From the NCBI GenBank assembly GCA_040954595.2, contig CM082579.2:3337227-3401226 (forward strand): 64,000 nt of DNA, read 5' to 3'. The notes under the pieces were generated by a model. That model made no database searches, was not told the DNA's origin, and was given only the letters and a program-made list of their open reading frames with translations. Origin of the DNA: Balanoglossus misakiensis (Eukaryota > Animalia > Hemichordata). Positions within the stretch are counted from its first letter, which is position 1, and each line of letters begins with the position of its first letter. Positions 1-64,000 of the stretch are shown piece by piece. A program made the position numbers and the translations under genes.

Positions 1-3000
1 GAATTTCAAAATTTGGCCGATTTTTGAAAAAATCATGGGTTATAGCTCATGAAAATCATCCAAAAATGAGAATTTTTCGACTTTGCGGAATTTCAAAATT
101 TGGCCGATTTTTGAAAAAATCATGGGTTATAGCTCATGAAAATCATCCAAAAATGAGAATTTTTCGACTTTGCGGAATTTCAAAATTTGGCCGATTTTTG
201 AAAAAAATCATGGGTTATAGCTCATGAAAATCATCCAAAAATGAGAATTTTTCGACTTTGCGGAATTTCAAAATTTGGCCGATTTTTGAAAAAATCATGG
301 GTTATAGCTCATGAAAATCATCCAAAAATGAGAATTTTTCGACTTTGCGGAATTTCAAAATTTGGCCGATTTTTGAAAAAATCATGGGTTATAGCTCATG
401 AAAATCATCCAAAAATGAGAATTTTTCGACTTTGCGGAATTTCAAAATTTGGCCGATTTTTGAAAAAATCATGGGTTATAGCTCATGAAAATCATCCAAA
501 AATGAGAATTTTTCGACTTTGCGGAATTTCAAAATTTGGCCGATTTTGAAAAAATCATGGGTTATAGCTCATGAAAATCATCCAAAAATGAGAATTTTTC
601 GACTTTGCGGAATTTCAAAATTTGGCCGATTTTTGAAAAAATCATGGGTTATAGCTCATGAAAATCATCCAAAAATGAGAATTTTTCGACTTTGCGGAAT
701 TTCAAAATTTGGCCGATTTTTGAAAAAATCATGGGTTATAGCTCATGAAAATCATCCAAAAATGAGAATTTTTCGACTTTGCGGAATTTCAAAATTTGGC
801 CGATTTTTGAAAAAATCATGGGTTATAGCTCATGAAAATCATCCAAAAATGAGAATTTTTCGACTTTGCGGAATTTCAAAATTTGGCCGATTTTTGAAAA
901 AATCATGGGTTATAGCTCATGAAAATCATCCAAAAATGAGAATTTTTCGACTTTGCGGAATTTCAAAATTTGGCCGATTTTTGAAAAAATCATGGGTTAT
1001 AGCTCATGAAAATCATCCAAAAATGAGAATTTTTCGACTTTGCGGAATTTCAAAATTTGGCCGATTTTTGAAAAAATCATGGGTTATAGCTCATGAAAAT
1101 CATCCAAAAATGAGAATTTTTCGACTTTGCGGAATTTCAAAATTTGGCCGATTTTTGAAAAAATCATGGGTTATAGCTCATGAAAATCATCCAAAAATGA
1201 GAATTTTTCGACTTTGCGGAATTTCAAAACTTGGCCGATTTTTGAAAAAATCATGGGTTATAGCTCATGAAAATCATCCAAAAATGAGAATTTTTCGACT
1301 TTGCGGAATTTCAAAATTTGGCCGATTTTTGAAAAAATCATGGGTTATAGCTCATGAAAATCATCCAAAAATGAGAATTTTTCGACTTTGCGGAATTTCA
1401 AAATTTGGCCGATTTTTGAAAAAATCATGGGTTATAGCTCATGAAAATCATCCAAAAATGAGAATTTTTCGACTTTGCGGAATTTCAAAATTTGGCCGAT
1501 TTTTGAAAAAATCATGGGTTATAGCTCATGAAAATCATCCAAAAATGAGAATTTTTCGACTTTGCGGAATTTCAAAATTTGGCCGATTTTTGAAAAAATC
1601 ATGGGTTATAGCTCATGAAAATCATCCAAAAATGAGAATATTTCGACTTTGCGGAATTTCAAAATTTGGCCGATTTTTGAAAAAATCATGGGTTATAGCT
1701 CATGAAAATCATCCAAAAATGAGAATTTTTCGACTTTGCGGAATTTCAAAATTTGGCCGATTTTTGAAAAAATCATGGGTTATAGCTCATGAAAATCATC
1801 CAAAAATGAGAATTTTTCGACTTTGCGGAATTTCAAAATTTGGCCGATTTTTGAAAAAATCATGGGTTATAGCTCATGAAAATCATCCAAAAATGAGAAT
1901 TTTTCGACTTTGCGGAATTTCAAAATTTGGCCGATTTTTGAAAAAATCATGGGTTATAGCTCATGAAAATCATCCAAAAATGAGAATTTTTCGACTTTGC
2001 GGAATTTCAAAATTTGGCCGATTTTTGAAAAAATCATGGGTTATAGCTCATGAAAATCATCCAAAAATGAGAATTTTTCGACTTTGCGGAATTTCAAAAT
2101 TTGGCCGATTTTTGAAAAAATCATGGGTTATAGCTCATGAAAATCATCCAAAAATGAGAATTTTTCGACTTTGCGGAATTTCAAAATTTGGCCGATTTTT
2201 GAAAAAATCATGGGTTATAGCTCATGAAAATCATCCAAAAATGAGAATTTTTCGACTTTGCGGAATTTCAAAATTTGGCCGATTTTTGAAAAAATCATGG
2301 GTTATAGCTCATGAAAATCATCCAAAAATGAGAATTTTTCGACTTTGCGGAATTTCAAAATTTGGCCGATTTTTGAAAAAATCATGGGTTATAGCTCATG
2401 AAAATCATCCAAAAATGAGAATTTTTCGACTTTGCGGAATTTCAAAATTTGGCCGATTTTTGAAAAAATCATGGGTTATAGCTCATGAAAATCATCCAAA
2501 AATGAGAATTTTTCGACTTTGCGGAATTTCAAAATTTGGCCGATTTTTGAAAAAATCATGGGTTATAGCTCATGAAAATCATCCAAAAATGAGAATTTTT
2601 CGACTTTGCGGAATTTCAAAATTTGGCCGATTTTTGAAAAAATCATGGGTTATAGCTCATGAAAATCATCCAAAAATGAGAATTTTTCGACTTTGCGGAA
2701 TTTCAAAATTTGGCCGATTTTTGAAAAAATCATGGGTTATAGCTCATGAAAATCATCCAAAAATGAGAATTTTTCGACTTTGCGGAATTTCAAAATTTGG
2801 CCGATTTTTGAAAAAATCATGGGTTATAGCTCATGAAAATCATCCAAAAATGAGAATTTTTCGACTTTGCGGAATTTCAAAATTTGGCCGATTTTTGAAA
2901 AAATCATGGGTTATAGCTCATGAAAATCATCCAAAAATGAGAATTTTTCGACTTTGCGGAATTTCAAAATTTGGCCGATTTTTGAAAAAATCATGGGTTA

Positions 3001-6000
3001 TAGCTCATGAAAATCATCCAAAAATGAGAATTTTTCGACTTTGCGGAATTTCAAAATTTGGCCGATTTTTGAAAAAAATCATGGGTTATAGCTCATGAAA
3101 ATCATCCAAAAATGAGAATTTTTCGACTTTGCGGAATTTCAAAATTTGGCCGATTTTTGAAAAAATCATGGGTTATAGCTCATGAAAATCATCCAAAAAT
3201 GAGAATTTTTCGACTTTGCGGAATTTCAAAATTTGGCCGATTTTTGAAAAAATCATGGGTTATAGCTCATGAAAATCATCCAAAAATGAGAATATTTCGA
3301 CTTTGCGGAATTTCAAAATTTGGCCGATTTTTGAAAAAATCATGGGTTATAGCTCATGAAAATCATCCAAAAATGAGAATTTTTCGACTTTGCGGAATTT
3401 CAAAATTTGGCCGATTTTTGAAAAAATCATGGGTTAAAGCTCATGAAAATCATCCAAAAATGAGAATTTTTCGACTTTGCGGAATTTCAAAATTTGGCCG
3501 ATTTTTGAAAAAATCATGGGTTATAGCTCATGAAAATCATCCAAAGATGAGAATTTTTCGACTTTGCGGAATTTCAAAATTTGGCCGATTTTTGAAAAAA
3601 TCATGGGTTATAGCTCATGAAAATCATCCAAAAATGAGAATTTTTCGACTTTGCGGAATTTCAAAATTTGGCCGATTTTTGAAAAAATCATGGGTTATAG
3701 CTCATGAAAATCATCCAAAAATGAGAATTTTTCGACTTTGCGGAATTTCAAAATTTGGCCGATTTTTGAAAAAAATCATGGGTTATAGCTCATGAAAATC
3801 ATCCAAAAATGAGAATTTTTCGACTTTGCGGAATTTCAAAATTTGGCCGATTTTTGAAAAAATCATGGGTTATAGCTCATGAAAATCATCCAAAAATGAG
3901 AATTTTTCGACTTTGCGGAATTTCAAAATTTGGCCGATTTTTGAAAAAATCATGGGTTATAGCTCATGAAAATCATCCAAAAATGAGAATTTTTCGACTT
4001 TGCGGAATTTCAAAATTTGGCCGATTTTTGAAAAAATCATGGGTTATTAGCTCATGAAAATCATCCAAAAATGAGAATTTTTCGACTTTGCGGAATTTCA
4101 AAATTTGGCCGATTTTTGAAAAAATCATGGGTTATAGCTCATGAAAATCATCCAAAAATGAGAATATTTCGACTTTGCGGAATTTCAAAATTTGGCCGAT
4201 TTTTGAAAAAATCATGGGTTATAGCTCATGAAAATCATCCAAAAATGAGAATTTTTCGACTTTGCGGAATTTCAAAATTTGGCCGATTTTTGAAAAAATC
4301 ATGGGTTAAAGCTCATGAAAATCATCCAAAAATGAGAATTTTTCGACTTTGCGGAATTTCAAAATTTGGCCGATTTTTGAAAAAATCATGGGTTATAGCT
4401 CATGAAAATCATCCAAAGATGAGAATTTTTCGACTTTGCGGAATTTCAAAATTTGGCCGATTTTTGAAAAAATCATGGGTTATAGCTCATGAAAATCATC
4501 CAAAAATGAGAATTTTTCGACTTTGCGGAATTTCAAAATTTGGCCGATTTTTGAAAAAATCATGGGTTATAGCTCATGAAAATCATCCAAAAATGAGAAT
4601 TTTTCGACTTTGCGGAATTTCAAAATTTGGCCGATTTTTGAAAAAAATCATGGGTTATAGCTCATGAAAATCATCCAAAAATGAGAATTTTTCGACTTTG
4701 CGGAATTTCAAAATTTGGCCGATTTTTGAAAAAATCATGGGTTATAGCTCATGAAAATCATCCAAAAATGAGAATTTTTCGACTTTGCGGAATTTCAAAA
4801 TTTGGCCGATTTTTGAAAAAATCATGGGTTATAGCTCATGAAAATCATCCAAAAATGAGAATTTTTCGACTTTGCGGAATTTCAAAATTTGGCCGATTTT
4901 TGAAAAAATCATGGGTTATAGCTCATGAAAATCATCCAAAAATGAGAATTTTTCGACTTTGCGGAATTTCAAAATTTGGCCGATTTTTGAAAAAATCATG
5001 GGTTATAGCTCATGAAAATCATCCAAAAATGAGAATATTTCGACTTTGCGGAATTTCAAAATTTGGCCGATTTTTGAAAAAATCATGGGTTATAGCTCAT
5101 GAAAATCATCCAAAAATGAGAATTTTTCGACTTTGCGGAATTTCAAAATTTGGCCGATTTTTGAAAAAATCATGGGTTATAGCTCATGAAAATCATCCAA
5201 AAATGAGAATTTTTCGACTTTGCGGAATTTCAAAATTTGGCCGATTTTTGAAAAAATCATGGGTTATAGCTCATGAAAATCATCCAAAAATGAGAATTTT
5301 TCGACTTTGCGGAATTTCAAAATTTGGCCGATTTTTGAAAAAATCATGGGTTATAGCTCATGAAAATCATCCAAAAATGAGAATTTTTCGACTTTGCGGA
5401 ATTTCAAAATTTGGCCGATTTTTGAAAAAATCATGGGTTATAGCTCATGAAAATCATCCAAAAATGAGAATTTTTCGACTTTGCGGAATTTCAAAATTTG
5501 GCCGATTTTTGAAAAAATCATGGGTTATAGCTCATGAAAATCATCCAAAAATGAGAATTTTTCGACTTTGCGGAATTTCAAAATTTGGCCGATTTTTGAA
5601 AAAATCATGGGTTATAGCTCATGAAAATCATCCAAAAATGAGAATTTTTCGACTTTGCGGAATTTCAAAATTTGGCCGATTTTTGAAAAAATCATGGGTT
5701 ATAGCTCATGAAAATCATCCAAAAATGAGAATTTTTCGACTTTGCGGAATTTCAAAATTTGGCCGATTTTTGAAAAAATCATGGGTTATAGCTCATGAAA
5801 ATCATCCAAAAATGAGAATTTTTCGACTTTGCGGAATTTCAAAATTTGGCCGATTTTTGAAAAAATCATGGGTTATAGCTCATGAAAATCATCCAAAAAT
5901 GAGAATTTTTCGACTTTGCGGAATTTCAAAATTTGGCCGATTTTTGAAAAAATCATGGGTTATAGCTCATGAAAATCATCCAAAAATGAGAATTTTTCGA

Positions 6001-7010
6001 CTTTGCGGAATTTCAAAATTTGGCCGATTTTTGAAAAAATCATGGGTTATAGCTCATGAAAATCATCCAAAAATGAGAATTTTTCGACTTTGCGGAATTT
6101 CAAAATTTGGCCGATTTTTGAAAAAATCATGGGTTATAGCTCATGAAAATCATCCAAAAATGAGAATTTTTCGACTTTGCGGAATTTCAAAATTTGGCCG
6201 ATTTTTCTAAAAAATCATGGGTTATAGCTCATGAAAATCATCCAAAAATGAGAATTTTTCGACTTTGCGGAATTTCAAAATTTGGCCGATTTTTGAAAAA
6301 ATCATGGGTTATAGCTCATGAAAATCATCCAAAAATGAGAATTTTTCGACTTTGCGGAATTTCAAAATTTGGCCGATTTTTCTAAAAAATCATGGGTTAT
6401 AGCTCATGAAAATCATCCAAAAATGAGAATTTTTCGACTTTGCGGAATTTCAAAATTTGGCCGATTTTTGAAAAAAATCATGGGTTATAGCTCATGAAAA
6501 TCATCCAAAAATGAGAATTTTTCGACTTTGCGGAATTTCAAAATTTGGCCGATTTTTGAAAAAATCATGGGTTATAGCTCATGAAAATCATCCAAAAATG
6601 AGAATTTTTCGACTTTGCGGAATTTCAAAATTTGGCCGATTTTTGAAAAAATCATGGGTTATAGCTCATGAAAATCATCCAAAAATGAGAATTTTTCGAC
6701 TTTGCGGAATTTCAAAATTTGGCCGATTTTTGAAAAAATCATGGGTTATAGCTCATGAAAATCATCCAAAAATGAGAATTTTTCGACTTTGCGGAATTTC
6801 AAAATTTGGCCGATTTTTGAAAAAATCATGGGTTATAGCTCATGAAAATCATCCAAAAATGAGAATTTTTCGACTTTGCGGAATTTCAAAATTTGGCCGA
6901 TTTTTGAAAAAATCATGGGTTATAGCTCATGAAAATCATCCAAAAATGAGAATTTTTCGACTTTGCGGAATTTCAAAATTTGGCCGATTTTTGAAAAAAT
7001 CATGGGTTAT
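1..7010. repeat. 87-bp tandem satellite array, ~80 near-identical monomers, runs off the left edge of the window
   Basis: The monomer GAATTTCAAAATTTGGCCGATTTTTGAAAAAATCATGGGTTATAGCTCATGAAAATCATCCAAAAATGAGAATTTTTCGACTTTGCG repeats head-to-tail with only scattered substitutions and 1-bp indels. The 29-aa periodic ORFs in the track reflect the 87-bp period. Confidence 0.98.
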
Positions 7011-7530
7011 ATCTTCGCTTTCTGAAAAAAAAATCATGGGTTAGAGGTCATGAAAATCATCCATATAAAATGACAATTTTTCGACTTTCCGAATTTTCAA
7101 AACGTCTTCGCTTTCTGAAAAAAATCATGGGTTATAGCTCATGAAAATCATCCAAAAATGAAAATTTTCGACTGTCCGAAATTTCAAAATTTCTTCGTTT
7201 TTTTGAAAAAAATCATGGAAAGTGTCAACAGATGAAAATGTTTCGATCTTGCGAAGTTTGGTGATTTTGTCATTTTGGACATTTTCCATGAGTTATAGCT
7301 CATGGAAATTGTCAACAGATGAAAAATTTTCTACTTCGCGGACTTTCGTGTTATTATCATTTGAGACATTTTTCATGGGTTATAGCTCACAAAAATTGTT
7401 AAAAATGACTAATTTCCGACTTTGCGAACTTTGGTGTTTTGTCACTTTCAGACGTTTTCCTTGGGTTATAGCTCATGAAAGTTGCCAAAAAATGACAAAT
7501 TCATGACTTTGCGCGTTTTGGTGATTCTCG
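7011..7530. repeat. Degenerate terminal monomers of the 87-bp satellite
   Basis: The core (G/A)GTTATAGCTCA and GACTTT(G/C)CG motifs recur (cores near 7130, 7290, 7378, 7463) with increasing divergence up to the SVEP1-like exon donor at 7545. Confidence 0.85.
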
Positions 7531-7545
7531 ACATCACATACTCAC

Positions 7546-10500
7546 CATGACAACGCAAACTGTCACTCCACATTCCGCCCACCACTCCTTGGTTACACCT
7601 AACGACGAGCGTATCAGTAGTTCCAAGCATCGTATAGCCATCATTACAAGTGTAAGTTATTTCTGTATCGACTTTGAAATCCACTAAATGTGTGACGACA
7701 TCGGCGCGTAGAATAGTTGGTGGAGGGGGACATAGGATTTCTGCATGTATAAAATTAAAGATTTGTTGATTAAATAGCTGATAATAACTTCTGACACTTT
7801 TGAATTGCCAAGCGCAAAATAAATTAAATAGTTTTGTGTGGAAGTATCACTTGTAAAACTAATGCATATGACTGTGTTCTCGGTTTCTGTGTGCCTCGCA
7901 TGTGTAGAGACATATTCTAACAGTACAATAAGTGATGATGTGTACATCAGATATAAATGAACTGAAGCTTACCATTTTCACACCGAGTGCCGTTATAACC
8001 TCTTGGACACTGACAAATGTAATGTCCCACGTTGTCGATGCAAGACCCACCATTGTTGCAAGGATTTGATTGGCATTCATTTATTTCGATCTGGCAGTGG
8101 TCACCTGTAGAAACGATTGTAGCTGAAATTTATAGCTGGCAAAACTATCCGTAATTTTATATAACTTACCTGACAGTTTTTAATTTTGACTATGTAAAAC
8201 AACTCCTGACAGACATCATTGAAAGACGTCGGTCGGAATAAAGCTTGAAGATACGTACCTATGTAGCCATGGTTACAGATACAAACAGAACTGTCACCTT
8301 GGTCACGGCATCTGCCATTATGACATGGATCAGGATCGCAGTGCTGCGCTCTCTCGCTACATAGATCTCCATAGTTCCCGGATGGACATTCGCAAGTAAA
8401 CTTGTTGACATGATCATAACATGTTCCACCATTCTGACACGGATTTGACAGACACTGGTCAAGTTCTATCAAAACAGTTTAAAATCAAATTTAGAGGTAG
8501 ATACATTGCGTGTGAAGACGAGTTAGCTATAATTACGAGATAGGTTTCTTGCCTTTAATGGTCAGGAAATTTTGATTGCACACATTTTTTTACCTGCGCA
8601 GAAAGCCGAGGGTGAAACGACGTTCACTTCCGCCATGTCACTTAATTCAAAGTCCGGCCATGACACCAAGTTGCCGATGGTGTCATTGCAGCGACTGGCC
8701 AGCGCCACAATATCGATTTCAGCAAGAGCAAAATCCCACACGTTCAATCTGCAAAAAAAGAAATACAAGTTCACGACGGTCGAAAACAGGCTTGCTTTTC
8801 CACTCATTAAACGTATACGGTCACCTATACAACGTATTATCCACAACGAGTCTTACCTACTGAGTTCAGCGACAAGAGATTCAGAAGGATTGAATCCACC
8901 ACCAAGCTCATCTTGTTCCTGACCCAAAATCAGAGTGCCACCCCCGGGAATGATAGCGCCTTGTTGTACATTTTCGTGTTCGCTGGCCAAGACAGCGTCA
9001 ACGTAAAACTTCAATTTACCATCTGGGGAAAGGAGACATTACAAGATTTTTCCTTTTAGTAAAAATTTCCACGCTTACTCGTCTCAGTCCAATCCAACGT
9101 GGTGAGTGATAATGACAGGAAATTGCGTTGCAAATTAGTTCCAGTGCTACAAGTATTGCTAGATTAAAATATTAAGTCATCAAATAATAGAGATAGGATT
9201 TAAAAGACAAAAAATTACCTTTATTGGCCCAAGTGAAGGCAAAATGATGCCATATCCCATCACTCATAGCGACGTCGGTATAAACAGCCTGTCCGTTCAC
9301 GTCAAACTTGTAGTCGCCATAGTAACTGACAACAATGGCGTTGTCTTGCGTTGCGTTGTCAGTGGTCGCGGCGTATGATAGCACTGTGCCAGAATTACTG
9401 AGAGTACGCAACCAGAACGCGATGGTGAAGGTGTCTATATCGGGCAATGCGTAGCGCTTCAGTATCGCGTAATCGGTGGTGACGCGTCGATGGAAAACAA
9501 AAGTATGGTCACTTGAAAGTTCTGGAAATGTAAAACAAAATAAAAGAAAACAATTCCTGTCTTTACATGTGTAATTCCCATGATTATTTGCCCACGCTTG
9601 ATCAATTTTTTTAAGATATGGTTTGTTCACATTTACAACACATTATACCAGTGGATGGTTGATACCACTAATTACATACTTTCTTCGCAGTACTGGCCAG
9701 TGTAGGATGGTGGACAATGACATGTATATCCATTGATTTCATCCATGCAACTGCCGCCATTTTGACAATGGTGTTGAAGACACTCATCGATGTTGACTTC
9801 GCACAGACTTCCTTCAAACCCTTCCAGACATTGGCATCTGAAGGCATTTATGTTATCTTCACATCTTCAAGAAAATAAATATTAAAAGAAATTATTCGAC
9901 TTTGTCCTCCTTTACTGTTCATTGTATTTGAAAAACAAAGTACTGCCAAATAATCTCACTTTTTGCTGCATGGATTGAAACCCACCTGGCTCCGTTCAAA
10001 CACGGATTTGATTGGCACTCGTCCACGTCAGTTTCACAGAACAGACCACTGAATCCACTCGGGCATGCGCATTGGGCACTTTCGTCTGTATGGCTGCACA
10101 GTCCGCCATTCTGACACGGGTCTTCCGCGCAGTAATCGGGAGCAACCTCACAAAACTGGCCGCCGTAACCGTTATTACACACGCACTGTAACCCATCAAC
10201 CTGAGAAGGAAAACACAGCAATTATCGTGGTTTTCCGGCTGTCTCATAGGCATAAAAAGAAAATTGAAAATAAACATTTTGGGTTTGTTTTTTTGCCTTT
10301 GATGTTCGATATAACTTTTATGAATCATGTCCAGTGTGCAACGCTAGATTAAACAAAGGCGATACATATTATAGTTTTTTTTATCTTACTTCGTCTTTAC
10401 ATTGTCCTCCATTTACACAAGGCGATGACAGGCATTCATTAATCTCGGTATCACAAAGGCGACCAGTGTAACCAGGGGAACAGGCACAGTAGAAACCATT

Positions 10501-13500
10501 CTCTGAAAGAGACAAAGGTAATATCAATATATATTTTTAACTGAGGTCCAGATATATTTTATGCAAATGTTCTTTGTTGGTTGTCAATGTTACCACGTAA
10601 AAGTCAAACACATCCAATCACAGCTTTCAGTGGGATGACACATGTAAAAAGGAGCCTTTCGACAAAATCTAGGCATATGTTAATTAGAGGTGACCTTTAA
10701 CCCGACCAAATCTCTGGACTGAAGAGCGAGATCTTACCTCTGTCAATACAGGTGGAATTGAAAGCACATGGGTTGGACAGACACTCGTCAATTTCACTCC
10801 CACAGTTGTCACCTGTGAAACCGTCAGGACATTGACACTCAAACGTTACCCGGCCACTCGTACACACGCCGCCGTTGTAACACGGACTAGAAGCACAGTG
10901 ATCGATTTCTGAAATAAGTAATCGCACTGATATTAGAATAATCATGATATGGAAGAATAATATGTGTTTAGTTTTCAATATTGATTCAGATATGGATTTT
11001 AATATAAAAAGAGTCACTATATTTTACCTTTGCACTGATCTCCCGATGCTGTGCCAATGCCAAAAGTTGTCTTGTGACCGTGGCATTCAATGCATTTTCT
11101 TCTGCCTCGTTCTGGTTGGTAGAATCCGACCGGACATGGAGAACATGGTTCTATTCCAGTGAGTGAAATCATCCCTTCTGGGCATTGGGCTTTGTAGGAG
11201 AGAAAATAATCGACAGCTTAGCTTTACAAAAAATTATATAAAAACTTTGAATTATTGGGTATATTCCAAAATATGGACGCCAATACACAAACTTAACATT
11301 GTAAAATTAGTTGTCTAAAACTGAAATAAGATCTACCACTGCATTCTTCCAACGAAGCTGCGCCCTCTACGGATGTTGTAGTCCCCGGCGGACAGGAGAC
11401 ACATTCTGTCTGTCTCTCCGATGATTGATAGGATCCTTTCGGGCAAGACTTGCAAGTTGCGAGCCCCGTCGATGAATACGTTCCCAGCTTGCAGACATCT
11501 GCAATCATGAGAGGGCGAAATCACATTTACAAATTATTTACTTGGTAAACATTTCGAAATCATTAATATGCAAAGGTAAATTGATCGAAATTGTGAGTTT
11601 TCTCACCAATGCATTCTGTGAAATTCTTCGCCTGATTTCCTGTAGTCCACGTGCCGGGATCGCATTGAAGACATTCTAACTGAGCCTCTTCATCCTGATA
11701 GTAGCCAGGTGAACACAACTCGCAGGTGTTACTTGTGACGTCATAGTAGGTGCCTACCGGACAGTTTACTATGGCGTGAAATAATATGGTTGAATATTAC
11801 CGTGTGTAACTGTTTTTCTGTATTTAATTTTTCTACCCTCTCTCTCACATACATAATCTACCAAGAGTAAAAAGTGTTGAACGGAAAATCTGAATTATTC
11901 CCTTACCACACTTTCTGTCCTTTTGGACAGTTCCATTTCCACACACTGGTATCGTGGCGGAAGCTTCATAGGAGTTCTCGTCAACCACCAGAATCTCGTT
12001 TTCCACCGTCAGAACGAGATTGCCCCCTCTGGTCAGTTGTTCAAACTGACCAGCCACTTCGTCCAAAGTGTTTATAACGGCATTCAACTTCTCTTCTTCG
12101 GCAGCGTCATCGGCCTACAGAAACAATTCATTCAAAATAATATCCTATGGTCGATCGATCAATCAATCAATCACCCACCCATCCAACCGACAAGCCAACC
12201 AGAAACAGCTAATACTCCACGAATTCGAAGGTTTAACAGTCTCACCTCTGGTGGCGCTTTTACTTCTCCCTCGATAGTAAACGTGATGGTTACCAGATTA
12301 TCATAAAGTGCACCATTGACGTCACGCTTTTGCCTCCCAATAGTTGTGTTGATGGCTCCGCAATACACAGTCACTGCCTTTACTGTACATGCATTTTCAT
12401 CTACCAGGCAAGCGCCGTGCTGAATGAATATAGAGTTGGTGAACTCCTCAATGAACGCTTTCTTTATCAATCGCTGTGTCTTGGGGTTGTTGCAGTTACC
12501 GGAGTAATATTGGCTTTTCAATCCTTTTTCGACTTTCTCTGGAATTTTCAGTTCTTGAATAAAACGGAGAAATTGAAATAAGTCACTTTCTTTACTTTTG
12601 TCTTAAAAAATAACTCATCGCCGACAACACAAAAGATTCCAACATATGGCATGATATGACAGATTTCATACATTTTTCAATTTTTTTGTAGCTGTACTAC
12701 TCTCAGATTTAATTTGGGCTTCCTTTACCCCCACATCTGCTTCAAACGTAAATATTCAACTAGACAGAGACACTCAGTTACTATTGAGGAATATGGCTTT
12801 CTTCTCAAATGCATACTTTGTCTTTAAAAGAAGTACAGTTACATACAAAAACACGTGGGGAAAAATACTAACGTGAACAGTCTGGCCAGGGTATGTCCAA
12901 CTCTGCCGGCATTGTCCTCCATTCCCCGGTCGCGTCACAGATGTACCACTCCGCGGGTACCCTCGCGAACTCGTACTTTTTGTTGCAGCTGACGCGACAG
13001 AACATGCCGAAGAGCCAATCGTCGCAGGCCCTGGCTCCGTTGACGGGTTCCGGGTAAGGGGGACAGGACGTAGCTGGTAAGAGAACAAAACGTGAAGTTT
13101 AAAAGGGACCAGGAACACATCGACATTCATTCATTCATTCATTCATTCATTCATTCATTCATTCATTCATTCATTCATTCATTCATTCATTCATTCATTC
13201 ATTCATTCATTCATTCATTCATTCATTCATTCAATAAGACAATGAAGTCAAGCATACTTACGAAATAACTTGATTTGAAATTGGCAAACGGCTTCATTAC
13301 CGGCCGGGTCTCTGGTTGTATACCGCACTTGGTGCGTGCCCCAGATTAACTCCACACCGGGGGTGTGACTCTGAAACGTCCAAATAAAAAAAATTGTTAG
13401 ACGCTTAAAATATTCACACACATAAAGAATGCTAGCAGGTATTGGCTAGTGAACTAAATCGGCCTTTATAGGTAAAAAATTCTCACCTGTGTTATGTCTA

Positions 13501-16500
13501 GTTGCCCGGAATTATCAGTGAATACGGGTTCCTGCCAGTTGACTACGGTACGCTTCTGTTTACTCTGCATGTCAATATTCTCCGGGCACTCGACAACCTT
13601 TGGCGATTCGTCGTCTTTGAAGTGATGGGAACGAAGAGGAAGTTAATAAGACTAGATTAACAGAAGACTACACAATACCAAATCTTCTTACAAATAAAGT
13701 GGTCACTTTTAACCTGCTAATAAATAGATGGGTGATAGAACCAGATGTCAGATAATTGGGATTGAGTTATGGAAAACGATGTTCTTTTGTTTTGATTTTC
13801 ACATAGTGGATGCTCAGGCCCTGTGGGCGAATCTATCCAAAGTGGGGGCGGTATCTCGCAAGGTAAACGTATGTATGAAAAACCGTCTGTATAAAATCTA
13901 AATACCTGTATGAGTGACTGGCCTAAACCAAGTTAGCAGACTTACTGCATACAACACGCGGACTTACCAATGACACGGATATAAAAAGTACAAGAACTGT
14001 TGAATCCACTTCCATCAGTTGCGGTGTACTGGATCTCATGGGCGCCTATGTTGAACTCGTGCGGTGATCCAATCCCCGCCGGCTGAACTGTGAGCGCCAG
14101 TTGCGCATGACTGTTGTCACGCACTTCAGGCTGCAACCACTCCACGAGGGCGCTGTCGAGGCCAGGGGTAGTGCCCTGTTTGATGCTGGCTGGACACGTA
14201 ATATCGGGAGGGGAGTTGTCTGCAAAAAATTATCGTGTTTATTAAAGCAACCCATGTTTTGAGAAATTAAAATTTAGATGCATTGGCGAGCTTCTCCTAT
14301 CACATATTGACCCCGAACTAGTTTTAGTTGTTGTAGGGTCTAATAAAATGTGTCGGGTTCTAACTAGACACGCAATTCTGTTTATAGGGTGTTCTTACCG
14401 ACACAGGAGACTTCTATATCAGCAAAGGTCCACAGCCCGGAAGCCTGGCACGTCTTGAAGGAAGGACCAACAATCTTGTAGCCGCTTTCACACGTGAACA
14501 CACAGATCTTCTTGAATCCTTGTTTCCGGTTGGTACACTTGGCGGGGTTAACGTTACCATTGACGGGCGATCGTAGAGCTGGGCATTTTTTACCTTCACA
14601 GGTGATGAAAAAAAATTATCGAAGAGGAATAAAAAATGAAACATGGAAACTTGCAAAACGTGTCATAAATTGCTGATGCAGTATAAGCATATTAAAATTC
14701 AAACAACAATAGACATCATTAAATCAAAGGATCATATGCAATTCGATAAAAGTCAAGTTATATCACAGAAAAACGGTTGAGCATTCTTCCATTAGGCGAA
14801 GAAAACGCTTGAGTTTGTCATCTACTGAGGCCCTGAGCCAAATTCGATAACATGCATGTGGGCGATTGCATAGGCGACCCCGGGGGACGACAACCTTACC
14901 TGTACAGGACGTATCAATTCCTGACCATTGACCACTCTCGCTACACTTTCGATGCGTTGAGCCCCCGAGTACAAACCCCCGGTCGCAGGAGAACTCGCAC
15001 ACGGTGCCAAACTCGTCTCCGTTGTTACACTGCTTAGCACCGTTGGCTGGAGCAGGGAGGTTGGGACACGTCACCCCTGTGGAAAAGAGGGTTTGAAACA
15101 ATGATTCAATTGCTGTAATATTGCGGATCTCAAGCAGAGATAAAGATGGAGAAAAGCAATCACAGAACAAACAGCAAGAAATCGTCCACTATTTAATCTA
15201 CGCGCAACATCAAGTCTGCTAACTTATCACCATGCCAACCAATCAGTCCTGCACTCACTTTCACAAATGGCTTCGGTGGTAGACCAATGACCCGTCGCTA
15301 GGCAACGCCTCATTCGGGACCGCGCATCTACCAACTGGTAACCCGCATCACAGCTGAACTGGCACTGCGAGTTGAACGCGTCGTCGCAATGGTGCGGCGT
15401 CATCTTCCCGTTCAGTGGTGCCCTCAGCTTCGGACATGTCTTCACTGGCGAATTCAAATATTTGAAAGAAAAGATTGTTGTGAATGGTTTGAAGTATCCC
15501 TTCTGGTGTTATGTTCAAAAATATCATTATGTTTAAGAATACACCCGTTATGGAACCGTGACGTTAAAAAAGGCAATTAAGAAACACCTACATGTACAAG
15601 GTATGTCATGGGCAGGATTTCCTTCGTAACCGGGGTTACAATGGCAGTCTGTGACGGAGGTACTCCTTGGGCCGTCGGTATTGGAGTTGTCTGGACAAGG
15701 CGTGCAAGACGGACTGGGCTCGAATGTACTCTTGTATGTACCTCTGGGACACTCTGTTGGAAAATTAGATCGTTTGGAGGATCACAGATTAGAGGTGGAC
15801 GCGGGATGTAAAGAGAGAAGAGGGAGACAGGAGGGAGAGAAAAGAAGAGGAGGGGAAGGGAGATGGGAAGAGGAAGAGAAAGAAGTAGAAAGTACACGTG
15901 AATAACGGTGGCGAGAAATTGGCCATTCCATTTGCAATGAACAGAATCGACATCTTTTTTTTAACGATTAATTAATCGAGATAAAAGAACTCTACCAAAT
16001 ACGAGTTTCTGCACACTTACCAGTGCACTGGCCCAACAGCCCATTATTTCCATAGTAACCAGGACCGCAAACGCAGTCGTACATTCCTCCAACCAGGGCA
16101 CACGTGCATTTGGCATCGATATCGCAACAGCCGAAACTCTGAGTCGGATTGGTGCAGAGGTTGTTACACGTGTCACGTGATATACTGGTGTCCCATCGGA
16201 CCTCGTGGGGGTCTGTTGGTGAAATAAGAGCAAAGTCATATGAGCTGCAAATTCGTATACTATTAGTTTTTTACTTGTATTATGAGTGTAATCGCATTAA
16301 TATGGAACCAATATCAAAATGGTAAGCTTACAAAGTCACTTCCTTATTGGAGTTTCGGGACTTCATTTGTCAAATTCAGTCAATGAGATGTTTAACTTCG
16401 GGGCACCAAATCACCACTTGTTTATGAACTTTTGAAATCATTATATTTTTCTCACCTCCCCTGATCCTCGATGCCAATTTCCTGAATTCTGCAAAACCCG

Positions 16501-17688
16501 AATACTCGAACGTGTGGAGATCTGAAGAGGCAATACTATTCAGTTCTTGCCTGTCGAATAGTCCCACGCCTATAGTGAAGATCTCAACGCCCGCGTCTTT
16601 CATTAAAGTGGCCGTCGGTACAGGGTCGCCTCCAATGTTCGATTGTCCGTCACTCATGAGAATGACCACCTATTTATCGTGGATGAAATTTCCATCGTTA
16701 GTTTTAATTGCTCTCCGTTGAAAATCCTCGATAACTGTTTGTTTCTTGCTAAATTGTACAGTTTAATACTAAACGACCGACTCAATTTTGAAAAGAAGAT
16801 CCTATGATATAGTTTTAGACATAGATATGCGTAAATGCACGTCTGCATCAACCCCAGTTTGAGTGATTCCGTCCCCTGTAATCTGAGTGTCCGCATCTCC
16901 ATGGCAACAACACGTCTGAGATATCGGTCATCGGTCGCATTGGAATCTCGTGACGGCATCGGCTGAACCGAATCACACAGGATAGACCTCAATGTATGGT
17001 TTTACAAAATAAGATATACATGTAATAGTTTGGTACACCATGACTACTTTCATCCACAGTGCTGCCCGTTGTACATCAATTCTATGTTCTTCACCATACG
17101 TAAAAATTTAATAGAGGAAAGTTCTTCTCAAAAATATTACGATATTCTTAGCTGGACAGAAACCTTAGGGAACATCGACCACAAACGGGCGCTTCTGTTC
17201 AATGAAGTGATTTCACAATGATGTCCCTGACAAGAATTATTCCGGCAATAAGGACTGTCAATAAATACCTTGTTTACGGTGGGACGAGCGTTAGCCAGCG
17301 TGTTCCTGGCTTCCTCCAGGGCTGCCTTGGTGTTCGTTTTCCCGGCGTTCTCATAGCGGACTTGCTGAATCTCCGAGCTGAAGAAGCACTTGTTCTTCGG
17401 GTTGCGCAGATAGTCGATGTGGCGCACCACGTCCTCGCTGTAGCTGACGACGGCGACCCGCGTGGCGTCCGGTGCCACGGTGAAGTGGGCCAGCAGGTTC
17501 TCCACGAAGACCTTCTCCGTCTCGAAGGACGCCGCGCCGACGCTGCCGGAGCGGTCGAGCAGGAACACCAGCTCGGATTTGCCTTGCGGGTAATCCCGAC
17601 TGAGCGGGGACGTCAGGATGTCGTTGCAGGAAACCTGGCCGCAGAGTACGCAGATACTCCACAAAAAGAGAGCTCTGATGAATTCCAT
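7546..17688 (-). CDS. SVEP1: SVEP1/polydom-like extracellular matrix protein (signal peptide-vWA-EGF-ephrin-receptor-like-3xSushi-2xHYR-Sushi-linker-3x ephrin-receptor-like-EGF repeats-pentraxin/LamG-EGFs-Sushi); multi-exon, 3' end not in window
   Basis: ATG at 17688 with signal peptide [17 protein letters not shown]. v[16 protein letters not shown], continued by [10 protein letters not shown] (~16460-16668). Sushi exons ([20 protein letters not shown]), HYR exons (~13970-14220), GCC2/3-type CPKGSYQ repeats, EGF repeats ([20 protein letters not shown]), pentraxin (FTIAFWL...WHHFAFTW; [11 protein letters not shown]; LNVWDFAL) and a last visible Sushi exon 7546-7740. About 26 exons with GT-AG boundaries. 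The last exon ends in a phase-1 GTGAGT donor with no stop codon. Confidence 0.85.
13124..13233. repeat. (CATT)n microsatellite in a SVEP1-like intron
   Basis: Perfect tetranucleotide run of ~27 units. Confidence 0.95.
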
Positions 17689-18160
17689 TGTAGCTGAGAA
17701 CAGCGTCTAAGCTGGAGTGGACAATTACGGAATACTCACCAAACTTGTCAACAAGTAGAAATCCACTGTAAGGAGATATACAGTTCCTACGAAAGACGAA
17801 CCCGGAACACTATTTCCGCATCTCACAACTGAGGTGGTATATTGTTACACCACTGGACTGGTCATCACCACCAGGCAAATAAAATTCTGTAAAAAATATC
17901 TTCTGTGCAAAATCTCCGTTGTATTTCCCAGCTTTAGTTCCCAAGAGGAAATTTCCCAATCTTTGGCATACCCCAAACTAGAAATCAGACTCAAACGCTT
18001 CTCTGTTTATCGCAGCGCTTCCAGGGTTGAAACTTCCTTGTTTTCTGCAAACGCGTCTTCCTGTTGTCTTCAACTTTCGCGGAAACAGATCGTTGACTGT
18101 CGGCTCTGGTTTCTCTCAGCAAATTCTACAGGTCGGGTCATGATACACATGTGGCATCGA

Positions 18161-18170
18161 CTTTTATATA
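18161..18170 (-). promoter_or_regulatory. Candidate TATA box of the SVEP1-like gene
   Basis: The minus strand reads TATATAAAAG, ~475 bp upstream of the ATG and in the correct orientation. Motif evidence only. Confidence 0.4.
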
Positions 18171-19721
18171 CGTCACTCTTCTATTCAAGTGTGAAGCATA
18201 AACTAATATACTATGTATATATACGTGAGACGATTTGTGCGTTGCCTAGCAAATAGCCATATCCAGCGATTGGGCTTGACAATACTTGCTTGTTTTGTCG
18301 TAATCTGAAATGAAATCATTAAAACCAACATCTCGCAACTTACTGAATGTAGACGGATTTTTTCCAGGGATAGTTTGCAACGACCTCGATTATTAAAGGG
18401 CTTGATCACCATTCCATGATTGCCACCACAACCGTCTCCTCAAAGGATACAAATATAAAATCTCTGTTTCATTGGGTAAATGGGAAAATTGACGACGGAC
18501 ATAGGCTTGGACTTGTCAACATATGTGTCCATGTTCTACTATTGGCTGTAATCCTGTAATATCAATGCTTCTTCAGCAAATACGACCATCCCACGAACAT
18601 TGAATCATGTTACTGGTAATAGGTTGCAGGGCCAGTGGTGTCATTTCACGCAGGCGCACTGATGTATGAAACCCTAGACTTATGACGTAGATTTAATGGC
18701 GTTTTCTCAAAGATGTTTTCAGAGTACATGTATGAGGAAGAGAAGCGACTTCAAAATGAGCTCTCTCTTTTTTGTAAGCTTTATCATTGTACAGGCTTCT
18801 ATGTGTACGTATTATTCTCAAATCATATGAATCTTTCATCTGACTGCCATGATTTTATCATGTGAACAAAATCATTTACAAGAAAATTATTCCATCATCT
18901 GGCTGGAAAAAACACACACGCAAATACCATTTATTTGAAGTTTTGCTTTTTATTTGCAATCTTTTGACAGGTACTATTAACAGCATCAAGAAAGCAAAAC
19001 TGTACAAATACAGAACTCTTGTATTTTTTTGCATTTGGTTTCAAAATAATCCAGGAAAATACAACAAATACATTGCCGTATAACATAGCAATACTTTGCA
19101 AAGCTATGGAAAATAATGTATAGAGCCCAATATAAATAAAAAAGACTCGAATTTGAAAGACATGATCTACAGGCATTCATTACATGTATACATCTTTCTC
19201 TATACAGAACAAAAAATAACTTTGAATTTAAAGCAAATGATAGTAAAGCAAAGCTGGGAAAATTGAGAAAACAAAACACATAGAAAGCAAGAAATGGGCA
19301 TTTTTGGAAGATTGTTTTCAATTTTTTTTCAGGATGCAACAGAAGTCCAGTTTTTTAAATACGAATTTCGGGATAAGTTTGCCTTGTTTCAGTTTATCTT
19401 TGAGGTCACAGAATTCTTTGTTAAACCACAGACCTCTATAGTTTTTCTCACGGGTCTGTTGAAACTGATTGTCACAGAGAGCTAGTTTCCCCTATAACAG
19501 TACAGCGTTAAACCAAGAGTAAATAACAGCAACATAAACATGGATGAGTTCATGAGTACACAAAAGAAAATCCCAGAGACTGCAACAGGGATACACCTGG
19601 GCTCTGTAACACAGACAGCAATTCTATACATTTACAAGAAAGTTGCCACAAAAGTAGAGACTAAGAGAGGGGGGGGGGGGACAAAAGTTTTGGTCAGTGA
19701 CATGTAAATGGGGTCTGCGAT

Positions 19722-19815
19722 TTAACCCTTTCACCACTATGGTTCAAATCCAAACCTATTGTTTTCTGTGGTAAGGATGGACATCTAAAGAGGTAACTGG
19801 GGGTGAAAAGGTGAA
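19722..19815 (+). mobile_element. piggyBac-like MITE copy 1 (degenerate right end)
   Basis: TTAA-CCCTTTCACCACTATGGTT...ATTGTTTTCTGTGGTAAG...GGTGAAAAGG-TGAA; aligns with the copy at 20290. Confidence 0.75.
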
Positions 19816-20289
19816 ATAACTGGCAGTTGCACCTCTCTGGAATAATCGGCAAAGGTCAATCTTATAGGATTCTTTGTTTTGTGTCACTCCTACAGAGCAG
19901 AAACATAATGCAATTGTTTCTTCTGTAGTACAACGAAACTGGGCTGTATACAAACGTGATTCAGGATTTTCTGAACCACACAAACATTTAAAGCTAACCA
20001 AACAAGTACCAACAGATAAAGCCAGCAGGGCAATGAATACTTAGTACATGCAGAGACTTTTAACACCGACATTTACAGTACTTTGATGACTTCATTTCCG
20101 AAAATGGATCATGTTCCAAAATTACAAGCCGTCTCGTTTCAATCGATTTCAAGCAGATATACTCTCCCTTTCCTTGTCAGGTAAAAACCTTAGACACAAA
20201 CCAAAGAATTCAATTGTAGGTGCCTGACAATGAACATTTTGAAATAAACTGGAACTTCAGGAAATTTAGGTTCAAGATTAGCTGCTGCT

Positions 20290-20381
20290 TTAACCCTTTC
20301 ACCACCATGGTTTGGTCCGAATCCATTGTTTTCTATGGTAAAGTTGGACCTCTATATTTTGAATGGAGGTGAAAGGGTTAA
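20290..20381 (+). mobile_element. piggyBac-like MITE copy 2 (intact, 84 bp between TTAA sites)
   Basis: TTAA|CCCTTTCACC...GGTGAAAGGG|TTAA: perfect 10-bp TIRs starting CCC, flanked by TTAA on both sides. Confidence 0.85.
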
Positions 20382-20478
20382 TCTCATGAGAATGAAGAGC
20401 ACACAGCACTTACTCTATGAAGTAATAAAATAATTACATAAAAATATTACAGATGTTTGATATAATTTTTTGGACCGC

Positions 20479-23400
20479 TCAAAATCCAGTGGCAGTGCTC
20501 CATAGTCTGCTCACTGCATCATTAATCCTGGCTCTGAAAGGGTACTTTGACGTCACTGATCCATCTGAGCGTGCTCTCTTCCGCCTTGTCACTGGCCCTG
20601 AATGCGCACTGCTACTGCTGCCTTCAGAATCAGAGTCGTAGTCATTGCTGCTGGCGTTTCCCGCCTCCACACTGTTGCTGTCAATGTCACTCTGGCTGTT
20701 GCGGTCGTCGTCGTCGCTGCTCTCGATTCTCTTTATCCTCGCGCTGCGCCGCGTCGGTCCCGACTTGGAGCTGGACGCAGGGCTCCCTACATCGTCCACG
20801 GGGCTGGTGTCGCGACTCGACCGGCAGATGCTCACCTCGTCGTCCACGTACTCGTACTGCTTGTCCGCAGAGTTGCTTTCGGCGTCCAGTTCGCCGTCGA
20901 GTTTCCTCCGAGCGCTACGCGTCTTGAAAGGGTACGCGTCGCTCTCCTGTTCCTTGGCATCTAGGCCATCTCTGGCACTGCCTAGAAGTCTACCTTTGCC
21001 TGTACACGACGAACTCTGAGCGTTTTTCTTAGGTATTCGATACCCGCTCAGGCTTCCCCTTGGGTTCGTCTGCGACGCAAACAGGGACTCGCGGACTTTG
21101 GCAGCCTCATCCCTCATACTCTCCTGCCGAGGAGAAATTTCAGTTCTTCGAATCATTTTGAATTTCTCCTGAGAAGAGGCATTGCTAGAAGTCCTGGACT
21201 TGGTTCTGCTTGAGTACACCTTGCTTCTGTTGGCCCTGTCCACATCGTTCACTACTCTGCCTTTGTCTGCCTTCAAAACAACCATCGGATTCCCGAGGTT
21301 AAAATACGTATCAATCCTCCTCTGTGCCAGCCTATCAAAGCTCCCATTCATCCTCAGTTTTTTAGATCTGGAGCCGGCATTTTCTGGTTCATGCACTCTT
21401 TTAAGGGTAATAGTGGGAACGATTTCGTCTTTGTTTTCTTTCTGGCTTTTCTCACACTTGGAATTCACTGGGAGCTTCTCTTCCTTCCCTGACCGGTGTT
21501 CCCTCTCATCGCCGGTTACGTCCTCTCTTTTTATCGACAATAAATTATTGTTAATGAGTTTACTTTCCGTCCTTTCGGAACCGGACACACTGTCCACACT
21601 CATGTCAACGCGGCATTTGTCATTGCTGCCTGGCCTGGATACAAAAGAGCTCGCTTGACTGTCATCCTTGGACAATACGACTCGGGAAGTCAGAGCGGGA
21701 CTGGAGTGACGCCAACGCCGACGTCTGGATTGTCGGCTTGACCGGCTGGAGCGACTTCCGGCAGTGGACAGGCTGTCGCTACCTTCTTCCGGACCCGTGC
21801 TCTCCGACGCACTGCTCTCTCCCAGAGCTTCACTGTCCGTCCGCACTATTGTCATGATTTCTTTCTCGCTGCACTGCAGGGCCGTTCTGATCCACTCCAT
21901 TTCGTTGTTCTCGTAAACGGCGCTGTCGTCGTCCAGCAGCTCTGCTTGCCGGTGAAAGATCTGTTCGCGTAGTTTGTTTGACTGCCGACTGAGCTTCTCC
22001 CTCTTCTGCACCATATAGCAGAGGTTGCGTACCTACGAAACGGAGACAAAGGAAAAGGCTTTAACTGATATGCACAATATTTTGTTAAATATGAAACCCA
22101 TAAATTGCAGGATACATTTCATACGGCCAAAGTTACTCAAAAATTCCACAAAATTTACAGAAGGCTGACTCACTCTCTCATCATGCCCACATGCAGACTC
22201 TACTTTATATTTGAGATGGTGAAATATTATCTCAACTTAAAAGTGACAGCTACACTTACCCTTTCAAGATCCTGTCGTAAGTGCACAAACATTCTCATCC
22301 GAGCAATCAAGCTATCCTCCTCGGCCTGTGACATGGCGCCACTTTCTTCTTTCTTTGGCGTCACCAACGGTCGGTTGAAATTGGACTGCAAAAATAATCA
22401 TACAAGATATAGTGTTATGTCAAGTCGCACCTACATGGTAAAGCTGCAAACCCTGTTTGAAGTTACACATAGGTGACAATAGAACCCTACCTTTCTCTTC
22501 AGTTTCCAATATTCACAGACCATATCAACAGCTTCCAGATTGTCTTTCATGTCCAAGGCAGATGCAACATCTTTGGCTCTGATTTGCTTGAAAAACTCGT
22601 CTTCAAGTTGTTGAATTCTTTTTATAAAAAGAAAGTAAATGTCACCATAGTCACAGAAAGTATTTAGCATGTATGGACAAGAGGGCTTCACTTGGATGAG
22701 TCACCCCCCCCCCCCCCCCAGTGTCTATATTTAAGCTGATACTTACCCCAATGCTCGCTCATTGGCCTTCTCCTCCTGAGTTTTTTCCTTCTTGGGCGTC
22801 GACTTCATGGGTGAATCTGTGGTGTCAATGTCACCTTGTAGTCTTCTCTTGGTGTGCCTCATGCAGTATGACTGGATGTGTAAAATTAAACAAGAAATTA
22901 TTTATAAGCTGGAAATTATTTGCTTCTAGCGATCGTGCTGTTCTCCACACCCATGAAAACTAACACAAATATTTTTACACCATGGAAGGTTCTCAACAAA
23001 CCCCACTCACCTTAAATTTAACATCGGAATTCTCATCCAAGTAAGTTTTCATTTCCAGGCTATTTTGAAAACCGCAGGTCACATGATACGCTGTCTTGCA
23101 GGTTTTCACCTGAATGGGGAAAAAAGCTTTTGGTTATCATATATCTATCGTACAGTATAGTATCAATTCACACCCATCCTTCTTGTACACATCCTCAGCA
23201 AAAGTTGTGTTAAACTGGTTCAAATAATTGTGATGTAAAATGCATCGATGAAAGCAAATCTGTTTTAAAATTGCTTACAAAGAATGTGGCAGTCCTTAAA
23301 ACTCACGAGAAACACAAATTTTTCTTCTCGTCTTCAACAGCACTGACAATACTAAACCACTTACCGAACACTGAATACATGCACCCGTTCTCTCCCGGCA

Positions 23401-24252
23401 AAGACTACAGATCAACGTCCAACGGCTCCCCTGTCAAAAAAAAAAAAATTACCACTCAGAAAACAAAGCATCGAAGAAGGGGGAGGCCACTTTCATGACC
23501 CCAGTGACCTCACAACAAAATACCAGGATGTAAAGGTCACACAGGGGTCATTAAAATAGCCTATTATAGTACAGTTATGGCTCAGGTCATTCAGACAGAC
23601 ATCTGATACTTACAGGTATTTGTGATATCTTAGTGATGGGTTCCATCTTCTCCACGCACCCAATGCTGACTTCTGGGATCCACAGTGCACAGCTTACGTG
23701 AGCCCACTTGGCACCGCTCCTGAAAACCACAGAACAACTTCATGATCAACACTCCCATGACAATGTCTTGTTTTGTCAACTTGGACGAAATGTACACAAC
23801 TCAACATTTGAAGCGTACATGCTCACGAGAACATATCCACAACCATCCCTATATATAGAGGAAATTATGGAAACACACTCAGTCACCTATTGAAAATTAT
23901 GCATTGTACACACCTTGTACTTTTCATCGCACCCCCTTTCTTTGGACAGAGTAAACACACAGGCTGCATTCCCAGAGCACAAGTCCGGCACATCCAGCTG
24001 CCTTCCGGAATCTTGACTATTCCATAGCAGGCCTGGTGCACACAGATGTCGCAGGAGTCACAGAACACCATTTCATTGCCCTCTTCACAGTCAGGCTGAA
24101 ATGGAATACAAATAGTGCACATCATCATCACCATCTTCGTTGTCATCATCATCATCACCTCCACTATCATCATCATCATCATCACCACTATCATCATCAT
24201 CATCATCACCACCACTATCATCATCATCATCATCATCATCATCACCACCACT

Positions 24253-24283
<31 letters not shown>

Positions 24284-25736
24284 CCACTATCATCATCATC
24301 ATCATCGTCATCATCACACACACACTCAGTGGACTACGTAGCTTGAAATTTATAACAACACTTACAGATCTGCACACGTCACAGATCACATCTTCATCAT
24401 ACTCTATACCAAGTCCCTCTTGTGTCAGAATGGCATGCGTCATATTATCATGACACTGCTTTTCACATTCCTCCATCAGCCTTTCCATCATCAGCTCATC
24501 CACTGGCAGGTCACCTGAGCAAGTCACACAAAACAAAAAGTTAAAATACAAAGAGTAAATTTTGTTCTATAGTTTGAATATCATATTTTTCTTATTTAAG
24601 TGAATTAAAATTTCAATAACCATAACCAATCACCTCGACTGTGTCAAATTATCAGGTCAAAATTTGATCATGTGTCCAGCTTCTAGAATTCGACCTAAAA
24701 ATATCTACAGACTGTATTTTCTGAAGCAATCTGAGAAATCAAAACTCACCCATTTCCTCCCTCACTCTATTGACCAGCTTCAACCACTGTGTGTCTGCAT
24801 CATCCAGGTCATATCGACAGGCTTCCGATGCTAGCTGCTGCAGGGTCGAAGCACTGTATTCACCATCTCCACTCCCACTCACGTACTTCTTGGGCCTAGC
24901 AAAAAAACAGCAACACAATTTGGTATTTTCTTCACTTCAAGACCATTTTTTGCAAATACATGTTACTATTTTACACCTCCCGTCCCTGAATATCCATTTA
25001 GTATCATTTTGAATTCATTACTTCGGCTAAAATTGCTTCTGGTGTGCGCTTCATGCAATACTTTTTGTTGAACCATTGTCTACTTTCTACTTACAACTTG
25101 AAATCTCCAGATTCCCATCTCAGCGGAATATCCCTCGCCACTGGATCAGGATACTCATCCAGGTTAACTGGCACCTGCACACCCTTTTCCCACTCTTGCT
25201 TCCACTGGTCCGTTATCAGATAATAATCTTCCAGCGGAAGTTGGTAGGAGTCCGGCAACTTCATGGCACTGATTAGATCCTTCCGGAAAACCTGCGAATT
25301 TTTAAAATCAACTTTGTTCAGAGAAACTCAGAAAGAGCTCCCCTTTGGAATATCACTGCACAATGCAGTCATTTGAACAAAGGACGGCTGCGATGTAGTC
25401 ACCCTACTATTCACATGTTCACAAACCTTTAGCAAATCAACAATGAAAAATGGAAGCAGTCAGAGTTACCACATGGGCTACTAATAAGCAGTGATTAGTG
25501 ACAAAAACATAGAATATAGCTACAATCAAATTTTCTGTCCTCTCTGTTCTATTTCAGGATTATTACCATCATTATTTTTAAAACCAGTTACAGAATTTTA
25601 AAAAATCCTACTAAATATCTGGATTAATGAGCACTAAATTAAATTAAATTGTATATCTTACCTCAGCTGGTTTCTTGCTGTTACCACTTGTTGGTGTTTC
25701 AAATATCGGCTGGGGAGGGGGTGGTACAATACTCAT
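20479..25736 (-). CDS. JADE: JADE-family PHD/PZP protein (HBO1 acetyltransferase complex scaffold; JADE1/2/3 or rhinoceros homolog), ~12 coding exons
   Basis: Spliced translation gives KPAE|[18 protein letters not shown]...[15 protein letters not shown] (EPL1 domain), [17 protein letters not shown]|[39 protein letters not shown] (PHD1), [38 protein letters not shown] and [11 protein letters not shown]|[13 protein letters not shown]. These are followed by a long Ser/Arg-rich last exon (20479-22032). The start at 25736 is the first in-frame ATG; an upstream coding exon cannot be excluded. Confidence 0.92.
24117..24316. repeat. Interrupted (CAT)n/(CAC) trinucleotide microsatellite inside JADE intron 24096-24365
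   Basis: CAT runs punctuated by CACCAC(CAC)TAT; explains the poly-H/D/I/S/M ORFs in the track. Confidence 0.95.
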
Positions 25737-26457
25737 CTTGGTCTATATAATAACAAAGCAAACCCCACATTAGGTTAAAAAATTAAACCAATACATCTTG
25801 CGTGAATTTCTGTACATATATAATTCCAAACGCATAAACAGTGACAAGCCCACGGAATTATCAAGAGACGTACTTCATGAATACTATCGCAAGATATTAT
25901 TATTCCTCCCATGCACCTCAGCTTATTACTCAGATTGGCGCACCACTGCAGACACAATAGCTTTTCAGGGCATTGTATGACCAGAGTACAGCTTGCACCT
26001 GCTGTTTGTTGACTGTGCCCACTTTGACTCGAGTGGCACCCCCAGCAGCAAATTAAAGACTGTATCACACAAAGCGGAAATCTGCCACTAATAAAACAAA
26101 TTATTTATACAAATGTGACACACGCTACTTTATTGCGCCAACGAGTTAGGAACCTAACACTGATTTTACAAGGCAAAGCAACCGACTCGAAATGGTAAAC
26201 AAACGGATGGCTTGCCAGTGAACTTTGACATGGAATTTACATATTATGCTAATAACCCAAACAGAAAAATAATGCTTTCAAAGTTCGCGTAAAAACAATC
26301 GATATAACGCAGGGAAATTCGACAAACACTTCATTGGGCCAATTTTCCGTGAGACCAATGGATGGTTTCGTGGTCAAATCTTCACAGTTGTCACAAAAAC
26401 GTCTCAAAACGGAAAAATTTTGCTGGTAATTTCAATACTGCGAATGTACGACATTTT

Positions 26458-26467
26458 CAAAATGGCG
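26458..26467. promoter_or_regulatory. YY1-like motif (CAAAATGGCG) in the probable JADE promoter/5'UTR region
   Basis: Matches the AANATGGCG YY1 core, in a CpG-richer segment ~720 bp upstream of the JADE ATG. Motif evidence only. Confidence 0.35.
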
Positions 26468-27354
26468 ACCACTCCTCCACTATTAATACCGCGCGCATTG
26501 TCAAGTATTGTCATGTATCTTGTAAAGAAGAGAGAAAATACTTTTAAAACGCGTGAAGGGCGTTATAGGTACAATTTCTTCCGTTCAGATTCTCAAGGAA
26601 ACATTTCGTAAAATTAATGGAGGTGCCATATTGCATATCAATAGGGTTTTTACCACACGCAATGGTACGTTCGTGCAACAATGGCCACATGTACAATGTA
26701 ACTGTAATTTCAGACATGCATTTTTGACGGAATATCTCACCTGCTTTCAAGAAATAGACTCTGTACTGACAACTCTTCACTTCGGTATTGACCTCGGAGA
26801 CTTGAAAAGCGTGGCGGTGAACCTATGAACCCGCGTATTGCTGGAAAACATCCGAGCTCACGGTCCTAATTAAATATTCGTCGCAGTAGCAAATGCATTA
26901 AAATAAAGTGCATCACCACAGGAGCAGAGTGACCAGAAAATTAGTCTTCTGTGCTTCTTCTGGTGCTACTAGGTAGCCGAATGTCTGCATAAAATATCCA
27001 TTGTCGCCAAAATTGGTTGGTAATTTTGAACGAGCACTTGCTGCCTTTCTACTCTTGGCGCCATGCTGATGACGTCATGAGAATTCTTCAAAAACCACGC
27101 GAGGCTGAGCGAGAACTTGCATAGCGCCAGCACAGGGCGCTATCCCTCATTGCCTTTCGTTTTTATTATTACTCTGTACTTAGTTGCCCAGTGGTTCGTA
27201 TGGTGATTTTATTATACAAACATCGCATGACAACAAATATTTTCCTTGCTTTATTTGTTGAACCAGAAACAATATCCATTTTTTAAAACTGCAATTGGAA
27301 ATGTATTTTCTAGTTCAATTATGAGTCTCATGGATCTTCAAAATGTCATCACAT

Positions 27355-27471
27355 TCATCCATCCATCCATCCATCCTTCATCCATCCTTCATCCATCCAT
27401 CCATCCATCCATCCATCCATCCATCCATCCATCCATCCATCCATCCATCCATCCGTCCGTCCGTCCGTCCG
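27355..27471. repeat. (CATC)n microsatellite grading into (CGTC)n
   Basis: Tetranucleotide run immediately 3' of the FKRP-like stop codon. Confidence 0.95.
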
Positions 27472-27489
27472 TGAGAACAGCGGGACATG

Positions 27490-29460
27490 TCAAAGGTCTC
27501 GACCTTCAAATTGTATATTTCCATCTGTAAGATACTGGTCAAGGCACGCGTGGTGTCCCTCTGAGCTGCACTGAGTGAACTTGGATGTGTCGTATTCCGC
27601 CCAGCCACTACTTTTCCCAGTTACCCACCAGTGTTGCGCATGTCTGTAGATTTCTTTGCCGTAGCGATTTCGGGCGTGCAGTCCCGGGTTGCGACTGACC
27701 GCGACCCACTGGCCAGCGAAGAACACTTTGGTTGGCGCAAGCCCTTCCTGGATGAGAATCTCCGAATCCATCAGGTGCAGGCCGCTTGTTTCGACGGACC
27801 AGCCTCTGCCGGCGGATATCTGGATCTTCCCGCCGGCCTTTCTTCCGTCGACGCAACACCAGACCGAACCGACGCCCTTGTTGGTAAAACTGTAACCCCG
27901 TTTGGCGAATTCACTCTGCAGCTTGCCGAGAGCGGAGAAGTTGGCCGTGTGGAAAACGAGATCCGCGTCTCGTTCCCACGGCAACACTTTGCTGAACTTC
28001 ACGGCGCCCAGAAGCGTGCCTTCTGACAGCTCGCAAAGAAAGTTGTTTGTCTCGCAGGTAGTCATGAAAAAGTTCACCGCGTCGGCAAGGTTTTCAAGGC
28101 AGCAAGGGGCAACGGCATACCCATCTTTTTTCTGCCCACAGTTTACCTTCGCTTCTGCGCAAGTAAACGAGTGAGACACCCCACTGGCGAAATTGAGTTT
28201 GTTGATGTTCCACTTGGCAGCGAGTGGAAGAAACAAGGCCCGGTCTGAGTATTTGTGAGAGGTGTCTTCGACGTAAAACATGGCGTCGGGACAGCTAACT
28301 CGGCTTGAACGAACTCGGAGAAACAAGTCCTCAAAGACGGCACCGGTCGGCATTGACTTGTCAAACTTCACGGTCCGTAACGCATGGGTGTCTGCGAGAA
28401 ACGGGCCGGACAGGTAGCCACAATAAACGCACTCCTTCTTAGAGTGAAAGTAGCCTGCTCGATAGGTTACAGTCCAGTTTTTAAAGAGGGTCTGATGGCA
28501 CCCCATATTCCAGTGACCGTCGGGTGTGCGCCAGGCGCCGCCGACGTAACTGACATTGAGCGTTTCTGCGACCCGTATTAATCTCTCCAGCCGCGAGTCG
28601 TTTGTAAAATGCGTAAGGTGTCTGCCGATGAACGCATACTTTGTCGTCACTTTTTGCAGCAAAAAGTCCCAAATTCTGCCCTCCACTGCAAACTGTTCTC
28701 CTGAAAATACTGTAATCCTCAATTTTTGAAAATCCCCAGTGCTGAAGTTGGCGGCTGTGTCCAACGCAAGGTAGACGGCCATCTGCGGATAGCTGTTTTC
28801 GATTCCCCGTAGTACCCTGGAAACTGAATCAATCGGTGAATTTTGCCCGTAGAAATTAAGCAGAACCGTGGCTAAAGTGTGTATTGGTTTTGCATAGGAA
28901 CAATTCTCAGGCACGAATCCCGTGTTGAAAAACGGGTAGCCGTAGAGCGAGCCTTTGTAAACCTCGGGGCAGACATTCAAAGGTACGTGTTCTTTTTCCC
29001 CTTGGTCGAGGCCCGGTAGTTCAATGGCGACATCCGGGGATTCTTGCTTGATGAGGTTGAACAGATCCGCCATTTTCAACAGCGATCGCTGCAACCTCCT
29101 GTCTGTCCATCCATCCGTAGCGAGAAGCTTTGCCTCCTGAAGTTCCCTGCTGATGTTCCTCAGCGTCGACAAGATGACATCTGTCGTTCCGTTGCCCCGT
29201 TTGGCCTCTTTGTCGCCGGCCGGCGCCGGCAAAGGTGCGAGAGTCCGGACAAGTTCAGAGTTGATGTGTTTGGCGGGGTTCTTGGAAGGTGTCTGGCACA
29301 GCGGAGTTTTCGATGAACCCGGCAGCGTGAATAGACCTTGGAAGAACAGAAAGATGGCGAAAACTACGATGTACTCGAAGAGTTTCACAGAAATGGAAAT
29401 TTTTCGCCGCCCGACCATTTTGGGGTTATCCACCAGCAGTCTGTGAGAAATTCTCTTCAT
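27490..29460 (-). CDS. Fukutin-related protein-like / LicD-family phosphotransferase, type II membrane protein, single coding exon (656 aa)
   Basis: Uninterrupted 656-aa ORF with an N-terminal TM helix ([15 protein letters not shown]), a GT-A-like stem (KVTTKYAFI..., GPFLADT...LFL), a Cys cluster ([18 protein letters not shown]) and the LicD motif EGTLLGAVK...[10 protein letters not shown]. Confidence 0.85.
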
Positions 29461-32400
29461 ACAGTCACACGGTTCTCTCTAAAACTGTCGAATAAGAAAG
29501 ACAAACATAAATAGAATATATCTACTATATTATAGTTTATATATAGCTGTCGTTGTTTCTAAAAAGGCTTTCAATACAAATGGTGGTCTAATATTATTAA
29601 TAGAAAGGATGTCAATTCAATTCAATTCTATTCAAAATATCTCGTCATCACTAATCTCGATCTACAGTAAATCTAATGATTTCAGATGTGTTTGATGAAC
29701 TTAGACATCTCTGTACATAACGGCGTTTAATTATACCGGTACTAACAGTTTCTTTACCCTCATCTGAGCCTTGGCGATGCTATCCGTAGGATTGGAAATC
29801 GTCGGATGTGATCGATTGGCAGGTAATTCGAGCTGTCCGAGAACATTTTCACAAATCGCCCAGTTCCATTTCATTCGTTACTAAGGGATACACGCGATAA
29901 TCAACTGGTTATGATCTCGTCACACTCAAGTCGTTTTACGATAATTAACTATGACTAATGCGCCCCTCATAGAAATTACAACTTCATAATCATTATTTCT
30001 TATTTTATTCCCCGGGGGTATTAAAACGTGCGGGGTCAAGGGTGCACCTACGTAGAAACAGATAAAGACCGTGGACGACGATCCTGCTGGTGATGGGAAT
30101 GTTTTGAATACACGAAGGAATTAACGATCCCCAGCCCACACGGGTTGCCTTTGGCTTGCTGCGTTTCACGCGTTGCTTGAGTGATTTAGGTTTTTATGTC
30201 AAATGTATACATGTACACCACATTCCGCTGTGCAACTTATGGTGGCGCTCTTTTTTTCGGGTGTGCCACCCACTGAAAATCTGTGATTGGTTAGATCCTA
30301 ATTTGCCATGGTAACTGTAGCTAAATTTGCATAGGTTACTGTATACCTTAATGTCCCTTGTAGTCATTCCCTCTCTCGTCTCGCTTCACTGCACTCTAAA
30401 AATAACGGCGTTCTGTTGCGAGCAGTCCGCGCCGACGACTGCCAGTCACGGTACAAGATGAGAGAGCCTGAGAGAAAATCTTTCTTTGTCGAAGACCCCG
30501 GGCCCCCAAACCATCCTGCTATAGAAAGCGATAAGCCTATTGCCGATGATTGCTGTGAAAATGGACCCGCAAGCCATTTGCCGCTTTATTGCCTTTGGTT
30601 TTTTATCCATCAACCGATAAAATCTTATCTTCTGCATGCTTGAAATCAATAATTGCATCCACTCTATTACCATATTGTCAGTGTGCGTAGACGATCAACG
30701 AAGAGAATAGAAATTTTGAAATATTAAACGATGACCTTTTATCAAAATGGCTTTCGATTCCAAATAATGCACATATCTTTATAAAAACGTCGAGATCGCA
30801 GGGAAAGTCACGTGAGAATTTAAATAATGGGCTGGTGATGAAAGCAATTTAATCCTTCAAAATTGATGGAGGCATGTCGTTCAGAAATTACTGAGGTGTG
30901 AATACAAACCCCCACACACGCTGTCTAATTAACGACTTATTTGATCTCAATCTATCAATAAATCTACTAATTACCTAATGGCTATTTAAAACGTGGAAAT
31001 TATTCCGGTGATAGTAATTGAAAGTGTCAAAGTTATGTTATCCAATTCACAAACTCGATTTATAAATTGGGATACCATAATACATGTATCTACCTCGACA
31101 ACAATACTAGTAGATACAAACCGATGAAGCTGCGGGGTGGGGGGGGGGAGTCTTTGCCCTTTTTACATCGGCAGTACACCCGAGGCAGCCAAAATCGCGA
31201 CGTGTTTTCAGGAATGTACGCACGACAGCTGTGCTATGTCCAATATTAGATAGTCATAGCAATCACAATGATTCTCTTTTAACCGCAAAGATATAGTATT
31301 TGACTAAAATTTATGTTTCTGTTGCTGGCTGGCTGGCCGGTGTTGGGTCATCACGACGCTGCGACCCCCAGCAGAGGGGTTGGGTCACCGAGACCAAACA
31401 ATCAGGCGAGACTGCCAATGGCAATGGTAACGAGGGCAGATCAAATGACAACTTGTTAGCCACAAGAACGTGCAGATCACACCGATTTTCACATTAGCAT
31501 AACAATAACGACCTGGCGCAATACCTTCAACCTCAAAACTACAGAATACAGATTTGATTCATTCAAGCGACTGACGCACGTTGATATAACTTGGTGGGCA
31601 AAATGCGAACAACGCGTGTCTAATTCGTATTCATTGTCAAGTTTCATGATCGTGAAATACAACCCGGTCCTGTAAAACCGGTCTGGCGCAAGCCATCGCG
31701 GAACGAAAAAACAACAACAACATGAAGGCCAAATGCCTATGAATAGGCAACTTTCACTACCCCTGTCATGACATTTACAGTCTGTCCAATAGGAAAAAAA
31801 TAAAGATCTTCTGTTACAAATTGATGAATCTCTTATATATTAAACGTTGAATGATGTAGGATAACATACCAACTCACCAAGGACACGTAATGCTTGTATA
31901 AAACACCGCACTATAGGTCACCTGGGGGTCATTCATGAAAGTGATGGCCTTTCAGACACCTGGATATATGACACCAGTACATGTATATGACGCTGTGCAC
32001 GTATAGCTTGAATGTTCAGAAGCGGGCGCCTCCTAGGGAAACAACAACTGAAGCAGTGTAGGACTATCGCACGAATAGCTTTCTAAGACCGTATCTATTT
32101 AACAACTATTTAACAACTGCTATTCGCGCTACCTGATATTGGTGCACTACCAGAATTGCAAAAAGTGGACAAAAATATAACTCCGGTTAAAAAGACAAGA
32201 GAACAGCGTACATAGACGCCAAACTCATTTTTCATTAGCTTGCCAACGTCACCGACTACGTAATCAGGTATGTGAGATAGCTCACAAATGGGATCCCACT
32301 TATTATTACTTTAAGCTTACCTAATATTGGTATTTGACGCTTCCTTCCCCGATGAATTTAGCAGTGAAATCTGCATAATCAGGTTAACGCGAAATGCGAG

Positions 32401-33693
32401 AGCGAGAACCTCAGTCCATAATATTATAAGAGTATATTGACTCAGCGTATACCTAATCCCCATATGGTTTAACTCATGTATGCATCCATCCAGAAGATGT
32501 AACATGTAAATAGCATAGTAATGCCTACATCATATCAAATTACGCCAAATATACATTTAAACATGTGTATGATGTCAACTCGTCGGTCAATTGAATGTTA
32601 TACGCTATTAAACATTAACGTTTAGTCCCGGAAATTAGTCTGATTAGCTAGACTTCGAACCGGTGCATTTTTATTTTTCAGAAATTATTTATTTCTTCAT
32701 ATTATATTATATTTATAACAGTATAAGGTTACCCAGCGTATACCTAATACCCCTGTGAGAGTGGCGCTACACACTAATTATTTAAGCCATCGGGCGATGA
32801 TAAAAATCGAGAACAAATATTTCGAAGGTACCCTTTACACAAGGGTTATAGGCACGCCGGAGCGCCCGCACACGACTGAATCCCAAATACGGGAAAAACG
32901 TGGACAATGAATTGTGCATATTCACTTTGGAAACTTCACAGGGACAAAATTATAAATTCACTCGTCCGTTGTGTCGCAAAAACGCCATTCAGTAGAATTC
33001 AACGCGTAACTGAGAAAAGTGGAACATAATTTGATGTCGACAGCGTCATTTGTTGCGACCTTATAATTCGTTGTGTGTTTTTGTTTCTAATTCACGTGGA
33101 GAAACCAACGGAGATCGAACCATCGTGCAATATGGAGGAGCTGCTTTCCCTTCCCACAATTCCCACTGAAAATATTTACGTTAAATTCAGGCCAGGAGGC
33201 CATCACCTGATGTCCGCGGGTCAAAAAATCAACAACCTCGGACTATCACGTGGTCGCCATATTTCATTCTAGAGTGGGACCCCGAGATTATAATAAACCC
33301 CTACTTTGAATTGGAGTGATACGGGGGTACATTTGATCCTTAGAACCAAGTAACACTGTGACGGCCAGTCACCTTTTAAAGTATGTTGTCATTTCATTTT
33401 TGACCAATGACGAGACGATGGCGAGCAGTATTAATTGAACAAAGATTGATTTCGCGGGGGGTATGCACTTGCCTGTTGTCAACAGGCGCAACAGTATAGG
33501 GGTGCATCCCCCGATTAGGAAAACAATGTACTTTTTAGGGCAACTCTTCTGACCGCACGTGTGACCCTCACACGGAGTCAAAGTAAACGAGGGTTAGTCG
33601 TTCCGGAAGCCCATTTGTGATTGTATCACACTATCGTCCGTGAAAGAAAAACACAATCTGTCAGCAAGAATACAATTGACAGCGAGGACCAAC

Positions 33694-36600
33694 ATGAATA
33701 CTCTAGCCGCCTTTCTGCTCATCCTGTCGTTCGTCTGTGTGCTGTTGACCGTCAGCGGCAATTCCATCAGACGCAGTAAGTATCAACATCTTTTCACTGG
33801 CGCATACAAACGCCCCCTGCACCGTTTTCCTCTATCATGACTATACACCTCGGCGATGTTCACTCGCTTATCGGGTGCGATCACTGAAGCACTGGCACGC
33901 AGCTGGTGGTGGTGGTGGTGGTGGTGATGGTGGTGTCATGCGCCACCTGTAAGGTGGAGGAGAATGTTCTTGGCAACTTTTCGGGTGCAGTACCATTAAA
34001 ACAACAGCGTTGGTTTTAGGCGCAAACATTTCAGATCTCCACGAGAGCTACTGTGCACACTTGCGCAGTGTTTTAATAGCAGACAATTGGAATGTGTCGA
34101 TTGCAATAAGAGTATAGACACAGAAGGCATCAAACATCATAGGGTTAAAAAAAAACTGCCAAAACAAATCTCGTGAGCATCAGTGGGAGAATGGTGTTGC
34201 GTGGATGGCGTTGCTTTTAATTAGTCGTTCCACACTGGAGGGAATTTGGTCATTCGAGAGAAAAAAATCCAGTCAAGTTATAAACTCAGTTTTGAGCTTA
34301 CCCACAAAGATTGCTACCGAGAGATCTTAGCGAACGGGAAACATATTTGTGGCTTTCGGCGTGGTCTTTTTCACCATGCCAACCTCTCCGTTATAAACAG
34401 GGTTCAACCCCATTTTTGACAATCGATACAGTCGCTATACATGATCGTGATCACCGAGGCAATTTACACTTGAAAAGTCCCGTGCCAAACAAAGTCGACG
34501 TTCTCAACAAAGACCATCGATCGTGTGACGTAAAGTAAAGGAATTGAGCCCGAGGAATGCATTCTTCAGTGCTTTTTCTCGTTGTGCTCGAAGTTTCGTT
34601 ATTGTACTATATTACGTAACGGGATAGTAAGGTGGTTCAGTGGACGGCTATAATCAAGGATGGAAAAATGGCATATTGCAGTCGAGAAGTATACGTTCCG
34701 TACAGTGAATTGGATGACCCAACACAGAACAAAACACACATATACACACACTGGCATTTTGAGAAAAACAGTATACATACATGTACATTTTATATCATTC
34801 AAAGTACCCAAGATTAAAGTCTTATTGACATGCTTTGTGGAGAAAGTTCATGTGACTACCTTTCGCTGTTGTGCTTGATGTATGTTCTTCATTTTTATAT
34901 TTCTATATTGCCATTTGCTGACAATTTTCCTGACTGTTGCACTGCGTCTAAACTGTGTGATACACCCAGACTGCCCTTAACTAGGGACAAGGTTACCATG
35001 GAAATCTGGCTATCTTCGGTTAACAGTGATAACAGCATGATAAGACATTGCTGGATGGTCCATCTCTAGTTGTAGATCATAGTAGTTTAACTTGTTCTAT
35101 TTAGTATTTCTACCGGACTGCCATCCACTGCTGCAAAATTCAAATTGAAATATGACTACATGATGTATATCACGAAATTCTCGAAATAGTGTATGAGATG
35201 GAAAATATATCCCCGACATCATTTTTCAGCCAATGCTTGTTGAAATTTGACCATGACAATGACCGATCGGTATCAGGTTCTGGATAAAGCTTGACGATAT
35301 GGGTCCAAAACACTTCCAGTCAAGGCCATGTTTTCCCCCAGACCAAGAGAACACTGATAAGAAAAGCTAACGGTTTTCGTCAAAACTGTCTAAACCGGAA
35401 GGAAATATGCAAAACTGGTCATCTTTAAAAACAGCATTGAACTTGGTCGCGTCATAACAAAAACAGTGAGGTGTCCTCTCACCTGGGTCATGGGGAAATT
35501 GATAAGCAGAGCAAATAATTGAGTTAAAACCAGTATAATTCGGTGTGGGGGAACGCAAAAACTTTCAACAACTTTCTTTACGTGTATATCGCGACACAAG
35601 ACGCAGTATTTGTTTGTGCGCGTGGATGGTGTGACCCCGGGGTATGACCTGACTGGGTCGATCCTCGCAATCTGCATACAATCGTGGAAATTGGCCAATG
35701 ATCTTCGTCTGCCCTATCCGGTCAACATGAGTGTCGTTGACGTATAGACTTTATTAAGTCGCGTGGTGCGATCATACGATGATGAGACGGTCTTTACCCG
35801 TGATTGCCCGGAATTTGTAACACAATTTCTAAAAATAAATAATCGAACGGCCCTGTTTGAACTTTGTTTCGGTCGAAAACACCGCTTTAAGTTTGAGGGC
35901 ATGAAACTTTTAATTAAATGATTGATTGCCCATTCATCAATGCCGGTGTCCTCTGCGTTCAATTTTGTTGATTTGCATACATTACAAACATGTTTTCACA
36001 AATTCACTCTTACACGCGATACGTACGCCAAAAAACTTCAACGGTATTTTCCTTCAGTCAGCAAAGTTTGTTGACCCAAGTCCAAATGCTGTATATGGGT
36101 TAAATGTGTCTGAAGTAAATAAATCGTCACTCGTGGCGTTAGATTGTTGTCATGGCATTGTAGATTTGAGAAAATGGCGTGATTTAGTTGACATTTAAAG
36201 TGTCAAAATGTCTCGCCCAGCTCTTGTTGCCCATACATATACATGTACAAAGACAGTTGTACATGTTATACAGAGTAGAAAAAGTAGTCCCTTTCGTTTC
36301 GTATATTTTTCGAGTTGCCTACTACCATAACACGTTGCCTCGTTTGTTTTGCAGACCCCGGACTGTCTGCAGACGAACTAGAAGCACTGAACCGACAGAG
36401 GAGGGACCTGGCAAACTACATTTACCCGGGCACAAAATGGTGCGGTAAGGGCGACGCCGCCGAGGGCGAAGATGACCTGGGCGAGTTCGTCGAGACAGAC
36501 AAGTGTTGTCGTGAGCACGACCACTGTCAGAAGTACATACTGGCGTTCAAAACTGACTACGACACGTTCAACCCGTTCCCGTACACCATCAGCGACTGTG

Positions 36601-36818
36601 ACTGCGATGAAGCGTTCTTCCAGTGCCTCAAAGCCGCCAACACGATGGTCTCGGCCGATCTCGGCAAGCTGTACTTCAACGAGCTGCGGGTGCCGTGCCT
36701 CGACTTCGACGAAGTAGACGATGTCTGCATCAAGAAGAACTTCTTCGGATGGGGATGCAGCCAGTATGGAAGGGGAACGAAGGCTAATTTTGACAACAGT
36801 TTCGATGGACAATTCTAG
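33694..36818 (+). CDS. Short group III (bee-venom-type) secretory phospholipase A2 precursor; exons 33694-33775 and 36355-36818, 181 aa
   Basis: Exon 1 encodes the signal peptide MNTLAAFLLILSFVCVLLTVSG and ends in a phase-1 GTAAGT donor. Exon 2 begins at a phase-1 TTTTGCAG acceptor. It contains the Ca-loop IYPGTKWCGKG, the catalytic motif DKCCREHDHC, and CDCDEAFFQCL and LYFN motifs. Confidence 0.9.
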
Positions 36819-36844
36819 TCAATAGTACACGTGACACCCACCTC

Positions 36845-36960
36845 AACACACACACACGCACGCACGCACACACGCAAACAGACACACACCCACACCTACA
36901 CACACATGCACACAACTACCAACATTCTACAATACACATACGAACACACATACACAACAC
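36845..36960. repeat. Imperfect (CA)n microsatellite downstream of PLA2
   Basis: CA/CACG-rich low-complexity tract. Confidence 0.85.
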
Positions 36961-37716
36961 TTCTTACTAACACCTAAAATATTAACCTTTTAAAGTATAT
37001 TTGACAAATGACTGAAGTCATTGTTAAAAGTGGAAAAATTACAGCACCTCCGTAAATGTGTCAATTAAAAAAATAAATTGTGAATGTGTATATAATAAAT
37101 GTTATATGAAAACTTAAATTTGTCATGGATTTTGATTTAAAGGGATTTTTTTGTATGCCGCTGTTCTGATATGACTTTGTATTTTATTCCCGCTTTTAAA
37201 AGTTCTGCGCGATACCTGATTACTAAACCCCGACTAGACGCCGTATTGACATAACCTTGCTAACAATCATTGCTTTCCTTTATTAGTTTACAGAACAGAT
37301 TGATATCAAAAACATACAGATGGACAATCTAATTTATAGCTTATTCACAATGCAATATCACGCACCATTAATCTATGGGATTTTGCCAATTTCATTGGTA
37401 CTAGACTGGGTCAAAATGTAAAGACTGAACGAAATGCCAAATTGACTGAAATTGCAGGATGAATTCATCATTTTCATGGCGATTTTCTTGCACTGTGCTG
37501 TCACCTTGGGGCTTGTGCCGTAGCGATGTCTCTGTCTTTCTGTGATATCGGTATCTTAAGAATGACTTGTCCGATCCGAAACCACGACAGATCACTATCT
37601 CACAAGGTTGTGGTTGTAGGCCATACCGTGTCATCATGTATCTACTGTGCAGAGAGCAGAGCAGAGAGAGAGAGAGATGATCGCTACCACTGAGGGCGCA
37701 TTACAACGCGAACAAG

Positions 37717-39077
37717 ATGGCGGCTCCCATACTTTGGTGGTATTGGGTTGTTACAACGGTCGGTTTTGTGGTCGCATTTTACATGTATTACTACATTCCG
37801 ATTCCTAAACAATTGAAGGAGTTTCTTATGTATGGCAAAGTACGAAGCAAAGGCAAGGTGAACGCATTTGGACGTTACATGGACGTGCCCAAAAGGTAGG
37901 TCGTGATCTTGCATGGGCATGATTCAGCTGGACGTCGCGTCGACCTCTGACCCGGCGAAAGTCTAGATGACCCAAAGCTGACCCAGTGCTTTTATTTTCG
38001 TATTTACTGTAAATCTCATTGCATTGCATTTTCAGCTGGTTCAAGCACTTCTATATTACATCTGTCATCTGGAATGGATTCATATTCTACACAGTGGTGC
38101 GTGCGTATTTCATGGACCAAAACCCACCGAACTGGTTCACCAATCTATTGAGTAGTGTCAGTCCTTATCCAGTTTCAAAACCAACAGGTATGTCGTGTTA
38201 CTGAGTGTAAGTGTTCATGATGCTGGAAGCACCCAATTCTCGCATGCTTTGAACCTATGGTATCGTATTTTCTGTTTTTCAGTTTCTCATACGACAGTGT
38301 TAATAGCTCAGTTCATGATGGTATTCCAAGGAACGCGAAGAACTTTGGAATGCCAGTTTGTCAGCAAGACTTCCGGCACCTCCAAGATGAACTTCATCCA
38401 TTATCTTCTGGGAATGACATTTTATCCGGCACTTGGCCCGACCATTCTGTCCCAGGGACCAGATCTTTCTGGGAAAGGTACGACTGCGACATGCTTAATC
38501 ACTTCCAACACTTTGCTTTCCGCAACAAAAATGTATAACATCTATTACTTGGAAAACGGAATTGACAATTATCAATATTGTGATTACAGCCCCATACAAG
38601 AATCTGGCGGATGTAGTCAACTACATTGAGTGGTATCACATACTGGGCGTGGTTCTCTTTCTCTGGGGGTCTTTGCATCAGTACAGGGTGAATGTCATCT
38701 TTGCAAATCTCAGGAAGAAAGATGAAGGTAAGTGGGTGTTTTTAGATTAAAAATTAAAAAAAAAATTCTTCAATAAATAGTAAGTTCTTTCAACACAGAC
38801 AACGTTTTACACTTCTTTGATTTCAGACAAGAATGCCCACAAGATTCCCTACGGCGACTGGTTCGAGTATGTCTCCAACCCACACTACCTGGCCGAAATC
38901 ATCATCTACATCTCGGTGGGTGTGGTGCTGGGCTTTCAAAACCCCATGTGGTGGTGGGTGCTGGCCTTTGTCATCAGTAACCAGGTGGGCGCCGGGTCTG
39001 CCTACCACACCTGGTACAAGGAGAAATTTGAGAATTATCCTGCAAACAGGAAAATCATCATTCCATGGATTTATTGA
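37717..39077 (+). CDS. SRD5A3: Polyprenol/polyprenal reductase (steroid 5-alpha-reductase 3); exons ~37717-37895, 38036-38187, 38283-38477, 38590-38727, 38827-39077
   Basis: Motifs YGK, VPK(S)WFKHFY, QGTRRTLEC, MNFIHYLLG, LANLRK-like FANLRK, HKIPYGDWFEYVSNPHYLAEIIIY and HTWYKEKFENYPANRKIIIPW. All introns are GT-AG and in frame. Confidence 0.92.
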
Positions 39078-40058
39078 ACTTTGATCTTGCATCTGGCAAC
39101 CGTATATTTTCAGTGAGATGGCTAATTGTGTGTATGGTGATTTTACGATTTTAACACTTAAAATTTTCTATGGAAAATGTGTTCATGTACTTTGATTGGC
39201 ATTTTGATATGTTTTGATACCTTTGCACAAGCAATGCACTGATGCCAATGGTATACGACACTGCAGTATTTATTTTTGCAGCCCTGAGGAGTACTGATAT
39301 TGGAAATAGCAAACATTTACCTAGGGAGTCCTAAATTATGTCTTCATGCACCGACCTGGGAGGTCCTAAGAATGCAAACAAACAAACAAACACCTTGGTA
39401 CAGTGCTTAAGCATAAACATATTGTGCTAACAAACAAATAAATCACACACTGCATCTGTGACTGTACTTTTTTGTAGTCTGATTAAAGATATTATAATCA
39501 GTAATTGCATGTGGTATTGTCATTTCTTTTAATTGTGGAATTTTTAAACCTCCTCTGTAAGTATACCTAAAATCCACCATGCTTCTTTTAATTTTTGAAA
39601 CACAAGGCCATGAACTCAGTAGATAATGGGAAAAAACTGCTGAGTCAGCATTTTTACACGAATGGTTACACATATATTGAGTGATATTCATACAAGACTT
39701 GTGACTTTTTATCATAGCTACATGTACATATACTCACTAAAACCTACTACATTTAAAGTACAATTCATAGCACAAATTTCAGGGGCGTGGACAAACACAG
39801 CTGCTGATATCAAAACCACCAGTGGTGGGTACAATGCTCTCCGAAAAATATTCCGTCAATAGAAAATCACTTCTTCCACACTCCTCTTTTGTCAGCTGCT
39901 ACAGAACCTATACCACCAATAAAAATGCATACATCCTTGCATTCCTTAGTTTCCGAACCACACGTTCTGTGAATGCAAGGTACGGTATTGCTCTTCAAAA
40001 AATGTTCAGTACTGTGGGGTTTTTTTTAATGCAGCAAACAACAGGTGTCTATGGTGTG

Positions 40059-41900
40059 TCATTGCTTCTCAAAGAACACCTCGGCAGCAAAACAGGCTTC
40101 CGCTTTTAGGGGATAGGTGACCAGGAGACTGTTTCCGACCGTCTCCCAGTCGTCAATGTCGTACTCAAATTCCTCCCCGTCGTCGCTGCCGATATCGGTG
40201 ACCGTGTCGGTGCAGTAGCGCTTCAGGATGGTGAAGTCCCTGCTTCCGTCCTGGATCGGTTCGTGGGTGTCGTTGTGAAAGCCGGGCGACAGGACCGCCA
40301 CGTAGATGTCGTTCTTCAGGCTGGCCGGGTAGTACTGCTTCATGGGGGCGAAGAACTCGCGGGCGCGCCACCACTCCCTGTTCTCGGGGTTGTACACCTC
40401 CACGTCGTGCATCTTGCGCGAGTCGTCGTCCTCCCCTCCAACGACCCAGATTTCTTCGTTGTACACGGTTATCCCCGAGCAGAAGCGGGGGTTCACCATG
40501 GCGGGGAGGTCCCCCTCCCAGCTGTCGGTGTCCGTGTTGTAGCACATCGTGCGACTCCCCGAGAAGAGGTATATCGATCGCTTGAAGCTTGTCACCGAGA
40601 TATCCATCACTTCCCTCGGCACTGATGCGACGAAACTCCATTCATCCAGCAGGGGATCGTACTTTTCAACGCTGCTCAACACCTCCCAGTCGCCCTCTCC
40701 GGCGATTGCATAAATCCCACCGTTGCAGTAGCAAAACCCGAACTTAGCCCGGCCACTCAGCATGGGGGACTTTTCTGTCCAGACTTTCCTGAGTGAGTTG
40801 TAGTGATAGAAAGACTTGTCCTCGTAGTGACTCGAGGCGGCATACATGTCCTTACTCGGAGTGACAAGAAAACAGGCCCCAGTGTCCAGCAACCAAGGGG
40901 GATACGGCAGCGTGCAGTGTTCGCAAGTCTCTGGATCGACACAGACCAGACTTCTGACGTCCTTGTGATCGATGCCAGACTTGCTAGCAATTACCAAGAC
41001 ATCCCTGGATAGCATGCCAAGCCGTTTTTCATTCAGGCAACTTTCCAGCTGACTTTCACTTTCAACTTTGGCTTCTGGGCTTGATTTTCCGTGTATTGTC
41101 TCTTCGATATACCTCACACACTCCGCAGACCGTGTTATAACCGGGTGATTTTTCACATTCTGGCACAGATAAGTCAGCTTCATGAATCCGAGCCTCAGTT
41201 TTTGAAAGTTCCTCCAGAGCTCCGCTTCCCTCTCATTGGGATCGTACTCGTACCAGCTCACCAAAGATTCATATAGGGCTTCTTCGTTGGGGACGTTGAG
41301 GGCGCTACTTTCCAACATCTTCTCGATCAGTTCTGCTGACGCTTGGAAGAATTCCTCCTCCTTTTTGACGTCCTTAAAATTGAGATTTAAGTAATCCCAA
41401 GCCGCGGACTTAAGACCCGAATGGCTTAGCATCGCGGCCAGATTGTACACTCCGATGCAGTTCGATGCATGGAGGTGTCTCTCCAGGTACTGCGCGCAGT
41501 GATCCTCTAGCGGCTCGATTTGGAGCATGTGAGACGCCTGCACGATTCCCTGGACGGCTTCTGCGCTCAAGGAGACCTCGGAAGTGTACATGTAGTCTAA
41601 GACAGCCTTCACGGAGCCCGCGTCGATTTCTTTCAATTCGATTCTGTCCATCCCTGCTTCACACATCCCGCCGGTGAACATGGCTTTGAAATACGGACTG
41701 CAAGCGGCCAGCACATTCTTGTGGCAGGCAAACTCTTTCTGGTCTACCACTAAGACGACATCAGTGAGGAGTCTTTCGCGGTAAAAACCCAACAAATTCT
41801 GCAAAATTTTGTCTGAGTGGTCACTCTCGACTCTTTTCTTAGCCACGGTTCTACTTCCAGTTCCAGACATCGCCGATTCCGATTGAGGGACAGTCGACAT
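40059..41900 (-). CDS. BTB-BACK-Kelch (KLHL family) protein, intronless, 613 aa
   Basis: BTB domain (LTDVVLVVDQKEFACHKNVLAACSPYFKAMFT), BACK domain (NCIGV...EEALYESLVSW) and Kelch repeats (IYAIAG...SVEKYDPLLDEW; IWVVGG...VEVYNPENREW). The specific ortholog is not assignable. Confidence 0.92.
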   Translation of the reverse strand: MSTVPQSESAMSGTGSRTVAKKRVESDHSDKILQNLLGFYRERLLTDVVLVVDQKEFACHKNVLAACSPYFKAMFTGGMCEAGMDRIELKEIDAGSVKAVLDYMYTSEVSLSAEAVQGIVQASHMLQIEPLEDHCAQYLERHLHASNCIGVYNLAAMLSHSGLKSAAWDYLNLNFKDVKKEEEFFQASAELIEKMLESSALNVPNEEALYESLVSWYEYDPNEREAELWRNFQKLRLGFMKLTYLCQNVKNHPVITRSAECVRYIEETIHGKSSPEAKVESESQLESCLNEKRLGMLSRDVLVIASKSGIDHKDVRSLVCVDPETCEHCTLPYPPWLLDTGACFLVTPSKDMYAASSHYEDKSFYHYNSLRKVWTEKSPMLSGRAKFGFCYCNGGIYAIAGEGDWEVLSSVEKYDPLLDEWSFVASVPREVMDISVTSFKRSIYLFSGSRTMCYNTDTDSWEGDLPAMVNPRFCSGITVYNEEIWVVGGEDDDSRKMHDVEVYNPENREWWRAREFFAPMKQYYPASLKNDIYVAVLSPGFHNDTHEPIQDGSRDFTILKRYCTDTVTDIGSDDGEEFEYDIDDWETVGNSLLVTYPLKAEACFAAEVFFEKQ

Positions 41901-42081
41901 GTCTAAATTCTAGTTGCCACCGTGCACCAATTATAACCCCCAGTGCTTCAAGCACTTCACAACTTTTACGAGAAATTATGTTCCGCCCACTTGAATTACG
42001 TGTACAAATCTACCCTACCGCTTTACACGTTGCTGAAGGATCACAACACCAGCCATGTCAGTTTTCCTTGTTACGAAGGGA

Positions 42082-42092
42082 GCCGCCATCTT
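42082..42092 (-). promoter_or_regulatory. YY1-consensus motif (AAGATGGCGGC) near the probable TSS of the Kelch gene
   Basis: Exact AAGATGGCGGC on the minus strand ~180 bp upstream of the ATG. The identical 11-mer overlaps the SRD5A3 start codon (37714-37724). Confidence 0.45.
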
Positions 42093-42725
42093 GAATATCG
42101 CCCTCGTTTTATTAGGAGCAATTCTTTTGTTTTTAAAAAGAAAGACGTAGAGGACGGCCTCTTGCATCCACCTGTAACTTGACCAACCCACCAGTCTCAC
42201 GTTGTAAGTAGTTTATCGCTGGCTGGTTTTCCAACCCTATGTCGGCAACAGTTTGTTGTTTAAAAAAATATTACAACAAAGAAAAGTAACAAAACGCAAT
42301 TACAAACACAAGACGAGAAAAAACGACACGGGAGAAAACCTACATATATGAATTTGAATTATACAGAGGCTTTATTTTCTATTACAATGGCCTGTCGATA
42401 TTGACTTTGACATGAAAGCTAGTTAACGCCCGACTATGTGTCGTGTTCACTTCTTGTTACGGTCTTCAGACGAGAATAATTTGTAGATGCAAGCTCTGTT
42501 GTAAAATTATTTGTGAAGTTAATTGGTCATCCTATCCCGTGGAACTTCGGGTGTAAATGTTTGTTGCAAATATATGACTATTGACATTTCGTCTTTCACA
42601 AAAGGCACGAGAAGAAAAAAAAACCGAAAAGAAACAAGTAAGGTACGCGTCTGCAAGTTCCGCTGCTGGGAAAAGTTATCTTGATTCCGTGTTAGAAACT
42701 GAAATGTTAGCTTCACTCTGAAGAC

Positions 42726-45700
42726 TTAAAATCCCGCAGGCCATCCACCTGGCTTTCTGAATTCGGGACTGACATGGAGACCTCCTCCCTCCTTGTGTAT
42801 GGCATTCACCACGGAGAAGACTGCTCTTTCAGGAATTTCTGTTAATTCGTGACCAATGTGTCTCAACCTCTTGGCGACGTCCTGAAAGACAATTACCCCA
42901 AGAAGTGTTAGAGAGGGGTCGACAGGTATCTCCTAATCACACCGTGGAATTGATGAACTACTACAATGTACTTCTCCATGTCGCCTGTTACAACGATTTG
43001 GAACTCATTAGCGTTACTCTGCGTTTATCACGGTTGCATAATTTCATGAAATATGCAATTACATACCACGACACTGTTTAATTGACTTAACAGTGCACTA
43101 GAGTGTCGGATGAATATCTGTAACAGCCTTGCACTGGGGCTATATTGGAGCTTTTTATGAAACTTACCTCATCAAATATGTGTTCATGAACAACTTCCTC
43201 GTCTGGGTCGTAACTTATCCTCGGTTGCATGACAGCTTGTCTGATGTCTCTACCAAACCAAAGAGTTTCCATAGCAACCTAAGTAAATCAAGAGAAATTA
43301 AATTGCTCTGTCTGTTTGTCTGAACCAAGATGTCTGGCACAAATACAATGTTGTAAACGCAGCGACCTGCACCAACTAAAGCGGTTTTAGTGAAAACTGG
43401 CAGGTGAGCGCCAGAAATTGAAACACTAAAGGCTCTCTCGTAGAACCACCGAACTATATGACAGAACCTACCACTGCATTGCTAGAGATTATCTTCAATC
43501 CTCCAGCTGATCCAACAACTAACTTTACATCCTCGTCCTCTTGGTCCAAAAAAATCGCGGGTGACATTGCCGAGAGTGGCCGCTCCCTTGGTTTGATGTC
43601 CACTGCCGTGCTTTCATCTGTCTTCTTGTACTTGAAAAAGTTTGTCATTACGTTGTTGAATAGTATTCCAGTTCGTGAGCCATGCACTGCGGACCCAAAG
43701 CTGAAATGTAACCATGGGTGCAAGCTTTTAGTCGCCATCAGGCTAAATTCAATGATGGACAGGATACTGCCTTATGGCATTGACTGTATACAATTTTTTT
43801 TTTGCCTCTAGTTCGGGCAATGCGCATAAGACACTTACTAGCTATTGATCGATGACGTCAACGCCACAGCGTTTCCGGATTGGTCGACAACCGACACGTG
43901 GGACGTGTCATTGGAGAAAGGGTAGGTGACGACGAAACCATAGTGGTCCTGTGTGTACGTGTGACCGTCGATGATTCTGCTGCGAATCGTGTCGGCGAAA
44001 TCGTCTGACGTCATGTTGTGCAGGGCCTATGCAAAAGTGGAGTGCGGTTGCAGAGAGATAGTTTATACTGTTTGTCATCTCATGCCCATTTAATCATGTA
44101 AATAGCAAGGTTGGTCGGTCATGAATTAAAACTCAAAGCGAGGCCAATGGGAAAGTTGACCAATCACATCAAGGGGTTTTCCCAATTGGCCTCGCTTTGA
44201 GTTCGAATTCATGATGGTTGCATGAGGGTGCTAGACTTAGGAAAATGGTGTATCAGGGTGCACAGTGTAGCCCGTTGCGGAAATGAAGCCCATCTCGTTA
44301 CCTCGTTTGCCCTTGTCACGTTACTGTCTCCGAGTTGATAGTGTTGCGCAAGTACATATTTGAATGCTTCTATCAGCCTATGGCTCCACAACAATTCCTC
44401 CTCCTGGCTTCTCGCGCCAAAATTTTCAATGCTGTAACCTAAAAAGAAGCATCGAATGATTGACAACAACTGAAATGGGCGGCAGTTTGTTGGTTTTCAG
44501 AAAGGAAAAAAATGTAAATTGGAGGAGACCGTACACCGTTAACTGAATAAGAATTAACTTTATTCAAAGCATGGTAATTTTTTTCTACAAATACAAGTAG
44601 CCAACGCCCACCTTTCATGATGTTCATGAGCATCACCAATGCAGGACCACCTGACGGTGCGGGCGGGGTGAACATATTCACACCCCTTATTTCACTTTTC
44701 AGCGGTCTGTTCAGCTTTGCCCGATACTGTTTGAGATCGTCCAACGTGACAATGCCACCTGTAGGATTGAAAGAGACTTAGATCCAAACTGAATATGCTC
44801 ACGTGGTTGGGCGGTTACATGTCATTGTAATGTGCGCAAACAGTACTAGCGCAAATTAGTTACCCCACGGAATTCTACAACTGAAACCCCTCCATCGTTT
44901 GGATGCAAGCTTTTGTCAATGGATATTAAATGTGGGATAGAAACGCGCACGAAATCAGATCAAGTGGTACTATGAACAGTGCATATTCGCCCGTGTTGAA
45001 TGCAGAAACGCGTACCTTCATCTTGAATATCAGCGACTATATCTTTTGCAAGATGTCCTTGATAGAATTCGTTTGGGCCATCCTGGGCAATCCTCTGTAA
45101 TGTTTGGGCATACTTTGCTCTCTGCATGAAGTCTCCAGACTGATATAATTTACCCGACGGCAAAGTGAGTAATTCTCTAAAACAAATTTACAATTATCTC
45201 GTGAGAATCTTAAAACAGAAAGTCCGAAATTTAACATCTTTGTATGCCAAATTAATTTTGAAGCAATTTTATCAAATAGAATTTCCCTTTACCTCAGCGA
45301 TGGATAGTCTGCAACCGTTTGCGCCACCGTTAAAATAGCATTTGAGAGGGCTGAACCAACTGTAATTCCTTCCCACGCCAGTTGGATTGCGGGCTGGAAC
45401 AATTCCTTCCACGGCAGCTTGCCGTGGCGCTGGTGCGCCCGCCAGAAGCCGCTGATTTCGCCCGGCACGCCGACACAGAGACCGGCCTGGGAGGGTTCAC
45501 ACCTGCCCTGCTCCATCTTGCCGGAAATTTTTCCGGTGATCTTGAGAGTAATTCCGGAGATGTCCCCGGGCGCTTCGGGGCGGGCGTCGATCGCCTCCAC
45601 CACTCCCTTCTCCTTGTTGTATATCACCATGAAGTGCCCGCCACCAATGCCGGCGCTGTGGGTGTTCACCACCCCCGTGCAAAGCATGGCAGCAATGGCG

Positions 45701-46608
45701 GCGTCTACTGCATTGCCACCTCGTCGGAGAATCGAACTGTGGTTCAGGACAAACAAACACGAGAGTATTTAACAGTTGAAACTTCTGATGCACGGGTGAG
45801 ACCAGATCCCTGCAGGTCGTGTGCCAATTTAAAGTTCCTGACTTACTTAACTGCTGTTCAGGATGAAGTGAAACTGGTCTTTTATCATCGTTGTAGAAAA
45901 TTCAAAGCCACTAATGCACATGAAATACTAGTTAAGTCCGGACCCTCACCGACCCCTATTAAATTTGTTATCAATACGAGTCTGAGATCGTTTTCTCACG
46001 GTACACGGAGATCACGTCGGCCCGGGCGGGAGAGCCGTGGCTTGAGCAATGCCGTTTTCATTAAATAAAGGTGCACCAGTCATACAGACTCCGGTTTTTC
46101 ATCTTGCCTTTTTTTTGCTTCTACATCATCACATCCATCTAGACGTTTTCCAGCCACCCCTTCCCGAAGGGCTAGGGCCCGGGTTCCGATAATTGAAACG
46201 GCCTGATAAGTTTTCTTCATTTTACGGTAACTGGGCCGACACTCCGGCATTGCCGAGCAAAAGACCAACAAATGCGACCACTGTTTTGGTTGATAGGGTT
46301 TTACTAGCTGCAATGATTGTTACGGGTGCTGCTAACTTGACTGTTGTGTTCGCAACGGTTACACACCAGTCAACCTAGCACCACCCACTTCAATCATTGC
46401 AGCTAGGGGCTTACCTGCCAATGACAGAGCAATTTTTGTGGTCCGCAGCGACAGCAGCCAGTTTGAAGAACAGTCCGTTTGTAGTGAACGGCGAGTTCGC
46501 GCGCTCAACTGAGGAGCGAGCCCTGGCCATAAAGTCGAAGTTGGCAAATTGCAGTCCAGTGATAATGGCACATATTGCAACGAACGAAGAAAGGAACATG
46601 GGATACAT
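42726..46608 (-). CDS. Gamma-glutamyltransferase/glutathione hydrolase family proenzyme (divergent), ~9 exons
   Basis: N-terminal hydrophobic segment, then AAVAADHKNCSVIG|SSILRRGGNAVDAAIAAMLCTGVVNTHSAGIGGGHFM, VGVPGE...HGKLPWKELFQPAI, PPAPSGG, HRLIEAFK, nucleophile segment TSHVSVVDQSGNAVALTSSINSY|FGS, RPLSAM, VGSAGG and C-terminal RKPGGWPAGF* (TAA at 42726). Exons ~46415-46608, 45293-45736, 45017-45176, 44612-44758, 44302-44437, 43839-44027, 43471-43700, 43168-43278, 42726-42881. The start may extend further upstream. Confidence 0.88.
44119..44214. repeat. Intronic inverted repeat (~36-bp arms), MITE-like hairpin
   Basis: TCATGAATTAAAACTCAAAGCGAGGCCAATGGGAAA pairs with TTTCCCAATTGGCCTCGCTTTGAGTTCGAATTCATGA; no clear TSD. 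Confidence 0.8.
46304..46406. repeat. Intronic ~103-bp imperfect palindrome, MITE-like
   Basis: Perfect 16-bp outer arms CTAGCTGCAATGATTG / CAATCATTGCAGCTAG, with further internal pairing (GGGTG.TGCTA..TTGACTG / CAGTCAA..TAGCA.CACCC). Confidence 0.8.
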
Positions 46609-47588
46609 ATGTATAGTTGAGATTTTCCTGAAGAAAAAAAAAGACTTTCGTTCAACGCATACACATTGCTTGGTAGGCTGTAATAGGATAGAGTTTGCCG
46701 TTACGTATATGTACGATACACCTCCTACACCGATTTTCGGACAGTCAGTACTAATATCCGCTCACTTCATGGAAAAATCCCTCAGGTGGCACGGTATCCA
46801 CTAAATCGTACTCAATCGTGGTGTTTCACATAGAGCTATGCGGAGGACCCCTTTCAACGCAAAGAGCGGCGAACTTTTCGAATTATCAGGGTGTTTTTTT
46901 TTCAGGCTGCGTACAAATGTTATGATTTCATTCAGTCTACTAGACTTTACAGATTAAAAGATTAAAAGTCCGAAATTATCACTCATATTTTGCTGATGGC
47001 AACTTTGAATAGAATATTCTCCCGTAAAACTGAGAATAAAGCTTAAAGGGCACCTTGCAATATTTTGGAGAAAAAAAAACCTGCATTCATGACAATGAGA
47101 TTATAGGTCCATGCTAAGACTGGCTTCAAGGTGAGGTCAGTCACGTGTTGTTCCCGTGGACTCAGCCTTGGGTGTTCGGTTACACGGTTGCAAAATCAAT
47201 GCTTGGCCGACGCCGTGCTTCTGGCAGAACCGAGAGAAATAAAACTAGAGTGGCATGGTTTAGGCTAGATTGCCGCCTAAGTTAACGAAAGCAGCAGAGT
47301 GCGCACTGTTTCTTGGACTTAAAGTGTACGCCCGGTATAAAGAAGACCCTTCACCAAAACTTGCAACGTGCGTGCAAATACGGTGTCCTGTAACCAGACA
47401 GGCCATAGATGAAACAAATAAGTTTTGAAAATTACTTTTCAACTTCGGCTGGGCTTTAGGAATTAAACAACTATGTGAACAAGTGATGGTTGTAATGTTG
47501 CTTACTTTGAACACTGAAGATGAAGATGGCACACAAACCAAATAGTGTGCTCTCGCTTGTTAGGCCTTCCAGTGGTAGATTCGGATTG

Positions 47589-48052
47589 ACAGCGGTGACA
47601 TTGAAGACGTGCGTGCATGCGCAGTGGTGGTGTTCACGATAAAAAGGGATTTGAGTCACTAATTATGTTCCTTATATAGATATATAATATAGGACGGGAT
47701 AAGTTAATTATGATACTAGCCTAAAAACCCAGTTTAACCAGATATGATGCGAACTGATTGCCCCGCGTGATATGTGAAGGACCATTTTTGCGCGTCGATT
47801 TATTGAGGTGCGGTAGTTTAGCAAAAACCACAGACTGATATGTCGTGGGAGATTTTGTGTCAGGGTTAGAAAACCTTCATGGTCGAAATCGCTGCGCATG
47901 GATTGTCACAGCGGTGACATTGAAGAAGTTGCTTAAATTACAAGTGCGTGCATGCGCAGTGGTGGTGTTCACGATAAAAATGGATTTGACTCACTGATTA
48001 TGTTCCTTATATAGACCGATACTAGTAAACCTTCATGGTCGAAATCGCTGCG
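47589..48052. repeat. Local tandem duplication (~320-bp offset) with internal deletion in the second copy
   Basis: ACAGCGGTGACATTGAAGA..GTGCGTGCATGCGCAGTGGTGGTGTTCACGATAAAA..TTATGTTCCTTATATAGA occurs at ~47589 and ~47908. AAACCTTCATGGTCGAAATCGCTGCG occurs at ~47871 and ~48027. Confidence 0.85.
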
Positions 48053-48271
48053 AACGGATTCTCGTGCGCTAAACTGTACACGTTTTCCAGTTCATGATCC
48101 AAGCCTAGCCCCGCTTTCTCCAAAACAGGTCAGGCTACGGACCCACAGCAAAATGGGACACGACAGGACACTGCACGTTTAGCTTTGTAGGTTAGAAGGT
48201 ATTTTTAGCGAACACTAACGTCTATATGAACAAAAATAACATCTAGCATGTACAAATTTCACGTTTAGCCC

Positions 48272-48390
48272 CAATCTGATTAAAATCAGATGTAGGGAAC
48301 GGCGACATGTTTTTTTTATGCTGTCGCATGTGAGGCGACAGCATGAAAAAAACACGTCGCCGTTCCCTACATCTGATTTTAATCAGATTG
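48272..48390. mobile_element. 119-bp near-perfect palindromic MITE with 9-bp target-site duplication
   Basis: CAATCTGATTAAAATCAGATGTAGGGAACGGCGAC...GTCGCCGTTCCCTACATCTGATTTTAATCAGATTG, flanked by GTTTAGCCC at 48263-48271 and 48391-48399. Confidence 0.92.
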
Positions 48391-48707
48391 GTTTAGCCCA
48401 TGCTGTTACACACACAACACACATCAGGCACTCCCTTTGGCATTTTGACAAATGTCCTATTTACTTAAAATATCAAAGTAAGAGCACAGGTTCCAAGTGT
48501 CCTGGCTTACAGTGAGGTTGACAATCTCATCAAATAGGGTCCTTCATTACATTTTCATATTTATTGCCATACACCAAAATAGTACACCCAAAGTTCTTGA
48601 TTGTCGTCCATCCGAACTGGACATAACGTTCTGCTAAGTGCGATGATTCAGCATTTGCTGTCAAGGTCAAGGTCAAAACACTGTCTTTGGACTGGAAGAT
48701 CCTTTGT

Positions 48708-48800
48708 TCAACTCTTTCACTCCCATTTACCTCTTTACAGGTCCAACCCTACCATAGAAAACAATGGGTTTGGACTAAACCATGGTGGTGAAAGGGTTAA
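48708..48800 (-). mobile_element. piggyBac-like MITE copy 3 (inverted orientation)
   Basis: ...TACCATAGAAAACAATGGGTTTGGACTAAACCATGGTGGTGAAAGGG|TTAA is the reverse complement of the 20290 copy; the other end reads TCAA-CTCTTTCAC. Confidence 0.8.
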
Positions 48801-49167
48801 GGGATCCTCTATCGCTGCTCTTCATAGGGTAGTGATACTGTGCACCCTTATAAAAAAGCTGCTGTACAGCGTGGGCTGGTACATCGCACATTTTGAAAAA
48901 ACGAACAGACCCTTGTGAAAGGACACCCAGTGGCTGACCCAAAGATGTGAAAAAAAAGTAATAAAAACATTCACATCACTTACATTAACATACCAAAGGC
49001 ATAAAAATCATTGAATTGATTAATTAATTAATTTATCAATCAATCAATTCACTAATAATTCATGACTTGAATGAAGTACATACGAAATTAAAATGAACAC
49101 ATGACAAGTCTTGTGACTGCCGTTTGTTGGATTCTCCTGATCAGCAAATCATCCACCAAGCTGATAT

Positions 49168-52100
49168 CTACCTGATAAGAAAACTGGGAGAAGAAAACAC
49201 AAAGCGATAAGTTTGCAGTTCAGTGGGTTTGCGCCATCTTTATACACATACCAAATTGGAGTTAATAATAAGATCTCTTTCATGCCTGAAAATTCTGAAG
49301 AATACTGTACAATTGGCAATTAATTTGATAATTATCCATTAAACGGTGAATGGTTGGTGTGCATCACCTTTATACATATACCAAATGGGGGGAAAAAATA
49401 AGACCTCCTTCATGTCTGAACACTTTAAAATTACTGTACACAGCATGAGTGTGTGAAACAATCACAGACATGTTCTGAATCCAAACAAAACAATTAATCT
49501 TTTTTGCAATTTTATCAGCTGCTGCTGGACTTACCTGTATGGGTACCCATGGTATTTAGATCTGAACACAGACAACAAGATACTGAAGAAGACCACTACG
49601 GTGGCTAAACCTAAAATAGTTACAACTGCAATTGCACAAAGAGAGAAAAGAAAAAAAAAGTTAAAATATAAAGCAATCAAAATTGACAAGCGAAGTTTTT
49701 ATATTCACTTCTACTTTTATGTTCAGATTTTATTTCCATGGGTGATTAAAGAGGCATAGACAGTGAATATTCAAGAGAGGCTCATAAAATCACTGTGGTC
49801 TGCATTCTGGAAATGACCACAAAGTTAAAGTTTGCTGCATGAAGAAAAAGGAAAGATGTGAAGATCTGACTTACTTCTGCGTTTGCCTACATCACCTTTT
49901 TGGGTGGCACTCTCGTTCAGCAGCACAATACCAAAGGTTATTGCGGCATCTGTGAGGGATCTGGTTAAGGTCAAAGAACTATCTAGAGCATCGGGCAAGG
50001 CTCACTACGCTAACACGATGCTACAGCACAGGCCTTTACAATTCTGTGACAAAAAAAAACCCCAGCTGGACACCAATCCCACAATGATCATTGTTATTGT
50101 TGACAATTGCATTATAGTCCGGACTTGAAGACAACTTTCAAACAACAACAAATGTTGACTGTGCACACATGGGTTAATTTATGTTGAGGAGATTTAGACT
50201 ACGCATTTGACCCTGCCTCAGTGTGCTGAGCAAGAAACCATGCTTGATGCAAAGAACAAAAATACCAAGAAAATAGCCAAAAATACAGATAGTACGTGGA
50301 CCTTTAATGTCAATTTCATCTACAAGTCGATGTTTTGTTGGATTTTCGCACTTCATAAAATTAGTTTACGGAAGTAGGTAAGACCTAAAATTAATCCAAT
50401 TAGTTTAAAATAACATGCGCATTCATATTAATGTCTACTAACAATAAAATAATCAATAATACATAGCAGTGATGAAAAAACAGGAGCTGACATGCAAAAC
50501 ACAATGGAGAGAAAGAAAATATGCAAGTAGGGCAAGGGCAATGCTCATCATGGTGACATGTCTCGGGCAAGCAACACCTATTTTTGGAACATATGAAAAG
50601 TAAACCATGCCGATGGTGACCAGGTACTAGAGAAAAAATAAAGTGTTCCCAACAGATGGTGACCCGTCACCTGAATTACAGATGATGCTGGATGAAAAGG
50701 TGAGCTTTGAGGAGAACAAGTCACCCCTGTGTAATGATAGCACAAGGGTAAAATGAAGGACTGTGGTAGAAGGGGGCCCCAAAGCTGGGTGGTTAGTGGA
50801 GCACCGGAACTGGACATGGGCAAATGCTAAACCCACTGTAATGGAGACAATGGCTCTAGGACAGTCACCCCCTGGGCATTTTACCCACAAGACACTTTAA
50901 CCAATTTCCCCAACCTGTAGGTGGGAAATTTCTGGCGAGCAGGTGTCCAGGGGGTGACTGACCCGATACCCAGAAATGGTGATCAAAACGTGTGACACAA
51001 AAAATGTAAATAAAGGATACAGAGCAACATAACTATGTGTGTCTCACCAATGAACTGGGCTTGACTGCTGCCATGTATGTAATTCTGTGTGACACCCGTG
51101 AGAAGGGAAACAGAAAGAAATCAACAAACCACGGAAAAGCAAGATTCCTATTGGGTGAGACGAGGTTGGATTATGTTCAGACAATGCATGCTGACTTTAC
51201 ATGCATCTGGCAAGCATGGACCCAAAATACATCCACATGTGACCCTTCTCAGGTAAGTCGATGTTGCCAATGTGTGAACCAGCGCCCTCTATAGTCCAGT
51301 GTTACTTTTTTTACACAGGGAATAAAGGGTAGACTCAGGCAACTTGTTACTACCTGGGAGGGTCAGATATGCATGAAATTTCCAAATGGTATCTTTTTAT
51401 CTGTGAAGTGTGCAAAGGTGAATAGAAATCATAAAGGATACTCAGTAGAAGGACAATATGAGTCTCGGCAACAAATTGACCATTTCTACTGCCTTGAATG
51501 TAACTCTACAAACCAAAACAAGAACTGCATTAACATTCATCCATGGTGGTGTACTTGTGATGTGAGCATTCCATTTGACGTGTGTGTGTGGGCTGTGTGT
51601 ACAGTGCAAATGTTTACAGGGTGTGTCTCCTGCTATGATCAGTTTGATGTGGCATGCGAGTGGTAACTTTCTACTGAGGTACATGAAATTCCATTTTTTT
51701 GAATCCGTGAACAAGCTTTGGCAACATGTTTTGCAGAACAATAAACCTTACCATCTGTCCTGTCTGTGGGTTTTTATGTGCGTATGGTGGGCCTCTGATA
51801 TGATTCCACATCTGCCCCGAGGTCATGGCAAATACAATACACTGACAAATAAAAAAAGCAAATACAGAGAAAATGAATTTTTACAGAAATGTTATGTGTG
51901 TATATCCAGAGATAAACAACACTAGTCTTTCCTGTATACTTGATCAGATATCAAATATTGATGGCTAACCAGAATGTCACTTTCAATTGTTCATGTTCAT
52001 ATTCATGTTTTTCTATCTGGCTTGTGAAATCAGTGAAGTAATTTTATTCAGTTGCAAATTTCCTACGTTCATTTCCTATCACAGCTATTATTCACATCAC

Positions 52101-52616
52101 GGGTCCCTTACAACCTGCGTGTGTAGTGCCCAATGACTGTCTCCCATTTTTGGACATGGTGACTGCCGAATACAGGATGAAACAAAGAAGATTATTTCTT
52201 ACCAGTGCTCCGACACCCCACATTGTCTTGTTGTACAAGAATTCCAGGTTGTTGCGTCGAAGGTAGAGAAGACCACAGATAAGGGAGAACAACAACCCCA
52301 GTGCAATGGTGCCAGAATAGTTTGGTGGTCGGAACACACGGATCTGAAATCAATATTTACAACATCCTAATGTAGTACTAGTAAAACTGCTAGATAATGT
52401 ATGCTTCCTAATTGTGCCAGGTTAGCAGATACTAGCATACGTGTCTTCATTACAATCATGCATGGCAAGGTTTTATTTATCTGTCAGGTCAGACCTATCA
52501 AAGATCCATCACTAACCTACTGATGGCATTCTTTGAAAACAAAGTTCACTACTCACCACTATGTCTGTCCTTTCTCCAACCCACTTGGCTATTGACTCAG
52601 AAGCATATCCAAGCCT

Positions 52617-52651
<35 letters not shown>

Positions 52652-54485
52652 AACACTTCCTGTATCAATGACATGTGATACAATGTGGTCTTGTGTGTAT
52701 CATAAGCTAAACCTAATTCGTAAGTTTCTGGTCCATGCTTATTCCATGCTTATTGCTTTTCCATTAGACCTGTTTGAAGGGACAGACAGGGTTGACAGGA
52801 GGATCTTACCTCTGGATGTCATAGGTATCTCCTTTCTTGGGTTTCCCCTTGGGTGGAAAGTGCAGCAGAGCTGGGGCTGAGTGCATCTTCAGCTAAGACG
52901 AAAAAGATGATCAATTCATTAGTACATGTATATGATTTTTGGTAAAAAAAGTACATGTCTAACATCTTACACATACAAAATTATGCAAAATCAACAAATT
53001 TCCATTGTTTATTATATTGGTACAAGTCCAGCAAATAGAAATTACTTCGTTGAATATATTCAGAACCAGTGAAAAGTGAAGATTGACACTAATCACAATA
53101 GACAATACATGGACTGATCAAGAGCAGGAGAGAATATCAAGTGATGCAAAATACTTACAGAAGAAAAGATATCATGGGCATCATCATAATCCACACTGGC
53201 AAAGAACAACTTGTTACTGTAGGACTGGGAATATCTCCAAGAATTTGCTAGTATCTGAAACTCATCATTTACTTGTCTGTGACAAGAAAAACAGAAGAGA
53301 CAAAGATTCACAGTTTAAGGTTACCCAACCATATGCTTTATGACTTGTCAAAGTTGCCACACTCCATCTATTTGCTTGACTTAAAGAACCCAGGTATCTG
53401 ATTGGCCAGCACAATATCCCAATACGTGATTGGCTAGCATAACGAACCATATCTGATTGGCTAGAACAACGAACCACGGATATTTTGATCTTACCTGCAT
53501 ACTGTACACTGTCTCTGTGGTTGAAGAGCTGTGAACATCACAAGCATGGAGTAGTTGCGTGGTGTGGCTTTCACATACTGGCGAAATTTGTCTCCATTTA
53601 GGCGTATCACAGACCGCTTTGTGTTCCAGTCCATGAGCTGTTTCACACGGTCACCAAGTACTTGCTGTAATGAATAGTGGTGATTCATGAGTGCGATTGA
53701 TGTCAGAACTTCAGGTGAAAGTGTGTTCTGCTTAGATGATGACAAGATATGGCATCACCGGTCAGATTGGGTGATGCTGTAGCTCTGTGTGGCATGGCTT
53801 TGTGTTTTAGCCGGCTGTGCCACCAACTGAACCTTTGTTGACTACAATACTATACTACTAGCTACTATGCCATTTTATTTGTGGTGCTACAAAGCTTGCA
53901 CAAGTACACACTACTACTTCAAGTTCAAGGTTTTTTATTTCATTTTTTCCTTCAAAATAACCCCCACTCCCATACAACATTTGTTTTGTGATCTGAACCA
54001 TTCTTTTCTTTGAACCCTTTCACCTCTGCGAATGCAGAAGTCAAATTTACCACAGAGCTCTGGAAAACAATGGATTTGGGATCAAACCATGGCAATGAGA
54101 GGGTTAAGCTAATTGAGGATTACTAAATTACTATGCTCCTTCGTCACATTCAATTTCGGAATCTACCAGTCTTCGATAAATCAACAATATACGTGACAGT
54201 GGATGCTATGCATATACATTACTAGTTATGGTATCATCAATGATGCGTGTGGTGGCGAAATCCTACTGGCTGCTTCCTCCAGGATCACAGCCAATATGAT
54301 TTGCTGCACCGAAAACTACCGAAAGCTTAAAAATATTGCAAGTTACACTGATACCAAGTTAGCACATTAAATACGCTTACCTCCTTTTTCTTTGCATCAA
54401 CAACGGGTGTATTGGTGGCTATGAAATTAATAAATACGAATAAAATCAGCACAATCCACTTTCGCACACCTCCCGGTTCCGCCAT
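49168..54485 (-). CDS. TUSC3: Oligosaccharyltransferase oxidoreductase subunit MAGT1/TUSC3 (OST3/OST6 family)
   Basis: Signal peptide, then [38 protein letters not shown] (CxxC), [12 protein letters not shown]...[60 protein letters not shown] and [10 protein letters not shown]|SFLIR*. Exons ~54381-54485, 53495-53664, 53159-53276, 52811-52892, 52558-52615, 52203-52343, 51752-51841, [51442-51505 or 51021-51084], 49875-49949, 49535-49625, 49168-49183. Likely co-orthologous to both MAGT1 and TUSC3. Confidence 0.95.
49964..49970 (-). other. U12-type (minor spliceosome) branch point CCTTAAC
   Basis: The minus strand reads CTTTGACCTTAACCAGATCCCTCACAG|ATGCC. The branch site lies 12 nt upstream of the acceptor AG (49951-49950), with no long polypyrimidine tract. 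Confidence 0.88.
51021..51084 (-). CDS. MAGT1/TUSC3 alternative exon B (64 nt; [21 protein letters not shown]) with U12-type donor
   Basis: Polypyrimidine tract + ACAG acceptor; exon followed by GTATCCTTTATT (51020 downwards); phase 0 in, phase 1 out. Confidence 0.92.
51442..51505 (-). CDS. MAGT1/TUSC3 alternative exon A (64 nt; [21 protein letters not shown]) with U12-type donor
   Basis: TTCTTGTTTTGGTTTGTAG acceptor; exon followed by GTATCCTTTATG (51441 downwards). Same length and phases as exon B, 13/21 aa identical. Confidence 0.88.
52621..52648. repeat. (GA)n microsatellite forming the (TC)n pyrimidine tract of a MAGT1/TUSC3 acceptor
   Basis: Dinucleotide run adjacent to the acceptor at ~52616. 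Confidence 0.9.
54011..54107 (-). mobile_element. piggyBac-like MITE copy 4 (diverged) in MAGT1/TUSC3 intron 1
   Basis: TGAA-CCCTTTCACC...GAAAACAATGGATTTGGGATCAAACCATGG..TGAGAGGG-TTAA. Confidence 0.72.
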
Positions 54486-54700
54486 GTTGCCGTCTCCTTC
54501 GCTCTGCGCAGACTCGATCCCGGGAATCCATCCAGAAGCGAAGATGCAATTGGACAGTTTTGACTTGACCTGGATATTCAGGCCAATCAAATATGTCGTA
54601 TTTCTGAAACGTATTCGGGAAGTCTTTGTGAGAGCGCTGTATTGGTTGAACTATCGCTCAGGTCAGTGAAGTTTTTATCGTCATTTTTAACGTTTTTAAC
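54486..54700. promoter_or_regulatory. Probable MAGT1/TUSC3 promoter, possibly bidirectional with sarcoglycan
   Basis: CpG-richer segment with two oppositely oriented CCAAT boxes (GGCCAATCA ~54581, ATTGGTT ~54641) between divergently transcribed genes. Confidence 0.4.
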
Positions 54701-57112
54701 CACTTTTCACACTACTAAGTACGATTAATTAGTAGATCTATACCTAACCCGTTTCATCAGTTGGGCTTCATCCGTTTCCATGGTTATAATTCGACGCTAC
54801 CCTCGTCCAAGACTATAGTCCCCGTCCTATCGAGCTACTGTATAGTGACTAGTGTATAGTACTTGAATATGTAAGGAATTTCCTATGATCGTGATGTTTA
54901 CATTCGCTGATTTTGCCGTTCTCCACAGAACTATCACTGTTCTTTAGTCCAGCGCCAATATTCTAGAGCGATTGTGATGACTTAGGAAAACTTCATAACC
55001 TGAAAACGAGGTTGTGCCCAATGAGAGGCTCAGAAGATTTTCGGCCAGAGCGAGAACGTCCGAGGTTTTCACTTTCTGACCATCGAGTAACGAGTGTACA
55101 GACCCGATCGTTGTTCACAAATGGATCCATCCAACTTTAAAAGGCCCAGTTTGGTCAATTCTTCCAGTTGGCCCCCGTCAAAGCACAACCCAATAAATTT
55201 ACGGTTGACTTTTTAGAAATACTAACGATCATATATCATTTCAAAGAAATATTGTACAGGGGTTATTCATAAACATTCAGTAAAGATTTACTGGTGGAAG
55301 CAATATTGGATGATTATTCCAGTTTATTGTACAAGCTCATCATTTTCAATCGATTTTAATTTAAAAACATTACATCTCCACAAATGTACTCACAATGAAT
55401 AATATAAATGCAAACATGCCAATTCAGATATCTCGATTCCATTTCTTCTTATTTTAATAGATTCTTTTGAATAATAAAACAACTGAAATCAACCATAAAG
55501 TGAAATGTACATCATTCGCTGGTTACATTGTTTCAGTTTTGTAGTAACTGTTATTAAAGTTAAAGTGAAAACGGGGAGACAGTTTGGATGTAGTGTGGCG
55601 AGTTGTGTGTTACACTAATTGTCTAGTGGTTCCATTTGAAACATTGTGCCACAAAAGGGAGTAGGCCATTTTGCAAATGCAAATAAAGTTCCTTTGTTGG
55701 TAGGCACAGTGAGGAATAGCTGTCTGTCTGGGTGTGTTTGGAATCTTGCTGTGTAGGTCATTTAGCTGATAGGAAACGGAAGCAACCCAAACGATTTAAG
55801 TTCAGGTCGTGAAGACACTTAATCTGGTGTTTGGTGGAATTGCTACATGTGTGTTATAAGTAGTGATACAAAAGATAGTTGTCTGGCAGTAGCCAAAATA
55901 AGTCTTGTTTTCTGAGGTAATACCTTTTGTTGAAGTGCTAAGCTCAGTCTGATGACTTGTATAGCGTACATGAGACTTGTCTCTTCACACCCTGTACTTC
56001 AGTGTGTAGTTTCTGAGCACTTACAAACATATCTAAAAAAATATGATGGAAATTCATAGTTGGACTAAACATTATAAGTAATTGAAAATATAAAATCCAT
56101 ATTTGGAAAGAAAAGCAAGTGCCATAAAGGATGTTGTTATTTCTAACTATCCTCAAGAACAAGGATTATTCATTCCTGTTAGCATATTGAAAGCAAAATC
56201 AGATTTATAGATTTGTAGAGATAGAGGTCAGAGAAATGTAAAGTTAAATCTCCAGAAATAGCTCTGCCAGCTTACATTGTAGATAGTGTTGCTTCCAGAC
56301 TGTCGCCACAAATCACTGCTGACTGACTCCAGACTGCATTAAGGATGACTAGTGGATGATTGTCTCCGCTGCATGAAAAAGCGACAAGACACTGTTAAAC
56401 TAATGCACTTCAAGTTTAACATGGTTTCTCAGTCAGATACACACATATATATGTTACAAGACCCCTTAAATTCTCCAAAGGAGACCAGCTGACCCTTGAT
56501 CTAGCATTTTATGTTGCATGATATTTATTTAAAGTGTTTTATGGATTGTGGATTGAACAGACATATTCCCATCTATATCATTAATCTTTATCAATGCAAA
56601 ATTTGACATGAGGGAAATATGGTTTAATATCATTCATACCTCAGGGGGAGAAAAAATACATGTAGCATCATATGCAAATGACATGTAATTTTTCAGGCTT
56701 TGATTAATCGTCAAAGCAGGTATTGATTTTTCATCACCTGACTTCACTGTAAAGTGTCTCCTTGAATGCGTTCTGTGTACCAGGTACTGTCTGCAGAAGG
56801 AGAGATAAAATCAGACCCAGTTTTATGGTTTTGAGTTACAGTCATCAGGGTGAAGTGTCAGGGATATAGCAAAATAGCTGAAGGCATGTGTGGACTTTGA
56901 TAAAAATATAAAAAAAAACTGTCTGTGTTTCTGGGCATCAGTTTCTGAAAATATGGGTAATTTGCTTGTTTTCCTCAAATGTGTACAACATACTGTACAG
57001 GCTTGAATGATCCACTGGAAATATTGGATTGGCTAGATCTAACATTGCCATGGTAACTCAACTGTGAATAAATTTTCATAGGTGACCATGATGTACCTTT
57101 CGTTCTTGCAGA

Positions 57113-60100
57113 ATGGGTGGTAAGGGCGGAGCCAGTGGGAGCAGCTACACTCCAGTTGCACCGAATCATAGTGAGACAGCCGTGATCTACAAAATTGGTA
57201 TCTATGGCTGGAGGAAGAGGTGCCTGTATCTGCTGGTGCTCATTCTGATGGTGACAGTGATTGTGAACCTGGCCTTGACAATATGGATCCTCAAAGTCAT
57301 GGACTTCTCCATTGTAAGTAGTGGTGGATTGAAATTTGGGACAGGAATGGATGTGTGTGTCATAAAAAACATGCATATCTCATGTTCTGAAAGCTATTGT
57401 ATGAAAAATTAATAAATTCTGGATTGACTATTGGTCATGTGCTCTCTATTGAAGTTTCATTTTGTCTTCTCTTTTCGATCCTTTGTTGTGCCATCTCTGT
57501 AGCTATGACACAGATGAGCTGTTTGAAGCAACTGGGTCAAGAGCCTGAACAATTATTTGCCATTATTTTGAACCGGGTCAATAAAGTCATGCCCCTTGGA
57601 CATAACATGGCTGGCTTATACATGTATGAGGTGATCAATCATAATAGAGAATGCCTAACCTAGTTTTGGTAGAGGCAATCCACAGTACTAGAAATCACCC
57701 ACAATTCTCTTTGGTTTGTACTTTTGAAAGTTGCCTTCAGTTTCGGTTGAATGGTCCAAGGAACGTGAATGTTAATGACACGAACCGAGAAAATGAGAAA
57801 CGCCTTGATGGCTTTGACCTCTTGGCAGCAAGGATATCAAATCCTCTTGTCAACATTGACTTGCATGGTTTAAAGTGAACCCCAAGGTCATATGTTAGTC
57901 ATATGGGTATCAAAACTGGAGTCTTATCACTGCGGCGCTATAATTTGATTACACACATATGTGACCCGCAGGCAATATTTAGTGGACATGTATTTAGCAG
58001 TAGACATGGCTGAAGTCTGGCTGACTGTGTGTTTGCATTGAATGATGTGTGGACAAAGCATTCACCAGATGTATGCAATTAACGTGCATATTACAGATGT
58101 CGACCATGCATATTAATAATAGATCATAATTGGACTTTGTATCAGATTATGTCAGTGTTTATTTCATCATGAATGTGGTGGTCATTATCTACACTGCAAG
58201 CGTGTGAAAGTAAACAGTTTACAGTCAATTTTGCTAAGTATATAATTTGCGTCTAATGATACATTAAAATGTAAAATGACAATGTTTGGAATTGGTGGCC
58301 CTGAATTCCAGTTGAATATTGTTGTGAAACTTATCTTATTTCTGATGTCATCTTTTTGATTACAGGATGGTATGGGTCAGCTGAGAGTAACAAAGAAGGG
58401 ACTACGGCTGGAAGGCCAAAGCGAATTTCTCAGGCCACTTTATGCAGCGGAAATTATTTCGAGAAGAGTGAGTATTTTGTTGACAAAAACTCGAAACTGT
58501 AAAAAAAAATACTGCTACTTTCCCTTTTAATTAAACTACCTACAGAGGCCTCTGGTTCTGCACGACTGGGGGTTGTTCTTATCTCAATATAAAACGCAGA
58601 GTGCAAACTGAACGATCTGCATACCATCCCTGGCACATCTGTCAGCGTCTCGACCATTTCACTGTCTTTACACTGAAAAAAGAAATTGGCTGTTTGAAGC
58701 TAGTCAAGGTTCACAGGGTTCGTCTGCTGTGAACATAAGAAGGAGAGTAATGAATCCCTGTGCCCTAGAGATCTTGCTATTACTTTGCTTAAATTGTCCT
58801 GCCATGGTTCAAATAGAATTCTGTTTCCATCAGTGTAGACTTCAGAGCTGTATACTGCCAGCTTGGATCTGAGGCTTCGTGGTGACATTCTGTAATCTAG
58901 TCAGGTGTCCTCGGGTTCAGTGCACCTGAATTAACTGCTTAGTCGCACGCATTGGATTTTGAAATTATAAGGTTCGTGCCGGAGAATTAGGAGTGGTTGC
59001 ATCCCCTGAAAGTCAGTCACGCATTGATATTCAAATGATTGGGGTAAAGAGAGAATTATTGTGGAAGGTAATCAGCCCTGCCCCGGCTATAATGATGCAT
59101 CCAAACATTTGAAGACGATCATCGGTGATTGACTCAAAAGGGGGATGCCACTACGCTGAATTTCCCCATGGGCGGTTTTGACCTTCTAGTTTTGAAAATC
59201 AAACGGTTCGCCAGTTTGCCGAGTAAATTCTGAGGCTTGTTTGAGGACCTGAAGAGACTCTTGGAGACTAATCGTATTGGAGATCTACATCACAAATCTC
59301 GGCTGATATTTAAAGATTTTTTTTGTTCGTCTGTGAGAGAAGATCTCCCGGGGGACAGATGTATTATCAGCCATCTTTCACACCAAATCTCCAGCATTTG
59401 AAATAAAATATTTGCGACGGTGCAAATGCCCACAGTAATGACACACAAAGAAACACTTGCAATTAGGGTGAGAGTTTGTTCGTACAGAGAATGTCTTCTT
59501 CTTCAGGCACAAACCTTATTATACTGTCAAGCTGAAAGTTTATTGACCTCTGCGTGTTACTCTTGGAGTGATATCCTATTACTTATTGCCACAATTATAG
59601 GTGTATTGATCATTTTGTGTGAATAGTTCGCCGCCGCAAGGCTGTGCAAACTGATCAAGCAGTCACCTCGTCTGCCCGTTATGTGTGGTATTCCTTGCGA
59701 TTGCCCAATTATTCCTCGGGAACATGTTTGCAGTTTTTAGCTGGAGATGCATCACTTGTTCTTGTGGGATGACCCCTAATGGATCTTGCGATCAGAGGCT
59801 GCTTGCTTGTTAGGCGCGCTGAAAGCAACGGAGACCTGTATGTCACGCATACTGCCATGCCCGATTTTAGAGGGCACCTGTAATCACGTCATAGATTTGC
59901 ATCAAGTGTGGAAAGAATTTTTAGCAGTTATGCCTTTATATTAATAATTCACAAGCGTATTGAGTACTGTAGATTTCATCCTGATGACAAGAAATGACAA
60001 ACCTGCCAATTCTGCTCAAAATGTGCATTATCAAAATTTGGATATTTGTTTGCTTTAAAAGTAGTCAAACCAGTTGTTAATTTCAACGAGAGTGTTTGGG

Positions 60101-63100
60101 TCCTGGCATTGAGTGACAGACAAAGCAAAGCCGAACGGCAGAATTTAATAAAAAGTTGCCATTGCGAATTTCTATGTCATTTAACACCTGAAAGGTTACC
60201 TGGAAATTGGTTTGTCAGATAATGAAATATTCACAAACAGTTCCTGGTGGCGTATCCAACAGCTTTATACAGTTTGTCAGTCCTGTTGATGAACAGTGTT
60301 TCATACGGCCAGGGAAATCAAAAAGTAAATTAATTATTGAATGAACAGATTCTGAGTATAGTAATTTATCATAGGTATATACATGTCATCCGCTCCCAGA
60401 AAGTAATAGTTTTTTTTTGGTGCAATTAATTAAAATTAATCCAGTACAAATTGATTTGAAGAGAAGCATTTATAACATCTGTATGAATGCCATCAAATTG
60501 TAATTAGACGATCACACAGTTCTTGTTAGATTCATTAGTCTGATTTGTACATGCTATGTTTAATAAGCAAATTCGCTCAAATCTTCTGAGTTGCACTGAA
60601 TACCTGTGAAGGCCTGGTTATATATATGCTTCTTAGGCATGCGTGTTTGGCCTCAAGGGTTTTGTCCACAAAGGACATGGCCATAACTCATCAGCATGCT
60701 GCGTATTTCATTTTAATTTTGCATTCTGGTGTGAAACTGTCGGTTTTGGAAATCGCTCGAAGCATGATAGTGATGGATAGCAGCTTCTAACATGCACATT
60801 CGAACAATATTGGCTATTGAGTTCACACCATGTCTGAATGGAACAGTCCTCACAGCCAGGAAAGATGTCGGCAGCCATTTGCTAGTTAGAGAAACTTCAC
60901 ACAGAAATGATTTAAGCCTGGAATTAATTTCTCACAAAGTTCTCACATTTCATATACCAGTACACACCCTGCCCATCTCGTATTCCAACCTTGTGGTTAT
61001 TTTGGTGGTAATTTTAAAACAAAATCTGTACGCCATGTGTTCATTCAGTTATTATTCCCAGATCATCGTACTTCTGGAGATTTTTCTCATTTGAAATTAC
61101 TCATTGCCCTGGTATGTGTGGGCCCGACCCCATAAATCCTTGGTCCTGCCATATATGCCGTTGTTTTATCAGTTGGCTCTGGAATAGAAATTTTCCAGAA
61201 CCTGACCAGCCACCCACCCACCCACCCACTCTCTGCACAAGGCTACCCATGCATAAACATTTAAAATTGCAAAGAGCCAGACTGACTCTGTTAGAAAGAC
61301 ATAAATGAGATAAGTTTTAAAAGAGAGGAGATTGCAATGCTTTCCACAAGATAGAGCTAGCTTGCATGTGGGTCATTTCTGAACCATAAAGTGTTGCAGG
61401 CATATTTCCTGGCTTCGCAAAGGCTAATGAGTTGGGACCATGATTAATGGATAGCCATTATAAAATCACTTGTATCATTTTAGAAAGTGTCTGTGCTTTC
61501 AAGGTACATGTGATTAGGCCTGCTAATGTTGAAATAAAGGCAGATTGAAATGTCACAGGTTTAAAGCTACGGTGGGTACTTTTATAGATGGTACAGCACG
61601 ATTGCTTTGTACGGAGAGCAATCAAGAACATCAAATAATGTCTGTGTAAAAGCCCACAGCAAATAATTCACTGTTGTCAGGCTGTGTAATAACACACCAT
61701 CCAGTTGTTTTATTGTGTTGATTTTGGTTAGCACACACTATCAATTAATAATGGCGACAGAAATATTACAAATCAAGAAGCATGTTTAAGCGATTGCCCG
61801 AAGCTCGAAGCATTTGGCTGTGTGAGTAAGTCTAAGAAGACAAATCTGGTTATGTACGTGTGTGTGATTTTATCTATCAAAAGAATATTGTCATTCAATT
61901 TAATTACAGTGTACTAGCTGTGAAAACTACACTCATAGCTATTGGGAGTTTTCAAGATATTAAGTTGTACGTAGAATGTCATTCAAATTTATTGCCTGTA
62001 TGTATTGCTGTTTTATGGCATATAAAAATGACGATATTGGAAAATGTAAGTGTAGGTTTGAAATTTCATGCGTTCTCCTTTACTTGTTATGGCGCATCAG
62101 ACAGACACCATATTGCGGCTTTTAATGCGGTAGCTTGATACGTTGTTTGAAGTCGAGAATAAAAAGTGAGTTACAGCCTGTCTTGCTGTCTTGCAGGATC
62201 AGCCATTAGTGCTGGAATCGGCTCGGAATATAACCCTTAATTTACGCAATACAGAAGGTAATGTGACAGGAAGACTGCTCGTAGGTAAGTGGGCACCGCA
62301 TGACATTTCCACAGAGGCTGGCTAATGATGTAATGCTGCTTCTTATTTCAGGCATTAAGATCTTTCTCGTGTGGTATTGGCACTCATTATTGTTACATTT
62401 TTGTCTACATTATATCACACAACACATTACATTGCAGACTGGACTAGTTGAGTAATAAAATCTGCTGATCCATAGATCTCATTTCACGTCTGGTTTCTCT
62501 TCTGCAGGATCCAGAGATCTTGTGTCGCATCACAAGGAGTTTCTGGTGGAGACGCCCGAGGGTAAAGTGCTACTTCGTGCCAATGATGACGAAGTGGTCA
62601 TTGGAGCAGACCGGTTTAGAATCACAGGTATGTTTGCTTTTATCTTTGTTTCTTCCATGTTGGATCATGATTTCACCACTGAGTTCTGTGTGATAACATT
62701 CAACAGTTGTATAGTGTAGGCTACAAAATAATCCCCTATCATATGATACTTCATCATAGGTGCTGAAGGTGCTGTTTTTGAAGGTTCGATACAAACCCCA
62801 CATATCAGAGCAGAAGCAAGAGAAGAACTCAAGTGAGTGGTTGCTCTTTTGTCTGAGTGAATTCTCCATGGTAACCCAGTGGTATAGATAATTCCTGATC
62901 ATTGGTCAAAATATCTCCACAACTTGACATGTGACCATACTCCGCCACTTAAATTAATTGGACTGCTTGTGCCCACATTGCAGTGGTCCAGCCTTCTTTC
63001 CACTGTGACTTTAAGGAAGTTTTCAACCTTTGTGTTTCCACAGACTGGAATCCACCACAAGATCACTGTACATGCAGGCCCCACAGGGCATACTTCTAGA

Positions 63101-63348
63101 TGCTGAGGGTGGCGACTTCACTGCCAAGTGTAGGACAGATCTCAGGCTAGAATCAAAAGAGGGGTCGGTACGTATCACCAATGAGCTTTCTTGGGTCTTC
63201 CGGTGTCACTAGTGAAACTGATGCTCACAACTAAACAGGATGAATTAATCAGAGAACAAACCTAATCTAGTAATAATCCGATCTGCATCTGAATCTCAAC
63301 ATCAAATTAATGATGACAGCCACTGACTGTAATGTTGGCCTACTGACG

Positions 63349-63394
<46 letters not shown>

Positions 63395-63577
63395 CCTCTC
63401 AAATAACAGATCATGCTTGACACCAAGAACGTGGAATTCAAGAACCTGCAGATGAGCGAGTCAGGACAGGCCACATACACAGATGTCTACGAACTCTGTA
63501 CATGTGCCAGTGGGAAGCTCTTTATAGCCGATGCCATGTCTGGTTGCAAAGCTTCACCTGGCCTGTGTCCTGACTAA
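57113..63577 (+). CDS. Delta/gamma/zeta-type sarcoglycan, 7 coding exons, ~291 aa
   Basis: [12 protein letters not shown] + TM helix + [15 protein letters not shown]|[66 protein letters not shown] and C-terminal [13 protein letters not shown]...C...C. Exons 57113-57313, 58366-58467, 62197-62284, 62508-62627, 62760-62832, 63044-63167, 63410-63577 join in frame (876 nt). Confidence 0.93.
63351..63390. repeat. (TC)n microsatellite at the last sarcoglycan acceptor
   Basis: Perfect dinucleotide run ending ~20 nt before the AG at 63408-63409. Confidence 0.92.
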
Positions 63578-64000
63578 GAAACCTTGGACTGAGGCAACAT
63601 TCTGAGTTGTGGGACAGTTCCTAGCCAGGATGGTGGCTATCTCAAAGGGTTTTAACTTTTCTTTAATTAAGTCTGTTCTGTTTTATGTTTCATTTTGTTA
63701 TTGTTGATGTTTTTCAGTTTGGGCTAAAAACGTATCATATTTCCTTTTTGTCCATGTATTGCTTGTACACTGTAAGCATGTCATCTTAGTTTCAATACTT
63801 TGGTCATTCTTTTTACCTTGCACCAGTATTTATCATAATCTTTTCACAAAGACAACATTTAAATTACATTTATCATATAAAAATGTAAACACCAAAACAG
63901 GTCAAGTTCCCGATGGGCAGCAGTAATTATTATTCATTCATTTTAACATAACACGTTCAAAATCCATTTTCTTTTATCCATGAATAAATACCATGTATTG

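Follow-up and report, generated by a model that had tools for sequence, protein, structure and literature searches.

The OST3/OST6 (MAGT1/TUSC3) gene of the acorn worm Balanoglossus misakiensis contains tandem copies of exon 8, each with a major-type acceptor and a U12 donor, and it is likely that these copies are mutually exclusive, because the intron between them is a U12-5′/U2-3′ hybrid that would not be removed. Judged by its sequence, the exon pair is real, old and conserved, and it is a further case of the known JNK-type layout. That layout had been proposed in an initial annotation of the window, the term used here for the whole stretch of 64 000 nucleotides that was analysed, and both the exon homology and the splice-site classes were upheld.

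Organization of the gene

The gene lies on the minus strand of the window, from position 54485 to about 49170. Its exons match TUSC3/MAGT1, and the PF04756 domain was detected in the two isoforms of the nearest relative (E 3e-100 and 1e-101), which are 95% identical to the isoforms of the window; the gene had thus been identified correctly as MAGT1/TUSC3. Exon 1 (54381..54485, U2 donor GTAAGC) encodes the signal peptide, and exon 2 (53495..53664) encodes the thioredoxin-like domain, with CTVC as its CxxC motif and a match to TUSC3 4M8G at E 6e-25. Exons 3–6 (53276–53159, 52892–52810, 52614–52557 and 52343–52203, together covering 52203..53276) have introns that are all U2-type GT-AG. Exon 7 (51752..51841, 90 nt) ends with the residues TGQM in phase 0, and its U2 donor, GTAAGG, would serve A or B. 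These are the alternative exons 8A (51442..51505) and 8B (51021..51084), each of 64 nt, encoding 21 residues and provided with a U2-type acceptor. The U12 donor after A, GTATCCTTTAT (51431..51441), is repeated exactly after B (51010..51020). The intron between A and B (51085..51441, 357 nt) is U12 at its 5′ end and U2-type at its 3′ end, where no U12 branch point is present. The U12 branch point core CCTTAAC (49964..49970) is located 12 nt from the AG of exon 9 (49875..49949, 75 nt), which starts at 49949 in phase 1 with a shared U12-type acceptor. Exon 10 (49535..49625), the exon after next following 8A/8B, starts at 49625, and the last coding exon extends from 49183 to the stop (49168). The positions originally given for A, B, the exon 7 donor, the exon 9 acceptor and CCTTAAC were all correct base for base, as was the claim of one and the same U12-type donor after both copies.

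The donors of the other eight introns of the gene are GTAAG or GTGAG, and no second copy of any other exon of this gene was found. On both strands of the window the 11-mer GTATCCTTTAT occurs exactly twice, after A and after B. The 9-mer GTATCCTTT has three copies in the window as compared to 0.44 expected, a number reached in 2 of 100 shuffles. Its third copy (18442–18450, minus strand) is not preceded by an AG-bounded copy of exon 8 and is unlinked to the TUSC3-like gene.

A sarcoglycan gene (PF04790, about 57092–63577, plus strand) is arranged head-to-head with the TUSC3-like gene. We take human SGCZ and TUSC3 to be neighbours on 8p22, in which case the sarcoglycan/TUSC3-like pair would represent conserved microsynteny; our literature search found no paper on SGCZ–TUSC3 microsynteny. 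Downstream of the TUSC3-like gene there is a gamma-glutamyltranspeptidase gene (PF01019, about 44300–45760, minus strand). At positions 1–6000 of the window neither the GC content (0.31) nor the skew changes along the 6 kb, a pattern suggestive of a tandem satellite array.

Sequence and splice sites of exons 8A and 8B

The two exons are identical at 13 of 21 residues and at 40 of 64 nt. Different codons are used at 10 of the 13 shared residues, and the divergence (pS about 1.0, pN 0.19) agrees with the earlier suggestion of an old duplication under purifying selection. Both exons encode the same segment, from phase 0 to phase 1, and both are preceded by AG. The acceptors had been described as pyrimidine-rich, which is true of B (36 pyrimidines in the 50 nt upstream), whereas the tract of A is only moderate (27/50). 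When scored against TCCTTRAC, the best branch-point match was 3/8 before A and before B and 7/8 before exon 9, in line with the claim that CCTTAAC stands only before exon 9; among the 11 acceptors of the gene, that of exon 9 was the only one to reach at least 6/8.

With A or B singly, the product has 336 aa and is 95% identical to its RefSeq counterpart in the nearest relative. The computed products of the other two joinings have premature stops, as the frameshift predicted initially implies: inclusion of both exons gives 289 aa with the stop 189 nt before the last junction, and skipping of both gives 258 aa with the stop 154 nt before it.

Proposed splicing mechanism

A tandem duplication would have copied exon 8 together with both flanking splice sites. 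By the JNK precedent, exon 7 would be spliced to either A or B by the major spliceosome, and the minor one would connect the donor of whichever exon is chosen with the only U12 branch point, upstream of exon 9. In JNK2 minigenes a U12-5′/U2-3′ intron was not removed and each message contained a single exon (PMC1874599). Leak products with A+B or with neither exon would be frameshifted, and since their stops lie far upstream of the last junction, nonsense-mediated decay (NMD) would likely remove them as a second lock. By analogy with other genes, the spliceosome lock need not be absolute: some annotated hybrid introns do get spliced (PMC11347168), and the skipping of exons flanking minor introns was present in controls and increased when the minor spliceosome was inhibited (PMC8034651).

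We consider it unlikely that NMD of A+B and skipped messages is the main cause of the apparent exclusivity and the spliceosome mismatch is secondary. The exon, at 64 nt, does not consist of whole codons, and the stops of both leak products are placed as described above; in a human survey 377 clusters (60%) were not divisible by three, as compared to five with U2/U12 mismatch (PMC5740500), and the major spliceosome is able to skip exons beside minor introns (PMC8034651). However, each of the six extra copies of exon 8 detected in other animals (see below) has retained a U12-like donor and lacks a U12 branch point at the acceptor, which is what the lock predicts, and the single exon per message obtained from JNK2 minigenes (PMC1874599) also speaks against a primary role of NMD. 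The two are compatible and could operate jointly.

It is scarcely credible that competing RNA structures (docker/selector) or steric crowding, and not the type of spliceosome, determine the exclusivity. Short inverted repeats were observed over the B donor (18 nt, 72%) and over the B pyrimidine tract (14 nt, 86%), but the folding of the region was no better than that of shuffles (z −0.24; 9 of 20 shuffles equal or better). No docker with two selectors was prominent among the 23 inverted pairs of this one species, and docker–selector pairing of the Dscam/ATE1 type was not found in this region. The 357-nt intron between A and B is also well over the 50-nt steric limit of PMC5740500.

Exons A and B in other acorn worms

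Ten acorn-worm protein models reach the exon 8 region, the RefSeq isoforms among them being computed models and not reads; five were A-type, four were B-type, none contained both exons, and one, an old Saccoglossus model, ran into unrelated sequence. The A-type isoforms (P0023, P0019, P0018, P0001 and P0024) comprise XP_070554227, XP_070554229, XP_077984962, Saccoglossus XP_077863916 and P0024, a protein from a sequencing-run contig. The B-type isoforms (P0002, P0022, P0020 and P0021) comprise XP_070554228, XP_070554230, XP_077984963 and the partial XP_077870547, which from its accession series probably belongs to Saccoglossus. The proteins most similar to those of the window came from Saccoglossus and from the genome of XP_070554227–30, presumably Ptychodera flava, and the animal of the window stands close to Ptychodera among the acorn worms. 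The isoforms of the window are 94.9% and 95.2% identical to the matching isoforms of the nearest relative and 84–86% identical to those of Saccoglossus. In the nearest relative there is, in addition, a second version of the C-terminus, found with A as well as with B (P0019 and P0022 versus P0023 and P0002).

The A-type exons form a single clade (99/89, starred), so the duplication is older than the split between Saccoglossus and the lineage of the window. Because the models of relatives use A and B one at a time, A is not a dead pseudo-exon, and the initial worry that it might be unconserved turned out contrary to what was found. It is very improbable that A is rarely used or decaying in this species, with B effectively constitutive. 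Such decay would fit with B being nearer to human MAGT1 (residues 255–274 were matched by B with E 1.4e-6 and by A with E 1.5e-3), with the Q of A at the conserved position 4 (H in 61 of 66 distinct segments), and with the weaker pyrimidine tract of A. On the other hand, exon A is identical at 20 of 21 residues to the A exon of the nearest relative and at 19 of 21 to that of Saccoglossus, its splice sites and frame are intact, and A is the version in half of the acorn-worm models, one of them from the sequencing-run contig.

Age of the U12 intron

Human MAGT1/TUSC3 (PDB 6S7T chain H, 4M8G) are orthologous to the gene of the window, share PF04756 and have a matching U12 donor after the same exon. 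Both are listed as minor-intron genes (PMC7507305), with TGAGTATCCTTT as the minor 5′ site of TUSC3 and TTAGTATCCTTT as that of MAGT1 (PMC6717393 supplement). The TUSC3 donor TGAGTATCCTTT, with listed scores of 88 in human and 91 in mouse, is identical to the exon A site from −3 to +9, where the first three bases are the last three of the exon. In seven protein models (Saccoglossus, Branchiostoma, Sepia, three oyster models and Elysia) the exon closes with S/R-I-L, the donor read-through.

A pattern scan of metagenome contigs for the exon followed by GTATCCT gave 86 loci, 57 of them distinct. Since the pattern demanded the donor, the scan is uninformative on how often the intron is U12, and the locus counts are not independent events because the loci were chosen by GTATCCT and many are close kin; the acceptors are still an independent test. 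The threshold of 6/8 to TCCTTRAC was reached or exceeded at 34 of 36 exon-9 acceptors (21 at 7/8 or better), at 2 of 50 exon-8 acceptors and at none of the six extra-copy acceptors, so that the orthologous introns of relatives, to which the initial annotation had pointed as a check, are U12-like as well. The distribution of these predicted signals shows that exon 8 lay ancestrally between a U2 intron and an old U12 intron. In arthropod-like loci (L002, L003, L033, L050 and related ones) the U2 intron before exon 8 has been lost and the U12 intron after it kept; the layout allowing a locked duplication is therefore gone there.

The same exon duplicated or replaced in other animals

Four metagenomic animal contigs contained extra 64-nt copies of the exon, each with its own AG and a U12-like donor: one copy in L004 and in L076, and two in L057 and in L067, the last of which has no flanks. 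Degenerate forms occur among these donors (GTATCTT, GTATCCA, GCATCTT). Exons 7 to 9 were all covered in 31 distinct loci, 28 of them with one copy, two with two copies and one with three. In a tree constructed without exon 8, L004, L057 and L076 were placed among lophotrochozoans (100/99, starred), outside the mollusc clade (99/98, starred). L057 also carries exon 7 (90 nt, U2 sites) in two diverged tandem copies, about 1037–795 nt upstream of the first exon-8 donor, which sit ahead of its three exon-8 copies.

Replacement of the exon-8 segment was detected at the protein level only in annotated isoforms of Octopus (XP_029643993, XP_014768238), Pecten (XP_033742350) and Mytilus (XP_076118153, XP_063415546), and likewise from proteins in Sepia, where CAE1157581 and CAE1157579 differ in this segment and the alternative occurs also in two sequencing-run proteins. 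One Sepia (cuttlefish) model, P0041, has both versions, by way of a 4-residue read-through of the first donor and not by an exact splice. No replacement was seen in 16 echinoderm or 11 amphioxus cluster members (one amphioxus member lacks the region), in 15 of 20 coral and 15 of 20 oyster members listed, in gastropod members, or in the vertebrate representatives among the best 120 of 1010 matches, missing annotation being weak evidence in each of these groups. The claim of an independent case in an oligosaccharyltransferase (OST) subunit was thus upheld but proved too narrow, as molluscs and other lophotrochozoans have two or three versions of the exon. In the echinoderm-type cluster, isoforms P0094, P0185 and P0186 (XP_072040444-6) diverge where exon 10 (TM4) begins, suggesting that a further exon of this gene has been duplicated.

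One worm-like lineage has two single-copy genes, one with a canonical exon 8 and one with an exon resembling the first alternative copy of L057/L076 (BLOSUM 77 and 75, as compared with 56 for the canonical exon). Both gene types were found under seven contig-name prefixes. This arrangement is similar to the separation of splice isoforms after gene duplication described by Abascal et al. 2015 (PMC4494069), whose cases are vertebrate and do not mention TUSC3; the direction of change in the worm-like lineage is presumed. A fast-evolving second OST3/OST6 gene (L043, L075, other loci and protein P0270) has CHFC in place of the usual middle residues of CxxC. It carries an alternative-type exon 8, and its branch points fit the U12 consensus less well.

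One origin or two

Separate duplications in acorn worms and in lophotrochozoans are favoured by the exon comparisons. A single early-bilaterian cassette, lost in chordates, echinoderms and many protostomes, would be a rather improbable answer to this question of origin. A clade of acorn-worm A and the lophotrochozoan alternatives was not rejected by the AU test (p=0.37, 21 columns), and at position 9 G is found in A, in echinoderms and in most protostomes, while A is found in B, in most chordates and in cnidarians. However, the number of residues out of 21 that exon A has in common with others is 17.4 for echinoderm exons, 13.9 for B and 7.8 for the lophotrochozoan alternatives. When the tree was left free, A fell within the deuterostome exons, and the alternatives clustered together (89/76, long branches) within the protostome exons. 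Exon A also keeps H at position 16 and lacks the loop proline of the lophotrochozoan alternatives, and the exon order differs: the divergent copy comes first in the acorn worm and the canonical copy comes first in L004, L057, L067 and L076. Because it is built on 21 columns, with stars on 2 of its 39 inner branches and a bootstrap that had not settled, the exon-8 tree does no more than suggest the separate origins that we favour.

The protein segment encoded by exon 8

Exon 8 encodes residues 256–276. In the structure model of the window protein these residues form a strand, then a loop, and then the first part of helix three of the four long C-terminal helices; the model is weak over the loop (pLDDT 41–53 over residues 231–270, pTM 0.42). 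A fold search with this model confirmed TUSC3/MAGT1 and gave nothing further. The exon probably codes for a lumenal loop and the beginning of TM3, and by orthology the protein would assemble into an STT3B-type OST complex. The two isoforms would then differ in the TM2–TM3 lumenal loop and the start of TM3, which may result in STT3B-type OST forms with different turnover or site preference. The conserved changes of exon A (SQA to R-S/N-G) fall within the lumenal loop, which makes a role of the exon 8 loop in OST tuning plausible.

In yeast, Ost3p and Ost6p touch Stt3p through TM2–4, and these helices determine the roughly threefold difference in their turnover (bioRxiv 10.1101/2021.05.17.443621; PMC7226087). 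DC2 was inactivated by deleting parts of its lumenal loop, in a paper that doubts the kinship of DC2 and MagT1 (PMC5674889), and an STT3–OST3 pocket has been proposed as a holder of the substrate peptide (PMC9701220). A suspected likeness of ‘RNGQ’ in exon A to the DC2/OSTC lumenal loop was rejected: exon A alone had no OSTC match at E up to 10, and the family profile matches OSTC weakly (E 0.0014).

Discussion

The layout observed here has the same parts as exons 6a/6b of vertebrate JNK (MAPK8/9/10), i.e. two homologous exons, two U2 acceptors, two U12 donors and one downstream U12 acceptor (Chang et al. 2007, PMC1874599). The origin proposed there, duplication of an exon between U2 and U12 introns, is parallel to that of exon 8 of OST3/OST6. 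The present gene differs from JNK in that it encodes an OST subunit and not a kinase and is from an invertebrate, in that relatives have up to three copies, and in having an extra frameshift safeguard, because 64 nt is not divisible by three. Exons 11/11a of TMEM87A/TMEM87B show the same interlock in a membrane-protein gene, with zero reads joining 11 and 11a, but these are 72-nt, frame-neutral exons of a vertebrate and unrelated family (Olthof et al. 2019, PMC6717393; Akinyi and Frilander, PMC8329584). JNK and TMEM87A/B are the U2/U12-locked cases described in these sources (PMC3584512, PMC8329584, PMC6717393); in PMC10853781 the phrase is used in a different sense. Together with the five human clusters with U2/U12 mismatch (PMC5740500), they make the dual-spliceosome logic, correctly attributed to JNK in the initial annotation, less rare than stated there.

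As to precedence, that annotation knew of no description, and we found none of alternative exons in MAGT1/TUSC3/OST3 in the literature searched, a scope that excluded most subscription journals, bioRxiv supplements and the gene names of the five human clusters. TUSC3 and MAGT1 are absent from the searched main texts of PMC5740500, PMC6717393, PMC10853781, PMC11347168 and PMC8329584. What is new here are the tandem copies with the same wiring in four contigs, the alternative isoforms of molluscs and the split into two genes in one lineage.

Vertebrates have one copy of exon 8 per gene, as seen in the proteins among the best 120 of 1010 matches, and two paralogous genes instead of two exons. In yeast, Ost3p and Ost6p are two interchangeable forms of the subunit, like the A and B isoforms (Neuhaus et al., bioRxiv 10.1101/2021.05.17.443621), and they differ in the loop corresponding to exon 8. 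They are, however, separate and highly diverged genes, and the yeast work names the TM3–TM4 loop as the main structural difference and does not isolate the exon-8 loop.

An exon between a U2 and a U12 intron may be easy to duplicate, since its copy is exclusive from birth. We put forward tentatively, as a possibility with somewhat less than even chances, that the exon before an ancient U12 intron became a spliceosome-locked switch at least two times independently, once in acorn worms and once in lophotrochozoans, where there are as many as three copies and, in one lineage, a split into two genes. Splicing would thereby yield alternative OST complexes, for which yeast (Ost3/Ost6) and vertebrates (MAGT1/TUSC3) have two genes, and the rate of glycosylation or the choice of sites would be tuned by one lumenal loop under the control of the minor spliceosome. 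With the present gene, the short published list of U2/U12-locked exon pairs, otherwise vertebrate, gains a core glycosylation gene. MAGT1 and TUSC3 are human disease genes, and the repeated duplication of the same 21 residues would single out their loop as a tuning site of OST.
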